From contig DATDWP010000016.1 of assembly GCA_035289625.1 (NCBI GenBank), positions 11,871 to 75,870 on the forward strand: DNA of 64,000 nucleotides, written 5' to 3'. This DNA comes from an archaeon (GTDB lineage Archaea > Iainarchaeota > Iainarchaeia > Iainarchaeales > Iainarchaeaceae). Each line of letters starts with the position of its first letter. The stretch's first letter is position 1. The notes under the pieces were generated by a model that made no database searches, was not told where the DNA came from, and saw only the letters and a list, made by a program, of their open reading frames with translations. Positions 1 through 64,000 of this stretch are shown piece by piece. Position numbers and translations under genes: made by a program.

Positions 1-53
1 TCGATAACTCCGGTTTTATTCCTAAATAAACCCCCACAGTGGCTCAGAATCAT

Positions 54-65
54 TTTAAATATTTG
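54..65 (+). promoter_or_regulatory. TATA-like box (ttttaaatattt) centred ~26 nt upstream of the ATG at 85; implies a leaderless or near-leaderless mRNA
   Basis: AT-rich box at the archaeal TATA-to-start distance from the first codon; no Shine-Dalgarno sequence in between. Confidence 0.4.
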
Positions 66-84
66 ATTTTACTACTAGGTTAGC

Positions 85-1599
85 ATGCAAATGCCACTGC
101 TTGCCATAATATTTTCACTCATTTTCCTTTTTCCACTAGCAAGTGCTGATATTACTTCTGGGCTTGTTGGGTATTGGAAACTGGATGAAAATTCCGGGCT
201 TATTGCTGCGGATTCTAGCGGCAGGGGCAATGATGGGAATTTAAACGGCGGGATCACGTGGCAAGCTGGTTATTCAAATTCTGATTTGAATTTTGATGGT
301 AGTGATGATTATGTGAGTATTATTGGGGCAACGGGAGGAACTTCGGGTGCTAGCACCATGTCATTTTGGATAAAAACAACTTCGCCATCATCTACCCAAG
401 TTGCAGTTGGCATATCCTCAGGAGATACAGCCAACGGTTTTGTTTGTGGTGTATACCAGTCACGGATTCTTTGTAATGCCAAAAATAATGTCAATGGAAA
501 GACTAGTTCAGTGATTGACACTGGGTGGCACCACATCGTTGCAATTAGAGATTCTTCACCAGCCGTTACAACAATTTATGTTGATGGAACTGATGTAACT
601 GGCACAACAAATACTAGCTGGTATAGTATCGGCTCCACTGCGCAGACACGCATTGGTCGGGCAATGGTAGATGGAGACGGTTCATTTCTCGCTGGACAAT
701 TGGATGATATACGAGTATACAGTCGCGCCCTCTCCGCCGGCGATGTCAACCAACTTTATTTTTGCCAACCACCAAGTGCTTCAGGAACTGATTGGATAAT
801 TGATGGCAACACTACCTGCGAGCTTGGAACCAACTATGATCAAAATTTAGTGGGGCAGTGGAAATTTGACGAAGGAAGAGGAGCGGTCGCAAAAGATTTT
901 AGTGGGAATGGAAACGATGGAAACCTTACCTCTGGGCCTGTGCGGATAACAAACGGAAAACTAGGCGGCGCACTGCAATTTGATGGGACTGATGATTATG
1001 TTTCTTTGTCTCTTGTAACCGGAACGACTTATACGTATTCAGGATGGATAAAACCGGACTCACAAACTGATAGTTACGGGTCGGTTTTTTCAAACAGCTC
1101 TGGTGCTCCCGGAATTTATTACCGTGGTTCGGGTGCAGGTGCAAATGCCGGTAATATTGACTATTATGTTTCAGGCAGCCAACTGTCCAATACTGCACTT
1201 ACCAATGGACAATGGCAACATATTGCGCTAGTGGTAACTTCAGGAGGCGCAACATTCTATTTGAATGGAGCATCCAATGGAACAGCTGCTAGCGTAGCTA
1301 ATTTTACAGTTGACCGTATGGGCGACGATGTTGCTTCTGAAAATTTCAAAGGTTATCTAGACGATGTTAGGTTTTACAACCGCGCTCTCAGCGCAACCGA
1401 TGTCAATAATTTGTACAAAGACACAATGGTTGCGCGGGTTGGAAACAATTTTGATCTACGCAACGGCTCACTAACAATTCTTTCAAGCAATGGAGTTGAA
1501 TTGCAGCCAACAAAAAAAGCAATCCTGCGAATAAAACCCACAAACCGCCACCAACTAATAATCCAAAAACTAGGAAGACTCATAATAAGGAAAAACTAA
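85..1599 (+). CDS. Secreted protein with two LamG / concanavalin-A-like (Laminin_G_3) domains
   Basis: Signal peptide MQMPLLAIIFSLIFLFPLASA. Two ~200-aa halves each end in the Laminin_G_3 hallmark LDD[IV]R[VF]Y.RALSA.DVN.LY. Confidence 0.75.
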   Translation: MQMPLLAIIFSLIFLFPLASADITSGLVGYWKLDENSGLIAADSSGRGNDGNLNGGITWQAGYSNSDLNFDGSDDYVSIIGATGGTSGASTMSFWIKTTSPSSTQVAVGISSGDTANGFVCGVYQSRILCNAKNNVNGKTSSVIDTGWHHIVAIRDSSPAVTTIYVDGTDVTGTTNTSWYSIGSTAQTRIGRAMVDGDGSFLAGQLDDIRVYSRALSAGDVNQLYFCQPPSASGTDWIIDGNTTCELGTNYDQNLVGQWKFDEGRGAVAKDFSGNGNDGNLTSGPVRITNGKLGGALQFDGTDDYVSLSLVTGTTYTYSGWIKPDSQTDSYGSVFSNSSGAPGIYYRGSGAGANAGNIDYYVSGSQLSNTALTNGQWQHIALVVTSGGATFYLNGASNGTAASVANFTVDRMGDDVASENFKGYLDDVRFYNRALSATDVNNLYKDTMVARVGNNFDLRNGSLTILSSNGVELQPTKKAILRIKPTNRHQLIIQKLGRLIIRKN

Positions 1600-1654
1600 A
1601 ATGCAAAACCTAACCAAAATAAAATGCATTTTGCAAAGTAGAAAAGTTCCTGAT

Positions 1655-2449
1655 TTATAGCAGGAGTCCGCCGAGCACTGAACCTATTGCGTATGAAATA
1701 AGTGCAGTAGCTCCGCCTATTAGGAGCATTTCAAATCCTGCAACAACCCAATGTTTTGCAATTACAAGCGAGCGCAATGACCCAACCGCAAATATTGTTG
1801 CAAAAGTGAGCACAAACGCAATTGGGAATGCAATTGAACTTTCAATAGGGGTAAAGAGCGAATATACAAAAATTAGCAAAGGTATAAGCCCTGCTGCAAC
1901 AAATGCAGCATAGGTGTAGAGCCCTGCTTTTATTGGATCTTTTTGATTAGGTATTAGCCCAAGCTCATCAGCCATCATTGTATCTATCCAAACGCTTTTT
2001 TTGGAAGTGATAAGTTCAACTAGGGTTTCAAGGTTTTTCCCGCTATACCCTTTGCGGGAATATATTTGCCGGATTTCTTCCCTCTCGCCTTGCGGATAGT
2101 TTTCAACTTCCCACTCCTCTCTTTTACGCTCTGCGTTGTAGTAGGATTTTTCAGAATTTTTTGAAAGGTAGTTTCCAACCGCCATTGAAAGGCCATCAGC
2201 TAGAAGGTTTGCAAACCCTAAAACTACTATTACTCCGCCCCCGAGCCCGGCACCGGCTGAACCTGCAACAATTGCAAATGTTGTAACAATCCCATCAAGG
2301 GCGCCATAGACCATGTCCCCGACATATTCGCCTTCGCCTTGGGAGTGGTGATCTTTTTCAAATGCATCTTTTGAGTGGGCGGATTTGGTAGCGCTGAGGT
2401 CGAATTTTTTAAAAGCCTCTTGCGCTTCTTTTACCCTTGTTTTTGCCAT
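1655..2449 (-). CDS. VIT1/CCC1-family Fe/Mn transporter
   Basis: GDMVYGALDGIVTTFAIVAGSAGAG motif, central charged helical insert, C-terminal TM bundle. Confidence 0.85.
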   Translation of the reverse strand: MAKTRVKEAQEAFKKFDLSATKSAHSKDAFEKDHHSQGEGEYVGDMVYGALDGIVTTFAIVAGSAGAGLGGGVIVVLGFANLLADGLSMAVGNYLSKNSEKSYYNAERKREEWEVENYPQGEREEIRQIYSRKGYSGKNLETLVELITSKKSVWIDTMMADELGLIPNQKDPIKAGLYTYAAFVAAGLIPLLIFVYSLFTPIESSIAFPIAFVLTFATIFAVGSLRSLVIAKHWVVAGFEMLLIGGATALISYAIGSVLGGLLL

Positions 2450-2487
2450 GGAAATATTATATAAGAAAGGAATTTAACCAGCGCAGA

Positions 2488-2892
2488 TCAATTTTTTGCG
2501 CTAAAAATTCTTTTGAGGGTCAGTATTATGACAACAACAACTGCGGTAAATATTGCAGAATAGAAAAAGCCCAGGCCTATTGCAATTCCGATTGCAGAAA
2601 GCACCCATAGATCAGCTGCGGTTGTGAGGCCGTGAACCTTATCATCAGCTCTAAAAATTGCTCCTGCCCCCAAAAACCCAATTCCTGTAACTATGCCTGC
2701 TGCAATCCTGCTAGGGTCTTGCGCGCCTATAAATTCAATTGAAACTATTGTAAAAAGTGTTGAACCAAGGCAGATTAGCATGTGGGTTCGAAATCCGGCC
2801 GGGACTGATTCTGATTCGCGCTGGAAACCAATAAGCGCGCCGATAACAACGGCAACAAGAAGCCTAACTAATACTTCGCCTTCTGCAATCAT
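2488..2892 (-). CDS. MgtC/SapB-family membrane protein
   Basis: VVIGALIGFQRE...GFRTHMLICLGSTLFT signature; 134 aa, multi-TM. Confidence 0.8.
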   Translation of the reverse strand: MIAEGEVLVRLLVAVVIGALIGFQRESESVPAGFRTHMLICLGSTLFTIVSIEFIGAQDPSRIAAGIVTGIGFLGAGAIFRADDKVHGLTTAADLWVLSAIGIAIGLGFFYSAIFTAVVVVIILTLKRIFSAKN

Positions 2893-3060
2893 GCAATAGA
2901 TTGAAATTAATTCCCATTAATAATGGTTTCGCGTAAAACAGCCTTGTTCAAAAATCCCGACCTGATGCATGTCCTTATGACGACTCAAAATGGCATATGC
3001 CCATTTAGGCCATTTGTTTTATTGGAAAATATTTTTTTAACAGGCATATACAAAACTTGA

Positions 3061-3768
3061 TCACTTGAGCGGAACTTCGATTAGAAGTATTTTTGAATTT
3101 GTTAGGGCGCTAATTTCCAATTTTTTTTCATTTGTAATTTGGGCGGCATCTCGCTTTTGCAGCTCTTTTCCCAAAGTAGCAACCGACCCTTCAATTACAA
3201 AAAGGTAAAATCCATGCCCCGGACTTTTTGAATCGGCAACAACTTTTTTCGAGCTTTCAAGTTCTGATAAATAAAATGAGGCATTTTGGCGGATGTAGAG
3301 CGCCTTCTTACTCTCTTGACCTACAACTTCTAGCAATTTATTTTTCATATCTTTTTGGGAAAATGCTTTTTGCGAATACGTAGGCTCAATGTCCTGCTCT
3401 TTTGGATAAACCCAAATCTGCAAAAGTGAAGTACTCTCTAATTTGGAAGGGTTAAATTCTGAGTGCACAATCCCGCTTCCCGCGCTCATATGCTGCACGT
3501 CCCCAGGTTTTATCACTCCGTGGCTTCCCATGCTATCGCGGTGCTCAAGCGCTCCACTTAGAACAATTGTAACTATTTCCATATTTTCATGCGGGTGCAT
3601 ATCAAAGCCGCGTCCTGGAGCAATTATATCATCATTTAGAACGCGAAGGGTGCCAAAACCCATTCTTTTCGGATTATAATAATCGGCAAAGCTAAAGCTA
3701 AAATTGCTGGAAAGCCAGCCATGATCAGAGTGCCCCCTCTCATTTGAGCGCTGTATATCTATTGCCAT
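3061..3768 (-). CDS. Pirin-family cupin protein
   Basis: HPHENMEIVTIVLSGALEHRDSMG...GDVQHMSAGSGIVHSE matches the pirin N-terminal cupin metal site. Confidence 0.85.
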   Translation of the reverse strand: MAIDIQRSNERGHSDHGWLSSNFSFSFADYYNPKRMGFGTLRVLNDDIIAPGRGFDMHPHENMEIVTIVLSGALEHRDSMGSHGVIKPGDVQHMSAGSGIVHSEFNPSKLESTSLLQIWVYPKEQDIEPTYSQKAFSQKDMKNKLLEVVGQESKKALYIRQNASFYLSELESSKKVVADSKSPGHGFYLFVIEGSVATLGKELQKRDAAQITNEKKLEISALTNSKILLIEVPLK

Positions 3769-4062
3769 TATACTATAGTGAAGGGATTTGCTTATAGAAT
3801 ATAATGTTATTGTATTAGATCTTCAATGGAAAGGTATGAACTAGAGGCCACATGGAATGGCAAAGAGGATGTAGATTACTTTTATATAGTTTTTAGCCCA
3901 CTAATGTATTGTAGTGATTTTTGATGTATCAGAAAACTATTGAAAAGGAAGAGGGATATTCTAAGGCGCAGAAAGAGGAGATTAAAAAGGCACTTGAAGG
4001 CCTGCGTGTTTTTAGAAATAGCCCTAAAGTGATGTCTTACCTTAAGAAGAGGCAAGCAGAAC

Positions 4063-4542
4063 TTAAGGGAAAAACTGATCAATAGAATAGAAAGCAGGCG
4101 TTCTGAACGCATTTTTCTCATTTACTTTCATATAAGCCTTGATTGCAAGGCTTGATTTCATTGAATGGGCATCGTCGGAAATTAGTATGTCAAGATTCTG
4201 AATGCTTGCGAGTGCAACAATTCTAAAGTCATTAATCATTTTCTTTTTTGAAATTCCACCTTCATATTCTCTCCAGTATTCTTCGGCGATAAATTCAACA
4301 ACAGGCCCCACAAGATATGAATGCTTGCCGGTAAACTTATCATATACTGAAAGAAGTGAATTCCTGAAACTTTTTCCCAAATATTTTACATCTGGCGGTA
4401 TCTCGCGCAATTCCTTTCTTATAATACTACACCCATAGACTACTGTTCCGTCTTCTTGCACCATTTTCTTCAGAATATCAATATAGTGAAGAAAAATATG
4501 CTCATAAACATTGGTATCAAACATTACTCTCCTCAGTTTCAC
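4063..4542 (-). CDS. PIN-fold-like nuclease (putative)
   Basis: N-terminal VMFDTNVY and C-terminal LDILISDD acidic motifs resemble PIN domains; size 159 aa. Confidence 0.45.
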   Translation of the reverse strand: MKLRRVMFDTNVYEHIFLHYIDILKKMVQEDGTVVYGCSIIRKELREIPPDVKYLGKSFRNSLLSVYDKFTGKHSYLVGPVVEFIAEEYWREYEGGISKKKMINDFRIVALASIQNLDILISDDAHSMKSSLAIKAYMKVNEKNAFRTPAFYSIDQFFP

Positions 4543-4682
4543 ATTAAACTAAATTTGAGAAAAGAATAAAAGGCAGGCTAGGACAAGGATTGGAATATTT
4601 CCAACATAATGTATAATGAATCAAGTATTGAACCCGGCAATGTGATTTTATATAGGAGAAATCCCTTTCATCTATTGATTTT

Positions 4683-7304
4683 ATGGATTGGCATCTAATG
4701 CAGCCAAATGAGGCAATGCAGACCCTCAACACTTCGCAAAAAGGCCTCTCTGAACAGGAAGCTTCAAATAGGCTTTTGAAAAATGGGAAAAATGAACTCA
4801 TTTCCGGCAAGAAAATAAATGTATTTGCCCTTCTGGTAGAGCAGTTCTCAAGCCCGCTTGTAATAATATTAATCGCAGCTGCTGCGATCTCTTTTGCTTT
4901 TGAAAAAGGCATTGATGGCATTTTAATTTTGGCAATAGTTGTTGCGAATGCAGTTTTTGGGTTTGCACAAAATTACAATGCGGAAAAGAGCATTGATGCA
5001 CTAAAAAAGATGGGCTCTTCGCGCGCGCTTGTTGTACGGGATGGACTTGCAAAAGAACTTGATTCTAAAGAACTTGTTTGCGGCGATATAATTTTGCTGC
5101 GCGAAGGGGCAAAGATCCCAGCTGATTGTAGGCTAATTGAAGCAAATGAAATGAGTGTTGATGAATCAATCCTAACAGGCGAGAGCGATTCTGTTTCAAA
5201 GCATATAGAGCAGGTTGGAAAAGAGTCCACGCTAGCAGATAGAAAGTGCATGCTCTATATGGACACTTTAGTTGTGAGGGGAAAAGGAAAAGCAGTGGTA
5301 GTAGAAATTGGGATGAATACAGAAGTCGGAAAAATCGCGCAAAAACTTGATACAGTATATGAACAGCCTACAAGGTTCCATAAAGAAATTGAGGTGCTTG
5401 GCAAAAAAATCACTTACATTATCATTGTGCTTGTTGCAATAATCGGCGCTACCATACTATTTGAACACGAAGCTAGCCTAATAGAGGCGCTTATAATTTC
5501 AATAAGTGTAGCGGTTGCTGCAATCCCTGAAGGCCTCCCTGCGGTAGTGACGCTCTCACTTGCAATTGCAACGGCAAGCATGCTCAAGAAAAATACCTTG
5601 GTTAGAAAACTGCCGGTAATTGAAAATTTAGGTTCAGTGCAAGTGATCTGCACAGATAAGACCGGGACCCTTACTGAAAATAGCATGACGGTGCAGCAGA
5701 TTTATTGCAATGGCGGTTTTTATGAAGTGAGCGGCACCGGAAGGAGCATTAAGGGCGAATTTTTTAAAAGTTCAAGAAAAATAAACCCAAAAGAAATTGA
5801 AGAAGTACTACTCTGCGGGCTTATTTGCAATGAAACCATTATCCAAAACGCCCTCCCCCAATTGGAATTCAATGGCGACCCTACTGAAGTTGCCCTATGT
5901 GTTAGTGCACTCAAGGCAGGGGCCTCAAAGGCAGGTTGGGAAGAAGTTAGCGAAATCCCATTTTCTTCAAAAACAAGGAGAATGACAAGCGTTGTGCAAA
6001 ATGAGCAAACAATAATGTCCTATTCAAAAGGTGCGTGCGAAGTGATTTTGGATTCATGTACGCACTTTTTACTCTATGGGGAAAAACTAAAGCTTGATAG
6101 TAAAATGCGCAAGCAAATATTGGAGGCAAATGATTTGATGGGTTCAAAGGCCCTTCGTGTCCTTGCATTTGCAAGTAAGGAATTGAATTCCCCGGATGAG
6201 CAATCAGAATTCGATATGACATTTTTAGGGCTGCAGGGGATGATTGACCCTCCAAGATCAGAAGTTGCAGCAGCACTAGATGTTGCGCGGCAGGCGGGAA
6301 TTAGGGTCGTAATGCTGACAGGGGATAATGCTGCAACTGCAAGGGCAATAGGAGAACAGATTGGTTTTAGGGGGCAAGCTATTGATGGAAAAGACCTTGA
6401 AGCTATGAGCGAGCAGGAATTTGAAAAAGCAACGCGTGTAAATGATATTTTTGCGCGCGTTAGCCCTGAACAAAAATACAGGGTTTTGCGGTTTTTTCGG
6501 GCAAGCGGGCAAAGCGTTGCAATGACAGGGGATGGGGTAAATGATGCAATCGCCCTAAAGGAAGCGGATGTGGGAATCGCAATGGGGATTAGAGGCACTG
6601 ATGTTGCAAAGCAGGCTAGTGATATTGTAGTACTTGATGATAATTTTGCAACAATTATTGAGGCAATTAGACAGGGAAGGGGAGTATTTGATAATATCCG
6701 CAAATTTGTAAATTATTTGCTCTCAAATAATCTAGCAGAAGTGTTCATTGTATTTATTGCCTCTATTGGAGGAAATCTTGCAATTACTGCAGTGCAGCTT
6801 TTGTGGATAAACCTTCTAACGGATGGGATGCCGGCTCTTGCCCTGGGAGCCGACCCTCCAAAAAAAGACATCATGAAAGAGCCACCTAGAAATAAGGATG
6901 AACAGATTGTTACAAAAAAACTCGGAAAAATCATGCTTGCAATAAGTGCAATGCTAACAATTGTAGTGCTTGCAATATTTTACTACTATTTGCCACAAGG
7001 CATTGTGATTGCGCAGACAATGGTATTTACGTGCCTTGTATTTTACGAATTTGTAAGAATAGTAGTTATTCGAAGGCAAGAAAAGCTTGGGTTTTTTTCC
7101 AATAAGTGGCTAGTAGTAGCGCTTTTGGGATCTTTTGTTTTGCAATTATTTGTCCTCTACACTCCGGCATCAAATTGGTTTGGGACAGTTAGCCTTGGAA
7201 TAGAAGACTGGGCGATAATTCTACTTGGCGGAATAGTTGCATACTTTTCAAGTGTTATTATAACAAATCTTTTACAGGAAAAATCCCATAACAGCATAAT
7301 TTAG
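4683..7304 (+). CDS. P-type cation-transporting ATPase (P2, Ca2+-ATPase-like)
   Basis: TGES, ICTDKTGTLTEN phosphorylation site, MLTGDN, MTGDGVNDAIALKEADVGIAMG hinge; about 10 TM. Confidence 0.9.
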   Translation: MDWHLMQPNEAMQTLNTSQKGLSEQEASNRLLKNGKNELISGKKINVFALLVEQFSSPLVIILIAAAAISFAFEKGIDGILILAIVVANAVFGFAQNYNAEKSIDALKKMGSSRALVVRDGLAKELDSKELVCGDIILLREGAKIPADCRLIEANEMSVDESILTGESDSVSKHIEQVGKESTLADRKCMLYMDTLVVRGKGKAVVVEIGMNTEVGKIAQKLDTVYEQPTRFHKEIEVLGKKITYIIIVLVAIIGATILFEHEASLIEALIISISVAVAAIPEGLPAVVTLSLAIATASMLKKNTLVRKLPVIENLGSVQVICTDKTGTLTENSMTVQQIYCNGGFYEVSGTGRSIKGEFFKSSRKINPKEIEEVLLCGLICNETIIQNALPQLEFNGDPTEVALCVSALKAGASKAGWEEVSEIPFSSKTRRMTSVVQNEQTIMSYSKGACEVILDSCTHFLLYGEKLKLDSKMRKQILEANDLMGSKALRVLAFASKELNSPDEQSEFDMTFLGLQGMIDPPRSEVAAALDVARQAGIRVVMLTGDNAATARAIGEQIGFRGQAIDGKDLEAMSEQEFEKATRVNDIFARVSPEQKYRVLRFFRASGQSVAMTGDGVNDAIALKEADVGIAMGIRGTDVAKQASDIVVLDDNFATIIEAIRQGRGVFDNIRKFVNYLLSNNLAEVFIVFIASIGGNLAITAVQLLWINLLTDGMPALALGADPPKKDIMKEPPRNKDEQIVTKKLGKIMLAISAMLTIVVLAIFYYYLPQGIVIAQTMVFTCLVFYEFVRIVVIRRQEKLGFFSNKWLVVALLGSFVLQLFVLYTPASNWFGTVSLGIEDWAIILLGGIVAYFSSVIITNLLQEKSHNSII

Positions 7305-7363
7305 CAAAAGGGCTATAACAAATACGGCAATTATTTAAAATTGAAAGGCCCCTAAAGTATAAC

Positions 7364-8587
7364 ATGAAGAAACTTGCATTATTTGCAATATTGGCCTTGC
7401 TGCTAGGATGCGTTGCCCCAATCCCCCCCACTAATGGTTCGGATACCAATAATTCTGACGGCGACCCAAATGATGCAAAATCTGTTGTAATTGACCAAAA
7501 CACAGTATACACTCATGGCAATATTGCAATTGAAGTGATTTCTTTTACCGATTCTCGCTGCCCGCAAGATGTGCAATGTATATGGGAAGGCGAACTTGGA
7601 GTAATACTCAAAGTTAGCTCTCAAGGCCAAGTAGAAGAAGTCATTTTAGGGGAAAAAACAAGGCCATCAGCACAAGCATTTGGTTATACCCTAACAATAG
7701 GTTCAATTGATTTTACAAATAAAAAACTAACACTTGTAATTTCCAAAAATTCGGATGAAACAAAAAGGCGAGTGTGGTTTTCATTTGGGCCAAAGCAGTG
7801 CAATTCAAATCCGTGGGATGACTCAAAATATCAAAGAGCCACATGCCAAGGTCCGGGCTGTCCAAGCTGGGGCGAAGAGAATGCAATCAAATTATGGTTA
7901 GACGACAAGGGAATTAAGGTCTATGGCTATGCGTCCCACCAAAAAAGCGAAATTGTATGCGCTGCATGTTCTTGCCCGCGCGGAGATGAAATTGCAGTTC
8001 TTGTGAACAATTCGGATTCGCAAAAAATGGTTTCCCTCGGATGGGTTTCTTTGGGTTCAGAAATTGCATGCACAGAGGATGCAAAGCTCTGCCCTGACGG
8101 AAGCGGAGTTGGAAGGGAAGGGCCATTTTGCGAGTTCCCAACTTGCCCCGGAGGGGATATTGTTAATGCTAATGAAATAGTAATCCAAAAAATCAATGTC
8201 CCGGGTTTTACAATTAACCCGCAAACAGTAACTGCAATAATTTACGGGGACGGCTATTATGTAATTGAAACCACAAATTACAATTCAGATACACAAGAGC
8301 AAACAGTGAGCGCTACTACCGGAAATATCGGGAAAGAAAAAGTACAAGAGCTTGTTGATCTAATAGAATCTACTAATTTTTTCAGCCTAACTGAAGAAGA
8401 TACAAGAAGTTGCATAGCAGATCCTCCTACAATCACACTTGACATTAAAATTGAGGAAAAATCAAAAGTTGTTAGTGGAATTGGAACTGAGTGCGATAAG
8501 CAAAAGCTTGAGGAATCAAGAAAAATAATAAAGGAAATTGAAGAACTCTTAGGCCAAGAACCACACCTTTTAGGGCAAGAAAGCTAA
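7364..8587 (+). CDS. Predicted lipoprotein, Cys-containing, function unknown
   Basis: Signal peptide with lipobox MKKLALFAILALLLGC; no recognisable catalytic motifs. Confidence 0.6.
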   Translation: MKKLALFAILALLLGCVAPIPPTNGSDTNNSDGDPNDAKSVVIDQNTVYTHGNIAIEVISFTDSRCPQDVQCIWEGELGVILKVSSQGQVEEVILGEKTRPSAQAFGYTLTIGSIDFTNKKLTLVISKNSDETKRRVWFSFGPKQCNSNPWDDSKYQRATCQGPGCPSWGEENAIKLWLDDKGIKVYGYASHQKSEIVCAACSCPRGDEIAVLVNNSDSQKMVSLGWVSLGSEIACTEDAKLCPDGSGVGREGPFCEFPTCPGGDIVNANEIVIQKINVPGFTINPQTVTAIIYGDGYYVIETTNYNSDTQEQTVSATTGNIGKEKVQELVDLIESTNFFSLTEEDTRSCIADPPTITLDIKIEEKSKVVSGIGTECDKQKLEESRKIIKEIEELLGQEPHLLGQES

Positions 8588-8588
8588 T

Positions 8589-9809
8589 TTAGCCAAATAA
8601 AAGTTTGAGTATGGTTTTGGGGCTTGCAAATTCTCGTGCAAGCGAATAATCGCGCTGCATCCTAGAACTTAGTTCAATTAGGGATTTATTTTTTGAGGCG
8701 CGCGATAGCACAAAATCAAATATTTTTTCGTGCAAAATCAAAAACTCGAGCCACTTAAAACCACTAACTTCCGGAACTAATATTTTCCATATCTCTTCAT
8801 CATATTCACTAAGGCTCTTTGCACTAAAATCTTTTCTTTTAAAGGCATTTATTATCGCTCTTGCAGCAATTTTTGCGCTGCGCATTGATGGCCCTACGCC
8901 TTCTCCGCTAAATGTCATTGCAAATGTCCCTGCATCTCCGCAAAGAACAAACCCATTTCCGCTACACGCCCTTCTCTGCCCAAGTACGCTAAGGCCCCAC
9001 TTCTCAACTTGAGTTACTTTTTTGGAATCTTCAAATCTTGCCCTAAACCTTGAGCTTTTTACAATTTCTTCAAGTTTGTGCTCAAGATTTACATGGCCTT
9101 TTTTAATATCCTCTAGGCGCATTCCAATTCCGACGTTGCAGGTTTTTTCATCAACCGGAAAAATCCAAAAATAACCAGGGCACACCCCTTTCAAATAATA
9201 CAATTCACACCTATCCATTGGGCCTTTTACATTTTCATAATACGCCCGTGCATTGAGAGCGTATCTTCCCTTAACTCTTGTACTTATCCCTAGCACATTC
9301 GCAATTGCGCTCTTGCTTCCATCAGAACCCACAACAACTTTTGAAAGCGCTTTTGAATTGTGGCCTTTTTCATCCAAAAAATTAACCCCTATCACTTTAT
9401 CAGAATCAACTACAGGGCCAATGACTTTGCAACCTTCCCGAAGAAGAATGTTCTTATGCCCCTTGCACGCTTGCGCGAGCATATTGTCAAATAGTAACCT
9501 TTTGACATTATACCAAGGGCCTTTTTGCGCAATATCGCTTTGCAAAAACGGAGTATACATTTCATGCCCAGCTGGCGAACCTACAAGAACTCCTGAAATT
9601 GGCTGCTTTTTTAACTTCTCAAATTCATCCCATAGCCCAAGCTCTTTTACAATATCGGTGCAAAGCCAGGTTTTATTATCAGCGCACACTTTATCGCGCG
9701 GAAATTTTTCCTTTTCCAAAAGCAAAACCTTAAGGCCAGAATTTGCAAGGTAGAGCGCGCACGTGCAGCCCGCTGGCCCGGCTCCGCAAACAATGACATC
9801 GTATGGCAT
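8589..9809 (-). CDS. Geranylgeranyl reductase-family FAD oxidoreductase (archaeal lipid saturation type)
   Basis: YDVIVCGAGPAGCTCALYLANSGLKVLLLEKEKFPRDKVCAD dinucleotide fold. Start moved from the track's 9896 to ATG 9809 (MPYDVIV). Confidence 0.8.
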   Translation of the reverse strand: MPYDVIVCGAGPAGCTCALYLANSGLKVLLLEKEKFPRDKVCADNKTWLCTDIVKELGLWDEFEKLKKQPISGVLVGSPAGHEMYTPFLQSDIAQKGPWYNVKRLLFDNMLAQACKGHKNILLREGCKVIGPVVDSDKVIGVNFLDEKGHNSKALSKVVVGSDGSKSAIANVLGISTRVKGRYALNARAYYENVKGPMDRCELYYLKGVCPGYFWIFPVDEKTCNVGIGMRLEDIKKGHVNLEHKLEEIVKSSRFRARFEDSKKVTQVEKWGLSVLGQRRACSGNGFVLCGDAGTFAMTFSGEGVGPSMRSAKIAARAIINAFKRKDFSAKSLSEYDEEIWKILVPEVSGFKWLEFLILHEKIFDFVLSRASKNKSLIELSSRMQRDYSLAREFASPKTILKLLFG

Positions 9810-9920
9810 TTGGTCACCAATTAGAAACAATAATAATGTGCAAGGTGGTTTAAGTGCTTTTTGGGCCAGTAGACTAGTAAAATTTATATTTGGCAATAAG
9901 TATCTTTATTAGGTGTTGAA

Positions 9921-10190
9921 ATGGGATTAATTAGAAAGATGAGAAATGTTTATGAAAACTTCAAGAGGCGTGCCAATCCAAAAAAAGTGCTGAATATGGC
10001 AAAAGTAGAAAACGGAGTGGTGAAAATAGAAGTCGATGGAAGAAAGTATCATATCAAATTAGGATATGAATATGACGGACAAATCCTAAACTACAGGGCA
10101 AACGCTAGTGGCGGAATAACTTTATTATCAAGGGGCCAGAGGAAAGTGATGGATATTTCTCGCTCAGACTTAGTGAAAAAACAACTATAA
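9921..10190 (+). CDS. Small basic protein (89 aa), N-terminus MGLIRK
   Basis: ORF with K/R-rich N-terminus. Shares the MG[LA]I[RK][KR] start with ORFs 14185-14388 and 22750-22974. Confidence 0.45.
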   Translation: MGLIRKMRNVYENFKRRANPKKVLNMAKVENGVVKIEVDGRKYHIKLGYEYDGQILNYRANASGGITLLSRGQRKVMDISRSDLVKKQL

Positions 10191-10441
10191 AATTAGAAAA
10201 ATGAAGAGTCAGGGAGTTAAATTCCTTTTTATTTTTCTTATGAATAACTAAAACCCTAAATCTTCCCTGTAAAATTTTTTCCCTAAAGCAATATTATTCT
10301 CAAACTCTAGAAGCCTTTTGTACCTATTCATAATAATCGTTGCATTAATACTTATTTTAAGTTTTCCGGCCAACATAACACTAATTTCTTGAAATTGCAG
10401 GAGGGCGGATTCGAACCGCCGAAGGCACTAAGCCAGCAGAT

Positions 10442-10576
10442 CTCTCAGACAGTTTTCAACCTAAAATTACACTTTTCTTTTTGGTCGAGCTTCCTTGCAG
10501 AACTTGTTCTGCGAGGCCTCGCAAAACCATTGGTTTTGCTAGGTTTCTTTTCTTGTTAAAGAAAAGAAAAAGGTCG
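10442..10576 (-). other. tRNA-Leu intron (135 nt), highly structured
   Basis: Lies between G37 and A38. Contains perfect hairpin 10544-10569 and palindromes 10497-10512 and 10521-10539. Confidence 0.8.
10489..10539 (-). repeat. Conserved double-hairpin module, copy 1 (inside the tRNA-Leu intron)
   Basis: Minus-strand GCAAAACC-AA-TGGTTTTGC GAGGCCTC GCAGAAC-AA-GTTCTGC AAGGAAGC. A second copy lies at 45272-45323 (+). Confidence 0.7.
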
Positions 10577-10803
10577 CTTGAGTCTGCCCCGTTTGACCGC
10601 TTCGATACCCCTGCAACAAATACCGTTTTGCTAATTGATTGTCCCGTGGCAAAGTATAAAAATCCTCTTTTGCAAAAAACCCTTCGCTTTTTTGGTTTTT
10701 TTATCAAAAATTTCTTCCCTTCCACGATTGTGGAAATACCAAGCGACGATCCCCGAAAAAGCGCGTGTTTAAATTGAAAGAAGATAGGTGTTAGTAAGGT
10801 GGG

Positions 10804-11826
10804 GTGAATAATATGAATGCACGTGAATGGTTTGAGAAAAATAAATGCAGTGCAGAGGAATTTTCAGACCTTGAGAGCCTTGAAAAAGAAAAGGAAAAAA
10901 AGAACCTCTCTGTTTCGTGCGTAATTCCTACTCTAAATGAGGAGAAGACAATCAGTAGTGTTGTTTCCAAAATAAAAGATACCCTTGTTGATGATTACCA
11001 TCTTGTGGATGAAATAATTGTTGTGGATTCCGGTTCGCAGGATAGGACACAACAGGTTGCAGAAGAAGCGGGAGCAAGGTTTAGCTATTCAAAAGATATT
11101 TTGCCGCATTACGGATTTGTAAAAGGCAAAGGGGAAAATCTCTGGAAGAGTCTCTATGCTGCATCGGGGGATATTATTGCATGGATTGATGCAGATATTG
11201 AAAATATTAGCCCAAAATTTGTCTACGGGCTTTTGGGGCCTTTGATAAAAGACCCGCAAATTGGTTTTACAAAAGCTTTTTACCAGCGCCCATTGCGAAT
11301 GGACAGCGCATTAAAATCTTTAGAAGGCGGAAGAGTGACAGAGCTTTTGATGCGCCCACTATTCAACCTCTATTTTCCCCAGCTCTCCTGTTTTATCCAG
11401 CCCCTTAGCGGAGAATATGCCGGCAGAAGAAACGTACTTGACAAAATCCCTTTTTTTACAGGTTATGGGGTTGAGATGGGCATGCTCATTGATATTGAAA
11501 GGAAATTTGGCTTGGAGAAAATGGTGCAGGTTGATCTTGATGAAAGGGTGCATCGCAACCGCCCTATAAATGAACTGAGCAAGATGTCATTTGAAATATT
11601 GCAGGCATTTTCAGAAAAAGCAAATGCACTTGGAGTATTTGTGAACCTTGACAAGATAAATAGTATCTACACAATTATCGAACCAAAATTCAATGGAACA
11701 CAGAAACCCGAGTATGAACTCCATACAAATCCGATATTTGCAAGGCAAAGGCCTCCGATGGTAACTATCCCTGAGTATAGGGAAAAATTCCTCTCAGGGC
11801 GCAATAGCATCTACGCTCGCTATTGA
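10804..11826 (+). CDS. gpgS: Glucosyl-3-phosphoglycerate synthase-like glycosyltransferase (GT81)
   Basis: CVIPTLNEE, VVDSGSQDRT, GKGENLWKSLYAASGDIIAWIDADI, FYQRPL, GGRVTELLMRPL, QPLSGEYA, GYGVEMGMLID and HRNRP match my recollection of GpgS blocks. GTG at 10804 or ATG at 10813. Confidence 0.7.
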   Translation: MNNMNAREWFEKNKCSAEEFSDLESLEKEKEKKNLSVSCVIPTLNEEKTISSVVSKIKDTLVDDYHLVDEIIVVDSGSQDRTQQVAEEAGARFSYSKDILPHYGFVKGKGENLWKSLYAASGDIIAWIDADIENISPKFVYGLLGPLIKDPQIGFTKAFYQRPLRMDSALKSLEGGRVTELLMRPLFNLYFPQLSCFIQPLSGEYAGRRNVLDKIPFFTGYGVEMGMLIDIERKFGLEKMVQVDLDERVHRNRPINELSKMSFEILQAFSEKANALGVFVNLDKINSIYTIIEPKFNGTQKPEYELHTNPIFARQRPPMVTIPEYREKFLSGRNSIYARY

Positions 11827-11909
11827 ACAAAATTGCTTGGACACCGGAAAAATTTTTTATGACAGCGCGGTTTAGGTAAATTTTTAAGGTTAATTTTCCA
11901 AATCAGTTA

Positions 11910-12617
11910 ATGGCACAGATATTTGAAGGGTCACTAAAACAGTGGAAATTTGTCCTTGCATTTAGTGCATTTGCAATTCTATTTTGGCTCCTTGAATTCC
12001 TCTACCAATATTACTTTTTCAGTGCAGGGGATCTGAAAAGTTCAATTATAAGAAGTTTTGCACTCGCTGGCGCGACTTTTATTGCGCTCTCTCTTCTCTC
12101 AAGCGTGCTCTTTAAATTTGCCCCAAAATATACCAAATACTGGACAGTGAGAAGGCTTCTTGGAGTGTTTGGATTTTTTTTCACAACAATCCATATCCTG
12201 GCGGCATTGAATTTTGTTTTTGCATGGAATCTAGCATTTGTGTATATGTCACTAAACCCGCTTGAAAATCCACTAATATTTGGTTCAATTGCATACCCTA
12301 TTTTTGCTCTGCTAGCTCTTACATCAACTGATTGGGCTGTTGCAAAACTTGGAGCAAAATGGAAGATGGTACATAGGCTTGTGTATTTTGGGTTTTGGGC
12401 AAGCGTATTTCACTTCCTCACAATAAACCCGCCCGCGATAATGAATCCCCCGGGATATTTTCTCTTGCTTGTAACTTTTTTAGCTCTTGCCGGGGAACTT
12501 TTCTTATGGTATAAAACCGTCAGCGCAAAAAGTTTCAGAACCATTGGAACGTGGGTTGGGATAGTACTAATTTTGCTCTATGTGATAACCGCATACCTTA
12601 AGTGGTTTGCAAAGTAG
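11910..12617 (+). CDS. Ferric-reductase-like / MsrQ(YedZ)-like haem-b membrane protein, paralogue 1
   Basis: 6 TM; conserved His in TM helices (TTIHILA, WKMVHRLVY, SVFHFL). Confidence 0.55.
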   Translation: MAQIFEGSLKQWKFVLAFSAFAILFWLLEFLYQYYFFSAGDLKSSIIRSFALAGATFIALSLLSSVLFKFAPKYTKYWTVRRLLGVFGFFFTTIHILAALNFVFAWNLAFVYMSLNPLENPLIFGSIAYPIFALLALTSTDWAVAKLGAKWKMVHRLVYFGFWASVFHFLTINPPAIMNPPGYFLLLVTFLALAGELFLWYKTVSAKSFRTIGTWVGIVLILLYVITAYLKWFAK

Positions 12618-12651
12618 TGTTAAAAAAACATAAAACGCGGTGCTTAGATGG

Positions 12652-13149
12652 TCAGTCATCTTCAATGTCTTTTTGGGGAATTTCAGATTTTTCATCGATT
12701 TTTGGCCTCTTGACTTTCTTTATTATTTCCTTAACTTTTTCAATAAAATCCGCCACTTCATCAAATATCTCGCCCAAATCCTCTTCGAGCCCGGGTTGTT
12801 CAAGCGAGTATTGGATGTCATTTCTTTTCGAGCGCAAAGAATCAAGAATAACGGATTGCTGTAACGTAATGAGTTCCTGCATTTGGTACTTTTCCTCAAT
12901 GTACTTGCAGACGCAGTAGTGGCTGCGCTCCTTTACCCCGTCCCTGAAAAGAAGCGCCCGCGCGGCATGAAATGAAGAATTGTAGAGGGCAATGAAAGCC
13001 ATATCCTTCATGCTTGTTTCCAAAAGTTCTTCAGCTTCATCCAAAAAATGCTCTGCCTGTTTTATGCTCTGCTCGGCATAATTCAAATTCGGCTTTATCT
13101 TCTTGAGCAGGCCCTGCTCAAAGCATTCCTCAACTTTGGTTTTGTTCAA
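12652..13149 (-). CDS. HEPN-domain protein (toxin partner of the upstream MNT)
   Basis: HAARALLFRDGVKERSH block typical of HEPN (PF05168-like). TTG start overlaps the MNT stop (TTGA). Confidence 0.7.
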   Translation of the reverse strand: MNKTKVEECFEQGLLKKIKPNLNYAEQSIKQAEHFLDEAEELLETSMKDMAFIALYNSSFHAARALLFRDGVKERSHYCVCKYIEEKYQMQELITLQQSVILDSLRSKRNDIQYSLEQPGLEEDLGEIFDEVADFIEKVKEIIKKVKRPKIDEKSEIPQKDIEDD

Positions 13150-13700
13150 AAACCCTCACCGTGCAATATTTTTGATTTGAATTCAAGCTCATTGTAAAAA
13201 ATTTTATCCTTTTCCTTGAGGTTTTGGATATCTTGCGGGGTGAAAAATTTGAGGCTGACCTCCTTGCCAAGTTCGTTGGAAAATTCCTGCCTCAGTTTTC
13301 CCGCCTCAACGATGCGCTTCTTGCTATCTGAAATAATCCACAAATCAATGTCGCTTTGCTTGTCAACAGTGCCCTCAACAACGCTGCCATAAAGCCCGAT
13401 GGAATCGGAAACTTTCTTGAGTGAGGAAAAGGACTTGGAATCAAGAACCTTGTTGGTGTATATTAGAGTAATTATTTCCCTTACCAAAGGATTTGACTTG
13501 TTGAGTGCAATAATTTTGCGGTTATCGCTTTTTTCAACAGAAATAAGTTTATTTTTAGAGTAAAGGTCAATGAACTGGATAATTTTTGCCGGGGAGCATT
13601 TGGCCTTTTTTGCAAGCCCGCGAACTGAAGCATTCTCCAGAATAAGTAATTCAAAAATCTGCAGGTTGAAAGGCCCTAAAAGTTTTGAAAGTCCTGTCAT
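13146..13700 (-). CDS. Minimal nucleotidyltransferase (MNT) with N-terminal wHTH
   Basis: GLYGSVVEGTVDKQSDIDLWI (GS-x10-DxD). Start moved to ATG 13700, which lies ~27 nt downstream of a TTTATAAA box at 13724-13731. Confidence 0.75.
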   Translation of the reverse strand: MTGLSKLLGPFNLQIFELLILENASVRGLAKKAKCSPAKIIQFIDLYSKNKLISVEKSDNRKIIALNKSNPLVREIITLIYTNKVLDSKSFSSLKKVSDSIGLYGSVVEGTVDKQSDIDLWIISDSKKRIVEAGKLRQEFSNELGKEVSLKFFTPQDIQNLKEKDKIFYNELEFKSKILHGEGF

Positions 13701-13755
13701 ACAAATAACATAGATGTTCACAATTTATAAACATAATGTTCACTAAAAATAAACA

Positions 13756-13938
13756 CGCGGGGGACGGGATTTGAACCCGTGAACCCTTTCGAGTAACAGC
13801 TAACTACCATCCAAACCAAATAAGAAAAGCAATTCATATTGCCGGGCTTTTTCTTTTGGTACAGCTTTTCTTTTGGGCCAAACCAAAAGAAAAGGTGTGT
13901 TAGCAGGCTGCCGCATTAGACCACTCTGCCACCCCCGC
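13756..13938 (-). tRNA. tRNA-Ser(GCU), class II, with 99-nt intron at 37/38
   Basis: Exons 13938-13901 and 13801-13756. GCGGGGG/CCCCCGC acceptor, GCA/UGC D stem, GCAGC/GCUGU anticodon stem, loop CUGCUA|A, variable arm UACUCGAAAGGGUUC, ACGGG-UUCAAAU-CCCGU T arm. Confidence 0.85.
13802..13900 (-). other. tRNA-Ser(GCU) intron (99 nt) with two polypurine/polypyrimidine hairpins
   Basis: Perfect 12-bp hairpin cttttcttttgg/ccaaaagaaaag at 13865-13894; imperfect hairpin at 13816-13859. Confidence 0.8.
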
Positions 13939-14184
13939 ATTTTAGGTGTTATATAAAAGTGCCAGGGTAAATTTAAAAGGTTTTAGAATAGGTAAACTAA
14001 ATTCTTTTATTGCCTCAATTTCAAACATAAAAAAATCTGTCTTGGATATAGGTCAATGGCTCACAAATTGAGGCAAAAGCAGGTGGCCCAAAACCGCAGC
14101 AAAGGCCTCGGTGACATAATAAAATATTTTTGTCTTATTTTTGTAAAACGAAGTTATGGTGCCCTGGCCATGCAATATTAGAGT

Positions 14185-14388
14185 TTAAGCCCGTTTTTTA
14201 TGGTGCGCCCGACTTTCAAGCCGGCTAGCTGCAGCATTGAGACGCTCAACACGCGAAGCTGAAAGTGGGTGAACAATTTTGCCCCAAATACTACCCCCCC
14301 CAGCCATTGCCTTCTCGGATCTGATTCTTGCCCTTTTTGCCCTCTGTCTGAGGGAAAAATACTCCCTGGCCTTTTTTATCAAACCCAT
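14185..14388 (-). CDS. Small basic protein (67 aa), N-terminus MGLIKK; contains a G8 run
   Basis: K/R-rich ORF. Coding-strand GGGGGGGG (+ strand C8 at 14294-14301) encodes GGG. Confidence 0.4.
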   Translation of the reverse strand: MGLIKKAREYFSLRQRAKRARIRSEKAMAGGGSIWGKIVHPLSASRVERLNAAASRLESRAHHKKRA

Positions 14389-14440
14389 TCAAAGTAAAAT
14401 GAAAAAGGCAGAATAAAAGGGTTTTGTTTTGAGAATTGTT

Positions 14441-15397
14441 ATGGATTTTTGCAAAATACGCGTAGATAGCCCTTTCTTTCTATCTCCCATGGCGGCAATT
14501 ACAAGCCTGCCATTTAGGCTCATGTGCAAAAAGCAGGGGGCTGGGCTTGTTATTACCGAGCAGATTAATGCTACGCAAATAGCGCGCAACCCCGACCCAT
14601 TCACTAATAATGAATTTTTTACAATTAAATCAACCCCTGATGAAAAGCCCGTTGGGGTGCAGCTCTTTGGGGCTATTGAAAAGGATTTTATTGCAGCGGT
14701 TGAAGCGGTTGAAAAAAATTTTGAATTGATAAATATCAACTGCGGCTGCCCATCGCACAGGGAAGTTTCAATAGGGGCTGGCGCTGCACTTCTAAAAAAG
14801 CCCCAAAAAATAGCAGGGATTGTAGAAGCGATAGCAGGAGTTACAACAAAACCTGTCAGCGCAAAAATACGCCTTGGATGGAGCGAAAATGAATCTGTAA
14901 AAATTGCAAAAATAATTGAAAGGGCAGGCGCTGATGCAATAATGGTGCACGGAAGAACAGCAAGCCAGGGGTATTCCGGAGTTGCAAATTGGCAGGCAAT
15001 AAAAGCGGTGCGAGAAGCGCTATCAATTCCTGTTGTTGCAAATGGGGATGCAAATTCGGCTCAAAAAGCAATGCAGATGCTAAATGAAACTGGCTGCGAA
15101 TTTGGAATGATTGGAAGAAGCGCAATGACAAACCCTTATATTTTCAGGGAAATTAAGGAATTGGGAAATGGAAATGAATGGAAAGCATCTGCTTCCACAA
15201 AAATAAATGGGTTTTTTGATTATTTGCAGGCATGCGAGGAATTTGACATGGTAAAACTTTCGGACCTAAAAATAAAAGCGGTGCAATTTACAAAGGGAAT
15301 CGAATTTACAAAACAAACAAGGGTTGAATTGCAAACAGCGCAGAGCGTAGAAGAAATAAAAGAGGCACTCAATAGGTTTTTGCTGGTGGTTGCATAA
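14441..15397 (+). CDS. dus: tRNA-dihydrouridine synthase (Dus family, FMN-dependent)
   Basis: SPMAAITSLPFR, INCGCPSH, KIRLGW, GADAIMVHGRT, ANGD motifs. ATG 14441 preferred over TTG 14429. Confidence 0.85.
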   Translation: MDFCKIRVDSPFFLSPMAAITSLPFRLMCKKQGAGLVITEQINATQIARNPDPFTNNEFFTIKSTPDEKPVGVQLFGAIEKDFIAAVEAVEKNFELININCGCPSHREVSIGAGAALLKKPQKIAGIVEAIAGVTTKPVSAKIRLGWSENESVKIAKIIERAGADAIMVHGRTASQGYSGVANWQAIKAVREALSIPVVANGDANSAQKAMQMLNETGCEFGMIGRSAMTNPYIFREIKELGNGNEWKASASTKINGFFDYLQACEEFDMVKLSDLKIKAVQFTKGIEFTKQTRVELQTAQSVEEIKEALNRFLLVVA

Positions 15398-15531
15398 AAT
15401 TTTCTGAATGCAACTAAAATCAAAAAAAAGACATCTGACCCATAAGACCTCAAGAACGTCAAGAGGGCGAAGTCGTATAATGGGCAAGACATGGCATAAT
15501 GGATTTTGACATGGAGTTATTTGTTGCCGCC

Positions 15532-15843
15532 CTAGAGATTTTCTTCTATTTGCTGTTTGAACATTGGTTTTGGCATTGAACCGTGTATTTCCCCCGCAAT
15601 TTCTCCATCTTTGAATATTATAAATGTCGGAATTGAGACAATACTATATTTTGAAGAGGTTTCCGGACTCTCATCCACATTCATTTTGACAAATTCGAGT
15701 TTTTCGCCAAATTCTTTTGAGAGTTCCTCAAAAATCGGGGTTGAAACCCTGCAAGGCCCGCACCAAGGGGCCCAAAAATCGACTATCACCGCTTTTTTTG
15801 ATTTTATAAAATCCTCAAAATCTACATCGGTTAATTCTTTCAT
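15532..15843 (-). CDS. trxA: Thioredoxin
   Basis: WAPWCGPC active site; 103 aa. Confidence 0.9.
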   Translation of the reverse strand: MKELTDVDFEDFIKSKKAVIVDFWAPWCGPCRVSTPIFEELSKEFGEKLEFVKMNVDESPETSSKYSIVSIPTFIIFKDGEIAGEIHGSMPKPMFKQQIEENL

Positions 15844-16172
15844 CTATTTCACCTCAGAACAAAAAATTTGCAAAAATCAATTTATAAAAAGATTCACAAT
15901 AATTTAATCGCAATAACTCAATTGCAAAAAATGTGTAAGAAAAATCATGCAGATAGGCAAAGTATTGGGACAACAGAGAGTTCGGAAAGCAAATATTGTA
16001 AATAAAATGAAACGCAAATAATTCAGATTATAAAGTAAAGCAGCATAATAGTTAGTAAAGTAAACCGGTGTTGTGGGGCACAAAGGTTTTTATATTACAA
16101 TTCGATAGATTAATTCCTTTATACACTAAAGGAAAAAACCAGGCTCAAAAATATCTAAATAGGGGGATTACA

Positions 16173-19100
16173 ATGGCGGAAAAAAAATCAACTACTCATG
16201 GGACTCAAAAAACAAAAAACAACAAAGGCCTTGCAATACCCAGGGTTTTTACAAAAAAAGGCACTGACCCTCTTGAAACAATAGATTACGAATTTAGGAC
16301 ATCGATAATAAAAAACCCCGATGGCAGCACTGTTTTTGAAATGAAAGATATCGAAATACCAAAGCAGTGGACGCAGATAGCAACCGATATTATTGCGCAA
16401 AAATATTTTAGAAAAGCAGGCGTTCCGCAATTTGACAAGTACGCAAAACCGCTTCTTGACGAAAACGGCAAACAAATCTTAGGCCCTGAGAGGAGCGCTC
16501 GCCAGGTAGTTAATAGGCTAGCACAGACCTGGAGATGGTGGGGGGAAAAATACGGATATTTTGCAAGTGAAAATGATGCTAATGCTTTTGAAGATGAATT
16601 AAAATTCATGCTAATAAACCAGTACGCAGCGCCAAATAGCCCGCAGTGGTTTAACACGGGGCTCTATCACTCATATGGGATAAATGGCCCGGCGCAGGGG
16701 CACTATTTTGTAAATCCCGATAGTGGAATTTTGGAAAAATCAACAGATGCCTACTCACACCCACAACCACATGCGTGCGGACGCTATGACACATTGCTTT
16801 TTACTGAAAAGGGAATAATTCAACTTGGAAAAATGGTTGAAGAGAAGATGATTGGGGTAAAAGTATTTGACGGACAGCAGTTTGCCAGGGTAATTGCGGT
16901 TAAGGATAATGGCGTGAAAAAGGTTTTCAGGGCATCACTTTCAAACGGAAATTATATAGACTTCACAGATGACCATTTGGTCTTATCTGCAAAGACAAGA
17001 GACCACGCATTTGAATGGATTGAACTAAAGGACATTCTTGGATATAAGGTGCAGCAAGCTCTAAACTTGGAGCAATTACAAGGCCAGATTGTGGAAAATG
17101 TAAATGGGGCAGCCATGCAGAAGAGCATGGAAACCGAAATTGAGTTGGCAAAGGCAGAACTTTCCGGATGGATTGTTGGCGATGGGTATTTTGGCCAATA
17201 TGGCAAGACTACAATGCTCGGGGTAATAACAATCAATGATGACGAGTTTGAACATGTTAAGGGCCTATTTGAGAAAGTGCTTGGTGGATTTACAGTAACC
17301 GTGAAAAGGGAAATAAGCCCTACATATAGAATAGTGAGGCGGGACTTTAAAAGTGTGAGAGGATTTGTAAAAGAGTACGGACTTGAAAAGAAGTCGCTTA
17401 CTGCAAGCGTGCCAAATAAAATAATGCAGTCTGGTGCCGAGGTACAGCGGGCATTTTTGAGGGCACTTTTCCAGGCAGATGGATGTGTTAGGATTAGAAA
17501 TAACGGCAATTCAGGGGACGTTGTACTTACAACAATTTCTGAAGAACTTGCACATCAGGTGCAAAATGTTCTCCTCAATAACGGCATCTACTCAAGAGTG
17601 AGCCTCTGCAACGATTCGAGAAACGATAGGCATACACAGTACCATGTTGAAATCGCTTACTATTCAGAGAGGGTTAAATTTGAGAACCTAATTGGTTTTA
17701 TTTCAGAGGACAAAATCAACAAGTTGCAACGCCTTAATTTAACAGTAGACGGAAAAGAGAAGCCTATAATGTCACTTGAAACCGTATCCGCGATTGAATA
17801 CCTAGGGCAAGAACCTGTGTACGATATACAAACAGAGAGCGGAAAATTTACCGCAAACGGAGTAGTTGTCCATAATTGTTTCATACAATCAGTGAGTGAT
17901 GATTTGGTAAATGAAGGCGGAATTTTTGATCTTGTAACGCGCGAGGCGCGGATTTTCAAATACGGCTCCGGGACAGGGAGCAATTTTTCAATGCTAAGAG
18001 GAAAAGGAGAACCACTCTCAGGCGGCGGAGTGAGTTCGGGCCTTATGTCTTTTCTTAAAATTTTTGACAGGGCAGCGGGGGCAATAAAATCCGGAGGCAC
18101 CACGCGAAGGGCTGCAAAAATGGTAATTCTAAATGTTGATCACCCGGATATTGAAGAATTTGTAATGTGGAAAGTAATTGAGGAACAAAAAGTTGCAGCA
18201 ATGGTTGCAGGAAGCAAGAGTTGCAGCTACTATCTAAATGAAATAATGAGGCTAGCGCATGAAGGCAAATCAACTGATGTTAGAAAGAATAAAGAACTCG
18301 GGAGAACAATTCGCAGCGCCCTCAAATTCAATGTTCCCGCAAGCTATATTTTCAGGGCCTTGCAGCTAGCAGAGCAGGGGGAAACCAGCATTGATTTTAG
18401 AACATATGATACAAATTACAATTCAGACGCGTACGCAACAGTATCGGGGCAGAATTCAAACAATACAGTTAGGATTAGCAATGATTTTATCGAAGCTGTA
18501 CTAAATGATTCTGATTGGGAGTTAAAATTTAGGACAAATAAGAACATTACCCGCAAAATCAAGGCAAGGGATCTGTGGAACAAAATAGCAATTGCGGCCT
18601 GGCACTCGGCTGACCCCGGAGTGCAATATGATGACACAATAAATGAATGGCACACCTGCCCAAATGATGGAAGGATAAATGCAACAAACCCCTGCGTAAC
18701 CGGGGATACCTTAGTGCTTACAAAGGAAAACGGGTGGCAGAGGATAGACAAACTTGTCGGAAAGGAAATAGAATTAATCACAAACATAGATTCAATGAGC
18801 ACTGGTCTTACTAAAGGGTCATTTGAAACAGGCATAAAACCGGTTTATACTCTTACAACTAACGCCGGTTATGAAATAAAGCTCACTGCAGACCATAAAG
18901 TTTATACCGCAAACCGCGGGTTTGTACAGGCAGTAGAACTGACAAAAGATGATTTTGTGTGCCTACCTTCAGAGAACGTTGCTGAAATAAAAGAGCCAAC
19001 TGATAAGGACTTTTTCAGGCTTTTAGGGCTCTACCTTGGTGACGGGTGCGGCTCGAGGGGGCAAATACAGCTTACAATGGATAAGGCTGAAGAGAAGGTA

Positions 19101-21836
19101 CTCCAGAGGATGGTTGATTATTACAATAGGACCTTTGAGAAAATTACACACAAAAACTGGAACAGCAAAGTATTGCAGACACAGACAACTTCGAAAATCA
19201 ATGTCCTTGCAAAGAGTGCAATTGAAAAAATTTCCCCATTTATTGACCTTTCACAAAAATCACATGAAAAAACAATTTCAGAAGAAATTTTTTCACTCGG
19301 CCTCGGAGAGCAAAAATACATCCTCCAAGGGCTGTTTACAACTGATGGCACGGTTGCAAATTACAGCGAAAAAAGCCAATATGTTGCCCTTGATTCAACA
19401 AGCCTTGAACTCCTAAAAGGGACGCAGATAATATTGCTTGGGTTTGGAATAAAGAGCAAAATTTACAAAAACAGACGGGCAGGAAAACTTGTTGCACTGC
19501 TGCCAGGCAGCAACAGGAAGCTAAAAGAGTATAACGTGAGGGAGATGCATAGCCTGCGCATATCAAGGAGCTCACGGTTGGTGTTTGAAAAGTTAATCGG
19601 CTTTATGGATGAATCGTATAAAGGGGCACAGTTAGCTGAGCTTAATGCCACTGTTTCAGCGTATGAGGATAAACCATTTGACCGTGTGAAATCCCTTGAC
19701 TACATTGGAGAAGAAAAAGTTTATGATCTGACAGAGCCGTTCACGCATTCATTCATAGCAAACGGGGTTTCGGTGCACAATTGCTCAGAATATGTATTTT
19801 TGGATGACACTGCATGCAATCTTGCTTCAATAAACCTGATGCATTTTTTGAATGAAGGGGGCGAATTCCAAGTTGAACAGTTCTGCCATGCAACAAGGCT
19901 ATGGACCATGGTTCTTGAAATTAGCGTACTGATGGCCCACTTCCCTTCAAAAGAAATTGCACAAAAGAGCTATGACTATAGGACTCTAGGGTTAGGGTAT
20001 GCAAATTTGGGAACCCTTTTGATGGTTAATGGAATTCCATATGATTCAGATGAAGGAAGGGCAATTTCCGGGGCGCTTAGCGCAATAATGTGCGGCGAAT
20101 CTTATGCTACATCAGCTGAAATGGCAGGTGCAATCGGATCATTCCCGCGCTATGAGGCAAATAGATCGGAAATGCTAAAGGTAATAAGAAACCACAAAAG
20201 GGCAGCATACAATGCAAAGCCTTCAGAATATGAAGGCCTTACAATAAAACCTGTAGGAATTGAACCTGAAAAGTGCCCAAAAAAATTACTAAGTGCTGCG
20301 CGCACAGCTTGGGATAGGGCGCTAACTTTAGGGGAAAAGTATGGTTATAGGAACGCGCAAGTAACAGTAATTGCGCCCACCGGAACAATTGGGCTTGTAA
20401 TGGATTGTGATACTACCGGAATTGAACCTGATTTTGCAATGGTCAAATTCAAAAAGCTCGCAGGCGGGGGATATTTTAAAATAGTAAACCAGGCCCTAAC
20501 CCGCGCTTTGCAAAAACTTGCTTACCCAAAAGGCCAGATTGATGAAATTATAAAATATGTACGCGGCCACGGGACCCTTGCGGGCTGTCCTGCAATAAAT
20601 AAAGAAAGCCTTTTAGCTAAAGGGTTTACCAATGAGAAAATCGGTCTAATTGAATCCCAACTTGGCAATGTATTTGAATTAAAATTTGCATTCAACAAAT
20701 GGAGCATTGGAAAGGACTTTTGCATCCAACTGGGTTTTACTGAAAAGCAGCTAAATGACCCAGAATTTGATATGCTAAAAGAATTCGGGTTCTCAAAGCA
20801 GGAAATTGATGCGGCAAATGATTATGTGTGCGGCACAATGACAATAGAAGGCGCGCCATTTTTGCGCGAAGAGCACTACCCAATATTTGATTGCGCTTCC
20901 AAGTGCGGCAAGAAAGGGAAAAGGTTCATCCACCACATGGGGCATATAAAAATGATGGCAGCAGCCCAACCGTTTATTTCAGGGGCAATTAGCAAAACAA
21001 TCAATATGCCAAACCATTCAACTGTTGAGGAAATAAAGGATGCTTATTTGCAATCCTGGCAGCTAATGATAAAGGCAAATGCGCTCTACCGCGATGGCAG
21101 CAAGCTCTCACAGCCCCTCAATACAGTCTCTAGTGAAGATGAAATTGCATGGCTTGGTTCAGAAGAGGATATTGATGAAACAATTGGCCCGGCACAAATG
21201 CAGCAAAAAATTGAAATGAAATTGCAAAAAAAATCACTCCCTGCAAAAAGAAGGGGATTTGTACAAGAAGCAACAGTTGGAGGACATAAGGTTTTCATAA
21301 AAACAGGAGAGTACCCTGACGGGAATCTGGGGGAAATATTTATTGACATGTATAAAGAAGGGGCATCTTATAGGGCCCTTATGAACTGCTTTGCCGTAGC
21401 GGTTTCAAAGGCCTTGCAATACGGAGTGCCGCTTGAAGAATTTGTGGATTCTTTCACCTTCACGCGCTTTGAACCATCAGGAATTGTAAAGGGGCACGAT
21501 TCGATAAAGAATTCCACCTCAATAATCGACTACATCTTCAGGGTACTTGGATATGAGTATTTGGGAAGAACAGATTTTGTGCACATAAAACCAATAGAAG
21601 AGTCGCCGGAAGGGGAGCAGAAGAAAATAGTTCCGCAAAATAGATCAGAACTTGCAGTTCCAAAGAGCATGGAAGATCTTGATAAACCAACTTCAGAAGA
21701 AGAGCTCAAAATACGCGCAGCACGCAGCAAGGGATACACTGGCGATCAGTGCGGCTCATGCGGCTCTATGAAGGTGAAGAGGAACGGCGCGTGCACGGTG
21801 TGTGATGATTGCGGTGCAACTAGCGGCTGCTCTTAA
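16173..21836 (+). CDS. nrdJ: Class II (adenosylcobalamin-dependent) ribonucleotide reductase NrdJ, interrupted by two inteins; Cys-rich C-terminal tail
   Basis: Extein blocks QPHA|CFIQSV and TNP|CSEYVFL (radical Cys), [15 protein letters not shown]; tail [25 protein letters not shown] 16173 with a GGGGGA Shine-Dalgarno-like box. Confidence 0.9.
16776..17876 (+). mobile_element. Intein 1 in NrdJ (367 aa) with LAGLIDADG homing endonuclease
   Basis: Starts CGRYDTLLF, block B TDDH, LAGLIDADG motifs [12 protein letters not shown] and [12 protein letters not shown], ends VVVHN followed by +1 Cys. Confidence 0.9.
18693..19781 (+). mobile_element. Intein 2 in NrdJ (363 aa) with LAGLIDADG homing endonuclease, inserted at the NPC active-site cysteine
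   Basis: Starts CVTGDTLVL, block [17 protein letters not shown] and [12 protein letters not shown], ends VSVHN followed by +1 Cys of CSEY. Confidence 0.9.
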
Positions 21837-22033
21837 ATACAGTTGAAGGCTTTGGAAAACCAAATCTTTGAAAACCCTATGAGGGCAAAAATCCTTAAGG
21901 CCCACGCCGTCGTTTGAGGGCTTTTAGGGCGCCCGGATTTTGTTATGGGTAGTTATTCAAAACCTCAATTGACTCAAGAATAAAAATTTACCTAATTAAG
22001 TAATTAGTTAAACTTCTCGGAGCAGATTTTTTC

Positions 22034-22741
22034 ATGCGCTTTTGGGAACTTGATTTTTTGCGCGGGATTGCAATCTGCATGATGGTGCTATTTCACCTTC
22101 TATGGGATTTCAATTACTTTGGGATTATTTCCATTGAGCTCTACTCCGGGGCTTGGGGGCTTTTCCAAAAAGCCACCGCAGCACTATTCCTTCTTCTTCT
22201 CGGTATTTTGCTAACAATTGGGCATGATAAAAGCCCTTCAACTTATGCAAAGAGGTTTTTTTACCGCGCGGTGCAGATCTTCTGCCTCGGGATACTTCTA
22301 AGCCTTGCAACTTACATCTTCTATCCTTCCTCAATGATCTATTTCGGGATATTGCACCTAATCGGCGTCTCAATATTTCTTTCAATCTTTTTTGTGCAAA
22401 ATCCAAAATTATCCCTTGCAATGGGGGCAATAGCAATTGTGCTGCCGCGCATATTTGATTTGCAAAAATTTGAAATTGAGCAGCTTTTCTGGGCAGGGTT
22501 CGCTTCACCTGCTAGTTCGCTTGATTTTTTCCCACTACTGCCATGGGTCGGAGTTGTACTAATCGGGATTTTTGTTGGGAAAATTTTGTATGGAAAGGAA
22601 AATAGGAAATTTAAAATCGAAAAACCAAAAGTACGTGCAATTGGGTTTTTAGAATTTTTAGGAAGGCACTCACTTCTTATTTATTTTGCGCATCAACTTG
22701 TCCTCTTTCCACTTGCAATGGGAATTTCGTATTTATTGTGA
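22034..22741 (+). CDS. DUF1624-like (heparan-alpha-glucosaminide N-acetyltransferase-like) membrane protein
   Basis: MRFWELDFLRGIAICMMVLFH N-terminus and multi-TM layout. Confidence 0.6.
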   Translation: MRFWELDFLRGIAICMMVLFHLLWDFNYFGIISIELYSGAWGLFQKATAALFLLLLGILLTIGHDKSPSTYAKRFFYRAVQIFCLGILLSLATYIFYPSSMIYFGILHLIGVSIFLSIFFVQNPKLSLAMGAIAIVLPRIFDLQKFEIEQLFWAGFASPASSLDFFPLLPWVGVVLIGIFVGKILYGKENRKFKIEKPKVRAIGFLEFLGRHSLLIYFAHQLVLFPLAMGISYLL

Positions 22742-22749
22742 GAAAATAA

Positions 22750-22974
22750 TTATTCTTGCCCTTTAATGCGCTTTATTGCCCTGCCAATAAAACCGGTGGT
22801 GTGACGTTTTTGTACCCTTTCTAATTTGTCTGATCTCTTCTTACGTATTTTCAGTGGCCAATTTCTAGCAGCTTCAGGCTTATATGTATCTAATACCCGA
22901 TGTTCAAGTTTTTCAAGCTTTCTCTTACTCCAGCCCTCTAAGGCCGTTCCAATCTTTCTTCTGATTGCTCCCAT
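22750..22974 (-). CDS. Small basic protein (74 aa), N-terminus MGAIRRK
   Basis: K/R-rich; the N-terminal motif is echoed near the C-terminus (GFIGRAIKRIKG). Confidence 0.4.
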   Translation of the reverse strand: MGAIRRKIGTALEGWSKRKLEKLEHRVLDTYKPEAARNWPLKIRKKRSDKLERVQKRHTTGFIGRAIKRIKGQE

Positions 22975-23038
22975 GGTTAGAATAGGCCACTGGCATTTTT
23001 ATATTTTTGTATTGGCCAAAAGGGCAGATGCAAAAAAA

Positions 23039-24418
23039 TTAGAATTTAGAATGTGACCTGGGGTGCGGTCTTCTTTTCGGGTCCCAATTTCTACTATGTG
23101 GCCTTGTGCCCCCGGAGCGCCCGGGAGAACTAATGTCGCGGTAATCTGAATTCGAGAGGCCCTCTGAACTACTATTCCAAGATCTTTGGGGGCGTGAGTG
23201 TTCTCTGTTGCCCTGGTGCGAACCAGGCCTATTATATGAGTGCGAAGAATGGGGCCTGTGCCCTGGAGAGTTGTGCCTGCGCTCTTTTCGCTCAAGTTGG
23301 ACAATTTCAACAACAGGGGTTTGCTCGTGGCGCACATTTATTGCGCTATTGCGCAAAACAGAGCGAAAATTCAAATGGTCCTGGTGTGAGAGCAAAGATA
23401 TTGCATGGCCGTTCTTTCCTGCCCTTGCTGTTCTTCCGATCCTGTGAATATATTCTTCAGAGGTTGGGGGGACATCGTAATTGTACACATAAAATACCCC
23501 TGAAATATCAAGCCCTCTTGCTGCAACATCGGTTGCCACCAAAACATCTATGTGCTCGCGCTTTAGTGATTCTAGTGCCCTCATGCGCCTGCTCTGGGTA
23601 AGACCGCCATGTATTGGCATTGCCTGGATGCCGTGCTTTTTCAAATTCCTTGCAACAACATCAACTTCGCTTCGTGTGCGACAAAATACTAATGAGAGGC
23701 CGAAGGAATTTTTCTTAATTAAATGCAAAAGCACTGAGAATTTTTCAGCCGGCGAAACATCATAGTACATTTGGTCAAGAAGTGCTGGGTCAACATATGC
23801 TTCTGTTTGCAGGGTCACCGGGGAATTCATGTATTTTGCAACAAGTTTGTCAACATCTTTTGTATAAGTTGCGCTGAATAGAAGTGTTTGCCTTTTTTGC
23901 GGGACTGATCTTATTATGTGCTCAACATCCTCATAAAAACCCATGTCGCACATTCTATCTGTTTCATCCAGGACAAAAAATTTTACGCTATCAAGTTTTA
24001 GCGATCTTGAGCGCATGTGGTCTAGAATTCTCCCAGGCGTCCCTACAACAACTTCTGCGGTTTGCAAATGCTGCTTTTGGGGATTGATATTAACCCCGCC
24101 ATATATCGGGGTGATTTTAATATCGGTGTATTTTGCAAAAGATTTTAGAGAATCGGAAACCTGTACGCAAAGCTCGCGCGTTGGTGTTAAAATGAGGGCC
24201 TGGATGCCTTTTTTGGGGATTATTTTTTCAAGAATTGGAAGTCCAAAAGCCGCGGTTTTGCCAGAGCCGGTGCTTGATTGGCCGATTACATCATTTCCTT
24301 TCTGTACGTGGGGAATGCTTTTTTGCTGTATTTCAGTTAGAGTTGTAAAACCCATTTCCGAAATAGCTCGTAAAAGCCGCTCGTCTAGTTTTATTTCCTT
24401 TAGGTCCATATTATACAT
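23039..24418 (-). CDS. DEAD-box-family RNA helicase with DETD motif II and an R/S/H/P-rich tail
   Basis: Q motif, GSGKTAAF, PTRELC, DETD, SAT, HGGLTQSRR, ARGLD, HRIGRTARAG. Confidence 0.9.
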   Translation of the reverse strand: MYNMDLKEIKLDERLLRAISEMGFTTLTEIQQKSIPHVQKGNDVIGQSSTGSGKTAAFGLPILEKIIPKKGIQALILTPTRELCVQVSDSLKSFAKYTDIKITPIYGGVNINPQKQHLQTAEVVVGTPGRILDHMRSRSLKLDSVKFFVLDETDRMCDMGFYEDVEHIIRSVPQKRQTLLFSATYTKDVDKLVAKYMNSPVTLQTEAYVDPALLDQMYYDVSPAEKFSVLLHLIKKNSFGLSLVFCRTRSEVDVVARNLKKHGIQAMPIHGGLTQSRRMRALESLKREHIDVLVATDVAARGLDISGVFYVYNYDVPPTSEEYIHRIGRTARAGKNGHAISLLSHQDHLNFRSVLRNSAINVRHEQTPVVEIVQLERKERRHNSPGHRPHSSHSYNRPGSHQGNREHSRPQRSWNSSSEGLSNSDYRDISSPGRSGGTRPHSRNWDPKRRPHPRSHSKF

Positions 24419-24584
24419 ATACTACCCATAAAGACCCTTTAAAAAGCTATAAGAACCCCCTTTGCGGCCCTTATAACCCTCTTATTCTGCCCAAGGGATT
24501 CGTTTGTGATTTTCTCGGTTAAGCCAGTTCTAAGAAAAAGTGCTTTTATTCACTAAATAAACATCAGTCTTTTGCCTTTCAAAT

Positions 24585-24890
24585 TTATGAAAGGTCCAAA
24601 TGAGTCGAGTACATAAATGCCGCATCCTCATTTTGCTTTTTTAGAGCGGCGTGCACTAGTATTGAAAGATGTGATGAGGAGATATTTTGCGTGGAATTTT
24701 TTAGAAGAGCCGCCTTGACTTCGGTTAGGGCTTTTTGGGCAATCTGTTCGGATTTTTTTTCGCCAAGATGGCAATTGAGACAGGCTGAATAGGCACTTGC
24801 ATAGATTTTTTTTTCATCAAATTCTTCCATATGGCCCTGCCTTTTAACAGTAAATATTTTTGTAATTTTTGCTTTTGTTTTTTTAGCCAA
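24585..24890 (-). CDS. Stand-alone ATP-cone domain protein
   Basis: VKRQGHMEEFDEKKIYASAYSA resembles the ATP-cone start (V.KRdG..e.Fd..KI); 101 aa, no Zn ribbon. Confidence 0.55.
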   Translation of the reverse strand: MAKKTKAKITKIFTVKRQGHMEEFDEKKIYASAYSACLNCHLGEKKSEQIAQKALTEVKAALLKNSTQNISSSHLSILVHAALKKQNEDAAFMYSTHLDLS

Positions 24891-25620
24891 TGTTTATCAC
24901 CCCATTTGCAATAAGTATTAGTGCCCAGCCTAAAACAACCAATAAGAGTCCGACTGCAAGGCGCATATAGCCCCTATTGTCCTGCTTCCAGCGCTTAATG
25001 TCCTGCACTTTTGCAACCCCGAAATATACTATGAAAAGTATTACGAGCAGCGGGAGGACGAATATGAAATTGTATAAGATCAACAAAAGAAAAGCGGTGA
25101 AATCAAAATTTTGCGACAGTAGTGTAATTATTGCAAGGTATGGGGCCCCAGTGCATGGCAATTCAACCGCTGCAACAAATGCGCCCAAAAACATAACTCC
25201 GGGAATTGTCAAATTTTTTGAAAGATCATCTATTTTCTTTGCATATTCCGGCGGGATTGCTAATGAAAAACCCCTCCCATACCAATAGAAGTCCTTAATT
25301 TCAATAAGCCCAGCGCCAATTACAAGCATTGCAACTGCAATTGAGACGTATTCTGCAACAACTATTGGGACCTGCACGAAAAAATATGTAAGCCCAAGGC
25401 CTGCAACAATATAGGTTATGAAAACCGCGCCAATGTATGCTAGGCCAAATTTTAAAAGTGCCTTTTTGGTTCTCGCCCCGGTAATTACAGTAGAAATTAG
25501 CAGTACCAAAACCCCTATTGCGCACGGGTTTATAGAATCAATTGCAGCGGTGATAACTACAGTTCCAATCGTTGGCAAAATTGCTTCAACTGCCATTTGG
25601 CGCACCTTCTTTTGAATCAA
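24883..25620 (-). CDS. ccdA: CcdA/DsbD-family thiol:disulfide transmembrane electron transporter
   Basis: INPCAIGVL and ELPCTGAPY Cys motifs in a 6-TM core. The start may be ATG 25596. Confidence 0.8.
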   Translation of the reverse strand: MIQKKVRQMAVEAILPTIGTVVITAAIDSINPCAIGVLVLLISTVITGARTKKALLKFGLAYIGAVFITYIVAGLGLTYFFVQVPIVVAEYVSIAVAMLVIGAGLIEIKDFYWYGRGFSLAIPPEYAKKIDDLSKNLTIPGVMFLGAFVAAVELPCTGAPYLAIITLLSQNFDFTAFLLLILYNFIFVLPLLVILFIVYFGVAKVQDIKRWKQDNRGYMRLAVGLLLVVLGWALILIANGVINIG

Positions 25621-26290
25621 AAACTATTTGGATAAAATCTCCCGGAGGGATTTGCGAATAGGGCGCAAGAACATGATCTTCAAATTTTTCATTTTTCTGC
25701 CCATTAACATAGAGCTGCACTTTTGCCGGCAGGCCATTACATAAATCCCCATTTTTCTTATCTAAAATAGAGCCATCTTCAAGAACAACTGCAATGCGAT
25801 CGCTATCAAAATAGCCTCCAATTACTTCAAAATAGTGACCTAGCGAGACATCATGCAGGTCCATTACAGTGCCCTCTACATGGATCCTATAATCGTTGTG
25901 GTGGTGAAGAAGGTTTGTCCCGATTTTTCCATCAATGCCTTTTGATTGTTCAAGTACGAGTTTTTCGCCGCACATCCACACTTCATAATCGGCATGCCAA
26001 TGAACCGGGCCGCCGGTTACAGAATCTAAATTTTTTTGCACCGTTGCCCCCACAAGATAGAGGGTTGAGAGGGAAATTGAAAGGACAATTATTATGAAAG
26101 CTATGTGTTTGTGGGTTTCGGATAATTTGGAAAGGAAAATGATTGAGAGAATTACAACGATTATAGTGATTGCAAAACCAACCCCTAGGAAGAAGAGAGA
26201 ATTATTTTCATGCCCTAAAGATCCGTTTTCATGGGAGAGTACAATCCCCGCAAAAATAAGGATTGCAAATAAGAGCAGGGCTTTTTTCAT
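25586..26290 (-). CDS. Membrane-anchored extracytoplasmic protein with His-rich motifs, function unknown
   Basis: N-terminal TMs; VHWHADYEVWMCG...LLHHHNDYRIHVEG; translationally coupled to ccdA. Confidence 0.55.
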   Translation of the reverse strand: MKKALLLFAILIFAGIVLSHENGSLGHENNSLFFLGVGFAITIIVVILSIIFLSKLSETHKHIAFIIIVLSISLSTLYLVGATVQKNLDSVTGGPVHWHADYEVWMCGEKLVLEQSKGIDGKIGTNLLHHHNDYRIHVEGTVMDLHDVSLGHYFEVIGGYFDSDRIAVVLEDGSILDKKNGDLCNGLPAKVQLYVNGQKNEKFEDHVLAPYSQIPPGDFIQIVFDSKEGAPNGS

Positions 26291-26460
26291 AAAATTCCTC
26301 TTTTAACAAAATTCGCACACTTGCGCTTCTTCTTTCTGTTTGCTCTTCTGCTGTTTTGTATTCTTTGTATTCTTTTGTGTTGAGGGCATTTTTTAGTCTC
26401 CCAAAGAGTCTTGCATTTGGATAATAAAAGCTTTATTCCTATTTAAATCAGTGTGGTTGT

Positions 26461-26775
26461 ATGAAAGTAATTGCAATTGTAACTGATATTTTTTTCAAGG
26501 CAAAAATAGCGGAAGTTGCAAATTCACTGGGAGTAAAAGTGGAGTTTGCAAATAGTTTTGAAAGCTGCCGCGGGGCACAAAAAGTGATTGTTGATCTTGA
26601 AAAATTCGGGACTTTAGGAATTGAAGAGCTAAAAAAGAGTGACGCGCAAATTGTAGTTATTGGGTATTTTTCACATGTTAAAAAAGAGTTAGCAGAGCTA
26701 GCCAAAAGAAGTGGCTGCGATATTATAGTGCCAAAATCTGAATTTAGTAAAAAATTGCCACAGCTCTTAGCGTGA
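26461..26775 (+). CDS. Hypothetical 104-aa protein (alternating beta/alpha pattern)
   Basis: ORF with a GTGGTTG Shine-Dalgarno-like box upstream; no recognisable motif. Confidence 0.45.
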   Translation: MKVIAIVTDIFFKAKIAEVANSLGVKVEFANSFESCRGAQKVIVDLEKFGTLGIEELKKSDAQIVVIGYFSHVKKELAELAKRSGCDIIVPKSEFSKKLPQLLA

Positions 26776-26854
26776 GTCAAAAAATTAAATCTTTAAACAC
26801 CGGCCTAAACCTTTCAGGTGTATTTTTATAAACTAAGTCAACCACTTTTTTGTT

Positions 26855-27802
26855 ATGGATATATTCCTGCTGCTTCTAACCGCTCTTGGCCTTATGGTCT
26901 TTGAAGTGATTACTTCGATTGATAATGCGGTAATCAATGCCGATGTGCTGCGCACAATGTCAAAGAGGGCGCGCAAGTGGTTTTTGCTCTGGGGCCTTTT
27001 GATCGCGGTTTTTTTGGTGCGGGGTGTTTTGCCATTTCTTATAATCTGGCTGGCAAACCCCTCACTTGGCCCAGTTGAAGCTATCACTGCAACATTTAGT
27101 TCAGACCCTTTGGTAGCAGAATCTATGGAAAAATCAAAACCGGTTCTGCTGGTTGGCGGCGGAGTGTTTTTGCTCTTCCTCTTTTTCCACTGGCTCTTTA
27201 TTGAACCGAAAAATTATGGGCTGCGGGGCGAGAGGCGGATCCACCAAGATTATGGGATTTGGTTTTATGCGATAATTTCAGTTCTTTTAAGCCTTGTTGT
27301 CTGGCTTGCAATAGAAAAAGACCCCATAATGGCATTCGGGGCAGTTGTTGGCTCTACTGCCTTTTTCATAACCCATGGATTTAAGGAAAATGCAGCAGAG
27401 CAGGAGAGGCGCATGATGCATAGCGGAAATGGGATGACGGATTTTAGCAAGATCCTATATTTGGAAGTAATCGACGCTACATTTTCAATTGACGGAGTAA
27501 TAGGGGCATTTGCATTCACCATGTCTGTACCGCTAATATTAATCGGGAACGGGCTCGGGGCAGTTGTTGTAAGGGAATTAACAATCCACAATATTGAGAA
27601 AGTGAAAAAATATAAATACCTAAAGAACGGGGCAATGTATTCAATACTCTTCCTGGGGGCAATAATGGTTCTTGATAGCTTTGGAGTGCACATACCGCAA
27701 TACGTCTCACCGCTGATAACATTTTCATCAATTGCATACTTTTTCTACAAGTCAAAAAAAGAGCTTGGGCAAGAGAATGCGGGCAAAGATAGAGGCAATT
27801 AA
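26855..27802 (+). CDS. TerC/DUF475-like integral membrane protein
   Basis: EVITSIDNAVINADVL and a second VIDATFSIDGVIGAF repeat, typical of the TerC-like duplicated core. Confidence 0.6.
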   Translation: MDIFLLLLTALGLMVFEVITSIDNAVINADVLRTMSKRARKWFLLWGLLIAVFLVRGVLPFLIIWLANPSLGPVEAITATFSSDPLVAESMEKSKPVLLVGGGVFLLFLFFHWLFIEPKNYGLRGERRIHQDYGIWFYAIISVLLSLVVWLAIEKDPIMAFGAVVGSTAFFITHGFKENAAEQERRMMHSGNGMTDFSKILYLEVIDATFSIDGVIGAFAFTMSVPLILIGNGLGAVVVRELTIHNIEKVKKYKYLKNGAMYSILFLGAIMVLDSFGVHIPQYVSPLITFSSIAYFFYKSKKELGQENAGKDRGN

Positions 27803-27899
27803 ATTTCCAAGTGGGGTAATTACAGAAATTCGCATCTTTTGCCAAAAAAACGGGTTATAATTATAAATTACAAAGGGTTTTCTTTGTAGGGTCAATATA

Positions 27900-29120
27900 A
27901 TGGCAAGCGTAATAGAGCTTTTTTTCTTTGTCGCAGCAATAATATTTGCGGGGTTTTTTGGGAACCTTTTTTTCAAGCGCACCCGCTTTTCAGATTTCGT
28001 GCTGCTTATGTTCCTCGGGCTTTTGATAGGCCCGGTATTTAACCTCCTTGGGCCGGATGCAGGATTATTCCTAAAAGGGATTACACCATTCTTTGCGTCC
28101 CTTGCCCTCATGATCCTACTCTTTGAAGGAGGGCTGCAACTAAACCTCTACCGCGTGCTGCGCGAACTTCCAAAGACTACGATCTTCACCCTGTTGGTGT
28201 TTGTATTAAGCGTTGCAGTAATCACGGCGATCCTGCTCTTTTTTGGATGGAACCTGTTTTTTGCAATACTTGTAGGATGCATACTTGGAGGGACTAGCGC
28301 TGAAATAATAATACCGCTTGTAAACAGCACCTCGGTGAGTTCGGAGACAAAAACATTCCTAACACTCGAATCGGCAATAACCGATGCGCTCTGTGTAATT
28401 GCGGTTATTACAATGGGGCAGGTTATCCTTGCCCAGACAGTGAATGTGCAAGTAGTCTTGCAGAGCCTCTTTTCTGCCTTTTCAATCTCTGCCGTGCTTG
28501 GGGGGATTTTCGGGGTATTCTGGATAGGGATGCTGCGTGATTTTTCCGAAACCAAAAAATATGACTATGTGCTAACAGTGGCGCTGCTATTTTTACTATA
28601 TGCAATTACCGAATATGCAAACGGGAATGGGGCATTCTCAGCGCTCGTATTCGGAATGGTTTTGGGGAATGCAAAAGAGATTGCCCAGATGCTGCGCATG
28701 AAGCCATCCGAACTTGATTCAACCCTCACTGCATTCCACACGGAGATATCATTTTTTGTGAGGACATTTTTCTTTGTTTATTTGGGGCTGATTTTTGATA
28801 TAACCCAATTAACAGTTGAACTTGGGATAATGTCATTCCTAATAGCGCTTGGAATATATGCGGCAAGAAGGTTCGGGTCGCGGGCAATTGTTCTCTGGAA
28901 CAGCGGCTTTGCATCCGACCAAAAAGCAATAACTGCGCTGATGGCACGCGGGCTTGCAGCTGCCGTCCTTGCAACCTACCCTGTAACTATAGGAATAATT
29001 GACGCTAATTTGGAAATGGTTGTACAGGTCGCGTTCATGGTTATCCTTTTTACTAACATTATGACAACAGTTGGGCTTTTTGATTTTGAAAAGAGCAAGG
29101 CTGCAGGCCTGCAAGCATAG
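27900..29120 (+). CDS. Cation:proton antiporter (Na+/H+ exchanger family)
   Basis: About 12 TM; LLFEGGLQL and ESAITDA motifs. Confidence 0.8.
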   Translation: MASVIELFFFVAAIIFAGFFGNLFFKRTRFSDFVLLMFLGLLIGPVFNLLGPDAGLFLKGITPFFASLALMILLFEGGLQLNLYRVLRELPKTTIFTLLVFVLSVAVITAILLFFGWNLFFAILVGCILGGTSAEIIIPLVNSTSVSSETKTFLTLESAITDALCVIAVITMGQVILAQTVNVQVVLQSLFSAFSISAVLGGIFGVFWIGMLRDFSETKKYDYVLTVALLFLLYAITEYANGNGAFSALVFGMVLGNAKEIAQMLRMKPSELDSTLTAFHTEISFFVRTFFFVYLGLIFDITQLTVELGIMSFLIALGIYAARRFGSRAIVLWNSGFASDQKAITALMARGLAAAVLATYPVTIGIIDANLEMVVQVAFMVILFTNIMTTVGLFDFEKSKAAGLQA

Positions 29121-29405
29121 CAAGAATCTGATAGGCCACACCTCAGGCTAGCCTTTAAATGCCATTAGAGCTGGCCAGCAGGAAAATCTTCATCCAATAT
29201 TATGCTCTCGTTAGTTGTCAAAATGAGGCTCGAAGACGTCTTTTTGCCCCGGGGATTTTTTGGCCCTGCACAAAACTTTCGAAAAGCCTGAACTAAAACT
29301 CAATTTGGCAAAAACGGGAAATTCGAATTTAAAGGCAAATCTGATTTCTACAGAGCAGTGCAAAACCAAAACTTTAATTAGGTGAATAAACTCTTATTCT
29401 GCTGC

Positions 29406-30338
29406 ATGAAAACCAGTACTGTTGCACTTATGCTTGTGGCATTCTTATCCATTTCAGGTTGCGTAAATGTGACTTATGATAAAGGCAATTCAACAGATTT
29501 CCAAGAGTGCGGTAACCTTATTTGCGAGGACGGGGAAACAAAACTGACTTGTGCTACTGATTGTGTCCTTTGCTCTTCACCAGGTGGCTGTTCTGGCAAT
29601 TCGTACAGTTCCCCAAATTCGTACAGTTCCCCAATAATTTCTTCCACAACCGTTAGTCCTTCAAACCCAGGTTTGGGGCAGATCTTCACTCTTTCCCTTA
29701 CCGTGTCTGATGATCGCGGGATCAGATATGTTTTTTGGAACTCCTCAAAGCCTGTTTCTGTCCAAGGCAACCCGACTCTCTTGAAAGGGGATTTTTATGA
29801 TTGCGCTTTCCAGCCAACCTGTTCAGTTTCATTCAGGTTCAGTTCTGAAGAGCAAGGGCCGATACAATTCACTGTTTATGCGGATGATTCTGTCGGCAAC
29901 GAATCCGCAAGATCTGACTTTGAGGTTATCGTACAGTCATTCAAAAGGACCTCCACTGCTGCTGTTTGCGGAAATAATATTTGCGATAGCGGTGAAACAT
30001 CTAATAACTGTGCAGGCGACTGCCCAAGTGCACCTTGTTCTTCAGGCCCGGGATGCCAAGACCCAAATGATGATGTCACGTCCCCATTGTGCGGCAATAG
30101 CGCCTGTGAAACGGGCGAGGCTTTTGAAACCTGCCCGCAGGACTGCCCTTTTGAAAACAATGACGATTCAAATGCCTGCACCACAAATTCAGACTGCGGC
30201 TACCGACAGGCCTGTGAGGGCGGGAGTTGCGTTTCAGTTGAATGCACCAACGATTCGCAATGCTCCGGATGCAGGAGATGTTCGGATAATACGTGCCGCT
30301 CATGCGGATATGGCCCGACTGGTTTATGTTACTGCTGA
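29406..30338 (+). CDS. Cys-rich surface lipoprotein, short paralogue (3 CGN modules + Ig-like core + C-terminal Cys knot)
   Basis: Lipobox MKTSTVALMLVAFLSISGC (ATG 29406; the track start at 29382 is GTG). CGNLICEDGETKLTCATDC-type modules. C-terminus paralogous to the next gene. Confidence 0.75.
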   Translation: MKTSTVALMLVAFLSISGCVNVTYDKGNSTDFQECGNLICEDGETKLTCATDCVLCSSPGGCSGNSYSSPNSYSSPIISSTTVSPSNPGLGQIFTLSLTVSDDRGIRYVFWNSSKPVSVQGNPTLLKGDFYDCAFQPTCSVSFRFSSEEQGPIQFTVYADDSVGNESARSDFEVIVQSFKRTSTAAVCGNNICDSGETSNNCAGDCPSAPCSSGPGCQDPNDDVTSPLCGNSACETGEAFETCPQDCPFENNDDSNACTTNSDCGYRQACEGGSCVSVECTNDSQCSGCRRCSDNTCRSCGYGPTGLCYC

Positions 30339-30439
30339 ACTGCATTTTGTGAATTTTCCAAAAACACAAGTTAACCCAGGACAACACAACCCCCTACACA
30401 AAACAAACCTTTAAGTATAACCTAATTCAATATTTGGAA

Positions 30440-32380
30440 ATGAAATTTTATCCCATTTTGGTTGTTTTTGCAGGTTTTTTTCTTCTAAGCGGATGCGTCA
30501 CAATTGACCTTAGCGAGACAAACCAGACGACCAATGAAACTGTTAAGGGCGCTAACACAGCAGCCTCTTGCGGCAATGGATTTTGCGAGAGCTCGGAAAC
30601 ACTCGCTAGCTGCATTGCTGACTGCACCTATTTTATTGCGCAATGCGGAAACCTGATTTGCGAAAACGGCGAAACACCGGTTACTTGCGAGCAGGACTGC
30701 AGGCCGATTGTCCGCCATGATCTTTGCGGGAATGGGATTTGCGATACCGGAGAGTATGATGAAACGTGCCCTCAGGATTGCCCGCTGCCCGATCCTGTAC
30801 GCGAGGCGTGCGGAAACAGAATTTGCGACACCGGGGAAAATAATTTCTTGTGCCCAACGGATTGTGAAGTGCAGGTAATATGTGGTGATGGGGGGTGCAG
30901 CACAAGTGAAACGCCTGAAACATGCAGCTTGGATTGCGGTTACTCAAACCCTATTTGCGGCAATGCTTTCTGCGAGCCCGGCGAAAGTGCACAAACATGC
31001 CCTGTTGATTGCAGCACCATTGATGCTTTAGGTAATGTGTGCGGCAACGATTCATGCGAACCTGGAGAGACAAGGGAAATGTGCCTGGTTGACTGCAGGT
31101 TTGTTTTCCCGAGGTCAATTTTTGATGTAAACAACAATTTGCCTGACGATCTTAATTCCTTTGACCAGCTGCGGATTTGCGGTAACTATTATTGTGAATC
31201 GAATGAAACAGAACAAAGTTGTCCACGCGATTGCGGCGATCGCCCCGGATTTTGTGGGGACGGTTTTTGTGCAGTGATCGAGGGCTCACAAACCTGCCCT
31301 CAAGACTGCCGCCTTCCTCTGCGACCAGAAACATGCGGGAACGGTATTTGTGATGCAACAGAGGCGTCCACTGCCTGCTGGACGGACTGTTCAGAAGACC
31401 TTACAACCACGTGCGGCGATGGGATTTGTGCAGGGACAGAGAATGCGGCAAGCTGCTCTGAAGATTGCTGGACAAATGGTTCTGGTGACCAATTCCCCTC
31501 GCTCACGGTAACAGTGAGCCCTTCAAACCCTTCACAGAGCACTACTTTCAATCTGACGGTTAGCGCGCAAGACGATGTGGGAATAGACCAGATTTTCTGG
31601 AGCGCCGACAAGTTCATTCCTGATTATAACCACTTGAATTCCTTTGACTGCAACATGCAGACAACATGCACTCATTCATGGGCTGAGCTTATTGCAATCG
31701 AGGAAGGAACTATCCGGATAACTGTTTATGCCACTGATTCTTCAGGACAGCAGTCAGGAAGGCCTGTTATGGAAGTCAATGTCGGGCCTTTTAGGCCTTA
31801 CACTGTTGAAACAGGGGGAGCTGTATGCGGCAATGGCTCGTGCCAGTCCACAGAGAGCCCGAGTTCGTGCCCTTCTGATTGCAACAGCGGAGAAACGGTC
31901 ACAACAATGTGCGGGAACAGCATCTGTGAAACAAGTGAAAGTTCAACAAGCTGTCCGCAGGACTGCTCTGCTGCCCCTTCAGGTCCAATATGCAACAACA
32001 ATATCATTGAGGGTTCAGAAGTCTGTGACGGCACTTCGCTTAGCGGACAAACCTGCCAAACACAAGGCTTTACCTACGGTACATTAAGGTGCAATTTCAT
32101 TTGCTCGGGCTATGATAGGAGTAACTGCTCCAACACCCCTGCTGCAGTGTGCGGCAACGGAACCTGTGAAGCTTCAGAGAGCGAGACAAGCTGTGCTGCT
32201 GACTGCTCTGTTGAAGACGAATGCAGCACGAATTCAGACTGCGGCTATAAGCAAGTTTGCGAATTTGGAGAATGTGTTTCTGTCGAATGCACTAATAGCG
32301 CACAGTGCGGAACATGCCAAAGATGTTCGGATAACATGTGCCGTTCATGCGGTTATGGGCCATATGGCTGCTACTGCTGA
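30440..32380 (+). CDS. Cys-rich surface lipoprotein, long paralogue (14 CGN modules)
   Basis: Lipobox MKFYPILVVFAGFFLLSGC. 14 copies of C-G-[ND]-x2-C-x3-E-x4-C-x2-DC; shared SPSNP...D[DR][VG]GI..[IV]FW core; shared C-terminal 50-aa Cys knot ending CRSCGYGP.G.CYC. Confidence 0.8.
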   Translation: MKFYPILVVFAGFFLLSGCVTIDLSETNQTTNETVKGANTAASCGNGFCESSETLASCIADCTYFIAQCGNLICENGETPVTCEQDCRPIVRHDLCGNGICDTGEYDETCPQDCPLPDPVREACGNRICDTGENNFLCPTDCEVQVICGDGGCSTSETPETCSLDCGYSNPICGNAFCEPGESAQTCPVDCSTIDALGNVCGNDSCEPGETREMCLVDCRFVFPRSIFDVNNNLPDDLNSFDQLRICGNYYCESNETEQSCPRDCGDRPGFCGDGFCAVIEGSQTCPQDCRLPLRPETCGNGICDATEASTACWTDCSEDLTTTCGDGICAGTENAASCSEDCWTNGSGDQFPSLTVTVSPSNPSQSTTFNLTVSAQDDVGIDQIFWSADKFIPDYNHLNSFDCNMQTTCTHSWAELIAIEEGTIRITVYATDSSGQQSGRPVMEVNVGPFRPYTVETGGAVCGNGSCQSTESPSSCPSDCNSGETVTTMCGNSICETSESSTSCPQDCSAAPSGPICNNNIIEGSEVCDGTSLSGQTCQTQGFTYGTLRCNFICSGYDRSNCSNTPAAVCGNGTCEASESETSCAADCSVEDECSTNSDCGYKQVCEFGECVSVECTNSAQCGTCQRCSDNMCRSCGYGPYGCYC

Positions 32381-32599
32381 AGAAATCATTTCCCCATCCG
32401 CCCCTTTTTCCTTGATAGACAAAGGCTTGTTTTCAGGGGCTGTTTTCTGCATAATCAGGCAAGTTCGACACTCATATGCCCTTTCATTGCCCGGGCCAAC
32501 TCATTTTTCCCGATGTTTGGACGGAAAGGTCATTGTGGAATGGCCACTTGTGGCAATCTATTGGCAATATTTTGCACCACGACCAAAAAATGGTTTGAG

Positions 32600-32672
32600 C
32601 GCCGAAGGGTGGATTTGAACCACCGACCCTCCGGTTAACAGCCGGATGCTCTACCTGCTGAGCTACCTCGGC
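32600..32672 (-). tRNA. tRNA-Asn(GUU), no intron
   Basis: GCCGAGG/CUUCGGC acceptor (one G-U), GCUC-AGCAGGUA-GAGC, UCCGG-CUGUUAA-CCGGA, GGUGG-UUCAAAU-CCACC. Confidence 0.9.
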
Positions 32673-32851
32673 CCAAATCAAGTTTTTAGAACTTGAAAGG
32701 ACTTAAGAATATAGTTTTGGATGGTTTTATAAAAGTCTCCTCCCTCTTCGCTGCGGCATAATTTTAATCCCAAAACCGCTAGTTTGTGGCCAGAATTGCT
32801 TAAATATAGGGAAAGTGTAAAACTTGTAGTATTGATAAAAGTTGTGGAAAA

Positions 32852-33835
32852 ATGGAAAAAAATCTGCAAACAGTTCTCTTTGCATCAATAATATTTGTGC
32901 TTTTGCTCGCAAGCGCGCTACTAGCATCCGGTTCTGGAATATTTAGCATGGATTTATTATCTGCCGGGGAGAATTTCCCTCAAGGAATACTTTCACTAAT
33001 AAATACAGAGCTCATTTTGCTCGGGATTCTTTTTCCCCTTTTGCTCGGATTTATTTCTGCACTCACACATTCCCTTGATAGAAAGACAATCTACATTTGC
33101 ACTCTAGGAGGCTGCTTGCCTGCAATTTTAATTTCATTTTTGCTATTCGGGCTTGGGCTTGTTGAAATTCTTTTTGCAATATTTGTACTTGTTGCAATTG
33201 TTCTTGTAGTTGAAATAAGTTTTGTCAAATCAAAAGAGCTAAAAACGCTTGTCACTTTTAGGACAGCTTCAAGTGCTGGCAAAACTGCATTTTTGGCCCT
33301 TGCTATTGCACTTTTTATTTCCAGCGCAGCAATTGGGCTTGAGAACAATGAAAAGAATGTAAAAGAGCTGGGCGATAAAATAATTGACCTAGCAGTTGGG
33401 GGCGGATCAACAAATTCATCACTTGCAGCGGCAAGTGCTGACCTTCTAATAAATTCACAAAAACAAGCAGTGGGTTCTATTGCAAAATCCCCACAATTTG
33501 AAAAATTGCGATCAAAACAAGACCCAGATGTCCAAACTTTTGTTGTTGCAATTGATTCGATGCAGGCACAATTGGATAGCCCACATGCGCGCGAGCAAGT
33601 GATTAGTGAAATTGAGAAAAAAGCACCGCAAGCAAAGAGCTCTATTAATTTTGAATTTTTGAGAAAAACTTCTCCTATGATTGATGCGATTGCAACTTAT
33701 TACTGGCTAATCAGCGCGTTTGCAATAACTTCGGCATTTTTATTTTTTTCAAACCTTATTGGTTCAAACCTTGCAGGGTTTTTTGCGGCTGTTATAAGAA
33801 AAGTTTTAGAATTTATGCACTCTGAGGCGCAGTAA
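32852..33835 (+). CDS. Multi-TM membrane protein, function unknown
   Basis: ORF with several hydrophobic helices flanking a soluble central segment. Confidence 0.55.
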   Translation: MEKNLQTVLFASIIFVLLLASALLASGSGIFSMDLLSAGENFPQGILSLINTELILLGILFPLLLGFISALTHSLDRKTIYICTLGGCLPAILISFLLFGLGLVEILFAIFVLVAIVLVVEISFVKSKELKTLVTFRTASSAGKTAFLALAIALFISSAAIGLENNEKNVKELGDKIIDLAVGGGSTNSSLAAASADLLINSQKQAVGSIAKSPQFEKLRSKQDPDVQTFVVAIDSMQAQLDSPHAREQVISEIEKKAPQAKSSINFEFLRKTSPMIDAIATYYWLISAFAITSAFLFFSNLIGSNLAGFFAAVIRKVLEFMHSEAQ

Positions 33836-33941
33836 ATTTTTGGATAATTTCTAGCGCTTAATTTAATTTAATGACTCTCCCTAGGTTAATAAGTGGCAAA
33901 GGAGAGATAGCATTTTATTCTAAAATACGCAATCTTATTGC

Positions 33942-34475
33942 ATGAGAAACTCTCAATCCAGAGAAAAAAACAGGCTAGCTCGACTATTTGTTAAACAAAT
34001 GCTCCAAAAACACCCAAAAGTAGCGCCATTGATAGATGGTGTTTTTGTTTTTGGAAGTACTGCTGCAAATCTTGCTACTTCAGATTCTGACATAGATATT
34101 TTTTTTGTTACTGAAAAAAATGCCGAAAAATTCAGAATGATTTTTCAAAAAGACATTGAAAAGTTTACTGAAAAACATAAAGTGGAACTGAATGTCCAAT
34201 CATTTCACACCGACGATATGCTTTCATTTATTCAAGGCAATATTACTCGCAGTTTGGCATTGGAGAAAATTCTTCAGTTTGGTTGCATTCCAATATACTT
34301 AAATGAAAAATGTTTTCCTAAAAATGAGAGAAAATATCTTTTTTCCCGTCTTCACCACACACTTCAATCCATAAAAAAATTTTATGGGGCTTTAAACGCA
34401 TTCCCAAAATCTGGGTCAATAGACAAGCGCCTCGGTGAACTAAGAAGACATAAGGGCATGAGAAGGTTTCTCTAA
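33942..34475 (+). CDS. Nucleotidyltransferase-domain protein (orphan MNT-like)
   Basis: GVFVFGSTAANLATSDSDIDIFFV (GS-x-DxD). Confidence 0.65.
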   Translation: MRNSQSREKNRLARLFVKQMLQKHPKVAPLIDGVFVFGSTAANLATSDSDIDIFFVTEKNAEKFRMIFQKDIEKFTEKHKVELNVQSFHTDDMLSFIQGNITRSLALEKILQFGCIPIYLNEKCFPKNERKYLFSRLHHTLQSIKKFYGALNAFPKSGSIDKRLGELRRHKGMRRFL

Positions 34476-34524
34476 ATTAAATGTGGGATTAGTAGAGTTT
34501 TATATCAAAGCAGATTTTAAGCGT

Positions 34525-34800
34525 GAACACGCCCCAAAGTGGATTTGCAAAGCAGCAATAGCGTTTTACCCTAAATCCACTCCTAACTTCCGGAAAAACC
34601 CTTAAGCATTGAGTGCAAAAGTTACCGCTGCTCCCTTCCGGGCCTTGCGGGGTTGGCCTTGGCAAACAACCTTAAGGGACAGAAGGTCATTGTTATGGAA
34701 AGGCACTACAACAACTAAGCAAACCGCCCTCAAGGCTTCGATCCCGTCTAAAGCGGAATTGACGGCAACAGGGAACCACTACCTCCCCAATCTAGTCCAC
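34525..34800 (-). ncRNA. ffs: Signal recognition particle RNA (archaeal 7S RNA); ends approximate
   Basis: Minus-strand GGCCCGGAAGGGAGCAGCGGUAAC (34621-34644) matches the conserved helix-8 core. It also has an Alu-domain-like 5' part (GGGAUCGAAGCC..GAGGGCGGUU), a 5' GUGGA / 3' UCCAC closing pair, and a TATA box at 34822-34830. Confidence 0.72.
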
Positions 34801-34821
34801 TATCAATAGGGGTAAGTGAAG

Positions 34822-34830
34822 TATATAATC
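34822..34830 (-). promoter_or_regulatory. TATA box (TTATATA) upstream of the SRP RNA
   Basis: AAGATTATATAC on the minus strand, ~25 nt upstream of the inferred RNA 5' end. Confidence 0.4.
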
Positions 34831-35165
34831 TTTGAGGAGCAGGAATTGGAAATGTAATTTTTCAATTATATATAACACATAGTGGCACAAAAAATATTTT
34901 CAAGGCAAAATTAAGCATTATTTGCCAAAAAAATACTAAATAACACTTTTTTAATGAAAAAAGACTTTGTTAATGGGTTATTGGGTTTTGAGGCACATTC
35001 ACACCTACGACTATATTGACGCATGGACTTAACAACCTTATTTTTTGAAACGGAGTGTTAATAGAGCTCTATACATAAAAGAGAACGTATATAAAGGACT
35101 TTTACTGTAGTGAATAGTGGATCTTACTTTTATTTCAAAGCCAAGATTCGTTCAGGGGTGAACAA

Positions 35166-36233
35166 ATGAAATCGTTAATAGAAAATGCAGTAAGTACTCC
35201 TAATGAAAAACGGGAGGACAAAATGGAAGAATTCGGGACACCAAAAATAATGGTGATAGGATGCGGGGGCGCAGGATGCAATGCAGTGAATAGGATTGCA
35301 AATATGAACATTGCAGGAGCGCAACTTGTTGCAATCAATACCGATAAGCAGCACCTTGCAATAATAAATGATGAAATAACAAAAATCCTGATAGGAAAAT
35401 CTGTAACAAGAGGACTTGGAGCCGGCGGGTATCCAGAAATCGGCGCAAAGGCAGCAGAAGTTAGCAGGGCAGCTTTGGAAGAAGTAATGGACGGAGTTGA
35501 CATGCTCTTTATTTCAACAGGAATGGGCGGAGGAACAGGGACAGGTTCAGCGCCAATTGTTGCGCAGATCGCAAAAGAGCAAGGAGCAATTGTAATTGCA
35601 ATTGTAACATACCCGTTTGCACTGGAAAAGGCAAGGCTCATAAAAGCAGAAGAAGGAATTGAAGCGCTACGGCAAGTTAGCGACACAGTTGTTGTAATCG
35701 ACAACAATAGGCTAGTTGAACTCGTCCCGAATTTGCCGATACAAGACGCATTCAAAGTCGCAGATGAAGTGATAGCAAGAACAGTGCGCGGTATAACAGA
35801 AACAATCACGCAGCCTTCACTAATCAACCTTGACTATGCTGATGTTCGCGCTATAATGAGCAACAAGGGCCTTTCAGTAATTGCTGTTGGCGAAAGTAAA
35901 TCAGTTAACAAGGTAGAAGAAGTGGTTGAGGACACACTGAAAAATTCACTTCTTGATGTTGACATCAACGGAGCAACAGGCGTACTCATACATATAACAG
36001 GAGGGCCTGAACTAACCCTCGGAGAAGCAAACGGAATTGGGGAAAAATTAACAGAACATATCGACCCAAAAGCCGCAGTAATCTGGGGAGCTAGGGTTGA
36101 TACGACCTTTGATAACAAGCTCGAAGTGATCGCAATCTTTACAGGAGTGCACAGCCCATACATAAAAGGAGCCTCAACAAATATCGGAAGAGGATCAAAA
36201 CCAAAAGGACATCTTGAAATAGATTACATGTAA
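35166..36233 (+). CDS. ftsZ: Cell division GTPase FtsZ
   Basis: GCGGAGCNAVNR, GMGGGTGTGSAP tubulin signature; Shine-Dalgarno GGGGTGA at 35155-35161. Confidence 0.95.
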   Translation: MKSLIENAVSTPNEKREDKMEEFGTPKIMVIGCGGAGCNAVNRIANMNIAGAQLVAINTDKQHLAIINDEITKILIGKSVTRGLGAGGYPEIGAKAAEVSRAALEEVMDGVDMLFISTGMGGGTGTGSAPIVAQIAKEQGAIVIAIVTYPFALEKARLIKAEEGIEALRQVSDTVVVIDNNRLVELVPNLPIQDAFKVADEVIARTVRGITETITQPSLINLDYADVRAIMSNKGLSVIAVGESKSVNKVEEVVEDTLKNSLLDVDINGATGVLIHITGGPELTLGEANGIGEKLTEHIDPKAAVIWGARVDTTFDNKLEVIAIFTGVHSPYIKGASTNIGRGSKPKGHLEIDYM

Positions 36234-36263
36234 ACCAACCGTTTCGGCGTTTGGAGCGAGTGG

Positions 36264-36304
36264 CTATCTCAACTAAAGTTGAGATAGGCCATCTAATTTT
36301 TTTT
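36264..36304 (+). terminator. Hairpin plus T8 tract downstream of ftsZ
   Basis: 10-bp perfect stem ctatctcaac/gttgagatag with loop taaa, followed by tttttttt at 36297-36304. Confidence 0.45.
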
Positions 36305-36332
36305 AATCTAATTTTACTTTAAAATTTTAATT

Positions 36333-37748
36333 TCAAATAAAAAGCGGCAGCGCATTCACTAAAAGCAGCGCAAGAATAATATAGAGGAAAAATTTCTCTA
36401 CAATTTTTTGTAGTTCCTCTTTTGGCTTATTCAAAAAATTTAGATACGGAGCTATCATTAATTTTGCAATCCTTCCGCCATCAAATGGGTGCATTGGCAA
36501 AAAATTTATGGAAGCTACAAGGAAATTTAGCAAAAAGAGCCAATAAATAAAATCAACAAAAAGTGTTGCAATAGTAGCATACAATGAAAAGGACTCTGGC
36601 AAAGGGAAGTTCTCATTGCGGATCTGCTGCGGTACAAATCCAAACTGCCCCAATTCATTTGGAGTTAAATTTATTGTGACAAGTTTCCCTGTACGCTCTA
36701 GGGCAAATGTTTTTTGTGAAAACCTATCCTGTTGCAGGGCGCTGAAGAGATCTTGCGCATTTTTTATTTCAGCGCCATTTACGCTGCGAATAATATCACC
36801 CTCTTGCATTTGCCCAAAAGCAGAGGAAGGGTATTGCTGGCCACAAAAGAGCGTATTTTCAAGAACGCTACCAACTCCAACACCTAAAACCAAATTATCC
36901 TGCACACCCGGGTACAAATAATCGGTAACAGGAGTGATAAGGCCAAGTGAGAGCGCAAGAATAACCCCGGTAATTCCCATCAGGGCAAGATTTGCCATTG
37001 GCCCGGCTGCTAAAAACGGCAAAACCTTCTCTTCTTTTTCTTCTCTTACTTGCTTTTCATCAGGTTCAACAAAAGCGCCGACCGGCAAAAACCCAAGCAA
37101 AACTACACCTGTTGATTTTATTGTAAAGCCCTGCCTTCTGCCAACAATCCCGTGCGCTCCTTCGTGCACAAGTAAAATTATTAGAAGCGAAATCCAGGCA
37201 TGCAATGGAGGGGTTATTGGAACTCCTGGGATTTGCACCCCGGGTATTAGAGGAGCTACCCCCGGGCAACTTTTTAAACCGAGCAAATAATTTGAAGTTA
37301 TTTCAAAAGCTTGCAAAACAAGTGAGAAGAGTGTAAATCCTGCTAGGCCCATTGCACCAAAAGAAAAAACCATTAACGGGAAAAGGCCCCCGATAAGGCT
37401 GCTTTGCGAGAGCGCATTTCCCAAAAGTGAATCAATTCCAACAAGTCCTGCGCACAGGATTGTAAACGAGAGAACAAAAAGCCCAAGTCTTTTTGCAATC
37501 GGAAGTTTTCTGCCGTAAAAAAAATCAGCTGAAAGCGCTCCAAAGCCAATCAAAAGGCCAACCATTGAAAAAATATCCAAGAATTTTTTGTGCCTAGCCA
37601 TTTTGTCAAAAAATGCAAGCGGCTTTTGGGTTTTTAGAAGTGAAATTATAAAATAAGTGTCGGCTTTTGCGAATTTTTTTAATAGAAATGTGACGATTAG
37701 CGAAATTACGACAAACCCAAAGGCGATAAGAGTGAAATCTAGTGCCAT
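36333..37748 (-). CDS. Site-2 protease family (M50) membrane metalloprotease with PDZ-like insert
   Basis: HEGAHG (HExxH) in a TM helix and a distal FLPMHPFDGG motif. Confidence 0.85.
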   Translation of the reverse strand: MALDFTLIAFGFVVISLIVTFLLKKFAKADTYFIISLLKTQKPLAFFDKMARHKKFLDIFSMVGLLIGFGALSADFFYGRKLPIAKRLGLFVLSFTILCAGLVGIDSLLGNALSQSSLIGGLFPLMVFSFGAMGLAGFTLFSLVLQAFEITSNYLLGLKSCPGVAPLIPGVQIPGVPITPPLHAWISLLIILLVHEGAHGIVGRRQGFTIKSTGVVLLGFLPVGAFVEPDEKQVREEKEEKVLPFLAAGPMANLALMGITGVILALSLGLITPVTDYLYPGVQDNLVLGVGVGSVLENTLFCGQQYPSSAFGQMQEGDIIRSVNGAEIKNAQDLFSALQQDRFSQKTFALERTGKLVTINLTPNELGQFGFVPQQIRNENFPLPESFSLYATIATLFVDFIYWLFLLNFLVASINFLPMHPFDGGRIAKLMIAPYLNFLNKPKEELQKIVEKFFLYIILALLLVNALPLFI

Positions 37749-37872
37749 TTTACCATCTTTTCCAAAAACCGCCTATAAATTTGCAATACAACAAACAAAT
37801 GCGGATAAAACAATAGTAAAAGTTGAGTTTAAAAGGGTTGTCTTATCAAAATGTATTTAGCGAAGTGGAAAA

Positions 37873-39054
37873 ATGGCTGAAAATGAGACAAAAAAACAAG
37901 GGACATATGATGTATACGATTACGTGTTCTCACTAGAAGAGCAGCTCCGTTCATTGCAAACAGAAAAACAAATGGCATCAGCCCGTTTAACACAGCTCCA
38001 GATTGATTTGGAGAGAATGAGAAAAGAACTAAATGAATTAAAGGTACCTCCGCTAATAGTTGGCACAATAAACGAGGTACTTGCGGATAATTCAGTTATT
38101 GTAAAGCACAGCAACGGCATGGAATTTTTAGTTAAGCCGGCTCCGGGAATTGAGAGCGAACTTGAAGCAGGAAAACGCGTTGCAATGAACCAGAGAAGCC
38201 TTGTTGTTACAAAAGTATTCCCGGAAAACAAGGACTGGCGCGTCAATGCAATGGAAATAATCGAAAAACCAAAAGTCACATTTGAGCAAATTGGCGGGCT
38301 TGAAAATGAAATGCGAGAACTTGAAGAAGCTGTAATATTGCCCCTTACAAACCCAGAGAGTTTTGAGCAGCTCGGAATCGATCCTCCTAACGGAGTGCTA
38401 CTACACGGGCCCCCCGGAACAGGAAAGACACTACTTGCAAAAGCTGTTGCAAACAAAACAAATTCAACATTTATTTCACTCTCCGGCTCAGAACTTGTGA
38501 GAAAATATATCGGCGAAGGCTCAAAACTTGTTCGTGATCTCTTCAGGTTGGCAAAAGAGAAAACCCCCTCAATTATTTTTATTGATGAGATTGATTCTGT
38601 GGGCACGCACAGGTTTGCAACTGCAAATGGGGACCGCGAAGTGCAGCGCACAATGATGCAGCTACTCTCAGAAATGGACGGGTTTTGTGAAGTTAAGGGA
38701 GTGAAAGTGATTGCCGCAACAAATAGGCTCGATATGCTAGACCCAGCGCTCTTGCGACCGGGACGCTTTGATAGGATAATTGCAGTGCCGCTTCCAAGTA
38801 AGGATGCGCGAAAGAAAATATTTGGAATCCACAGCGCAAAAATGGCAATTGAAAAGAAAATTTCCCTAGATGAACTTGCCGGGTTAACTGAAGGGCTGAC
38901 CGGGGCAGATATCAAGAACGTGTGCATGGAAGCCGGGATTTTTGCCCTTCGCGAGAACAAGAAAAAAATCGAACTGCGCCACTTCAATGACGCTGTGCAG
39001 AAGGTTTCAAGGCTGCCGGTTGTAGATAGGCCAAATGATAGGATGTTTGCGTGA
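37873..39054 (+). CDS. pan: Proteasome-activating nucleotidase (PAN, AAA+ ATPase)
   Basis: N-terminal coiled coil, OB region, GPPGTGKT, IIFIDEIDS, second region of homology, hydrophobic C-terminal tail. Confidence 0.9.
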   Translation: MAENETKKQGTYDVYDYVFSLEEQLRSLQTEKQMASARLTQLQIDLERMRKELNELKVPPLIVGTINEVLADNSVIVKHSNGMEFLVKPAPGIESELEAGKRVAMNQRSLVVTKVFPENKDWRVNAMEIIEKPKVTFEQIGGLENEMRELEEAVILPLTNPESFEQLGIDPPNGVLLHGPPGTGKTLLAKAVANKTNSTFISLSGSELVRKYIGEGSKLVRDLFRLAKEKTPSIIFIDEIDSVGTHRFATANGDREVQRTMMQLLSEMDGFCEVKGVKVIAATNRLDMLDPALLRPGRFDRIIAVPLPSKDARKKIFGIHSAKMAIEKKISLDELAGLTEGLTGADIKNVCMEAGIFALRENKKKIELRHFNDAVQKVSRLPVVDRPNDRMFA

Positions 39055-39111
39055 AAAAATAAAATTTTTTTATTAATTCGTTTTATAAAAATAAATCTGC
39101 TAAGTTATTAT

Positions 39112-40863
39112 TTAATCTTCCACAGCTAGTACTGAAATATATGTCCTTTTTTTTGAACTGTCATAAGAAACCCCAACTCCAACCAAATCATATTTTGCAA
39201 TTGAGAGCAAATCAGAAAAATTCGAATTTCTGGTATTCAGTTCTTTAGAAAAATCTTGAATAACTTGCAAACTTGGATTGGGAACATCAGGAAGGGGGAG
39301 CATTATCTCAACAAAAGCAAATTCATCTATAGTTTCAAAAAACCACAAATGAGTGAAATCATCCCTAACAGCAGTATTTAGAGGTTTTCCATTGGTCTTT
39401 CCCGGTATTACACTTCCCCAGCTTGTCCAGCTAACAAACGCGGTATCTGTTGATGCAATTTTTGTGTTATCTGCTATAACAAGTGCCCATTTTTCCACTT
39501 TAGTATTGATTTTCATTGGCTTTAGATTCTGTGCCGCTCTGAATTTTGCGATTTCAGAATATATTCCAGTTTTAATAGCAGTTTCACTAATAGCAGAACC
39601 GGCAGTTGGTGGAGTGGCTGTTGTTGGTATAGGATTAGTGCTGGTCCCATCTGCTGCAAGCGCGCCAGAAGTTGGGGAATTAGTGGAAATTGCAGTAGCA
39701 GAATTAGTAGCAAGTGTTGGAGCGACCGGGGCAGCTTCTTTCACCAAAATATAAATACAAATTGCAGCTACTCCATTGTCTTCACAAAATTGTACACCAA
39801 GAGTTACGCTTTTGGCATTTTGCATCGTTAAAGCATTATCAAGGTTTGGATATTTGGTTTCAAGAGCTTCTGCCATGAAACACTCAACAACAGCAGCATC
39901 AGAGGTTATTTTTATTTTTAATTCCGGGGCTTTTTTAGCACAAATTTCTTCAGTGTCTAGCCTGTAGAAATGACCTTCTTTTATGCTTGTAGCCCTTGCT
40001 TGTGCTAGAGCCGCAGGATCGGCTGAAACTTCTGGCCAACCAAGTTTAGCCCTTCCATCATTAATCTCTTTCAAAATAAGCTTCTCAATATTTGCAAGGT
40101 TAAATTTGGCAGCGCTTGCAGGTAGAGTTGAAGAAGGAGTGGGAGTAGATGGTGTAGTAGTGGGCGTGCTAGTCGGGGTTGTTGCGCCCGGGGTAGTTGT
40201 CGAGCCCGGAGTTGCTGCAGCAGCTTGCGCCGCAACATTGGCGGTAGCAGCGGTTGTTGAAAACAAACCCCAAGCGCTTGCTTGGTCAACCAGCCTTTTG
40301 TTAACAAGTGCAAGAGATTCGCCGATAGATGCTGCCGGAAGAGGTTGTAATGGTTCAATGCCTTTGGCTTTTTTATATACTGATTCAAACTGTGCCTTTA
40401 CTTTAGCGTATTCTTTTACGCCTTCATCCGAAGCGGCATAGTCGTGGAAATCTATACCAAACCCTTCTTGTTCACTATCACTTATTATCGGCCCATAAGT
40501 ATAAGGGTCTGAAAAATGAGTTTCATTGTTTTTGATTTCTCCCCCAAACTTTTCCCATTTACCACGAATGTCAGTGCCAATATAAGTTTTTACATGCGCC
40601 TGGACTTTATAATCGCGCAATACCTCCAATTTTGCAAAATCAAATCTAACTTTTGCATTCTCAATTGTGGTTTCGCCATATATTACAATTGATTCATTTG
40701 GATTTACAACAATAGAATCAGTAAATACAAAAGTGTGATTGTCAATGCTAGCAATATCTTTGCCATTATATGGATAGGAATATTTCTCTGTATCAGCAAG
40801 TGCTACAAAGGAAAATAAAATCAGGAAAATTGCAACTGTGCTAAGTGCCACGATTCTTTTCAT
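39112..40863 (-). CDS. Secreted protein with T/P/S/A-rich linkers; possible CAP/YkwD-like modules
   Basis: Signal peptide MKRIVALSTVAIFLILFSFVALA. Two linkers (TPGSTTTPGATTPTSTPTTTPSTPTPSS; APVAPTLATNSATAISTNSPTS) precede modules that begin ILKEINDGRAKLG and IYSEIAKFRAAQN. Confidence 0.55.
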   Translation of the reverse strand: MKRIVALSTVAIFLILFSFVALADTEKYSYPYNGKDIASIDNHTFVFTDSIVVNPNESIVIYGETTIENAKVRFDFAKLEVLRDYKVQAHVKTYIGTDIRGKWEKFGGEIKNNETHFSDPYTYGPIISDSEQEGFGIDFHDYAASDEGVKEYAKVKAQFESVYKKAKGIEPLQPLPAASIGESLALVNKRLVDQASAWGLFSTTAATANVAAQAAAATPGSTTTPGATTPTSTPTTTPSTPTPSSTLPASAAKFNLANIEKLILKEINDGRAKLGWPEVSADPAALAQARATSIKEGHFYRLDTEEICAKKAPELKIKITSDAAVVECFMAEALETKYPNLDNALTMQNAKSVTLGVQFCEDNGVAAICIYILVKEAAPVAPTLATNSATAISTNSPTSGALAADGTSTNPIPTTATPPTAGSAISETAIKTGIYSEIAKFRAAQNLKPMKINTKVEKWALVIADNTKIASTDTAFVSWTSWGSVIPGKTNGKPLNTAVRDDFTHLWFFETIDEFAFVEIMLPLPDVPNPSLQVIQDFSKELNTRNSNFSDLLSIAKYDLVGVGVSYDSSKKRTYISVLAVED

Positions 40864-41291
40864 TCAAAACCCACTAAATGAATGCGTTTTTCCAATTTAA
40901 ATCTTTGTTTTCCGGTTTTTCAAAAATTATAACTCCGCTCCAAGCATAAAGAGGTTGTTTGCAAAAAAAAGAGAAACCAGGCCCTTTTTTAGAGGGCCTA
41001 AAACGTGTTGCTAATATTTTAAGAAAATGGGATTAGGCTCACGTGGAGTTTTAAATCCACTATTATAATGCTTCAAATGAAATATATAAAATTTTACCCA
41101 GAATAGCCTTTGGGTGGTTATTTTTAAAGCCCAGCATTATTAGGGGGTTTTTGCCCAAAAGTACCGTTTTATTGTATTTTGAGCCAAAAGGCAAAATTGA
41201 GCCCTCAAATTTTATGGTAAATATGGCATTGGTTACAATTTTGGTTGGAAAGTGGGACAAATATTATAAACTTGGACAACTTAATCCTAAA

Positions 41292-42950
41292 ATGCAAAGT
41301 AAGCTTTTAGCAATCCTCTTATTTTCACTGCTAATTGCCTTTGGTGGGTGCGCACAGAAAAAAACCCCATACGAAGGCCCCGGGGCAACCGATGTTAATG
41401 CAGCCGACCAGAACGCCCTAATCAAGGCGCAAGAGGCAATAGTTGATGCAAATACGGTTAGCGAAACAGACATTTGCCTACGCGAACAAAATGCGGTAAA
41501 GGCGGATGAGTGCCTTATAGAACTTGGAAAAACAAACAAAAGGAGCGATCCGTGCGAAAAAATTTCCGTGCTGCCAAAGGACACCTGCTTTTTGGAAGTT
41601 GGGATTGCAGCAGAAGATGAAATCACGTGCGGGAAAATTTCAGACCAGAGCATAAAAGACAAGTGCTTTTCTCAAATTGCAGTTGAATCAGGAAGGATTG
41701 AACTATGCAGGAAAATTGGCGCAATTGAATCCCGTGATGAGTGCCTCGGAGAACTTGCAAACACAAAGTCCTCAATCAAAGAGTGCCTTTCCATTTTCGA
41801 TATCCCCACAAAGGATTCGTGCATTGTAACGGCTGCCGCCAAAATCACGGACAAATCAATTTGTGAAAATGTGAGCAAGAGGCTCACCAAAGAAGGGTAT
41901 TCCCGTGACCTTTGCTATTATGCAAATTCTAAGCTTCCTATGGGGCAGGAATGCGTGGTGCTTATCTCACCGGGCCTTGTTCCAAAATGCTTTTTGGAAG
42001 CTGATGGGAATTTTACAAAAGAAGTGGACTGCAATGCCCTATCTGATGTAAATTCCCAAAATAGCTGCACAGCCTGGCTCGGGTTTGCAAAAAAAGAAGT
42101 GTCCTATTGTTATGCCCTGCCCAAAAAAGAGCAGGATGCATGTGTTGAAAGAGTGATCAGCGCAAAGCCGCAGAAAACCGAGTGCCCTAAAATAAAGGGC
42201 CTGCAGCTTGAGAACGATTGCTATATGCAGGCTGCAGTTTCCTACAAGGATATTTCGGCATGCCAGCAAATTGACAGCAACCCAATTCTAAGAAATGGGT
42301 GCATTGCCGCGCTTGCACTTGAACTTGAGGACCCGCAATCATGCGCACTAATACCTGCAAACAATATTTCCGGAAGGGATGAGTGCTACTCAGGCCTTGC
42401 GCTTGCGACAAATGATTACAGGATATGCGAGAGCGTGCAGACAGATAAGCAATATATCAGTTGTTTTTCCGATATAGCGCTAGGTCTTGGCGCAACCGAA
42501 GTGTGCACAAAACCACAAAGGGAAAGCCTGCGCCTGTTGCCATATGCGGCTTCTGATTATTGCATTGAAGAATATGCAATTTCTATAGAGGATGCTAAAC
42601 TGTGCGATAAGATCTCCAAATCCGCCCTTCAAGAGCACTGCAATCAGGAGGTTGGCAAAAGGCTTGCCTGCATTGACAATGACGATGTGTGCGATGAGGG
42701 CATTTGCGATTATAAAATTGATTCTGATTGCAAGTCCCCGTTTTCCTGCACAGTGGATTCGGAGTGCAATGACAATAAGGCCGCTACAAAAAACAGCTGT
42801 GTCAATGATTTGTGCAAATACACCCAAATAACACAGTGCATTGCAGATGATAGTTACTGCCCCGGCATATGCACCTACACGGGGGATCCTAACAAGACAA
42901 CAAACGCGCAAGGGGAAACAAATGAGGATAGCGATTGCGAGAGCCCATAA
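41292..42950 (+). CDS. Cys-repeat lipoprotein (about 35-aa two-Cys helical repeats plus C-terminal Cys/Asp-rich region)
   Basis: Lipobox MQSKLLAILLFSLLIAFGGC (ATG 41292). Reiterated C-x(11-14)-C-x(17-21) pattern such as ISDQSIKDKCFSQIAVESGRIELCRKIGAIESRDECLGELA. Confidence 0.7.
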   Translation: MQSKLLAILLFSLLIAFGGCAQKKTPYEGPGATDVNAADQNALIKAQEAIVDANTVSETDICLREQNAVKADECLIELGKTNKRSDPCEKISVLPKDTCFLEVGIAAEDEITCGKISDQSIKDKCFSQIAVESGRIELCRKIGAIESRDECLGELANTKSSIKECLSIFDIPTKDSCIVTAAAKITDKSICENVSKRLTKEGYSRDLCYYANSKLPMGQECVVLISPGLVPKCFLEADGNFTKEVDCNALSDVNSQNSCTAWLGFAKKEVSYCYALPKKEQDACVERVISAKPQKTECPKIKGLQLENDCYMQAAVSYKDISACQQIDSNPILRNGCIAALALELEDPQSCALIPANNISGRDECYSGLALATNDYRICESVQTDKQYISCFSDIALGLGATEVCTKPQRESLRLLPYAASDYCIEEYAISIEDAKLCDKISKSALQEHCNQEVGKRLACIDNDDVCDEGICDYKIDSDCKSPFSCTVDSECNDNKAATKNSCVNDLCKYTQITQCIADDSYCPGICTYTGDPNKTTNAQGETNEDSDCESP

Positions 42951-43048
42951 CACGGCCTAACAACAGTATATGCCCTACAAATGATACAATTTATTTCCAA
43001 ATGGCAAGCATGCTTTTTGAGGCATTTTAAGGTTTTGTCGAAGTGGAA

Positions 43049-43056
43049 TTTATAAT
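43049..43056 (+). promoter_or_regulatory. TATA box (tttataat) ~26 nt upstream of the guaA ATG
   Basis: Spacing implies a leaderless transcript; no Shine-Dalgarno sequence. Confidence 0.4.
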
Positions 43057-43078
43057 ACTTTAATTTAATAGACTCTTA

Positions 43079-44872
43079 ATGGAAGCAGACAGAATAATTG
43101 TCCTTGATTTCGGAAGCCAATACACCCACCTACTTGCAAGAAGGATAAGAGAACTTGGGGTGTACTCGCAGATAATGTCTCCAACTGTTTCATCTGCTGA
43201 GCTTGCAAAATCAAAAGGGATTATACTAAGTGGCGGGCCAAAGAGTGTATATGACAAGGACGCGGTTGCATATAATCCCCAAATCTTCTCCCTTGGAGTT
43301 CCAATACTAGGGCTCTGCTATGGGGAGCAATTAATAGGGCATACTTTGGGCGGAAAGGTCGAACTTGGAAAAGTGAAAGAATATGGCAGCGCAAAATTCC
43401 AAGCAACAAAAACAGAGCTTTTTGCCGCCGTTTTACCAAATTCAACCGTGTGGATGAGCCACGGGGACAAGGTTTTGGTTTTGCCTGAAGGCTTTTCCAA
43501 AATAGGCTCGACAAAAGACTGTGAGTTTGCGGCAATTGCAGATGAGCGCAGAAAAATCTACGGGCTGCAGTTCCACCCCGAAGTTGCGCACTCGCAAGAG
43601 GGCATGAAAATACTTTCAAATTTCGTTTTTAGGATTTGCGGCTGCAAACCGAACTGGACAATGAAGGGTTATCTTGAGAAAAAAATAACGGAAGTTCAAA
43701 AAAATGCAGGGAATAAAAATGTATTTTTACTCCTAAGCGGCGGGGTTGATTCGACTGTCTGCCTTGCGCTAATTGCAAAAGCTCTAGGCGCGCAAAGGGT
43801 GCACGCTCTGCATGTTGACACGGGTTTTATGAGAAAGGGCGAGAGCAAACTGGTAGTTGAGGAACTCGAAAAACTGGGGTGCGGAAAAATACATCTTGTA
43901 GAGGCGCAGGATAAATTTTTGCAAAAACTAGATTGGGTAACTGACCCTGAGGAGAAGAGAAACATCATCGGAAAACTCTTTGTCGACATTGCAATCGAGG
44001 AATTGAATAACATCTCGTTTGAGCCTGGCACCTGGCTAATTGGCCAGGGCACAATATACCCTGACACAATTGAAACGGGCGGAAATGAAAATTCAAATAA
44101 GATAAAAACGCACCACAACAGGGCGCCTATAATTATGGAAATGATAGAGAAGGGAATGGTAATTGAGCCCCTAAAAGACCTCTACAAAGACGAGGTAAGA
44201 GAACTTGGCAAGCTTTTGGGACTGCCGGAAAAACTTGTAAATAGGCACCCATTCCCAGGGCCCGGGCTTGCGATAAGGATTCTTTGCAGCGGCACAAAAG
44301 ATGTAAATCTAGAAGCGGAAAAAGAGATTATGAAAATCGCAAAAAAAGAAGGGTATGCTGCAACAATTCTTCCGATAAAAGCAGTCGGGGTGCAGGGGGA
44401 TAACAGGACTTACAGGAATGCCTTGCTTTTGGAAGGGAAATTTGATTATGAGGCGCTCGAGAGGGTTTCTACAAAAATTACAAATTCTTTCAATTCAATA
44501 AATCGCGTGGTTGCCTTAGTTTTTCCCAAAAAAATAAATTCTATTGAGCTAAAGGCCGCATTTTTGACAAAGTCGCGCATTCAAAAACTTCAAGAAGCTG
44601 ATTTTGCGGCTACACAAATTCTTGCAAAAACAAAACAGTATGACTCAATCTGGCAATTCCCCGTGGTTTTGCTCCCAATCGATTTTAATAAAAATGGCGA
44701 GGGGGTAGTGCTGCGCCCAGTCGAATCAAAAGAGGCAATGACCGCAAAATTTTCAAAAATAAATAAATCGGCTCTCAAAAAAATGGCAACTCGCATCTTG
44801 AAAATCGGGGGAATCGGGGCGGTAATGCTAGATATTACACATAAACCCCCCGCAACAATTGAGTGGGAATAA
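43079..44872 (+). CDS. guaA: GMP synthase (glutamine-hydrolysing), fused GATase + ATP-PPase, long C-terminal form
   Basis: LGLCYGEQL, FHPEV, LLLSGGVDSTV, IKTHHN, HPFPGPGLAIR, VGVQGDNRTY, C-terminal KPPATIEWE. Confidence 0.9.
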   Translation: MEADRIIVLDFGSQYTHLLARRIRELGVYSQIMSPTVSSAELAKSKGIILSGGPKSVYDKDAVAYNPQIFSLGVPILGLCYGEQLIGHTLGGKVELGKVKEYGSAKFQATKTELFAAVLPNSTVWMSHGDKVLVLPEGFSKIGSTKDCEFAAIADERRKIYGLQFHPEVAHSQEGMKILSNFVFRICGCKPNWTMKGYLEKKITEVQKNAGNKNVFLLLSGGVDSTVCLALIAKALGAQRVHALHVDTGFMRKGESKLVVEELEKLGCGKIHLVEAQDKFLQKLDWVTDPEEKRNIIGKLFVDIAIEELNNISFEPGTWLIGQGTIYPDTIETGGNENSNKIKTHHNRAPIIMEMIEKGMVIEPLKDLYKDEVRELGKLLGLPEKLVNRHPFPGPGLAIRILCSGTKDVNLEAEKEIMKIAKKEGYAATILPIKAVGVQGDNRTYRNALLLEGKFDYEALERVSTKITNSFNSINRVVALVFPKKINSIELKAAFLTKSRIQKLQEADFAATQILAKTKQYDSIWQFPVVLLPIDFNKNGEGVVLRPVESKEAMTAKFSKINKSALKKMATRILKIGGIGAVMLDITHKPPATIEWE

Positions 44873-44948
44873 GAGGGAAAAAGGCCAAGCGGAAAGTTCA
44901 ACTCGTGCTTGCGAAAGCTTTTATACCCCCAATTACAAATACTAAGTG

Positions 44949-45176
44949 ATGACTCGCGAATTTGAGGTTATTCAAAAACAGGCGCTAAAGGCGCTCTCGA
45001 TCTACTCGATGGTAGTTTTACTTGGCGGGCTTTTTCTCTCATCAATTGTCGAAGGGCTCAGGTTGCATTTGATGGGATCTAGCGCGCAAGCTACACTACT
45101 CTATTTTGCAGGCATTGGTTCACTTGCGGTAACAATATATGTGTACAAGAAAGGCAGGGAAATAATCGGCGCATAA
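44949..45176 (+). CDS. Small two-TM membrane protein
   Basis: 75-aa ORF with two hydrophobic helices. Confidence 0.4.
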   Translation: MTREFEVIQKQALKALSIYSMVVLLGGLFLSSIVEGLRLHLMGSSAQATLLYFAGIGSLAVTIYVYKKGREIIGA

Positions 45177-45249
45177 AATTTACAGACTCTTTCTACTAAT
45201 TTACACTTTTTTGAGTCAAATTTATATTCTCTTTCTTTTTGGCCACGAC

Positions 45250-45357
45250 TTTGTTTCTTTTCCGCCACATTGCAAACCTTTCGGTTTGCGATGCCTCGCA
45301 GAACTTTTGTTCTGCAAGGAGGCTTTTCTTTTTCTTTGTAAGAAAAAGAAAAAAGTT
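45250..45357 (+). repeat. Structured repeat block next to tRNA-Ala: double-hairpin module copy 2 (45272-45323) plus polypyrimidine/polypurine hairpin (45323-45355)
   Basis: GCAAACC-TTTC-GGTTTGC GATGCCTC GCAGAAC-TTTT-GTTCTGC AAGGAGGC, then CTTTTCTTTTTCTT-TGTA-AGAAAAAGAAAA. Confidence 0.7.
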
Positions 45358-45363
45358 GTAGTT

Positions 45364-45435
45364 TGGACCCTGCGGGGATTGAACCCGCGGCCTCTTCGTT
45401 GCGAACGAAGCGCTCTACCACTGAGCTAAGGGCCC
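45364..45435 (-). tRNA. tRNA-Ala(CGC), no intron
   Basis: GGGCCCU/AGGGUCC acceptor with the G3:U70 identity pair, GCUC-AGUGGUA-GAGC, CUUCG-UUCGCAA-CGAAG, GCGGG-UUCAAUC-CCCGC. Confidence 0.9.
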
Positions 45436-45788
45436 GGAAAGGAATTAGGAATAGCAAGGTATTTATTCTTTGGCTGGAAGTGCAAATACCATTAAATACC
45501 CAGGAAATTCATTTTGCGGCAAATAACCCCCTATTATACTCGGGCAATTGATCTCACTCGCCTCACTGCCCTACTGATAGGCCTAGAGAGTTTGAATCAT
45601 CCTACCTGCATATAATCCAAAATTCCAAAGGCAAAAAATTCGATAAGGACTTGTTTGCGTTGATTGGGGAGACGATATTTGACAATCGGCGAATTAAAAC
45701 TATATTTTTGTTTAAATAGTACATTGAATTTTGCGTATTTTTAGTTTTGTTTAAATTAACTTTTCCCCAAATATCATTGGGTGGAAAA

Positions 45789-46106
45789 ATGGCCGAGTAT
45801 GCTCTACATGCACAGTATAGGGAAACTAATCCAGCAGCAAAAGTACTAGGAGTTGGAATTGCAGTAGTTGGCCTATTTTTGCTAATTACTTGGTTTAGTA
45901 GCCCTGTTGCTGAGAATACCGACCTTCTAATATCAATCGCTCTTCTGCTACTTGGCGGATATTTATTTTTTACAAATCCGATGCCAAGTCCGCCAACTAT
46001 CTCAATTGAAGGGGACAATATTCAAAAGGAAGATATAGAAGATGCAATTAGAAGCGTTGAAAAGAGCGAACCGGTTAAGGCCATGATAAATGAGCTAAAA
46101 AAGTAA
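45789..46106 (+). CDS. Small membrane protein, function unknown
   Basis: ATG preceded by a GGGTGG Shine-Dalgarno box; two TM helices and a charged tail. Confidence 0.45.
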   Translation: MAEYALHAQYRETNPAAKVLGVGIAVVGLFLLITWFSSPVAENTDLLISIALLLLGGYLFFTNPMPSPPTISIEGDNIQKEDIEDAIRSVEKSEPVKAMINELKK

Positions 46107-46174
46107 TAGAACAGCACTAAAAATAGAAAGATTGGATTGACTCAATAGTTTTTCTGCAAAAACGGAGGGATTGT

Positions 46175-46618
46175 ATGAGAACAATTTCAATAAAAAAACC
46201 TGGTATAGAGGCAATGGAATCACACGAACTTAAGGGGAAAAAAGTTTTAACATATGAAGGCAAAGAGATGGGAAAAATTTCAGACATTCTCATCGACAAG
46301 GATCTTGAGGTCGAAGGAGTGTTAATACACCGCGGCCTTATCAAAAAAGACATTTTTGTGGGAAAAAACTATATACAATCAATAGGAAAAGAAGGGGCAA
46401 TACTCAAAATCACTCCCCCCACTGAGTATGAGGGGATGAAGGTCTTTGATTCGACGGGAAAAGAGATTGGCACTGTAAAGAAGGTCAACACAACTCCGAG
46501 CAACACGGTAAATATTGTAATTGACCGCGGGCTTATGAAGGAGAACCTTGTGGTGACAAACGATTCGGTGCAAAATATTGGGGAGAATGTGATCCTAAAT
46601 ATTGAACTCGAGAAGTGA
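46175..46618 (+). CDS. PRC-barrel domain protein
   Basis: LKGKKVLTYEGKEMGKISDILIDKDLEVEGVLI and a second GMKVFDSTGKEIGTVKKV repeat; Shine-Dalgarno GGAGGG. Confidence 0.6.
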   Translation: MRTISIKKPGIEAMESHELKGKKVLTYEGKEMGKISDILIDKDLEVEGVLIHRGLIKKDIFVGKNYIQSIGKEGAILKITPPTEYEGMKVFDSTGKEIGTVKKVNTTPSNTVNIVIDRGLMKENLVVTNDSVQNIGENVILNIELEK

Positions 46619-46788
46619 ATCTAATTTTCACTTCTTTTTTTTCTTTTATTTTACATTCCAAACAAGAATTCACTATAGTTTCATTATAGGACTCAAAAGT
46701 TAAGAGCAAAGGACTAAAATCAATCAGTTTTCGCACCGGCAATAAGGCCTGCTCTTCTTTTTATTCCCCAAAATGCTATAAGTGGTAA

Positions 46789-47448
46789 ATGCCACATTCA
46801 CTCTCTGCTTCCACTCTTTCACTCTTCAAAGATTGCCCTCGCTGCTTTTGGATGCATTTACGGAAAAAAATTAAAAGGCCACAAGGGATTTTCCCATCTC
46901 TGCCATCCGGCATTGACCTTGTACTAAAAGAACATTTTGATTCCTACTCAAAAATTGGTGCTCTCCCCCCAGAACTTTCAAACATTGAAGGAAAAGTGCA
47001 GCTTTTTGATGATGAAAAACTTCTTGCAAAGTGGAGGGATTTTAGAAGCGGGCTTATTTGGAAAGATGGAACTGGGAATGTGCTGCGCGGGGCATTGGAC
47101 AATTTGCTGGTAGAAGATGGGGATTTTATTGTTCTTGATTACAAAACGCGCGGCTACCCGCGAAAAGATGACACTCACACTTACTACCAGCACCAGCTTG
47201 ACATATACAATCTGCTTTTGCAAAAAAACGGTTTTCCGACTAAAAATTATGCATACCTTCTTTTCTACCACCCAATAAATATAGGTGCAAATGGACATTT
47301 TACATTCCAGGCTGATTTGGTAAAAGTTAATGTGCAAGTTCGAAATGCCGTTGAACTTTTTGAAAAAGCCCTTCAAACCCTTGATGGGCAAAAACCCGAA
47401 TCTTCCGAACAATGCTCATTTTGCAACTGGGCAAAAATGCACAAATAA
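46789..47448 (+). CDS. PD-(D/E)XK nuclease, Cas4/RecB-like, with four flanking Cys
   Basis: N-terminal CPRCFW, core D...VLDYKT, C-terminal CSFCNW. Confidence 0.6.
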   Translation: MPHSLSASTLSLFKDCPRCFWMHLRKKIKRPQGIFPSLPSGIDLVLKEHFDSYSKIGALPPELSNIEGKVQLFDDEKLLAKWRDFRSGLIWKDGTGNVLRGALDNLLVEDGDFIVLDYKTRGYPRKDDTHTYYQHQLDIYNLLLQKNGFPTKNYAYLLFYHPINIGANGHFTFQADLVKVNVQVRNAVELFEKALQTLDGQKPESSEQCSFCNWAKMHK

Positions 47449-47817
47449 GCAAAGTGTTAAAGCCTAGAAAAAATATTTCAAAACTAAAGAGGAAGCCATT
47501 TTCTATTTAAGGTCGTCTTTGTCGGAGCAATTCGATGAAAGGTTTGAAGCGGATAATGGGATTGGAGCTCTGGTATACGAGACATTTTAGGATTCACAGT
47601 TCATTACAAGCAGGAAAAACCGCAAAATGCAAAAGCGCCTCATGCCACAATTTTTTGTGGAAAGAGGAACACCTGAATGGAACTCTATTCGTAAGGAAAA
47701 ATTCACAAAACCAAATATTAATCTGCAGGATTTTGCAAAATAGCTCAAAAACCGATATCGGAAGGTAGGGGAAACCAATTAATAGGCAAAAGCCATTGAA
47801 TGTATAAAGTGTAAAGT

Positions 47818-48522
47818 ATGCTAAAACATCTGCCGACAATAACTGTAGCGCTTGTGATTGTTTCCCTGCTCGTATTCTACACAGCTTATGACAAGCAAAC
47901 CAAAAGCATTGTCCCAGATAAGCTTGCAGACGTTGTAATGTTTAAGGATGCGAAAAATTCACTGCGCGAACTAAATAAAGTCGCAGCCCTTGCATCAATT
48001 GGGCTTCTTGCAATAGCTTTTTTGCTAGGCCCCCTTTCAAAAATTATCCCTCACACTTTTGCGCCGATGATCTATGCAAGAAAGCCAATAGGTTTAGCAG
48101 GGTTTGTCCTTGGCCTTGCCCATGGAGCATATTCATTTTTCGTAATTTATGGGGGAAGCCTTGAAAAGACGTTTTTTGAAAATCCAAAAATGCTTGGCGC
48201 AGTTTTAGGGATAATAGGGCTTTTCATATTCTTTTTGATGGCAATAACCTCAACTGAAAAAGCAGTCAAGAAAATGGGTTATGCGCGCTGGAAAACTCTG
48301 CAAAGGACAGGCTATATTGCACTGTTTTTTGTGGTTGCACATTTCATAATCCTTGAAGTAAAACCCGACATTGGTTTGGATGTGCGACCTTATGGATTGC
48401 TGTTCCTTTTCATTGCAATAGTTGCGCTAGCACTCAAAGCAATAAGCATTTTTATAAAAGTGGAGCAAAATCCCGCTCATGACAGCACAATTTTCATGCA
48501 CCCGGAAGAGAAGAAGCGATAA
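47818..48522 (+). CDS. Ferric-reductase-like / MsrQ-like membrane protein, paralogue 2
   Basis: 6 TM; LGLAHGAY, WKTLQRTGY, VVAHFI. Confidence 0.55.
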   Translation: MLKHLPTITVALVIVSLLVFYTAYDKQTKSIVPDKLADVVMFKDAKNSLRELNKVAALASIGLLAIAFLLGPLSKIIPHTFAPMIYARKPIGLAGFVLGLAHGAYSFFVIYGGSLEKTFFENPKMLGAVLGIIGLFIFFLMAITSTEKAVKKMGYARWKTLQRTGYIALFFVVAHFIILEVKPDIGLDVRPYGLLFLFIAIVALALKAISIFIKVEQNPAHDSTIFMHPEEKKR

Positions 48523-48722
48523 GGCCCTTTGTAAGTAAAGCGTTTTAACTTCTCGGTGACTTGTGTTTTTCAGATTTGTAAGCGGCCTTGTTTTGTTCTC
48601 AATCCCTTCAAATCCGAAAACTTGAGAAAAAAACTACAACGACAAGACAAGGGCGGGACTTTAAGGGCTTGACTTTACACCATTCAAAAGGATTTTATAT
48701 TATAAATGCCTAATGTGTAAAC

Positions 48723-49322
48723 ATGAGCAATGCAAAAGCCTACATCATATCCGCACTCGTACTCGGGATATTTTCATGGTATTATTTAGTTGTAAGGGCC
48801 CAGCCGGCTAGCCTGAATTTTATTAACGCAATTGTTGCTTTCTCGGCAGTTATCATAATAGGGTTTTCGTTTGTCCTCGGTCCGCTTTCAAACTTTATCA
48901 AATTCTTCGCAAAATATGAGAGCTATAGAAAAACTTTCGGTTTGATTGGCTATGCTCTTGCCGGCCTGCATATTGTGCTTGTGGTGCCACTGCTCTTGCA
49001 AGAAGCGGGCGAGGGCACTGTTGCAATGATTGTATCTGTTGCAGTTGCCGCAGTCGCATTCATGATTTTTACGCTGATGGCCCTGACTTCAACCGGCAAG
49101 TGGATGGCGACTTTGGGCTATGAGAACTGGAAATCGCTCCAGCGCACAGGATATATTGCAATAGTGCTTGTGATGTTCCATGTTGCCCTTTTGGATAGTG
49201 GGGCATTCATTTTCCAGCGCATAACAGGCCAGATTGCAATAGGGTTTATTCTGCTAATATTGCTCCTACGGGGCCTTGCACAGGTTTTTTCGCATTCTGA
49301 GCGCAAGATAAAAGTCGAATAA
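48723..49322 (+). CDS. Ferric-reductase-like / MsrQ-like membrane protein, paralogue 3
   Basis: 6 TM; AGLHIVL, WKSLQRTGY, VMFHVAL. Confidence 0.55.
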   Translation: MSNAKAYIISALVLGIFSWYYLVVRAQPASLNFINAIVAFSAVIIIGFSFVLGPLSNFIKFFAKYESYRKTFGLIGYALAGLHIVLVVPLLLQEAGEGTVAMIVSVAVAAVAFMIFTLMALTSTGKWMATLGYENWKSLQRTGYIAIVLVMFHVALLDSGAFIFQRITGQIAIGFILLILLLRGLAQVFSHSERKIKVE

Positions 49323-49411
49323 AACCAGATCTTTTTTGACTAGACTTTTTCCAAATCTTGCCACAGAGCAATGTATATATTCTCTACTTCCGTCTATTAA
49401 TTGGGTTTTTA

Positions 49412-52400
49412 ATGGCTAGGGAAAAGGAAGAAAAAAAGGCTCTTGAAGAGAAACCGCGCGAATTTGGCGAAGGTGAGGCAATAGAGCGAACCCAGGTAAA
49501 CCCGCAAGATACCGATATTTTTGATGAGTTTTTAAAAGGCAAAAACAAGGAAAAGGCGGCAAAAGTTCGGCAGGCAATCGATAAGAACGATGAAGATCTG
49601 CCAGACAATGAGGATATTGAAATGGAAGAAGATGACGAGCAAGAGGATGAAGAAGACTCTAAATCCAAAATAGTTGAAACGGAGCAAGAGCCTTCAGAAG
49701 AAGAAAAACCAAAAAGGCAAAGAAAGCCCCGCAAAAAAGCTGCTCCTAAAGTAGATGCAAAAAGTGAAGGATTTTCTAATAAAGCGCATGACGATGAATC
49801 TGAAGGCATAAAACTGAAAGGAAAAGACCCGGCACAGATATCAAAAGAGCAAGAAGAAGATACATTAGATTCTGAAGAAAAAATAGGGGAAGAAGCAGAA
49901 GTTTCGCAAAAAATCGAAGAAGAAACTGAAGGCGAAGAGATTTTAGGCGATGATGAACCGGGAGAGTGGACTGATGAGGAATTTGATTATGATATTGACC
50001 ATGATGCAAAAGAACCGGAGGAATTAACTAAACCAATTGTGCCAACGCGCGAGGAAATAAAAAAAACAGTGCTGGCAAAAGCGAGCATGGCATCCGGGGG
50101 AGTTGACGAAATAGATTTGGCGGCAGAAAAACTCCAGTTCCTTTCAGACCCGCAGAAAAAATCTGTTTTTATCGGAAGAAAGGCAAGCATTTACAAAAAA
50201 TATGGCTTTGAAGCAGCTCTGCAACTCGGAAAGGTGCAGGAAAAAGACCTTGAGGGCTGGGATGTTTATCTTGATTCCCTAAACCCGCATGTTGTATTTG
50301 TTTGCGGAGCGCGAGGATCCGGAAAGTGCTTAACCGGAGACACGCTAATTACTCTTGACTCAGGCGAGGTTGTGCCAATAAGGGAGCTTGAGAATAGGAA
50401 TGAAAAAATATTTGCCGTCGATAATAAATTGAAAATTACCTCTGCAATTAGAACGGGATTCTATAAAAGAACGGTCAGCAAAATATTGAAAATAAAAATG
50501 CAAAGTGGAAAAGAAATTGAATTAACTCCTGAACACCCTCTCCTTACAATAAACGGCTGGAAGCCAGCTGAAGAATTTTCCCGGGGAGATAGGATAGCAA
50601 CTCCGCGGATATTGCCTGCATTCGGAAATACCAAAATGAAAGAATGCGATGTCAAACTACTTGCATACTTAATCGCAGAAGGGCATCTGGACAATCAATT
50701 TGTTTTATTCAGCAATATGAACGAAAAAATAAACAGTGAATTCAAAGAAAGTGTTTTACAATTTGACCCCAATTTAAGAGTAGAACTACATTCAAAAGAA
50801 GGGTGTTTTAGAGTTGCACAGATAAAAAAGAAAGTAGATTTGAGCCATATTGTCAGAGATTCTACTACAGGAAGGTTTACTGATAAAGGTTACATTCTAA
50901 TGGAAAGAAGCTCAATAAGAAAATGGCTTGAAAGTATTGGTTTATACGGAAAGCTTGCCGGAGAAAAATTTATTCCAAAAGAAATAATGAAACTGGAAAA
51001 AGGCCAGCTAGCCCTTTTCCTAAACAGACTTTTCAGCTGTGATGGATCCATATATAGGATCAACAAGGGAAAAAGCTGGGCTGTTTCTATTGGGTTCACT
51101 TCTAAAAAACTTACACAGCAGGTTCAACATTTGATTGCAAGGTATGGAGTAATTTCCACTTTCAGGAACAAAATAAATAGGCAACACGGACGGGACATAC
51201 CAAATTACGAAGTTGTTCTATATGGAGAAAACGTAATCAAGTACATACAGGAAATCGGATTTTTTGGCTATAAAGAAGAAAGAGCCGCAATTGCCCTCGA
51301 GGAAATGGCAGCACAAATTAGAAATCCTAATTTGGACACTATCCCAATAGAAGTATGGAATAAATTCCAAGTGAGAAATTGGAAGCAGATGGCAAGAGAG
51401 CTAGGATATGCCCCACAATCGTTCCACAACACAAGGAATTATTCCCCATCAAGGGAAAAGCTAGCAAAAATGGCAAGAATTGAGGGAAATTCAGGAATAG
51501 AAATGCTTGCCCAATCTGACATTTACTGGGACATCATAAAAGAAATAACTGAAATTAATCAAGAAACGGAAGTTTATGATATAACTGTACCTGAACTGCA
51601 CAACTTTGTTGCAAATGATATAATAGTGCATAACTCCTACGTTCTTGGTGTAATAGCTGAAGAACTAGCAGACAAAAACAAAAATGTAGGAATAATTGTT
51701 GTCGACCCTATTGGAGTATTTTGGTCAATGAGATTTGCAAATAAGGATGAGAAGGAACTTGAAAAATTAAAAGAATACGGACTTGAGGCGAAAGGGCTCT
51801 CGGGCCTTAAAGTATTCATTCCGGAAGGCATGAAAGACCAGGTGCCAAAATCAACATATGATGCCGGATTTGCAATACAGCCATCCCTTCTAACCGGCGA
51901 GGATTGGGCCTTAACATTTGGTGTTGATAGGTTTTCTGTTTCAGGGCTCTTGTTAGATAAGGTTTTGAAAAAAGTCGAAACCGGCTATAAAAAAACTACT
52001 ACAGAAGAGAGTGCAAAACCCGGGGAAAAAGTAAAACCTAAAGGAAAGAAATACGCGCTCGAGGATCTGATAGAGTGCCTTGAAACTGATTCTGAATTAA
52101 ACAGCCGGGACAAAGGATATAAACAGGATTCAATTAGGGCAATTATCAGCAGATTTGAAGCTGCAAAGAGCTGGGGGATATTCCACGAAAAAGGGACTCC
52201 GTTAGGAGAACTCTCCCGCGAGGGGCAGATGACAATACTTGACACCTCATTTTTGGAGGATAATGTAACCGCGCTTGTAATCGGAATACTTGCAAGAAGA
52301 TTGCTCTCTGCAAGAAAAATCGGGACAAGAAAAGAAGCTGCAAACAAATTCAAATCACTAAACATGAACGAACTCTTAGAACTCGAAGTCCCGCCAACTT

Positions 52401-53935
52401 GGCTCTTTATTGATGAAGCGCACACATTAATTCCGAGCGGAAATGAAATGACCGCGGCAACTGCCGGACTTATCGAATATGTAAAGCAAGGAAGAAGGCC
52501 AGGCCTTTCACTCGTATTTGCAACACAGCAGCCATCTGCAATTAATACAAAAGTTTTGAGCCAATTAGACGTCATAATGACCCACAAGCTTATTTTTGAT
52601 GATGACATTAAAGCGGTGTTCAAAAGGACCCCGACAATAATTCCACGAAAATACCGCAACCCAAATTTTATAAAAACACTGCCCGTAGGGGTTGCAGTTA
52701 CTGGGGATAGGCGCGAGGAGACAAGCAGGGCATTTGTTATGGGGATTCGCCCGCGCAAAAGCCAGCACGAGGGAAGGGATGCTGAAACAACCGGGCTATC
52801 TGAACAGGTGGATTCAGCTCAGGCACAAAAAATTGCATTTGAAATGCTTTTGAAAAATGTAAAAGAGGAAAAGAGAATTGATATGGATAAAGCAAAACTT
52901 GCAGTAGAAACCCTTAATGCAAAATACAGAACACATGTGGATTTTGAAAAGCTACTAAAAGAACTTGAGGCAAAAGGCCTTGAGGTTTCTGAGAGCTCAA
53001 TAGCAGTTGCCGGATTTGCTGCAATGGCACAAGAAGAAGAGGCAGAAGATGAAGTTTTAGATGAAGAGCAAACACAAGAACAGCAAGCACTCGGACTTGA
53101 TAGAGAAGAGCTTGTCCCGCTAAAAAGAGGCGAAGAATCTGAAGATGGGCAAGAAGGGACAGACGCAAAAACAAATCCACTCGAACTTGATCTTCTATCT
53201 CTCCCGCAGAGAATTAATGAGCAGGACGCGAGAAGAGTTGTTGAAGGAGTTAGAAAGAAGGCCTTTTTTGGAATTTTGGGAAATGCCGAAAGAATTGAGT
53301 GGATAAAATTGCGCCACTACCCGATATGGAGGATCAAATTTGATGCCCCTACAAGAAGAGGGGAATTTATTTCACGCGAATGTTTTGTCAATTCACTCTC
53401 AGGCGAATTTGTGCACTTCAAGGACGGGCAGTTTATCGAATCAAAAGGGCTTGTGCAAATTAATGATTTGGGTGATGAGGAAGCAATGACCCTCAAACTT
53501 TTGCAAAAGCGCGAAATGCTGCTAGAGGAAATTATGGCACAGACACAAATGGATGAAGCCCGCCTTAGAAGGGTTTTGCAAAAATTGGTGGATCGCGCGC
53601 TTGTTGCAAAAACACAAAAGAACGCGCGGGAAATATTTTCACTCAAAGAAAAACTCGACCTTCCCCCAAGCGAGAGGCATGAACTATTAGGTTCACTTTC
53701 AACCCTTCCATTTGTTAGAACTGAAGCGCTTAGCATCGAGAGGGAGAAGTACTCAAGGGAGGATATAACAAAAGCGCTGCGAAAGCTATGGGGAAGTATT
53801 CTTGTAAAAAAAATCGAGCCGCTCTATAAACCCATTTGGCATGTAGTGCTATCCGAGGATGCAAAAGAGAGAACGGTTATAATTGATGCGGTGAACGGAA
53901 AAATTATTAGTGAAAAGGCAAATACTACTACATAA
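49412..53935 (+). CDS. Giant HerA/FtsK-superfamily (DUF87-like) P-loop ATPase with acidic/Lys-rich N-terminal region, an intein, and a C-terminal wHTH-like region
   Basis: Split Walker A GARGSGK|SY, IIVVDPIGVF, Walker B WLFIDEAHTLIP, LVFATQQPSAI. ATG 49412 preferred over TTG 49358. Confidence 0.8.
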   Translation: MAREKEEKKALEEKPREFGEGEAIERTQVNPQDTDIFDEFLKGKNKEKAAKVRQAIDKNDEDLPDNEDIEMEEDDEQEDEEDSKSKIVETEQEPSEEEKPKRQRKPRKKAAPKVDAKSEGFSNKAHDDESEGIKLKGKDPAQISKEQEEDTLDSEEKIGEEAEVSQKIEEETEGEEILGDDEPGEWTDEEFDYDIDHDAKEPEELTKPIVPTREEIKKTVLAKASMASGGVDEIDLAAEKLQFLSDPQKKSVFIGRKASIYKKYGFEAALQLGKVQEKDLEGWDVYLDSLNPHVVFVCGARGSGKCLTGDTLITLDSGEVVPIRELENRNEKIFAVDNKLKITSAIRTGFYKRTVSKILKIKMQSGKEIELTPEHPLLTINGWKPAEEFSRGDRIATPRILPAFGNTKMKECDVKLLAYLIAEGHLDNQFVLFSNMNEKINSEFKESVLQFDPNLRVELHSKEGCFRVAQIKKKVDLSHIVRDSTTGRFTDKGYILMERSSIRKWLESIGLYGKLAGEKFIPKEIMKLEKGQLALFLNRLFSCDGSIYRINKGKSWAVSIGFTSKKLTQQVQHLIARYGVISTFRNKINRQHGRDIPNYEVVLYGENVIKYIQEIGFFGYKEERAAIALEEMAAQIRNPNLDTIPIEVWNKFQVRNWKQMARELGYAPQSFHNTRNYSPSREKLAKMARIEGNSGIEMLAQSDIYWDIIKEITEINQETEVYDITVPELHNFVANDIIVHNSYVLGVIAEELADKNKNVGIIVVDPIGVFWSMRFANKDEKELEKLKEYGLEAKGLSGLKVFIPEGMKDQVPKSTYDAGFAIQPSLLTGEDWALTFGVDRFSVSGLLLDKVLKKVETGYKKTTTEESAKPGEKVKPKGKKYALEDLIECLETDSELNSRDKGYKQDSIRAIISRFEAAKSWGIFHEKGTPLGELSREGQMTILDTSFLEDNVTALVIGILARRLLSARKIGTRKEAANKFKSLNMNELLELEVPPTWLFIDEAHTLIPSGNEMTAATAGLIEYVKQGRRPGLSLVFATQQPSAINTKVLSQLDVIMTHKLIFDDDIKAVFKRTPTIIPRKYRNPNFIKTLPVGVAVTGDRREETSRAFVMGIRPRKSQHEGRDAETTGLSEQVDSAQAQKIAFEMLLKNVKEEKRIDMDKAKLAVETLNAKYRTHVDFEKLLKELEAKGLEVSESSIAVAGFAAMAQEEEAEDEVLDEEQTQEQQALGLDREELVPLKRGEESEDGQEGTDAKTNPLELDLLSLPQRINEQDARRVVEGVRKKAFFGILGNAERIEWIKLRHYPIWRIKFDAPTRRGEFISRECFVNSLSGEFVHFKDGQFIESKGLVQINDLGDEEAMTLKLLQKREMLLEEIMAQTQMDEARLRRVLQKLVDRALVAKTQKNAREIFSLKEKLDLPPSERHELLGSLSTLPFVRTEALSIEREKYSREDITKALRKLWGSILVKKIEPLYKPIWHVVLSEDAKERTVIIDAVNGKIISEKANTTT
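50327..51634 (+). mobile_element. Intein (436 aa) with LAGLIDADG endonuclease inserted in the Walker A loop
   Basis: Starts CLTGDTLITL, block B TPEH, LLAYLIAEGHLD and FLNRLFSCDGSIY, ends DIIVHN followed by +1 Ser. Confidence 0.9.
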
Positions 53936-53986
53936 CCTATTTCTATTTTACCTCTCCCCCCACTACTAAATCAAGCTGCACCCGAA

Positions 53987-54580
53987 CTATTTCCTAAATC
54001 CATTAGGTAAAATAAGCGCTCCGCCCTCAACTATTGCCCCGCAATTAATTGAAGAGTTCACTCCGGTTTTTACCTTATCAAAAAGAAGCGCGCCGAGTTT
54101 TTTTCTACCCGAATCAACTTTTTTGCCATTTATATTTACCGATACATTTGAGTGGTCATGGCGGAGGTTTGCTATTTTTGTTCCGGCACCAAGGTTGCAG
54201 TTTTTGCCAATTACACTATCACCTACATATGAGTAGTGCGGTACTTTTGAGCCTTCGAGTATTATTGAATTTTTTATTTCGCAAGTTCCGATATGGCAGT
54301 TATCGCAAATCACTGCTCCACTTCGCAAAAATGCATTTGGGCCTATTACACAATTTTTCCCAATATATACATTGCCTTCAATCCTGCTTCCGCTCTTTAT
54401 TATAGAGCCGCTTCCGAGCTGTAAATTGCCTTTGATGGCGACAAATTCTTCAATTTCCCCCTCTATCTTATTTTCAATACCAGAAATTTCCTTTTCGCTT
54501 TTTTCTAGTAATTTCCAGTATTCAAATGGCTGGTTTTTTGAAATAAGTTGCTCGCATTCTTTTATTATTTCCAAAATCAT
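53987..54580 (-). CDS. Left-handed beta-helix acyl/acetyltransferase (GlmU C-terminal-domain-like)
   Basis: Hexapeptide repeats; EIKNSIILEGSKVPHYSYVGDSVIGKNCNLGAGTKIANL resembles the GlcN-1-P acetyltransferase domain. ATGA overlap with the glmM stop. Confidence 0.7.
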   Translation of the reverse strand: MILEIIKECEQLISKNQPFEYWKLLEKSEKEISGIENKIEGEIEEFVAIKGNLQLGSGSIIKSGSRIEGNVYIGKNCVIGPNAFLRSGAVICDNCHIGTCEIKNSIILEGSKVPHYSYVGDSVIGKNCNLGAGTKIANLRHDHSNVSVNINGKKVDSGRKKLGALLFDKVKTGVNSSINCGAIVEGGALILPNGFRK

Positions 54581-55941
54581 GCTCCGACCTCTAATTTTAT
54601 TGCATTTGCAATTTTTGCAGCAAATACCCTCACTCTTCGGGCTTGCACGCCCTCTACCATAACCCTGCAAATATTTTCAGTGCCGCTGTAGCGAACAAGC
54701 ACTCTTCCAGAAGTTGAGAGTTCTTTTCTTGCCTTTTCAATTGAATCTTTTACTTTTTGCATCTGTTCAATTGGCTTTTTTTCTTTTACTTGTACATTTA
54801 TGAGTGTTTGCGGGTGAGGGGTAAAAGAAGAGCACAATTCTCGCACGCTTTTTTTGCTCTCTTTCATTGCGCGCATTAGTTGAAGGGCGGCAATTATCCC
54901 ATCGCCGGTTGTTGAGTAGTCTCCAAATATTATATGGCCGGATTGTTCTGCCCCAAAATTATATCCTTGCGCCCTCATCTGTTCAATTACATATCTATCC
55001 CCAACTGCTGCGCGCACTATTTTTACACCCTGCAAAAAGAGGTGTTTTTCAAGAGCTCCGTTGCTCATTACAGTGGATACTATTGTGTTTTTGGAGAGCT
55101 TGCCTTTTTCTTTTAATTCGAGAGCAAGCCTTCCCATTAGAGAGTCCCCGTCAATTTTTTTGCCTTTATGGTCAACTACAACAAGCCGATCGGCATCCCC
55201 ATCGAGTGCAATTCCAATATCTGCTTTTTGTTCGAGGACTTTTTTTGAAAGCGATTCAAGGTGCATTGCCCCACTTTTAAAATTTATATTATTCCCATCA
55301 GGAATATTGTTGATTGCAATTACTTTTGCGCCAAGTTCTGAAAAGATGTCAGGAGCGACCTTGTATGCTGCTCCGTTTGCGCAGTCCACTACAACTTTTA
55401 ATCCTTCAAAAGAATCACCTTCCATTGTGCCTTTTGCATATTCTATATATCTTCCGCGCGCATCATCAACCCTTATTGCTTTGCCTATTTTTTCCCCATA
55501 TGAAGATTTGTGCGGAGACGCGTCTAGCTGCATCAGCATTTCGATTTTGTGCTCTTGCAAATCCTCAAGTTTAAATCCATTTGAATCAAATACTTTCACC
55601 CCGTTATCCTGTGCCGGATTGTGTGAAGCTGAAATCATAATGCCGGCATGCGCGTTAAACGAGCGAGTTAGCTGGGCAATTGCTGGGGTTGGAAGAGGGC
55701 CCACTAAAAACACCTGAGCGCCGCCTGAAACCAGTCCGGAGGTCAGAGCGGTTTCTAGCATATAGCCAGAGAGCCTTGTATCTTTTCCTATTACAATTTT
55801 TGGGGACTCCCCATTACTAAAATTTTTTGCAATAGCTCTTCCCAGTGCTATCATTACTTCAGGGGTCATCGGGTAGTGATTTGCCTTGCCGCGAATGCCG
55901 TCAGTTCCAAACAATTTTCGAGTGTGAGCCATTGTTTTCAC
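54577..55941 (-). CDS. glmM: Phosphoglucosamine mutase
   Basis: FGTDGIRG, active-site SASHNPAQDNG, DGDADR, GEQSGH. Confidence 0.9.
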   Translation of the reverse strand: MKTMAHTRKLFGTDGIRGKANHYPMTPEVMIALGRAIAKNFSNGESPKIVIGKDTRLSGYMLETALTSGLVSGGAQVFLVGPLPTPAIAQLTRSFNAHAGIMISASHNPAQDNGVKVFDSNGFKLEDLQEHKIEMLMQLDASPHKSSYGEKIGKAIRVDDARGRYIEYAKGTMEGDSFEGLKVVVDCANGAAYKVAPDIFSELGAKVIAINNIPDGNNINFKSGAMHLESLSKKVLEQKADIGIALDGDADRLVVVDHKGKKIDGDSLMGRLALELKEKGKLSKNTIVSTVMSNGALEKHLFLQGVKIVRAAVGDRYVIEQMRAQGYNFGAEQSGHIIFGDYSTTGDGIIAALQLMRAMKESKKSVRELCSSFTPHPQTLINVQVKEKKPIEQMQKVKDSIEKARKELSTSGRVLVRYSGTENICRVMVEGVQARRVRVFAAKIANAIKLEVGA

Positions 55942-57689
55942 TTCACAGTAACACTCTTTGCTAAGTTGCGCGGTTTATCAGGATCTAAGTTTTTTTCAAG
56001 TGCAATATAGTATGCTAGTAACTGGCACGGAATCACAAGGTGCAATGGCTCTGCTCCGTTGCATTCAGGAATTTGGAAAAATATGTCAAATACATCACTA
56101 TTTTGCGAATCTACCCCTATTATTTTTGCTCCTCTGCTCTTCATTTCAATTGCATTGCTCAAAATAAGTTTTCTTGTAAGAGGAGTACAAAGAACTATTG
56201 CAGGAGTTCCTTCTTCTATTAGGGCAATTGTCCCATGTTTTAATTCCCCACCAGCAAACCCTTCGGCATGAATATAACTAACTTCCTTTATTTTGAGCGC
56301 GCACTCAAGTGCTGCTGGATATGCTTGCGATCTCCCTATTACAAACATATTTGGTTTCTTTGAGAGCTCTTTTGCGACCTTTTTAATTTTTGAGTGATCT
56401 TCAATTATTTTTTGAATCCCAAAAGAGGTTTTTGAAATTATTTCTTTCCCCAAATCTAATTTGTTAGCAGCAGAATATGCTATCAAAAGCAATATTGCAA
56501 GTTGGGAAGTGTAGCTTTTTGTTGAAAGTACGCAGATTTCTGGACCCGCATTCATAAGAAGAGTTAGATCTGATGCGCGCATTACACTAGAATCCATTGC
56601 ATTTACAATTCCAACAATTTTTGCTCCCCTTTCGCGTGCTAATTTTATTGCATCAAGTAAATCGGCAGTTTCTCCACTCTGACTTAGCGCTATTACAAGA
56701 GAATCAGAAGAGATTGCATCTACTAGCTGGTCAAATTCAGATGCAAGAGAGGCGCGCGAATCTATTTTTGCAACGGAGCTAAGAAAATGAACTCCTGCTA
56801 AAGATGCGTGGTATGAAGAGCCGCACCCTACAAAAAAAATTTTCTTTGAAGATTTTATTAAAGAGACTACTTTTTCGATTCTTTCTACAGGTTGTTTTGC
56901 CGCAGCAAGAAGCGTGCTTGGCTGCTCTGAAATTTCTTTTATCATAAAATGTGCAAAGTCCCCTTTTTTTGCCTGCTCAAAACCCCATTCGAGGGTTTTT
57001 GTTTTATATTTTTCCCCTACTCCATTTGCAATGTCGATTAGTTTTACATCACTATCAATAACAACCATTTTTGCATCAGGAACAAAGAGAACTTGCCTTG
57101 TTGAATTGATGAATGCGCTAGCATCTGATGCTACTACAAAACCATCTTTGCAAAACCCCACTACAAGAGGAGAGCCGTTTTTTGCGCACACTATTTTTTT
57201 CTCTCCATAGTGGAGTGCTGCTATCGCATAATTTCCTTCAAGTTCAAGAGCGCAGAGCCTTAGCGCATTTTCAAATGAGTTCCCCTCAGATATTTTTTTT
57301 TGAATTAAATTTGCAATCACTTCAGAATCAGTTTCAGAATTGAAATGAAACCCTTTAGACAAGAGGTCTTTTTTTAATTGAACAAAATTTTCAACAATGC
57401 CGTTGTGCACTATTGCTATTTTTCCATCATTGGAAATGTGCGGGTGCGCGTTTTTCTCCAAAACTTTACCATGAGTTGCCCAGCGTGTGTGACCGATTGC
57501 AATCTCTGTTTGTGGCGCATTATTCAAAACTGATTGGCCAATTTTGCCTATTTGCCTCTGCAAGTAGAACCCATTGTTAGTTGGGGCTGCTATTCCCCAT
57601 GAATCATAACCCCTATACTCTAGTGCCTTGAGGCATTCAAATGCCTTCTCCGGGGCGTTAGCACTTATTACCCCTACAATTCCACACAT
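55938..57689 (-). CDS. glmS: Glutamine--fructose-6-phosphate aminotransferase
   Basis: N-terminal MCGIVG nucleophile, two SIS domains, C-terminal NLAKSVTVK-type ending; 4-nt overlap with glmM. Confidence 0.95.
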   Translation of the reverse strand: MCGIVGVISANAPEKAFECLKALEYRGYDSWGIAAPTNNGFYLQRQIGKIGQSVLNNAPQTEIAIGHTRWATHGKVLEKNAHPHISNDGKIAIVHNGIVENFVQLKKDLLSKGFHFNSETDSEVIANLIQKKISEGNSFENALRLCALELEGNYAIAALHYGEKKIVCAKNGSPLVVGFCKDGFVVASDASAFINSTRQVLFVPDAKMVVIDSDVKLIDIANGVGEKYKTKTLEWGFEQAKKGDFAHFMIKEISEQPSTLLAAAKQPVERIEKVVSLIKSSKKIFFVGCGSSYHASLAGVHFLSSVAKIDSRASLASEFDQLVDAISSDSLVIALSQSGETADLLDAIKLARERGAKIVGIVNAMDSSVMRASDLTLLMNAGPEICVLSTKSYTSQLAILLLIAYSAANKLDLGKEIISKTSFGIQKIIEDHSKIKKVAKELSKKPNMFVIGRSQAYPAALECALKIKEVSYIHAEGFAGGELKHGTIALIEEGTPAIVLCTPLTRKLILSNAIEMKSRGAKIIGVDSQNSDVFDIFFQIPECNGAEPLHLVIPCQLLAYYIALEKNLDPDKPRNLAKSVTVK

Positions 57690-57812
57690 ACTACTAAGGT
57701 TGTGGCAAAAGCCTTAAAAATAAAAAAGATACTATTATTATAAAAATAGTAATACTAGTATGAATTATTTAGTAGTAGTGAATAAGATACAAAAACAGCG
57801 ACAGGTGATGAT

Positions 57813-58754
57813 ATGGATAGGATAATAATAGAACAAAAAGATGGTGAAATATCACTCCCCACGCGCGTTATAAAAGAGCCCCAGAGGCTGCGCCCGCTGC
57901 TAAGTGAGGGGTGCTGGAAGCTTTTCCAATCAATTTGCAAAAAACCATCCTACCCAGCGCTTTTATCTAAAGAGCTTGGAATTAATGAACAAAAAATCTA
58001 CTACTACATAAAACAGCTCAAAAACAGCGGCCTAATTGATATTGATAGGACAGAGGAGAGAAATGGTGCGGTTGCAAAATACTACTCCGCTTCAAGCGAA
58101 TCCTTTTCCATTCTCCCGACTAGCCCAAGCACAGGAAAAATTTTGCGCAAAATTGAGCAGCAAAAAAACCATTCGGGGTTTTTATCAGAGTTTGTTAAAA
58201 ACGGGATTTTTACAGGAAAAATTGTGGTGGGCTCTCCTGATCCGCACGGGGAATTCAAGGCAAGGGCGCGCGATGGGCATCTTGCAGCAGAGATTGCGGC
58301 ATTTATCGGGGCAAATTTTCCGGGTTTTGAATCCCCACTTGTTTTTCTAGATACTGCCTTGCCTGATTTAAAAAAAGAGAATTCAAACCTCTTGATTTTA
58401 GGAGGGCCGGTTTCAAATAAATTTGCAGCGCAGGCCAATAATTTTCTTCCGATAAAATTCGAACCAAGCGGAGGGAATTGGGCAATCAATTCTTCAATTT
58501 CCAAAAAACAGTACACTGAAGATTCAATCGGAATTATTGAAAAAATCCCGCACCCATATTTTAAGGGCAAGTGGATTTTTGTGATCGCAGGAAAACGAAA
58601 TACCGGGACAATTTCTGCAATTCTAGCACTTACAAAAAAAACCACACAACTGCAAAAGCCCAATTCATACGATTTGAAAAGCGAGGCGCATGTAGTTGAA
58701 GGGCTTGATATGGATGGGGACGGGGCAATTGATGAAGTGGAGTTTAGGGAGTAG
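57813..58754 (+). CDS. wHTH (ArsR/TrmB-like) protein with an unassigned central domain and a C-terminal canonical EF-hand loop
   Basis: LSKELGINEQKIYYYIKQLKNSGLI HTH; DMDGDGAIDEVE at 58707-58742. Confidence 0.55.
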   Translation: MDRIIIEQKDGEISLPTRVIKEPQRLRPLLSEGCWKLFQSICKKPSYPALLSKELGINEQKIYYYIKQLKNSGLIDIDRTEERNGAVAKYYSASSESFSILPTSPSTGKILRKIEQQKNHSGFLSEFVKNGIFTGKIVVGSPDPHGEFKARARDGHLAAEIAAFIGANFPGFESPLVFLDTALPDLKKENSNLLILGGPVSNKFAAQANNFLPIKFEPSGGNWAINSSISKKQYTEDSIGIIEKIPHPYFKGKWIFVIAGKRNTGTISAILALTKKTTQLQKPNSYDLKSEAHVVEGLDMDGDGAIDEVEFRE

Positions 58755-58799
58755 AAACCCGGCGAACAATTATATATCCTGCCGCCTTTTCTTAATTTT

Positions 58800-59084
58800 A
58801 TGAAAATTGAACTCTCGGATTTTGTTGCAAAGCCGTGTAAATCAAGGATTGCATTCGAATTTGTGCCAAAGCAAGATTATGGTCTTGATTTGCAAGTAGT
58901 TGCAAAAAAATTGCGCGAGCAGGAAGTGTTTGTTGAAATCGAAACCCCGTATCTTCTGATGTTAAAATTTGCAGGAAGGGATGTTTCGATTTTCAAGAGC
59001 TCAAAAATTATTGTCAAATCGACAAATGATGAGCAAGAGGCTAGCAGGATTGCAAAAGGGCTTGTTGAGAAGATGAATAATTAA
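58800..59084 (+). CDS. Stand-alone single TBP-fold-like domain protein (94 aa)
   Basis: GLDLQVVAKKL...LMLKFAGRDVSIFKSSKIIVKSTNDEQEASRIAKGLVEKM aligns by eye to one TBP repeat (LDL..IA...., [18 protein letters not shown]....A..YA..). Confidence 0.45.
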   Translation: MKIELSDFVAKPCKSRIAFEFVPKQDYGLDLQVVAKKLREQEVFVEIETPYLLMLKFAGRDVSIFKSSKIIVKSTNDEQEASRIAKGLVEKMNN

Positions 59085-59163
59085 TTGCGAACAACTAATT
59101 TTGAATTAGAAAAATAAGAAAAAATGAAAGAAGCAAATTTGGCGCTTCCTTCACTAATTCAAT

Positions 59164-59529
59164 TTACAATTTATTTGCTGCAAGCCTGTGTATTGAGACC
59201 ACTGAGACGATTAGCGCCGCAGGAGCTACGAATACAGCTAGGTTTTGGACAACTCCTACAAGGAATGGCCCAATGCCTGGGATCAAATTAAGTCCCCCTG
59301 CACTGCCTGCAAGTCCCAAAAGGGCGATTGCCGCTATGAGGAATGTGTGGACTTCTTTGTCCGCTATGTTGAGCAATCCTACTAGGGCACCCAAAAGTAT
59401 GAGTACTAGAGGAATCCATGCCGCAAAACTTCCGAGTGCGGTGCCGGCTCCAACCAATAGTCCGCCAATTATTGCTATTACGGTTCCTATTATGAAGGCC
59501 CAACCCCCAATTTGTTCGTGTGATGCCAT
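59164..59529 (-). CDS. Small G/A/L-rich multi-TM membrane protein
   Basis: 121-aa ORF with 4 hydrophobic helices. Confidence 0.5.
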   Translation of the reverse strand: MASHEQIGGWAFIIGTVIAIIGGLLVGAGTALGSFAAWIPLVLILLGALVGLLNIADKEVHTFLIAAIALLGLAGSAGGLNLIPGIGPFLVGVVQNLAVFVAPAALIVSVVSIHRLAANKL

Positions 59530-59721
59530 TTATTAGCACCTCCTGGAACACCCTTTGAATCAAACCTATAAAAAGCTTCTGGATAACTGGAAAAAGTTTT
59601 CCGTCAATTGCAGATCTTTCGCATTTTTTTGTAGTGCGAATGATATAATGACAAATGACGATAAGTTAAAATAAAGAAAAGCCACAGTTTACTAAAAACA
59701 CTTCAAACGGAGGTTGTGTGA

Positions 59722-60402
59722 ATGGTTGATTACATTGAAGCAATAAAGAAGCCTTTCCAAGATCCAATGACTGCAGGAATTGGCACAATTATAGGTGCAA
59801 TCCCGGTTCTAAATCTTGGGCTAACAGGCTTTAACGCAGGGATGGGAAGGAAAGTAATTAAGGGAGATAATAACCTACCTAAGTGGGATCCAAACCAAAT
59901 AGGGCAATATGTCAAGGACATAATATCAATTATAGTAATACAAATAATCTACATGATACCGGCAATAATAGTGCTCGCAATTGCGGCAGCCGCTGTAATC
60001 AGCACAATAATAGCAGCAGGCCCGCAAATCCTATCAGGAAGTGGCCAGGGGCTTATAACAACAATATTTGCTAGCGCAGCAACAGGCGGGGCCTTAATCC
60101 TTGTCGCAATCCTTTTGGGAATTGTTGGGGCAATACTCTCTTCAATGGGAATATTTTTCTACCTAAAGGAAGGGTCAATTGGCGCGGCATTTAATTTCGG
60201 GGCAATATTAAAAAAAGTCCTAACAGGCACGTATTGGATAACACTAATAGTGTTCTTCATATACAGCCTAGTCCTTGGCTTTGTAGCAGGGTTGCTATCA
60301 TTTATACCAATAGTAAACCTACTAGTATTCGGCTTTGTGGCATTCATTTCAGGAGTCACAGGCTATACAATGCTCGGGCAAGTTTTCAAGGAGACGCCAT
60401 AA
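59722..60402 (+). CDS. Multi-TM membrane protein (DUF4013-like)
   Basis: Shine-Dalgarno GGAGGT. Soluble N-terminal KKPFQDPMT segment followed by G/A/I-rich TMs. Confidence 0.45.
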   Translation: MVDYIEAIKKPFQDPMTAGIGTIIGAIPVLNLGLTGFNAGMGRKVIKGDNNLPKWDPNQIGQYVKDIISIIVIQIIYMIPAIIVLAIAAAAVISTIIAAGPQILSGSGQGLITTIFASAATGGALILVAILLGIVGAILSSMGIFFYLKEGSIGAAFNFGAILKKVLTGTYWITLIVFFIYSLVLGFVAGLLSFIPIVNLLVFGFVAFISGVTGYTMLGQVFKETP

Positions 60403-60510
60403 ATTTGGCGCCTCGATTTTCTCTTTTTTTCGCTTTGAATAGCTTTTTAACGCTAATTTAGCACTTTTTCTTTGAAAAGAGCCTCAAATTAAATCTCTTT
60501 TGTCAAAACT

Positions 60511-60569
60511 CACACTTTTCTTTTTAGTCAAGTTTTTTCTTTTCGTGTAATGAAAAGAAAAAAGTTGAG
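60511..60569 (+). repeat. Polypyrimidine/polypurine repeat block abutting the 5' end of tRNA-Ser(CGA)
   Basis: acacttttctttttagtcaag (19/21 identical to 10469-10489), then hairpin TTTTTTCTTTTTC-GTGTAAT-GAAAAGAAAAAAG, ending 5 nt before the tRNA. Confidence 0.7.
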
Positions 60570-60653
60570 GCGGAGGTGGCAGAGAGGTCAAATGCGCACC
60601 GCTCGAGACGGTGTTCCCGCAAGGGAGCGCGAGTTCAAATCTCGTCCTCCGCG
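60570..60653 (+). tRNA. tRNA-Ser(CGA), class II, no intron
   Basis: GCGGAGG/CCUCCGC acceptor, GCA/UGC D stem, CACCG-CUCGAGA-CGGUG, variable arm UUCCCGCAAGGGAGC, GCGAG-UUCAAAU-CUCGU, discriminator G. A T5 tract follows. Confidence 0.9.
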
Positions 60654-60668
60654 CCTTATTTTTCAAAT

Positions 60669-61262
60669 TCAAAGCCCTAATTTTGCAAGTTTTGAAAATA
60701 AATCAGCGTTCCCGCGGTAGCGTATTGCCTTAAATCCGAGAAGCGAGGCCACAAGTACATTTATTGCAGAATCATCAACATACACGCACTCATTTGCAGA
60801 AAGAGAATTTTTTTTGAGAAAGTGCAAATACGTTGAAGGGAATGGTTTTGCATTTCCACTCTCATGCGAGAGGCAGAATTCTTTGAACGGGGCGTAGAGT
60901 TTTTGCTTGCGGTATGCTTTCCCTTGCAAAAAATTGGAATTTGAAATGCAATAGATCGGAAGTTTTTCCGAGAGCTTTTTAGCAAAGGTGTAGAGTTCTA
61001 AATTAGGTTCAACTGGTTTTTCATATTCTGCAACAACATAATTTTCGTACTCTTGCAAGCTAAGCCCGACAAAGACCCTGCTCCAGAATTCGTAGGGCGA
61101 GTATTTTGCGCGCTCAAAATCTAAAATTAAAAGAAGGTAATTTGATTTTGCAATATTTAATCCGGTGCCGGTTGCAGCGCAGAGCTGCTCTAATATCCTA
61201 TTCTCAGGGGCCTGCACAAACAACCCATTTAGATCAAATACAACTGCCTTTATCATGCGCAT
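60669..61262 (-). CDS. HAD-superfamily hydrolase
   Basis: IKAVVFDLNGLF (motif I with N in place of the second Asp), CISNSN, VYVDDS. Start moved to ATG 61262. Confidence 0.65.
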   Translation of the reverse strand: MRMIKAVVFDLNGLFVQAPENRILEQLCAATGTGLNIAKSNYLLLILDFERAKYSPYEFWSRVFVGLSLQEYENYVVAEYEKPVEPNLELYTFAKKLSEKLPIYCISNSNFLQGKAYRKQKLYAPFKEFCLSHESGNAKPFPSTYLHFLKKNSLSANECVYVDDSAINVLVASLLGFKAIRYRGNADLFSKLAKLGL

Positions 61263-61266
61263 GCCT

Positions 61267-62088
61267 TTAATCCTTTTTCCACTTCTCAACTTCTGCAACC
61301 GGCCCTGAGAGTATTATTATGTCCGGATATACCTGCGCTTTTAGAACCGATGAGAAAATATTTACGGGTTTTATTGAGCGCAAAGCGCTTTTTTCAAATA
61401 CCCCGGGAAGTATTTGCAATTGGGATTTTTGCACGGGAAAAGAATTGTTTTTTACTTTACCTAAAAATCCGAGGGCAAGAATTTCAAGAAGCGCGGGGTC
61501 CTGGCACTCAACCATTAATTCAGAATCCGGCTGTGAGGAAAAAATTTCATTTAATTTTGTAAAAGAAACAGGGTTTGATTGCCTTGCAAAAGAATCATTG
61601 AACTCCAGGTCTTTTAGGGATTTTATCTGGTCTGAAAAAACTTTTGAAATGTATTCCAAATGCCGCACTTTTTTTTCAAGTTCGCCGCAAATCCCTTCAA
61701 GGTCTGAAATTGAAAAATCCAGGGAGCTCTTTGCGGTTTTGAGCAAGTCGCGGTCAGACCTTCCCCTCTCAATCAGTATTTGCAATTTTTCAACAACCGA
61801 ATCGATTTTATCAACAGGGTGCTTTTCTTTTAGGGTTGCATTTAGCGCCAGCACTAACTTGTTTTTTATTTCAGAATATATTTCCCCCTCACCCTTGTCC
61901 ATTAAATAGTAGCGGTTCTGCTTGCGCGTGACAAGCCCAAAAATAGTGAGGTCTTTTAGCGAACGCGAAAGGGCGGCGCGCGCTGAATTTGCATTTGAAT
62001 AAGATGAAGCGAATTTATTGAGAAGGGAGTTATAATCAATCCCGGGGTTTTGCTTTACAATTAGAAGGATTGCATTTCTAGTGGTCAT
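61267..62088 (-). CDS. wHTH-containing hypothetical protein
   Basis: N-terminal ILLIVKQNPGIDYNSLLNKF...LKDLTIFGLVTRKQNRYYL winged-helix pattern; ATG 62088. Confidence 0.5.
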   Translation of the reverse strand: MTTRNAILLIVKQNPGIDYNSLLNKFASSYSNANSARAALSRSLKDLTIFGLVTRKQNRYYLMDKGEGEIYSEIKNKLVLALNATLKEKHPVDKIDSVVEKLQILIERGRSDRDLLKTAKSSLDFSISDLEGICGELEKKVRHLEYISKVFSDQIKSLKDLEFNDSFARQSNPVSFTKLNEIFSSQPDSELMVECQDPALLEILALGFLGKVKNNSFPVQKSQLQILPGVFEKSALRSIKPVNIFSSVLKAQVYPDIIILSGPVAEVEKWKKD

Positions 62089-62454
62089 CCAAACAATTAA
62101 CAAAAAAAGGAATTATAAAGTGTTGTTAAGAGGCCTTGGGTTTATAGCAGACAGTTAAAATAATTCGGTTGATTTTTCATGTCTGCTACCAGCGCAAACC
62201 GCTCCAAAAACCGAAAAACTTTCGCGGTTTGCTATAGTTAACATTGGCCTAGATGGCCCACCTAGCTTTGAAAATGAATTTCAAATAACTCCAAAAACCT
62301 CCATTATTTCTTGCCTCAAAATGCCAAACAGGCATAAAAATAATTTCAGAAATAGCCACTAACCCGGATTTTGTGAATTTTCACCAAAAATCTCCCCCCC
62401 CGTTTTCAACAGTTTTTTAAAGGGGTTCTGCCTTTATCTAAGCGAGAATTTACC

Positions 62455-64000
62455 ATGCAAAACAATCCCTTTACCCCCCCCCATACTCAATAATCGCGCC
62501 CTTTCCCTTCTCCTCATTTTACTCTTTTTCTCTTCAACCGTTTTTGGTGTTGCACAATTAGTTGCGTTGCACGGGCGGATAGCTCAAAGCGGTTCTTCAC
62601 TCTCCACCGGGGATCTAAGAGTTTTGATTTACGATGCGAATGTGAATGGAAATTTGGTTTATGATTCCGGTTCTGATTTTAACAACGCAATAACCGACGG
62701 AGTAGTGGATGTGCTCTTAGGAAGTAATACTCAACTTGATTTGAACTACGGCGGGTACTACTACATTGATCTCAGCATTAATGGAACTGATTTGGATTTC
62801 AATGGTTAAGAGAGAAAACAATTTGAATCCTCACACGGAGTAGTAAAAACAGGATCAATACTCGATGCCACCATCACCAACTCGGATATTTCAACGACCG
62901 CTGGAATTGATTGGGCAAAAATCTCAAAAACCGGTGCTGATCTGAACGCTTTGAAATGGGGTTCGGATTTCAATAACATTTACGCGCGCAGAGGATCAGA
63001 TGTGAATGTTACCGGAGCATGGAATTTCGCAAACAACACAACCTACGGCGGAGGATTCGGCTCAGGCGGAATAACCATCCAAAACGGAGTACTCTACACA
63101 CAATCACTCGTAATCCTAAACGATTTGAACGCAGCAACAGTCACAGCAATAGATGTAAACGGAAACTACACACCATTCCTCGACGCCACATGGAGCCTAG
63201 GATCATCATCAAACAGATGGCTCGGAATATTCACGCGCGACCTAAACGCAACCGACATAAACTCAACACGCGCTTCAATTGGGACACTCTCGCTACCAAT
63301 CACTAGCGGAAGAATACCATTCTCCGACGGAACCAACATCACAAGCGACGGAAACCTCTACTGGGACAACTCAAACAAAAGATTGGGAGTAGGAACATCT
63401 AGTCCGTCTTCAATCCTAACTTTGCTTGGCAATAATTCTCTTACCTTTAGCGGCGTATCTGCACAAGATCAAGCTAGCACCATCTCAACTGATAGCAGCG
63501 ATAATTTGATAATTAATTTTGGGGGAGGTTCAGGAAAGGTTCTTCAAATAAAAGCATCAGGATCTACTTTCTTACAGTTGGCACATCCATCAGGCACTAG
63601 CCCCCACAGCCTTAGCGGTGGTTTGACATTAACCTCAGGAGCCACTACATCAAAACCACTGGTTGTTAGAGGCATATCATCTTCCCAGAGCGCAAATTTA
63701 CAAGAATGGCAAAATAGCGACACAACAGTTTTAGCTGCTATAACACCTGACGGAAACCTAGGAATCAATACATCCACGCCAACACAAAAACTTGATGTGA
63801 ATGGCAATGCACGCATTTTAGGTGATTTGAACGTCACCGGCACATCTTATTTAGGAAGCATAATCCTCAACACCACTGATTTGAATGTCACCAACATCAA
63901 CCCCCGCGACCAAAACATAATATTCAACAACACAAGCGGAGGAGAAATCGCAAGAATAGTGGGAGCAGGAGGAACATCAGGATATATTGGAATTGGAACG
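62455..64000 (+). pseudogene. Tail-fibre-like secreted surface protein gene, disrupted (C9 frameshift at 62474-62482 and in-frame TAA at 62807-62809); runs off the window end
   Basis: ATG 62455 is in frame 0. A +1 shift in the C9 run gives a signal peptide (RALSLLLILLFFSSTVFGVAQ). The frame is then uninterrupted from 62810 to 64000 with reiterated (N/R)LG(I/V)(N/G)TS.P...L motifs. Confidence 0.6.

What the first reader, a model, noticed from the sequence alone, without database searches (positions are those of the whole stretch)
10396..10614. tRNA-Leu(CAA) split by a 135-nt intron that is longer than the mature tRNA and carries a sense-strand T5 tract
Read on the minus strand, exons 10614-10577 and 10441-10396 give a complete class II tRNA-Leu of 84 nt. 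The intervening 135 nt sit exactly at the canonical 37/38 site. The junctions can be drawn as a canonical bulge-helix-bulge. CUCA (nt 32-35) pairs with intron UGAG, the bulges are AG|C and AG|A, and intron GAC pairs with GUC. Most described archaeal tRNA introns are a few tens of nt, so this one is unusually long. It is almost entirely built of perfect hairpins. The intron begins CGACCTTTTTCTTTTCTTT, an oligo-T tract of the kind archaeal RNA polymerase can terminate on. This raises the question of whether the gene is transcribed whole or as two adjacent halves.
Basis: partly seen in the sequence, partly recalled or inferred. Interest (0 to 1): 0.6.

Follow-up and report, generated by a model that had tools for sequence, protein, structure and literature searches.

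The report
Long repeat-filled intron in tRNA-Leu
This is a real leucine tRNA gene of a tiny groundwater archaeon (Iainarchaeum group) whose ordinary splice-out intron has grown to 135 bases by taking in a structured repeat. The same repeat sits beside many other tRNA and rRNA genes of this lineage, and nothing suggests the gene is made as two separate halves.

Summary
Exons 10614-10577 and 10441-10396 (minus strand) join to an 84-nt class II tRNA-Leu(CAA). The 135-nt insert (10576-10442) sits at 37/38 in a canonical bulge-helix-bulge (BHB).

The BHB outer helix changes by compensatory pairs across 22 related tRNA-Leu introns. The genome encodes one alpha4-type EndA, RtcB and aCPSF1.

The length has a simple cause. 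103 of the 135 nt are one copy of a repeat: pyrimidine tract, hairpin partner, optional double hairpin, mirror purine tract. This copy is closer to the trailer of the genome's own tRNA-Ala(GGC) (91%) than to the orthologous intron of a congener (76%). Orthologous Leu(CAA) introns range from 0 to 135 nt.

Under a strict automatic criterion the repeat's hairpin lies next to the exon end in 35 of 35 scored cases. Two-module introns read like a trailer joined to a leader.

The U5-C-U4-C-U3 tract does resemble a strong archaeal terminator. However, the intron has no promoter-like motif, the halves are always adjacent and collinear, and several single-copy tRNAs carry the same tract. Transcription as a whole followed by cis-splicing is far more likely. 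No RNA data exist.

This scan has already reported the repeat family on this window and in other DPANN genomes. I re-tested its main claims here.

The parts
10655..10671 (-). Probable promoter. The TATA box TTTTTATA lies at 10662-10655 with an A-rich BRE-like stretch just upstream, about 41 nt before tRNA position 1.
   Evidence: Read from the sequence. The same ...CTTTTTATACTT... block lies at the same distance in orthologues L002, L003 and L009. TTTWWA lies at -28 to -80 in 25 of 44 tRNA genes. The role is inferred.
10577..10614 (-). 5' exon, tRNA positions 1-37 (38 nt). It holds the acceptor 5' strand, the D arm, the anticodon stem 5' strand and the loop CUCAAG with anticodon CAA.
   Evidence: ARAGORN -i; cloverleaf of the joined exons.
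10442..10576 (-). 135-nt intron at the canonical 37/38 site.
10572..10578 (-). 5' splice region: bulge A36 G37 | C (10578-10576), the outer BHB helix strand GAC (10575-10573), and the next C (10572).
   Evidence: The outer helix covaries among orthologues: GAC/GUC, GGC/GCC, CACC/GGUG, CACA/UGUG, AACC/GGUU, AGCC/GGCU.
10558..10571 (-). Pyrimidine tract Y, T5-C-T4-C-T3. It is the first tract of the repeat module.
10544..10554 (-). Purine tract R1, the Watson-Crick partner of Y. It forms an 11-bp perfect hairpin of -9.1 kcal/mol.
10493..10543 (-). Optional double-hairpin insert of the repeat: two stems, each closed by CCU...AGG.
   Evidence: In an alignment of 23 copies, 16 pairs are predicted and 13 of them show compensatory changes.
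10472..10489 (-). Linker CTCGACC plus purine tract R2 (10482-10472). R2 is the parallel complement of Y, that is, the mirror of R1.
   Evidence: In this copy 11 of the 14 Y positions are matched, so the third tract is shortened.
10451..10471 (-). Intron tail beginning TGTAA, the usual end of the module. Its 3' part (GAAAA, 10456-10452) can pair with the first bases of Y and so lengthen the outer BHB helix.
10441..10450 (-). 3' splice region: outer helix strand GUC (10450-10448), central helix strand UGAG (10447-10444), and bulge A G | A38 (10443-10441).
10396..10441 (-). 3' exon (46 nt): A38, the anticodon stem 3' strand, the long variable arm, the T arm, the acceptor 3' strand and discriminator A73. 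No CCA is encoded.

Best explanation
This is a working, single-copy tRNA-Leu(CAA) gene of an Iainarchaeum-type DPANN archaeon. It is probably transcribed as one precursor from a TATA box about 41 nt upstream.

The precursor folds into a canonical hBHBh' motif. The genome's single alpha4-type EndA cuts both 3-nt bulges and RtcB joins the exons. The 135-nt intron is released, probably as a circle.

The intron is long because an ordinary 37/38 intron has taken in one copy of a lineage-specific repeat. That repeat has a pyrimidine tract, its hairpin partner, an optional double hairpin, and a mirror purine tract. The T5 tract is simply the first tract of this repeat.

The repeat is copied or homogenised within the genome, between the parts of stable-RNA transcripts that processing throws away: introns, trailers, leaders and rRNA spacers. 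Its hairpin always lies against the exon end.

Shown here:
- the gene, the BHB and its covariation;
- the repeat membership, the orientation rule and the three-tract covariation;
- the presence of the enzyme genes.

Inferred:
- transcription through the U tract (a U5 run is a weak intrinsic stop, and the tract is soon locked into an 11-bp hairpin that could hide it from aCPSF1);
- actual splicing;
- what the repeat does. My best guess is a tolerated or selfish structured element, perhaps an insulating or terminator-like hairpin. A true triple helix is unproven.
For: Gene and splice motif:
- ARAGORN -i calls the gene. The joined exons give tRNA-Leu(caa).
- Intron-less orthologues score 51-64 bits against Rfam tRNA.
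- It is the only CAA gene found in a 94.6% complete genome.
- The canonical BHB lies within 1.4 kcal/mol of the MFE.
- In 22 intron-bearing tRNA-Leu genes of relatives the bulges and central helix are kept, and the outer helix changes by compensatory pairs.

Enzymes:
- One EndA of 174 aa with N and C domains, RtcB and aCPSF1 at 833 bits.

Orthologue series:
- Leu(CAA) intron lengths at the same site are 0 (five genomes), 28, 39, 66, 68, 72, 74, 74, 83, 84, 107, 107, 126 and 135 nt.

Repeat membership:
- 103 nt of the intron match the trailer of the genome's own tRNA-Ala(GGC) at 94/103 by global alignment and 84% by BLAST. The orthologous intron of congener G002 matches at 76%.
- In a strict scan for perfect hairpins, 24 such hairpins occur in the genome; 19 lie inside tRNA introns or within 12 nt of a tRNA, one more lies 60 nt upstream of tRNA-Val, and two lie behind 16S and 23S.
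- The Y tract matches its own R2 better than other copies' R2 (0.85 against 0.70; 0 of 20,000 permutations reach this). The mirror match beats the direct match in 24 of 27 copies.
- The double hairpin shows compensatory changes at 13 of 16 pairs.
- Orientation rule under the strict automatic criterion: 14/14 in this genome and 21/21 in relatives' loci.

Against separate halves:
- There is no TTTWWA in this intron and none in 11 of the 14 Leu introns of 60 nt or more (this one and 13 from relatives), whereas 25 of 44 tRNA upstream regions have one.
- T runs of 4 or more occur in 11 of the 15 introns that ARAGORN called in this genome.
- ARAGORN lists one gene each for tRNA-Cys, tRNA-Tyr and tRNA-Ser(GCU), and all three carry the same tracts in their introns; so does tRNA-Leu(UAA), which ARAGORN mislabels Val(tac) and beside which it makes one doubtful second Leu(taa) call.
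Against: There is no RNA evidence of any kind: no RNA run holds the locus, so splicing and read-through are inferred.

The U5-C-U4-C-U3 tract has the design that gave the highest termination efficiency in M. maripaludis (PMC8716108), and 33 of 44 tRNA genes here have a T run of 4 or more within 25 nt of their 3' end. This gene's own trailer has none for 120 nt. The strongest terminator-like signal of the locus therefore lies inside the intron.

The orthologue series is not rooted on a species tree, so growth of an old short intron is not formally separated from repeated gain and loss.

Copies within and between related genomes are not independent, so the permutation and orientation counts overstate the significance.

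This copy's third tract is shortened, and on its own it is not significant.
Confidence: 0.8

Rival explanations
1. The gene is made as two adjacent halves. The 5' half would end at the intron's U tract, the 3' half would start from a promoter inside the intron, and the two RNAs would pair through the BHB and be joined in trans, as in Nanoarchaeum split tRNAs.
For: The U5-C-U4-C-U3 tract begins 6 nt after the 5' splice site. Identical tracts occupy the terminator position behind ten other tRNA genes. aCPSF1 is present. Two-module introns (Leu(UAA), Cys) read like a trailer module followed by a leader module.
Against: There is no TATA-like hexamer in the intron and no conserved one in orthologous introns. 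The helix next to the BHB is 3 bp plus five more pairs (four A-U and one C-G), where known split tRNAs use a long complementary leader helix (PMC4033280). The halves are adjacent, collinear and on the same strand in all 17 Leu(CAA) orthologues, including ones with 0-, 28- and 39-nt introns. Introns without a module also carry T4-T5 runs.
Confidence: 0.06
2. The intron's U tract is a built-in attenuator. Part of the transcription stops inside the intron, so the repeat tunes or regulates how much tRNA-Leu(CAA) is made. The hairpin (or a third strand) would decide between stopping and reading through.
For: The tract has the same design as the best aCPSF1 terminators (PMC8716108), and aCPSF1 is present. 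The tract can either stay single-stranded or be locked in an 11-bp hairpin of -9.1 kcal/mol. The arrangement is kept in 12 of 17 Leu(CAA) orthologues.
Against: No data on 3' ends exist. The same module sits in trailers, leaders and rRNA spacers, where attenuation of that gene makes no sense. Intron-less orthologues do without it.
Confidence: 0.1
3. The locus is a dead or dying tRNA gene disrupted by a repeat insertion, and UUG is read by tRNA-Leu(UAA) instead.
For: The Rfam tRNA model does not find the locus. There is no terminator-like T run behind the gene.
Against: The exons are intact and 73-78 of 84 nt identical to orthologues. The BHB is canonical and its outer helix covaries. The promoter block is conserved. 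tRNA-Leu(UAA) carries a 135-nt intron of the same kind, so the argument would disable both.
Confidence: 0.03
4. The intron hosts a trans-acting small RNA, for example a guide RNA like the box C/D RNA in the H. volcanii tRNA-Trp intron, and that is why it is long and structured.
For: The double hairpin is conserved in structure with many compensatory changes. Excised archaeal introns are often stable circles (PMC7714728).
Against: The intron has no C box (RUGAUGA), and no Rfam family matches it. The same module lies in trailers, leaders and rRNA spacers and in both orientations relative to the genome. The stem sequences of the double hairpin differ freely between copies, so there is no conserved guide-like single strand.
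Confidence: 0.05

Closest known systems
Canonical archaeal BHB tRNA introns, with the 103-nt intron of Haloferax volcanii tRNA-Trp as the classic long example (PMC7714728)
   Same: Position 37/38, a strict hBHBh' motif, and an EndA type that needs that strict motif. The intron is longer than the mature tRNA.
   Different: The intron is 135 nt and holds no box C/D RNA. Most of it is a repeat that also occurs outside introns. It carries a terminator-like U tract.
Intron families spread among different tRNA genes of Thermoproteales ('large-scale tRNA intron transposition', Fujishima et al. 2010, as summarised in PMC4033280)
   Same: Related intron sequences occur in different tRNA species of one genome, and paralogous copies are more alike than orthologous introns.
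   Different: Here the shared unit also sits in 3' trailers, 5' leaders and behind 16S and 23S rRNA. It has a fixed orientation relative to the exon end. The introns are at the canonical site and are cut by an alpha4-type EndA, not at many non-canonical sites.
Split and tri-split tRNA genes of Nanoarchaeum equitans and Caldivirga maquilingensis (PMC4033280)
   Same: A BHB lies at the exon boundary. The sequence after the 5' half looks like a trailer, and in two-module introns the sequence before the 3' half looks like a leader.
   Different: The halves are adjacent and collinear, no internal promoter motif is present, and there is no long complementary helix to hold two RNAs together.
Class II purine-motif intrastrand triplex repeats of bacteria (TMECO / BoxC; Holder et al. 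2015, PMC4666352)
   Same: The same order of tracts on one strand: pyrimidine, purine, then mirror purine. Both are small dispersed repeats that often occur as inverted pairs.
   Different: The archaeal repeat is A/T-rich rather than G/C-rich, is tied to stable-RNA gene boundaries and introns, and may carry an inserted double hairpin. No folding experiment exists for it.
Archaeal U-tract terminators read by aCPSF1/FttA (PMC8716108)
   Same: Two runs of four or more U close together, and the factor gene is present.
   Different: The tract lies inside an intron that must be transcribed, and it is the 5' arm of a perfect hairpin.

Membership tests
Archaeal EndA-spliced (BHB) tRNA intron | Removing the insert leaves a complete tRNA. 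| tested here: met
   The joined exons are called tRNA-Leu(caa), 84 nt, with a cloverleaf MFE. Intron-less orthologues up to 78/84 identical score 51-64 bits against RF00005.
Archaeal EndA-spliced (BHB) tRNA intron | hBHBh' motif: two 3-nt bulges separated by a 4-bp helix and flanked by helices, with the cut sites inside the bulges. | tested here: met
   The motif is CUCA/UGAG with bulges AG|C and AG|A, the anticodon stem and GAC/GUC. It lies 1.4 kcal/mol above the MFE. The outer helix covaries in 22 introns.
Archaeal EndA-spliced (BHB) tRNA intron | The splicing endonuclease and RNA ligase are encoded. | tested here: met
   One EndA of 174 aa with PF02778 and PF01974; RtcB at 515 bits.
Archaeal EndA-spliced (BHB) tRNA intron | The intron is actually removed, shown by junction reads, the mature tRNA or a circular intron. 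| not testable with these tools
   No RNA run holds the locus.
Split (trans-spliced) tRNA gene | Each half has its own promoter. | tested here: not met
   There is no TTTWWA in the intron, and 11 of 14 long Leu introns lack it, against 25 of 44 tRNA upstream regions that have it. This is a motif test only.
Split (trans-spliced) tRNA gene | A long complementary leader/trailer helix next to the BHB joins the two RNAs. | tested here: not met
   The helix is 3 bp, then a 2x2 internal loop, then five pairs (four A-U and one C-G).
Intron-encoded box C/D guide RNA (tRNA-Trp type) | C (RUGAUGA) and D (CUGA) boxes with a guide segment. | tested here: not met
   There is no C box in 10442-10576, and no Rfam match at E of 10 or less other than chance hairpin hits.
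Shared or transposed tRNA intron family | Similar intron sequence in different tRNA species of one genome. | tested here: met
   The introns of Leu(CAA), Leu(UAA), Cys, Tyr, Ser(GCU) and Pro(CGG) all start with the same module. The intron core matches trailer copies at 78-91%.
Class II intrastrand triplex motif | The tract order is pyrimidine, purine, mirror purine on one strand, and the tracts change together. | tested here: met
   Own-copy match is 0.85 against 0.70 for other copies, with 0 of 20,000 permutations reaching it. The mirror match beats the direct match in 24 of 27 copies. This particular copy matches at only 11 of 14 positions.
Class II intrastrand triplex motif | A three-stranded fold actually forms, as DNA or RNA. 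| not testable with these tools
   This needs CD, NMR or melting experiments. The A-rich composition argues against a stable purine-type triplex in RNA; an earlier check in this scan (e1-2593558) priced that reading at 7/100.

The most novel reading that the evidence does not exclude
The repeat could be a functional boundary element of stable-RNA genes. It would be a hairpin plus third tract, forming a three-stranded fold on the transcript or on the displaced DNA strand, that marks and protects the discarded flank next to each exon end.

On this reading the long introns of this lineage are literally a 3'-trailer module fused to a 5'-leader module. These genes would then be snapshots of the passage between separately expressed tRNA halves and intron-containing genes. 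The intron's U tract might still stop part of the transcription.
Probability: 0.1. Interest if true: 0.85.

Novelty: new variant of a known kind. Interest (0 to 1): 0.55.

Why it matters
How archaeal tRNA introns arise, grow and move is an old open question. It bears on the debate over whether tRNA genes began as halves.

This gene gives a clean, datable series. The same intron site in close relatives is empty, short, filled by one bare repeat module, or filled by a module plus a nested double hairpin. The nearest relative of the intron's filling is the 3' trailer of another tRNA gene in the same genome.

This shows that sequence flows between trailers, leaders and introns, and that a strict-BHB endonuclease tolerates large structured cargo.

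It also poses a concrete puzzle for archaeal transcription. A sequence with the design of a strong U-tract terminator sits inside several tRNA genes for which only one copy was found, so either it is read through or something masks it.

Tried and rejected
- Default ARAGORN and Rfam, at gathering and at E of 10 or less, do not report a tRNA at the locus. This is a limit of models that cannot span a 135-nt insert, not evidence against the gene.
- The Rfam hits inside the region (rivX, mir-4679 and others) are chance matches to the A/T-rich hairpins, far below their cut-offs.
- No RNA holder is listed for the locus, so expression, splicing and 3' ends could not be examined.
- In two other metagenome runs the Logan contigs do not cover the intron, and the 'joints' seen are tRNA-Leu genes of other community members with other inserts. 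This is not informative.
- A box C/D RNA in the intron is rejected because there is no C box.
- An internal promoter is rejected at the motif level.
- The sigma-70 promoter and terminator scanner was not used, because it does not model archaeal signals.
- Searches for a description of such a repeat in DPANN, Iainarchaeota or Diapherotrites tRNA introns, or of mirror-repeat or triplex elements at archaeal tRNA genes, found none. I also could not find a citable length range for all archaeal tRNA introns.
- The third tract of this intron copy, taken alone, is not distinguishable from shuffles. The triplex-type pattern is a property of the family, not of this copy.

Full report
**What is there.**
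On the minus strand, 10614-10577 and 10441-10396 are the two exons of a class II tRNA-Leu with anticodon CAA. The 135 nt between them (10576-10442) lie exactly between tRNA positions 37 and 38.

Default ARAGORN and the Rfam tRNA model miss it, as they miss every long-intron tRNA of this genome.

Joined in silico, the exons give an 84-nt tRNA-Leu(caa) with a 7-bp acceptor stem, a long variable arm and A73. Intron-less orthologues in related genomes are 73-78 of 84 nt identical and score 51-64 bits against Rfam tRNA.

No second tRNA-Leu(CAA) was found in the 94.6% complete genome. aCPSF1 is 78-86% identical to that of Candidatus Iainarchaeum andersonii and the nearest other Iainarchaeum/Diapherotrites genomes, so this is a DPANN archaeon of that group.

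**The splice motif.**
The junctions form a canonical hBHBh'. In order: the anticodon stem, the bulge A-G|A38, the 4-bp helix CUCA/UGAG, the bulge A36-G37|C, then GAC/GUC, continued after a 2x2 internal loop by five more pairs. A fold constrained to this motif is only 1.4 kcal/mol above the unconstrained minimum. The precursor as a whole folds better than all 200 shuffles.

In 22 intron-bearing tRNA-Leu genes from relatives the two bulges and the central helix are kept. The outer helix changes by compensatory pairs: GAC/GUC, GGC/GCC, CACC/GGUG, CACA/UGUG, AACC/GGUU and AGCC/GGCU. This is the best available evidence, short of RNA data, that the motif is used.

The genome has one EndA of 174 aa with both domains, which is the alpha4 type. 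That type is the one described as needing a strict BHB (PMC5829648), and a strict motif is what is found here. RtcB is present.

**Why the intron is so long.**
The intron starts with the pyrimidine tract T5-C-T4-C-T3 (Y, 10571-10558). Y pairs with a purine tract (R1, 10554-10544) in a perfect 11-bp hairpin. Next comes a double hairpin (10543-10493), then a linker, then a second purine tract (R2, 10482-10472). R2 is the complement of Y read in the same direction, that is, the mirror of R1.

This is not peculiar to the gene. Five other tRNA genes of the genome have introns of 66-138 nt that begin with the same module:
- Leu(UAA), which ARAGORN mislabels Val(tac);
- Cys;
- Tyr;
- Ser(GCU);
- Pro(CGG).

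The module also lies directly behind ten other tRNA genes and directly in front of seven, and behind the 3' ends of 16S and 23S rRNA.

103 nt of the Leu(CAA) intron match the trailer of the genome's own tRNA-Ala(GGC) at 94/103 by global alignment, or 84% by BLAST. They match the orthologous intron of a same-genus genome at only 76%. Copies are therefore exchanged or homogenised within a genome.

**The orthologue series.**
At the same 37/38 site, tRNA-Leu(CAA) genes of relatives carry the following:
- no intron in five genomes;
- a 28-nt plain hairpin;
- a 39-nt miniature module;
- 66-84 nt, being one bare module;
- 107 nt, a module plus unrelated sequence;
- 126 and 135 nt, a module with the double hairpin nested between R1 and R2.

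The window's copy is the longest seen. Two of the intron-less genes carry the module in their 3' trailer instead. The series is not rooted, so I cannot formally order the states. The simplest reading is an ordinary intron that keeps taking in, and losing, repeat sequence.

**Re-test of what this scan had already said about the repeat.**
Earlier follow-ups on this window (e1-4562302, e1-4562303) and on other DPANN genomes described a 'triplex-type' repeat at tRNA boundaries. I checked the main points independently.

- Across 27 copies with 21 different tract patterns, a copy's Y tract matches its own R2 better than the R2 of other copies (0.85 against 0.70 of the tract length). None of 20,000 permutations reaches the observed value. 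The mirror match beats the direct-repeat match in 24 copies, with 3 ties.
- In 23 copies of the double hairpin, 13 of 16 predicted pairs show compensatory changes.
- The copies are related, so these numbers overstate independence.

The tract order is that of a class II intrastrand triplex motif (PMC4666352). Whether any three-stranded fold forms is untested. The tracts are A-rich, which is unfavourable for a purine-type triplex, above all in RNA. An earlier check in this scan priced that reading at 7/100 (e1-2593558). I therefore treat the triple helix as a pattern, not a structure. In this intron the third tract is shortened (11 of 14 positions) and is not significant alone.

**An orientation rule.**
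In every case scored under a strict automatic criterion, the hairpin lies next to the exon end and the third tract lies away from it. Modules in trailers and at the 5' end of introns are in sense orientation. Modules in leaders and at the 3' end of introns are antisense. This holds 14 of 14 times in this genome and 21 of 21 times in loci of relatives.

The four two-module introns seen therefore read as a trailer module followed by a leader module. They are Leu(UAA) in three genomes and Cys here. The Leu(CAA) intron has only the trailer-type half.

**Whole transcript or two halves.**
Two U runs of four or more are the design that gave the highest termination efficiency with aCPSF1 in M. maripaludis (PMC8716108), and the genome has aCPSF1. 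In addition, 33 of 44 tRNA genes here have a T run of 4 or more within 25 nt of their 3' end, while this gene's own trailer has none for 120 nt.

Against separate halves:
- The intron holds no TATA-like TTTWWA, and neither do 11 of the 14 Leu introns of 60 nt or more (this one and 13 from relatives). By contrast, 25 of 44 tRNA upstream regions have one at -28 to -80.
- The helix beside the BHB is far too weak to hold two RNAs together.
- The halves are adjacent and collinear in all 17 Leu(CAA) orthologues examined.
- T4-T6 runs occur in 11 of the 15 introns that ARAGORN called in this genome, including ones without a module.
- ARAGORN lists one gene each for tRNA-Cys, tRNA-Tyr and tRNA-Ser(GCU), and all three carry the same tracts in their introns; so does tRNA-Leu(UAA), beside which ARAGORN makes one doubtful second Leu(taa) call.

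I conclude that the gene is transcribed through the tract and spliced in cis. My odds are about 0.8, with 0.1 for partial attenuation at the tract and 0.06 for true halves.

A plausible but untested reason for read-through has two parts. A U5 run is a weak intrinsic stop. About ten bases later the tract is locked into an 11-bp hairpin of -9.1 kcal/mol, out of reach of a factor that binds single-stranded U tracts.

**What could not be done.**
No public RNA run holds the locus. The DNA of the intron is confirmed only in contigs of runs that may be the source of the assembly. I found no paper describing this repeat or long introns in Iainarchaeota.

**Verdict.**
The observation and its core reading are right. 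The intron is a normal BHB intron carrying a copy of a lineage-wide structured repeat, which explains both its size and its T tract. The gene itself is ordinary. The repeat, its orientation rule and the terminator-like tract inside several tRNA genes for which only one copy was found are the interesting part, and this scan has met the repeat before.

Noticed in passing
window 13755-13939 (minus strand): tRNA-Ser(GCU) has a 99-nt intron at 37/38 that starts with the same pyrimidine/purine hairpin module. ARAGORN -i finds it; default ARAGORN and Rfam do not.
   Followed up: partly
window 45227-45362 (minus strand), just 3' of tRNA-Ala(CGC): A full module with the double hairpin lies in the 3' trailer, starting 8 nt after the tRNA. 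It matches the Leu(CAA) intron core at 84%.
   Followed up: yes
window 60515-60563, just 5' of tRNA-Ser(CGA): A leader-type (antisense) module ends 7 nt before the tRNA. A TATA-like motif lies upstream of it, so the distal pyrimidine tract may fall between TATA and the transcription start. If so, a DNA-level role would be more likely than an RNA one.
   Followed up: partly
G000 contig C6:38823-39041 (outside the window): ARAGORN's 'tRNA-Val(tac)' is really tRNA-Leu(UAA). It has a 135-nt intron made of two modules in opposite orientation (trailer type then leader type). tRNA-Cys (C10:14564-14772, 138 nt) has the same design.
   Followed up: yes
L071 (C18:36620-37250) and L070 (C18:32850-33550): Sense-oriented modules lie about 57 nt after the 16S rRNA 3' end and within about 20 nt of the 23S rRNA 3' end, so the repeat is not limited to tRNA genes.
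   Followed up: partly
L022 2740-2780 (G000 C6:75994-76034, minus strand): The rtcB gene is interrupted by about 41 nt right after the codons for PDAHWGY. Removing the insert restores ...HWGYGAPVG.... This looks like the BHB mini-intron in rtcB that this scan reported in other DPANN genomes.
   Followed up: partly
L067 (G000 C5:5650-5850): Four or five tandem pyrimidine tracts with gtcaa-type linkers end in a leader-type hairpin. It is followed by sequence with no tRNA or Rfam call. This may be an unrecognised stable-RNA gene or a disrupted tRNA.
   Followed up: no
whole genome G000: ARAGORN with introns finds no tRNA-Phe(GAA), Glu(CUC), Gly(UCC), Pro(UGG) or Arg(CCU). Rfam finds one extra tRNA at C10:97891-97967. 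Some tRNA genes are probably hidden by unusual introns or lie in the missing 5%.
   Followed up: no
window 10256-10395 (minus strand, 3' of the tRNA): The trailer of tRNA-Leu(CAA) has no T run of 4 or more for 120 nt, unlike 33 of 44 tRNA genes of the genome.
   Followed up: yes

Follow-up and report, generated by a model that had tools for sequence, protein, structure and literature searches.

A covariation-supported double-hairpin module and a three-arm pyrimidine/purine cassette beside tRNA genes and inside tRNA introns of Iainarchaeum-type archaea

The stretch of archaeal DNA analysed here (the window, 64,000 nucleotides) contains four copies of a three-arm element, termed the cassette, in the introns of tRNA-Leu and tRNA-Ser(GCU), the 3' flank of tRNA-Ala and the 5' flank of tRNA-Ser(CGA). 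The window is part of contig k141_3740730 of ENA ERZ4903055, which derives from groundwater. All four lie 0-8 nt from a tRNA exon end. The tRNA-Leu(CAA) gene occupies positions 10395-10615 of the minus strand and is interrupted at position 37/38 by a 135-nt intron (10442-10576); it was missed by default ARAGORN and found, at c[10395,10615], once introns were allowed. Its intron flanks, read by hand, form a canonical bulge-helix-bulge with two 3-nt bulges and a 4-bp helix (GCAGA/UCUGC anticodon stem, AGA bulge, CUCA/UGAG helix, AGC bulge, GAC/GUC helix). The second intron-bearing gene, tRNA-Ser(GCU) (13755-13939, minus strand; 99-nt intron), is unannotated and was found by ARAGORN with introns allowed. 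Default annotation misses two tRNA genes here, owing to these 99-nt and 135-nt introns. The other two genes are tRNA-Ala(CGC) (45364-45435, minus strand) and tRNA-Ser(CGA) (60570-60655, plus strand).

The cassette is a dispersed repeat of Iainarchaeum-type DPANN archaea, 60-130 nt in length. It consists, in order, of a pyrimidine arm (Y1), a linker that optionally holds a double-hairpin module, a second pyrimidine arm (Y2), a loop and a purine arm (R); example arms are CTTTTCTTTTT for Y1 and GAAAAGAAAAAG for R. The cassette upstream of tRNA-Ser(CGA) (60515-60564, plus strand) has no module and comprises Y1 CTTTTCTTTTT, an AGTCAAG linker, Y2 TTTTTTCTTTTC, a gtgtaat loop and R GAAAAGAAAAAAG, which stops 5 nt ahead of tRNA position +1. 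The cassette in the tRNA-Ser(GCU) intron is also module-less (plus strand; Y1 13847-13859, linker, Y2 13865-13877, loop, R 13883-13895). In the tRNA-Leu intron, a T-rich/A-rich hairpin (TTTTTCTTTTCTT taac AAGAAAAGAAA; 10544-10571, minus strand) lies 5 nt past the 5' exon, and the third arm (10472-10482, minus strand) reads AAAAAGAAAAG on the tRNA strand and CTTTTCTTTTT, that is Y1, on the plus strand. This cassette is identical in all same-strain contigs, and no orthologous tRNA-Leu locus was recovered by synteny around GpgS. At tRNA-Ala, the distal arm Y1 (CTCTTTCTTTTT; 45229-45240, plus strand) has a second T-rich stretch nearby (45253-45263, plus strand). The Y2-loop-R hairpin of this copy (CTTTTCTTTTTCTT tgta AGAAAAAGAAAAAAG; 45323-45355, plus strand) is 8 nt away from the tRNA-Ala 3' end, and its complement provides a T-run immediately downstream of the tRNA.

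The cassettes at tRNA-Ala and tRNA-Leu carry the module, which in full measures 52 nt and spans 45268-45319 (plus strand) and 10493-10543 (minus strand). It is built of two abutting 11-bp hairpins, CCTT-stem-GAGG and then CCTC-stem-AAGG. At the Ala locus, hairpin 1 (45268-45293, plus strand) reads CATT-GCAAACC-tttc-GGTTTGC-GATG, with an 11-bp stem, a T.G at position 4, and CATT/GATG as a compensatory variant of the consensus CCTT/GAGG. Hairpin 2 (45294-45319, plus strand) follows with zero linker and reads CCTC-GCAGAAC-tttt-GTTCTGC-AAGG, also with an 11-bp stem and with C.A at position 4. The Leu-intron copy reads CCTA-GCAAAACC-aa-TGGTTTTGC-GAGG and then CCTC-GCAGAAC-aa-GTTCTGC-AAGG. The initial annotation had described a 51-nt double hairpin common to the Leu intron and the Ala flank, lying 41-92 nt past the 3' end of tRNA-Ala; its sequences match exactly at both loci and its coordinates agree. 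What it had taken for 8-nt spacers linking the hairpins are paired bases: GA(G/T)G, CCTC and AAGG belong to the basal stems and, together with the 5' CCTT/CATT/CCTA that it overlooked, complete the basal 4 bp of both. It had also passed over the larger element, in which the module is an optional insert in a cassette that is found without it as well. Pieces common to both window copies are absent from 100 shuffles of the window, and both copies fold far better than shuffled sequences (z = -4 to -7). The module frame is reverse-complement symmetric, a near-perfect dyad of CCTTGC..GCGAGG abutting CCTCGC..GCAAGG, and the covariance model scores the two strands nearly alike. The contrast formerly drawn between a sense copy at Leu and an antisense copy at Ala means little, because the conserved frame of the module reads alike on both strands.

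Seventeen distinct copies of the module were found in related DPANN (Iainarchaeum-type) genomes. Among 15 curated copies, 13 of the 18 base pairs show double (compensatory) changes and 94% of the cells are paired. None of 500 shuffles matched the observed cells paired, double changes or covariation score, and shifting the 3' partners along the alignment lowered pairing to 25-44%. The counts of doubly changed pairs (13/18) and of shuffles that equal them (0/500) uphold the earlier suggestion that selection on a fold, rather than chance, shaped the module. The pair at stem position 4 of each hairpin is always non-Watson-Crick in the curated copies: it is U.G in the 5' hairpin of all 15 and never standard in the 3' hairpin, and the pairs found are U.G, C.A, A.G and G.A. 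The pairs beside position 4 covary (CATT/GATG, CATC/AATG, CCAC/ATGG). Stems vary by compensatory change, and linkers and arms stay conserved. The ends of the module are always brought together, by a short Watson-Crick closing stem in the armless copies or by the arms of the larger cassette. As a structural domain the 52-nt module is conserved; its two 11-bp hairpins abut without a linker and could stack as a dumbbell. Rfam 15 returned nothing on the module or cassette, either in the window (at gathering thresholds and at E ≤ 0.5) or at nine related loci (at E ≤ 0.1); its matches in these sequences were limited to tRNAs, SRP RNA and a spurious rivX, in keeping with the initial annotation, which had recognised no known RNA family. 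Whatever its mechanism, this is a new family of structured repeats that covariation supports and Rfam lacks.

Other identities were considered and rejected. An intronic C/D box sRNA, already doubted from the sequence, is not supported: the tRNA-Leu intron has no C box (TGATGA), its lone CTGA falls in the bulge-helix-bulge region, and the module has no tandem G.A pairs, which also rejects a K-turn or L7Ae site. The irregularities of the module are 1x1 mismatches and not the 3-nt bulges of a bulge-helix-bulge, and an alternative pairing of outer CCTT/AAGG with inner GAGG/CCTC is broken by every natural variant. GCAGAAC/GTTCTGC misfits the RYYYAAC ... GTTRRRY core of integron attC sites, the consensus misfits CRISPR repeats, and the copies are unarrayed. 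A MITE is rejected on the outer arms, which are mirror-related (parallel complement) and not inverted, and on the want of consistent flanking direct repeats; the sole one among the copies is a 17-codon duplication at locus L002. Loci L007 (an Acidobacteriota tandem repeat), L011, L012, L015 and L016 are chance single hairpins that fit the search pattern only. No module matches were found among viral contigs. A DDE transposase is present at L023, far from the module/cassette copy.

The initial annotation had tied the module to tRNAs. This linkage is supported in part: only 7 of 17 module copies are tRNA-adjacent or tRNA-internal, and the three-arm cassette that usually carries the module abuts an exon end at 0-8 nt in 11 of 15 cases. 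A larger cassette encloses eleven of the 17 modules, six have neither cassette arms nor a nearby tRNA, and four others, inside cassettes, do not adjoin a tRNA. The prospect of many tRNA-unrelated copies, which the same annotation had held would count against it, is thus partly realised, in the six armless modules and the four in cassettes. One module copy lies in the presumed 5' UTR of a CCA-adding enzyme gene, and three tRNA-linked cassettes (in the window and relatives) are entirely without a module. Contacts with tRNAs fall on either flank of the gene and, in introns, on the 5' side, always with the Y2/R hairpin proximal. R is followed by a real tRNA, 2-5 nt away, in 3 of 15 cassettes (tRNA-Ser(CGA), Glu at L003, Val at L005); six others are followed by an antisense tRNA and two by an antisense 5' exon, and the remaining four have no tRNA. 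In a relative with 64% identity in the small protein, a cassette is kept at the orthologous site, between the 76-aa gene and a convergent tRNA-Ala; the orthologous tRNA-Ala flank varies, having the module, the cassette alone, or nothing. The orientation of the cassettes relative to neighbouring genes is inconsistent: the L018 cassette lies between divergent genes, and that of L022 is antisense to both neighbours. TATA-like motifs upstream of Y1 occur at inconsistent distances and were not counted as evidence. Relative to the cassette arms, the two hairpins of the module are found in both orders.

Y2 pairs with R in a Watson-Crick hairpin, and Y1, the mirror image of Y2, is complementary to R in parallel. 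Y1 fits the complement of R in parallel better than its reverse complement in 11 of 13 cassettes; of the other two, one is a tie and one goes the opposite way. Several of these gaps amount to only 1-3 matches, the arms are of low complexity and related copies are non-independent. The asymmetric arm patterns shift together among subfamilies: CTTTTCTTTTTCC goes with GAAAAGAAAAAGG, and in other subfamilies CTCTTTCTTTTT goes with GAGAAAGAAAAA, TCTTTCCTTTT with AGAAAGGAAAA and CTTTTCTTTTTTC with GAAAAGAAAAAAG. We know of no mutational process that produces a complement without reversal. Y1, Y2 and R share one strand, as a single-stranded triplex needs, and R is present on it in 15/15 cassettes. G.U pairs (A.C on the opposite strand) fall on the Y1-to-R strand in L006b and L022. 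Control scans for mirror versus direct matches gave 2 versus 0 hits with one arm type and none of either kind with the second, too few to weigh. In the tRNA-Ser(GCU) intron Y1 suits an ordinary Watson-Crick partner better, and at the Ala locus of the window R is expanded with no corresponding change in Y1.

Judged from its sequence, the cassette may be an RNA transcript-boundary and end-protection element with a MALAT1-like layout, a tentative reading that we prefer to its rivals but would not yet call probable. The more specific proposal, that the copies form a triple-helix end-cap family with the double hairpin as apical domain, situated beside the cuts of RNase P (5' flanks), RNase Z (3' flanks) and the splicing endonuclease (introns), is more doubtful. 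RNA from the Y1-Y2-R strand would fold into an intramolecular U•A-U / C+•G-C triple helix, and the double hairpin would be its apical junction domain, at the place of the MALAT1 stem-loop between the U-rich motifs. When a tRNA follows the cassette, cutting by RNase P would release an RNA with its A-rich 3' end held fast in the triplex. A cassette situated between a gene and a tRNA convergent with it would provide a structured 3' end for the RNA of that gene, and the complement of the cassette would serve as the oligo-T terminator of the tRNA. Intron cassettes would be placed as a 3'-flank copy of the 5' exon and be removed by the splicing endonuclease. The module could fold whichever strand is transcribed, because its frame is reverse-complement symmetric. 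Several points tell against this reading, among them the four cassettes without a tRNA, the inconsistent orientation to neighbouring genes, the low-complexity arms and the exceptions at tRNA-Ser(GCU) and tRNA-Ala. Runs of T5-T6 are archaeal termination signals, and those of Y1 and Y2 could halt RNA polymerase before R. The Y1-Y2-R strand is antisense to the tRNA in two intron and six 3'-flank copies, so that RNase P acting on a "mirror tRNA", or exonuclease trimming to the triplex, would be required there. The six modules without Y/R arms indicate that the module can exist without a triplex, and its reverse-complement symmetry can be read as easily as a DNA-level or REP-like property.

The main rival of the triplex is a REP/BIME-like repeat combined with oligo-T terminators. 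The family would be an archaeal counterpart of REP/BIME (REPIN) elements, a dispersed and largely selfish extragenic palindrome in tolerated sites beside oligo-T bidirectional terminators, which we consider possible and rather unlikely. It would offer at most generic hairpin protection or termination, and the mirror relation of the T-rich arms would be a low-complexity by-product, a view that we hold to be equally doubtful. The layout agrees: in all 17 module copies the unit CCTTGC...GCGAGG is joined to a second, inverted unit, as in a BIME pair, although no REP-type 5' GTAG tetranucleotide is found in the module or cassette sequences. Genomes contain several copies (the 64 kb of the window include two modules and four cassettes), the module takes both orders relative to the arms, and presence at the orthologous tRNA-Ala flank is variable. 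Near-identical cassettes occur at non-orthologous loci of different genomes (L006b and L018; L005a at tRNA-Val and L039 at tRNA-Ala), which speaks for this reading. Against it, the copies as a whole are not near-identical like products of recent mobilisation, and their compensatory stems and conserved linkers and arms indicate a selected fold. The cassette at L002 is flanked by a duplicated 17-codon 3' end of msrB, and several same-strain assemblies break ~110-235 nt downstream of an 89-aa gene, near or inside tRNA-Leu, both in favour of this reading; on the other side, no terminal inverted repeats and no consistent target-site duplications were seen. Tight abutment to tRNA exons at 0-8 nt, with the hairpin arm proximal, would demand extra targeting, and the concerted parallel changes of Y1 and R are left unexplained. 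Termination fits in that cassette-free tRNAs likewise show a T-run ~10 nt or less from the 3' end and that the Y1-to-R strand has a GC-rich hairpin followed by a T-run, resembling an intrinsic terminator; efficient termination at such T-runs would nevertheless do harm in the introns of tRNA-Leu and tRNA-Ser(GCU), the latter serving AGY serine codons. If this reading is true, the repeat would still be a REP/BIME-like family in an archaeal lineage, DPANN.

An element acting at the DNA level is improbable. Here the Y1/Y2 mirror repeat would form H-DNA and the palindromes of the module and of Y2/R would form cruciforms under transcription-driven supercoiling beside highly expressed tRNA genes, or the pseudo-twofold centre GCGAGGCCTCGC would be the site of a dimeric DNA-binding protein; the element would insulate, block replication or transcription, or be a site of recombination. 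Y1/Y2 fits the classical H-DNA motif, a homopurine/homopyrimidine mirror repeat, but H-DNA needs Y1 and Y2 only, leaving the constant same-strand R (15/15 cassettes) unexplained, and the 60-80 nt between the mirror halves are unfavourable. The near-perfect dyad frame, the like scores of the two strands, the inconsistent orientation relative to flanking genes and the two orders of the module are all compatible with a DNA site. Against this, the variants CATT/GATG, CATC/AATG and CCAC/ATGG, like those at position 4 of L018 and of the Leu copy, break the dyad and keep the hairpins, and such free stem covariation is inconsistent with a sequence-specific duplex site. We give little credence to the module itself being the functional unit, as an RNA three-way junction that a protein binds (perhaps a decoy or a regulatory site for a factor that processes or modifies tRNAs). 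RNase P would free it from tRNA leaders, RNase Z from trailers and the splicing endonuclease from introns, and the T/A arms would be only terminators or end-hairpins. Three tRNA-linked cassettes have no module, and neither the order of the module nor its strand relative to transcription is fixed. Still, every tRNA-linked copy lies where a tRNA-processing cut makes an RNA end 0-8 nt from the hairpin; the strictly conserved non-Watson-Crick pair at position 4 is a typical protein-recognition feature, the copy ahead of the CCA-adding enzyme gene would suit such a role, and armless copies retain a closing stem.

As in bidirectional intrinsic or archaeal oligo-T terminators, T-runs lie on both strands directly by the tRNA, and one cassette strand has the GC-rich hairpin and T-run of an intrinsic terminator. 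Archaeal termination requires no hairpin. Unlike terminators, the cassette has a third arm with mirror symmetry, which termination does not require, and occurs inside tRNA introns, where terminators are not expected. The Leu intron resembles the tRNA-Trp intron of Euryarchaeota, which carries a C/D box sRNA, in that a long bulge-helix-bulge intron at 37/38 contains an independently folded RNA module that the splicing endonuclease would release; it differs in having no C box (RUGAUGA) and no k-turn, and in that the module and cassette also occur outside introns and antisense to tRNAs. With REP/BIME/REPIN elements the family shares short, imperfect extragenic palindromes with a conserved mismatch, inverted pairs, many copies in either orientation, a frequent place at gene ends beside terminators, and stems maintained by compensatory change. 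Unlike these bacterial elements, it is found in archaea, has no GTAG-type 5' tetranucleotide, combines two units with unrelated stems, neither being an inverted copy of its partner, forms part of a cassette with three pyrimidine/purine arms, and is placed closely against the ends of tRNA exons and within tRNA introns.

In MALAT1 a triple-helix element (ENE) is accompanied by an A-rich tract and by a tRNA-like structure that RNase P cuts (PMC4836648, PMC8457004). The cassette has the same order on one strand: a U-rich tract, stem-loop(s), a U-rich tract, an encoded A-rich tract and, within a few nt in the tRNA-linked copies, a tRNA-shaped sequence. In both, one of the U-tracts complements the A-tract in Watson-Crick fashion and the other does so in parallel; the C opposite G in the cassette would allow C+•G-C triples, and its ~9-12 potential triples are similar in length. 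The likeness is drawn at the level of sequence, where Y2/R hairpins with a parallel Y1/R relation are found in 11/13 cassettes, and the triplex and the dependence on RNase P are predicted. No homology exists at the sequence level, and the cassette belongs to archaea, from which a 2026 review of RNA triple helices gives no example. In place of the dedicated tRNA mimic of MALAT1, the cassette has as its downstream partner an actual tRNA gene, the antisense of one, or an exon. The apical domain of the cassette is two abutting hairpins, and there are many cassettes per genome, some in tRNA introns and some without a tRNA. If the triplex reading is true, the long tRNA introns of these archaea would be carriers of the same cassette that flanks intact tRNAs; the sharing of a cassette by introns and flanks bears on where archaeal tRNA introns come from and how mobile they are, and on split tRNA genes. 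The 55-nt leader upstream of tRNA-Ser(CGA) is a directly testable system. Encoded triple-helix end protection through tRNA-processing enzymes would, on the triplex reading, not be confined to eukaryotes and their viruses and would extend to small-genome archaea, and the cassette would be an archaeal counterpart of the MALAT1 ENE and mascRNA and the first triple-helix RNA-stability element in Archaea.

Both copies of the double-hairpin module in the window (45268-45319, plus strand; 10493-10543, minus strand) have exactly the sequences given in the initial annotation, which had described a module of about 51 nt common to a tRNA-Leu intron and a tRNA-Ala flank. As described there, the plus-strand copy stops 41 nt from the 3' end of tRNA-Ala(CGC) (45364-45435, minus strand). 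The other copy does lie inside an intron: ARAGORN, with introns allowed, called tRNA-Leu(CAA) at c[10395,10615], giving it an intron of 135 nt, and the exon/intron junctions, read by hand, form a textbook bulge-helix-bulge at position 37/38. The same setting revealed a second unannotated tRNA, the minus-strand tRNA-Ser(GCU) (c[13755,13939]; 99-nt intron); both were overlooked by default ARAGORN and by Rfam. Long, cassette-filled introns are present in these two of the five window tRNAs. The pieces common to both module copies had zero occurrences in shuffled windows, and fold z-scores were -4 to -7 for both copies on either strand. An Archaea_SRP RNA and a GC content of 41% indicate that the window is archaeal; its relatives are Candidatus Iainarchaeum / Diapherotrites (DPANN archaea), and it belongs to a metagenome contig of 217 kb. 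Several independent same-strain assemblies break near or inside tRNA-Leu (contigs L027-L029 and L031, ending within window 10297-10425), approximately 110-235 nt downstream of an 89-aa gene, which is consistent with repeat-induced fragmentation. Elsewhere in the window, a Cys-rich coding repeat, TGCGGCAA(T/C)GG...TG(C/T)GA..., is present at 30085-32250 in five or more diverged copies (families D1, D2, D6 and D10), which points to a large protein, secreted or on the surface, in which CGNG-type domains recur.

Pattern scans with the constant hairpin, one over species-representative genomes and one over metagenomes, found module copies in Iainarchaeum-type genomes only, besides a few unrelated chance hairpins. 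One chance match, a tandem array of ~20-nt units (GCAGAACCATTCTGCGGGCTT-like) in an Acidobacteriota MAG (L007, ~4700-4890), was rejected as unrelated to the archaeal module. A covariance model was built from ten copies and applied to the fetched loci, further relatives and the window; it recovered further copies, of greater divergence, from the first two and no third copy from the window. The aligned unit reads 5'-CCTT, stem-loop-stem, GAGG/CCTC, stem-loop-stem, AAGG-3', so the two "8-nt spacers" of the initial annotation are really paired bases, the lowest four pairs in each of two 11-bp hairpins that abut. Its proposal of selection on a fold is borne out by 15 distinct copies aligned by hand over the basal 9 bp of each hairpin, with a placeholder for the loops: 94% of cells are paired, 13 of the 18 base pairs show two-sided changes, and none of 500 shuffles matched the observed cells paired, double changes or covariation score; pairing fell to 25-44% once the 3' partners were slid. 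The basal tetrad variants CATT/GATG, CATC/AATG, CCAC/ATGG and TCTT/GAGA are all compensatory under the two-hairpin model, and every one disrupts an alternative outer/inner pairing, which was rejected. Position 4 is U.G in the 5'-hairpin stem of 15/15 copies, and forms no standard pair in any 3' hairpin (C.A in 13, U.C and C.U in one each).

The module consists of a hairpin unit and, after it, a second unit in inverted orientation; its centre (GCGAGGCCTCGC over GCAAGG/CCTTGC) is pseudo-twofold symmetric, and its two hairpins can stack into a dumbbell with no linker between them. The conserved frame is reverse-complement symmetric, and the covariance model accordingly gives both strands nearly the same score. 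Whether the "constant" GCAGAAC hairpin is the 5' or the 3' one with respect to the flanking arms differs between copies; the search pattern fixed it in ten copies, and its variability is visible only in model-found ones (GCAAGC, GTCCC, GCACTC, GTACCC). The module ends are held together in all settings, either by cassette arms or, in arm-less modules (L023, L008, L014b), by an ordinary Watson-Crick closing stem. In another lineage, two loci of one metagenome (Ga0209542; L009 3405-3507, L014 1109-1211) carry the module without T/A arms as part of a dispersed repeat, 100 nt or longer, that has further hairpins (91% identity over 103 nt); in L014, a single minus-strand ORF lies between two modules.

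Around 11 of 17 modules we found a three-arm cassette: a pyrimidine arm Y1 (e.g. CTTTTCTTTTT), a ~10-nt linker, the module, a second pyrimidine arm Y2, a loop of 3-9 nt and a purine arm R (e.g. GAAAAGAAAAAG). Cassettes without the module occur directly upstream of tRNA-Ser(CGA) (60515-60564), in the 99-nt tRNA-Ser(GCU) intron, which on the tRNA strand folds into two T/A-arm hairpins, beside tRNA-Arg (L006) and beside tRNA-Ala (L037). The linkage of copies to tRNAs held in part: 11 of 15 cassettes lie 0-8 nt from a tRNA exon end, always with the Y2/R hairpin proximal, whereas six modules have neither arms nor tRNAs. Three cassettes are in 5' flanks (Ser(CGA), Glu, Val), six in 3' flanks (Ala three times, Val, Trp, Arg) and two in introns, 5-6 nt after the 5' exon. 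Within the window, each of the four cassettes adjoins a tRNA, and only one of the five tRNAs is without a cassette; I. andersonii has a tRNA-Val with a cassette on each side. The cassettes with no adjoining tRNA follow an msrB-like gene (L002), or lie between co-directional genes (L006b), two nad genes (L022) or the divergent genes for T2SSE and CCA-adding enzyme (L018 668-770, module present). In L018, 9 nt separate the A-rich arm from the ATG of the CCA-adding enzyme (tRNA nucleotidyltransferase) gene, a gene of tRNA maturation, so the cassette is probably within its 5' UTR. At an orthologous locus ordered as a conserved 76-aa membrane protein gene, cassette and convergent tRNA-Ala, the window and L039 have cassette and module, L037 (small protein 64% identical to that of the window) the cassette only, and L036 neither. 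This indicates that the element is long-lived at tRNA flanks and that module and cassette are gained, lost or exchanged. The arms and one hairpin of L039 are nearly identical to those of the I. andersonii tRNA-Val copy. In L039 (8499-8560), Y1 and linker are tandemly duplicated (gcaCTCTTTCTTTTTagtgcaggtt, twice), and pairing of GCACT with AGTGC could leave Y1 in a closed 10-nt loop; two Y1-like arms are also present in L005a, L006a, L037 and the window Ala locus. On the minus strand of L002, the cassette lies between two diverged copies of the 3'-terminal 17 codons of the msrB-like gene (CINSLALDFKLQKRGVK* and CVNSLALDFRPENASPK*), ~140 nt to each side of the module (2082-2135); it looks as if the cassette had come in along with a substitute 3' end, much as an integrative element does.

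Y2 and R are inverted repeats that form a hairpin. Y1 does not repeat either arm again, inverted or direct; instead, it complements R in the same reading direction, and we know of no mutational mechanism that produces complementation without reversal. When the best match within the upstream 150 nt was compared for 13 cassettes, the parallel match to complement(R) exceeded that to reverse-complement(R) in 11, with one tie and one reversal; the arms are of low complexity, margins are often 1-3 matches, and the copies are related, with perhaps five independent arm patterns. The asymmetric patterns vary between subfamilies, yet the Y1/R parallel match is kept: CTTTTCTTTTTCC/GAAAAGAAAAAGG (L006b, L018), CTCTTTCTTTTT/GAGAAAGAAAAA (L002, L005a, L006a, later L037 and L039), TCTTTCCTTTT/AGAAAGGAAAA (L022), CTTTTCTTTTTTC/GAAAAGAAAAAAG (L005b) and CTTTTTCTTTT/GAAAAAGAAAA (L003). 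Ordinary pairing fits better in the tRNA-Ser(GCU) intron, and R is lengthened at the window tRNA-Ala locus with no matching change in Y1. Two unrelated IMG/VR viral contigs (L034 9569-9625 and L035 433-480, both minus strand; one with 65% GC) have the same mirror arrangement just after terminator-like hairpins (CTTTTCTTTTT, GC hairpin or short linker, TTTTTCTTTTC, loop, GAAAAGAAAA), and a control pattern in which Y1 was directly repeated gave no match; judging by these arms, the motif may be present outside archaea.

In a Y•R-Y triple helix, the pyrimidine third strand is parallel to the purine strand and places its T on A and its C on G. Y1, Y2 and R are all on one strand, as an intramolecular single-stranded triplex requires; duplex H-DNA needs no R. 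Our preferred reading, held tentatively and at somewhat less than even chance, is that RNA of the Y1-to-R strand forms a U•A-U / C+•G-C triple helix and that the cassette is a transcript boundary. Such RNA would be transcribed through the T-runs and form ~9-12 triples, with the double hairpin as apical junction between the two U-rich strands. In 3'-flank copies (window, L037, L039, L002), this strand would be the 3' UTR of the convergent neighbor, while the complement supplies the T-run ordinarily found after tRNAs here; the cassette could then be a compact two-way transcript boundary. What is shown of this mechanism is the fold of the module, the geometry of the arms and the abutment to tRNAs. 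Against the triplex, T5-T6 runs are archaeal termination signals, the triplex-capable strand is antisense to the tRNA in intron and 3'-flank copies, L018, L022 and L005a are inconsistently oriented with respect to genes, and the module can exist without arms. Evidence on the functional strand is mixed, since two G.U-versus-A.C asymmetries (L006b, L022) favor folding of the Y1-to-R strand, whereas position-4 variants (Leu copy, L018) give purine-purine on the other.

A REP/BIME-like dispersed palindromic repeat at plain oligo-T terminators would account for the copy number and the design with an inverted unit, for cassettes that are near-identical although their loci are not orthologous, for the presence/absence variation, and for the duplication of the msrB 3' end in L002. 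This explanation is possible but doubtful, as it leaves parallel Y1/R covariation, compensatory stem evolution and exact abutment to tRNA ends unaccounted for. A DNA-level structure or protein site agrees with the dyad symmetry; it is contradicted by natural variants in which the dyad is broken and the hairpins kept, and appears unlikely. That the module is a protein-binding RNA freed by tRNA processing is possible but improbable, its protein partner being hypothetical.

Nothing in Rfam matches the module, in agreement with the initial annotation; a 2026 review of RNA triple helices contains no archaeal example, and literature searches on Iainarchaeum or DPANN tRNA introns and repeats turned up nothing relevant. 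In MALAT1 and MEN-beta, a tRNA-like structure is closely preceded by an A-rich tract, which RNase P frees and which is locked into a triplex (PMC4836648, PMC8457004). The cassette is proposed to have the same architecture. The analogy is direct where the cassette is a 5' flank, since R stops 2-5 nt short of tRNA position +1 in these three copies; a nuclease may act there likewise, with a possible stabilizing effect. The ENE class is biochemically defined, whereas the cassette is likened to it by its sequence; REP elements are marked by the GTAG tetranucleotide, which has no counterpart in module or cassette, and by the RAYT transposase. For these reasons the cassette is kept out of both families, and it may represent a new structured repeat akin to REP/BIME elements, to an ENE-like triple helix, or to both.

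Follow-up and report, generated by a model that had tools for sequence, protein, structure and literature searches.

The 64,000 nucleotides of archaeal DNA analysed here (the window) carry at 49412..53935 (+) a gene for a HerA-fold ATPase with a predicted intein in its Walker A loop. We read its product, with a probability of roughly 55% and leaning on a structural model, as a NurA-independent housekeeping DNA translocase. Of the 215 genomes in the phylum (which record titles name as Iainarchaeota), 211 hold a full-length orthologue; the carriers comprise 58/58 high-quality genomes and 77/79 genera. No neighbouring gene was conserved on the same strand across the 21 Iainarchaeota loci compared.

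Gene layout

The open frame spans 49358..53935 (+) when counted from a TTG codon. The ATG at 49412 gives a product of 1507 aa, and this start is backed by the N-termini of orthologues; P0002, an intein-less orthologue with 76% identity, begins at the equivalent position. The features are as follows.

49412..53935 (+), complete precursor gene (1507 aa and a stop codon), with an extein of 1071 aa
49412..50101 (+), disordered N-terminal region rich in acidic residues and Lys, residues 1-230 (composition, net charge -38)
49514..49534 (+), short linear motif DIFDEFL, residues 35-41 (regex across homologues)
49703..49750 (+), basic patch KPKRQRKPRKKAAPK within the acidic region, residues 98-113 (charge analysis)
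50102..50326 (+), structured N-extein of the ATPase, ending within Walker A after GARGSGK
50327..51634 (+), predicted 436-aa intein, residues 306-741, with a LAGLIDADG homing-endonuclease domain (Pfam, motifs)
51635..52771 (+), HerA-fold ATPase C-extein (IIVVDPIG, Walker B FIDEAH, KQGRRPG, ATQQPS, RPRKSQHEGRD)
52814..53008 (+), winged-helix-like domain behind the motor, residues 1135-1199 (order H-E-H-H-E-E of secondary structure, model)
53015..53182 (+), long helix, then a disordered acidic linker, residues 1202-1257 (model, charge)
53192..53440 (+), PepSY-like beta-rich module 1, residues 1261-1343, with the SGEFVHF motif (model, hhalign)
53450..53659 (+), wHTH of ArsR/MarR/TrmB type, residues 1347-1416, with the LRRVLQKLVDRALV helix (structure comparison)
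53681..53920 (+), PepSY-like beta-rich module 2, residues 1424-1503, with IIDAVNGKII (Pfam, hhalign)

The predicted intein lies between the K and the S of Walker A (GARGSGK|C...VHN|SYVLG). Pfam matched Intein_splicing (4.9e-28) and LAGLIDADG_3 (4.4e-15) within it, and the sequence has Cys1 (in a CLTGD start), a block B TPEH, a terminal VHN, a +1 Ser and two LAGLIDADG-type motifs (LAYLIAEG and FLNRLFSCDGS). By sequence it is thus an intein with a LAGLIDADG homing endonuclease, predicted to splice. Contigs of run X3 spanned both junctions with 0 differences. The G[AS]RGSGK-SY motif was unbroken in 113 of the 120 homologues listed, two had an intein at the same site, and in five the motif was missing from the stored sequence. 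Protein splicing would excise the intein and restore the Walker A loop; because the intein takes up 436 of the 1507 aa (residues 306-741), the resulting ATPase would have 1071 aa, the spliced length given in the first-pass annotation.

The ATPase motor and its relatives

The extein ATPase matched the Pfam families DUF87 (5.7e-10) and HerA_C (3.4e-5). The structure search was made with the model of P0002, in which the ATPase region has a pLDDT of ~70-90, and Foldseek returned 116 structural matches at E ≤ 0.001. The top matches were HerA: 9x1m_A (E 1e-15) and 4d2i_B (E 2.4e-14, TM(target) 0.58). When P0002 was compared with Thermococcus and Sulfolobus HerA (9x1l, 4d2i), Walker A and Walker B could be aligned residue by residue, as could the GRRPG/GRKFG arginine region and the QQPS/QRPS motif. 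The window protein has the same motifs (GARGSGK|S, WLFIDEAH, KQGRRPG and ATQQPS). Motifs and modelled fold agree with the HerA/FtsK-type assignment made from sequence and place the protein in the FtsK-HerA superfamily, in the HerA clade at fold level. By fold and motifs, it would be a ring ATPase, most likely hexameric, and an ATP-driven pump for double-stranded DNA; the substrate could also be something other than DNA.

The motor shares its fold with the canonical HerA of HerA-NurA(-Mre11-Rad50) end resection (4d2i, 9x1l/9x1m; Foldseek E 1e-15 to 1e-14), with aligned Walker A/B, arginine region and QxPS and with DUF87 and HerA_C matches, but identity in the structural alignments is only ~13-19%. 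In the P0002 model the P-loop strand follows four short strands and one helix, ~55 structured residues; in HerA a full N-terminal HAS-barrel occupies this position. Parts that canonical HerA does not have are the disordered arm, the winged-helix-like domain and the tail of PepSY/wHTH/PepSY type. The NCBIfam HerA models scored 27-31 bits overall against cut-offs of 800-970 (NF040819, 31.1 bits vs 970; NF040937, 28.5 vs 800). A canonical HerA orthologue was rejected on these equivalog cut-offs, on the lack of an adjoining NurA and on the separate clade in the tree, as the first reading, which stressed the odd N- and C-terminal parts, had anticipated. Profile searches brought up no characterised family that covers the full length, so the outcome named in the first-pass annotation as refuting it did not arise.

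In the tree, the family was set apart from the genome's canonical HerA and was sister to a short form of ~431 aa (SH-aLRT 99), where the retention of shared-tail columns may inflate support for the long-form clade. The short form is a DUF87 ATPase encoded in this genome on contig 1 (1593-4187, minus strand). Its ATPase is 28.6% identical to that of the window (E 7.6e-48) and shares the GRxxxxxKYG...G lead-in and the RPRxS/TxHxG ending. It has an intein at the same Walker A site (47.6% identical to the window intein) but no acidic arm, winged helix or tail. The relatives listed for it show 63-84% identity; where they bear a name, it is Diapherotrites or "archaeon".

Conservation

Across the whole C-extein, orthologues of the window protein are 45-76% identical, and the invariant columns fall almost wholly within the motor. 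By source names, full-length orthologues outside the phylum come from Theionarchaea, Methanofastidiosa and Hadarchaeales, and a single record is from Hodarchaeaceae. This distribution marks a probable single-copy core housekeeping gene of Iainarchaeota, in a family that appears patchily pan-archaeal. The first-pass annotation had called the protein unusual, a description that did not hold: the family is strongly conserved (211/215 genomes), and this protein is its representative in this genome.

Gene neighbourhood

No NurA gene adjoins the open frame at 49412-53935, as had been noted at first. The genome's only NurA (E 3.2e-11) was located on contig 28, where it adjoins another HerA and has a Rad50-like SMC_N gene close by; this answered the proposal to look for a distant NurA, Mre11 or Rad50. 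The missing NurA is explained by this canonical HerA-NurA pair with its Rad50-like gene. Neighbourhood conservation, also proposed as a check, was compared across loci; the neighbours were housekeeping genes and no partner gene was conserved. The two membrane genes upstream, described earlier as MsrQ-like, both have a Ferric_reduct domain, consistent with that description, and the pair belongs to no cluster common to at least three of the 21 loci. An SMC-type gene lies within five genes of the ATPase in 6/21 Iainarchaeota loci, a proximity that gives a weak link to division.

The statement that no nuclease or helicase is adjacent was right only in part: a gene for a PD-(D/E)XK nuclease was found 2 kb upstream (46789-47448), on the strand of the ATPase gene, and it does not recur at the 21 loci compared. 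That gene, together with the HerA fold and motifs and the PCNA gene that neighbours one short-form locus, would suit a DNA repair or recombination helicase whose nuclease is encoded elsewhere (the contig 28 NurA or a Cas4-like PD-(D/E)XK protein), acting as a second HerA in end resection or branch migration. We regard this as unlikely, since the upstream nuclease is in no cluster common to at least three of the 21 loci, the genome's NurA adjoins its own HerA, and no nuclease recurs as a neighbour in the 21 + 15 + 13 loci examined. The housekeeping translocase that we prefer would have its own accessory parts in place of a nuclease partner: the arm, the winged-helix-like domain behind the motor, the acidic linker and the tail.

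The N-terminal arm and the C-terminal tail

Residues 1-230 consist of 22.6% E, 13.5% K and 10.9% D (net charge -38), and the equivalent region of the P0002 model has a pLDDT below 50, in keeping with the acidic, Lys-rich N-terminus of ~230 aa first described. Near its start is the motif DIFDEFL, for which the family pattern is D-[LIVM]-F-[DE]-[DE]-h-[FL], often with ERVE ahead of it. A strict regex for the D-[LIVM]-F motif found it in 66/112 homologues, and near-variants were seen by eye in most others. Among the 1239 ORFs of the genome, only this one has a motif of the DIFDEFL type near a terminus. In 69/112 homologues the N-terminal region contains a 10-residue segment in which six or more residues are K/R. 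The short motif, carried on a flexible acidic arm of ~200 aa with a basic patch, would act as a tether.

The winged-helix-like domain behind the motor has a pLDDT of 93-98 and was assigned from the order of secondary structure alone. The second acidic linker that had been pointed out (residues 1201-1256) has a net charge of -15 and is disordered in the model. The winged-helix-like stretch reported further along was recovered by structure comparison as a wHTH: VIA-align gave NolR 4omy a Z of 12.0 (rmsd 1.1 Å over 62 residues), and dozens of ArsR/MarR entries scored Z 10-12. The Pfam TrmB score on the wHTH (19.5 bits) is under the cut-off of 25.6, so this is a match of fold, not family membership. 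The wHTH has a net charge of 0; such domains can also mediate protein-protein contacts.

Modules 1 and 2, on either side of the wHTH, aligned to each other in hhalign with a probability of 95.2% (E 7e-9), while both controls stayed below 1%. The duplicated beta-rich module of the earlier description is thus confirmed, and the two PepSY-like modules are, by this profile comparison, true duplicates. On module 2, PepSY (PF03413) scored 24.1 bits against a cut-off of 24 with a 324-aa piece and 22.0 with a 766-aa piece, and PepSY was matched in 8/40 family members at E ≤ 0.01 (best 7.8e-8). Module 1 is tied to PepSY solely through its hhalign match to module 2. PepSY-type modules are protein-binding or inhibitory domains. 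The tail is present in only 88 representative proteins out of 1.84 billion, and 29 of the 36 tail-bearing proteins scanned have DUF87 or HerA_C, which suggests that the tail travels with a HerA-type motor. The wHTH, framed by the PepSY-like pair, would recognise DNA or a partner. Like the winged-helix-like domain behind the motor and the basic patch, the wHTH counts as a candidate DNA-binding part in favour of a DNA translocase.

These tail domains bear on a reading that we rank below the repair helicase and consider improbable, in which the protein is an ATP-driven regulator of nucleoid or transcription, or a protein remodeller, with the tail as its business end and the ring remodelling protein-DNA complexes instead of pumping chromosomes. 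The two winged-helix-type domains, the protein-binding or inhibitory character of PepSY-type modules and the name "predicted transcriptional regulator" given by JGI to some members favour it; however, the motor is the best-conserved part, no conserved target gene lies alongside and, to our knowledge, characterised members of the FtsK-HerA superfamily move nucleic acids.

A motor for cell-to-cell transfer of DNA or protein in an episymbiont, the speculation of the first-pass annotation, is very improbable. VirB4/VirD4-type secretion ATPases do belong to the FtsK-HerA superfamily, and there were weak Pfam/NCBIfam echoes of Zot, VirB4 and CedD, all far under the cut-offs. No membrane or hydrophobic segment was seen on reading the translation, though, and no conserved membrane, pilus or secretion partner appeared in the 21 + 15 neighbourhoods. 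The Ferric_reduct membrane genes belong to no cluster of at least three of the 21 loci, and the orthologues named from Theionarchaea, Methanofastidiosa and Hadarchaeales lie outside DPANN.

An anti-virus defence HerA is hardly credible: the SIR2-HerA and DUF4297-HerA complexes are among the structural matches and, with TdpAB, have the HerA fold in common with this protein, and NCBIfam antiphage HerA models gave 27-28 bits, but that falls well short of the cut-offs of 800-850 bits, no effector gene is a neighbour, and this is a core housekeeping gene (211/215 genomes), unlike patchy defence genes.

Comparison with FtsK and a possible link to division

FtsK has a localisation element at its N-terminus, followed by a long low-complexity linker, the motor and a C-terminal winged helix. 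The build of the window protein is analogous and it lies in the same superfamily; the job proposed below is also the same. The likeness to FtsK/SpoIIIE is at most a functional analogy. The motor here is of HerA type and no membrane anchor was seen. Pfam FtsK_SpoIIIE (PF01580) was matched in 2/40 family members at E ≤ 0.01 (best 0.0021) and was not listed for the window protein, and the Pfam lists, taken up to E 5, contained no FtsK gamma-domain family. Membership in FtsK/SpoIIIE was rejected on the unlisted PF01580, the absence of a visible anchor and the absence of a gamma domain.

Passages in Cortez et al. (2010, PMC2958812) state that FtsK is missing from archaea, which may rely on a functional analogue, and passages in a 2026 preprint (10.64898/2026.07.16.738847) place HVO_1301, a HerA-domain protein, at midcell in Haloferax volcanii. 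On that account HVO_1301 is tied to the division site, and the window protein is likened to it by domain alone.

On two metagenome contigs, L155 and L156, an ATPase of the same clade is encoded between two ESCRT-III (Snf7) genes. The order is Snf7 - ATPase - ORF345 - Snf7, with all four genes on one strand and gaps of 16-99 nt. The two contigs represent a single lineage (their ATPases are 72% identical), and these ATPases have a different N-terminal domain and no PepSY/wHTH tail. The sister contigs L174/L175 showed no Snf7. The genome of the window has three FtsZ genes and SepF, and Snf7 was not detected in it, so any link to division here would run through machinery other than ESCRT-III.

By analogy with FtsK, a role in handling chromosomal DNA in connection with segregation or division is tentatively put forward as the likeliest cellular role, though we hold it at less than even odds. 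More doubtful is the full form of the idea, an archaeal FtsK counterpart: a HerA-type hexameric pump would be held at the division site by the N-terminal motif on its acidic arm, and the tail, with its winged helix and PepSY modules, would read chromosomal DNA or hold on to it, perhaps also contacting XerA, so that chromosomes are cleared and resolved before closure of the cell. In most archaeal lineages the family is lacking or was not seen, so it cannot be how archaea in general make up for the missing FtsK. If the idea is right, the ESCRT-III-flanked relatives and the Iainarchaeota of FtsZ/SepF type would share a motor while using different division machineries.

Architecture of the ATPase

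A single open frame (49358-53935, +) covers the ATPase gene, and the ATG at 49412, a start that agrees with the N-termini of orthologues, gives a precursor of 1507 residues. The extein of 1071 residues described in the first-pass annotation is what remains once the following element is taken out.

50327-51634, +: intein of 436 residues (residues 306-741), inserted between Lys and Ser of Walker A (GARGSGK/C...VHN/SYVLG, slashes marking the junctions)

A frameshift or gene-fusion artefact was rejected, as the ATPase gene is present on contigs from four public DNA runs, and those of run X3 span the two intein junctions with 0 differences.

The N-terminus, which had been called acidic and Lys-rich, contains 22.6% E, 13.5% K and 10.9% D over residues 1-230 (net charge -38) and is disordered, with pLDDT below 50, in the model of P0002, an intein-free orthologue that is 76% identical. 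Within this region lies an island, DIFDEFL (residues 35-41), of the family pattern D-[LIVM]-F-[DE]-[DE]-h-[FL]; the strict pattern was found in 66 of 112 homologues and near-variants in most others. A basic patch, KPKRQRKPRKKAAPK, has similar counterparts in 69 of the 112. Among 1239 ORFs of the source genome (G000), no other carried the motif near a terminus, and a hub-binding pattern did not emerge. Compared by eye with the C-terminal peptides of FtsZ from this genome and with a PCNA-binding box, the motif shows weak likeness.

The ATPase domain matches the Pfam families DUF87 (5.7e-10) and HerA_C (3.4e-5). The P0002 model gave 116 structure matches at E ≤ 0.001, of which the top ones were solved HerA structures (9x1m, E 1e-15; 4d2i, E 2.4e-14), and the Walker A, Walker B, arginine region and QQPS motif align with HerA of Thermococcus and Sulfolobus. 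In a separate model of the last 387 residues (mean pLDDT 88.9), a winged-helix-like unit (H-E-H-H-E-E) is followed by a long helix and then by an acidic linker that is disordered; behind the linker, two beta-rich modules enclose a wHTH. The linker, noted earlier as a second acidic segment, has a net charge of -15. The wHTH, the winged-helix-like stretch noted earlier, superposes on ArsR/MarR-type proteins (Z 12.0, rmsd 1.1 Å over 62 residues). The proposed duplication of the beta-rich module was confirmed with hhalign, which found modules 1 and 2 homologous with a probability of 95.2% (E 7e-9), while two controls each stayed below 1%. Module 2 scored 24.1 bits against the Pfam PepSY cut-off of 24, and 8 of 40 family members matched PepSY, the best at 7.8e-8. 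Every element of the original observation is thus borne out.

Foldseek searches with the tail model recovered nothing but the wHTH (E ≥ 5e-3), and in a VIA-wide structure comparison the matches were swamped by the wHTH; the tail sequence had no match in the PDB below E 0.07. The architecture of motor, winged helix and PepSY-wHTH-PepSY tail is without a solved counterpart or one described in the literature searched.

Family distribution

A search with the C-extein, the part after the intein, matched 598 proteins. The best 120 of these range from 755 to 1296 residues and share 48-76% identity with the query, in most cases over 99% of its length; where a source is named, it is an 'archaeon' or a Diapherotrites record. 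The protein had been singled out as unusual; it instead belongs to a family, here called the long form, with a match in 211 of the 215 species of its phylum when whole genomes were searched. The phylum is named Candidatus Iainarchaeum / Diapherotrites in record titles, and one record labelled Micrarchaeota falls inside its set. Matches were present in 58 of 58 high-quality genomes and in 77 of 79 genera, and almost all of those listed were full length.

Hadarchaeota and Theionarchaea were also named as sources of orthologues, with motors 47-51% identical and the same tail. A Theionarchaea member as query added Methanofastidiosa, 'Methanomicrobia', 'Euryarchaeota' and one Hodarchaeaceae (Asgard) record. 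The tail is rare, being detected in 88 representatives of 1.84 billion, and 29 of 36 scanned tail-bearing proteins contained DUF87 or HerA_C. No published description of the long-form family was found in the literature searched.

Relationship to HerA and NurA

The source genome (1.26 Mb, 94.6% complete) has four HerA-superfamily genes beyond the window ATPase.

Contig 28, L058:3193-6639, -: canonical HerA, 1149 aa including a 613-aa intein, with NurA two genes off and a Rad50-like SMC_N gene nearby
Contigs 21 and 10: two DUF87 paralogues
Contig 1, 1593-4187 (L057), -: short form, a minimal ATPase of 864 aa (~428 aa without its intein), missed by the Pfam-based genome scan

The first-pass annotation had reported no NurA partner beside the ATPase gene and had called for a search for a distant NurA, Mre11 or Rad50; a NurA and the Rad50-like gene were located on contig 28, where the NurA of this genome sits near the canonical HerA. 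The short form on contig 1 is 28.6% identical to the window motor (E 7.6e-48). The relatives listed for it have about 431 aa and 63-84% identity to it; those with a named source are Diapherotrites or 'archaeon' records. A quick maximum-likelihood tree of 47 rows and 698 columns (long form, 24 rows; short form, 13 rows) placed the long form as sister (99) to the short form, and both apart from canonical HerA and the other paralogues; the SH-aLRT value of 97 for the long-form clade may be inflated by the tail columns, which were kept.

The description of the protein as HerA-like held. DUF87, HerA_C and the structure matches uphold the HerA fold, but orthology to HerA did not stand, as the NCBIfam HerA equivalogs gave 27-31 bits against cut-offs of 800-970. 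The ATPase is therefore a protein of HerA fold and no HerA orthologue.

Gene neighbourhood

Conservation of the gene neighbourhood, proposed earlier as a check, was compared across 21 Iainarchaeota loci (the window and 20 others), 15 metagenome loci of full-length relatives and 13 short-form loci, and none of the three sets has a conserved partner. No same-strand conserved adjoining gene was present in the 21 Iainarchaeota loci. A convergent downstream block occurs in 8-10 of the 21 and consists of a hexapeptide-repeat transferase (Pfam) and two genes reading like glmM and glmS; ribosomal protein L44e lies near the ATPase gene in 7 and an SMC_N gene in 6. Two further ORFs are each downstream in 8 of the 21 loci.

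58800-59084, +: 94-aa ORF without a Pfam family
61267-62103, -: 278-aa ORF with no Pfam or PDB match

Neighbours of the full-length metagenome relatives are housekeeping genes (translation-factor GTPase, glutamine synthetase, mevalonate-pathway genes, Cdc48), and those of the short form include a SurA_N-like gene (4 loci), Translin (2), M48 peptidase (2) and PCNA (1), none of them steady.

Upstream in the window, two Ferric_reduct membrane genes and a PD-(D/E)XK nuclease do not fall in any cluster that three or more of the 21 loci share. The nuclease (219 aa, 46789-47448, +; PDDEXK_1 4.9e-13) carries a pair of cysteines at either end (CPRC... and ...CSFC) and reads like a Cas4-type iron-sulfur nuclease. 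The window also encodes an archaeal SRP RNA, which marks the DNA as archaeal.

ESCRT-III-flanked relatives and division genes

Two metagenome contigs carry a co-directional array of Snf7, ATPase, ORF345 and Snf7 (L155:6582-12066 and L156:6581-12083), the ATPase belonging to a long-form subclade. These ATPases (1012 and 1013 aa, mutually 72% identical) have a helical N-terminal domain and are without the PepSY tail. The Snf7 matches range from E 1e-17 to 1e-19; ORF345 is a 345-aa ORF without a Pfam family, and a weak MIT-domain ORF is close by. On two further contigs, L174 and L175, a weak ORF345 homologue directly follows a related ATPase, with no Snf7 there. The main text of an ESCRT survey (PMC10936438) contains none of the words HerA, FtsK, DUF87 or translocase.

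Three FtsZ genes were located in the source genome, two of which flank the ATPase gene on its contig, about 14 kb to either side.

Window, about 35118-36233, +: FtsZ gene 1
Contig 16, 79375-80547, +: FtsZ gene 2
Contig 10, 96458-97570, -: FtsZ gene 3

The genome also has one SepF (contig 22) and a XerA-like recombinase; no Snf7 was detected in it.

Intein distribution

The ATPase intein matches Intein_splicing (4.9e-28) and LAGLIDADG_3 (4.4e-15) in Pfam and carries Cys1, a TPEH block, the terminal His-Asn, Ser+1 and two LAGLIDADG-type motifs. Among the 120 listed homologues the insertion site, GK-SY, is unbroken in 113, holds an intein in 2 and is missing from the stored sequence in 5. An intein at exactly the same site was present in 8 of 49 orthologous loci taken from the phylum (one of the 8 is cut by a contig end), 55-89% identical to that of the window. 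This scattered occurrence fits a mobile homing intein.

Three HerA-superfamily genes of the source genome (contig 1, contig 28 and the window) have an intein at one Walker A position, GxGK/C...HN/S, and the contig 1 intein is 47.6% identical to that of the window over all 436 residues at the same site. Such a pattern suggests spread between paralogous sites, of which three paralogues in one genome are a neat example.

One X3 contig agrees with the window (about 50265-50316) up to the insertion point and then reads like an intein-free Walker A; the habitat thus contains both intein-bearing and intein-free alleles. It differs from the window at 4-5 letters in about 50 and so comes from a related organism that co-occurs, not from the same strain. 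At about 74205-75149 (+) of contig 9, a 1086-aa frame matches SMC_N in two separate stretches, and what lies between them is weakly similar to the C-terminal end of the ATPase intein; this SMC-type gene may hold a further P-loop intein. A class II (B12-dependent) ribonucleotide reductase in the window (1922 aa, 16068-21836, +) contains two inteins, seen as two Intein_splicing and two LAGLIDADG_3 stretches.

Proposed role

The ATPase, which has its own DNA-binding-type modules, is most likely a housekeeping ring motor of the HerA clade that works without NurA and translocates DNA. Cell-to-cell transfer, raised earlier as speculation for an episymbiotic archaeon, is disfavored: inspection of the translation showed no membrane segment, no secretion neighbours were found in the loci compared, and some orthologues bear the names of non-DPANN lineages.

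The likeness to FtsK is one of logic, not homology: a short motif at the terminus sits on a long flexible arm, behind which come the motor, a winged helix and, attached through a second linker, the tail. FtsK itself runs from a localisation element at the N-terminus through a low-complexity linker and the motor to a winged helix at the C-terminus. The family differs from FtsK in that PF01580 was matched, weakly, by 2 of 40 long-form members.

According to PMC2958812, archaea are without FtsK and may have a functional analogue, and how DNA is cleared from the closing division plane and dif sites are joined in archaea is an open question. A preprint (10.64898/2026.07.16.738847) places a HerA-domain protein, HVO_1301, which may or may not belong with the long form, at midcell in Haloferax volcanii. 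Because archaea are without FtsK, relatives in one lineage are flanked by ESCRT-III genes and a HerA-domain protein is reported at the Haloferax midcell, the most attractive specific role, possible though still doubtful, would be a division- or segregation-linked DNA pump. As a strongly conserved, partner-less HerA-type motor with its own DNA-binding-type domains, a tether-like arm and ESCRT-III-flanked relatives, the ATPase is a concrete, testable candidate for an FtsK-type job in archaea.
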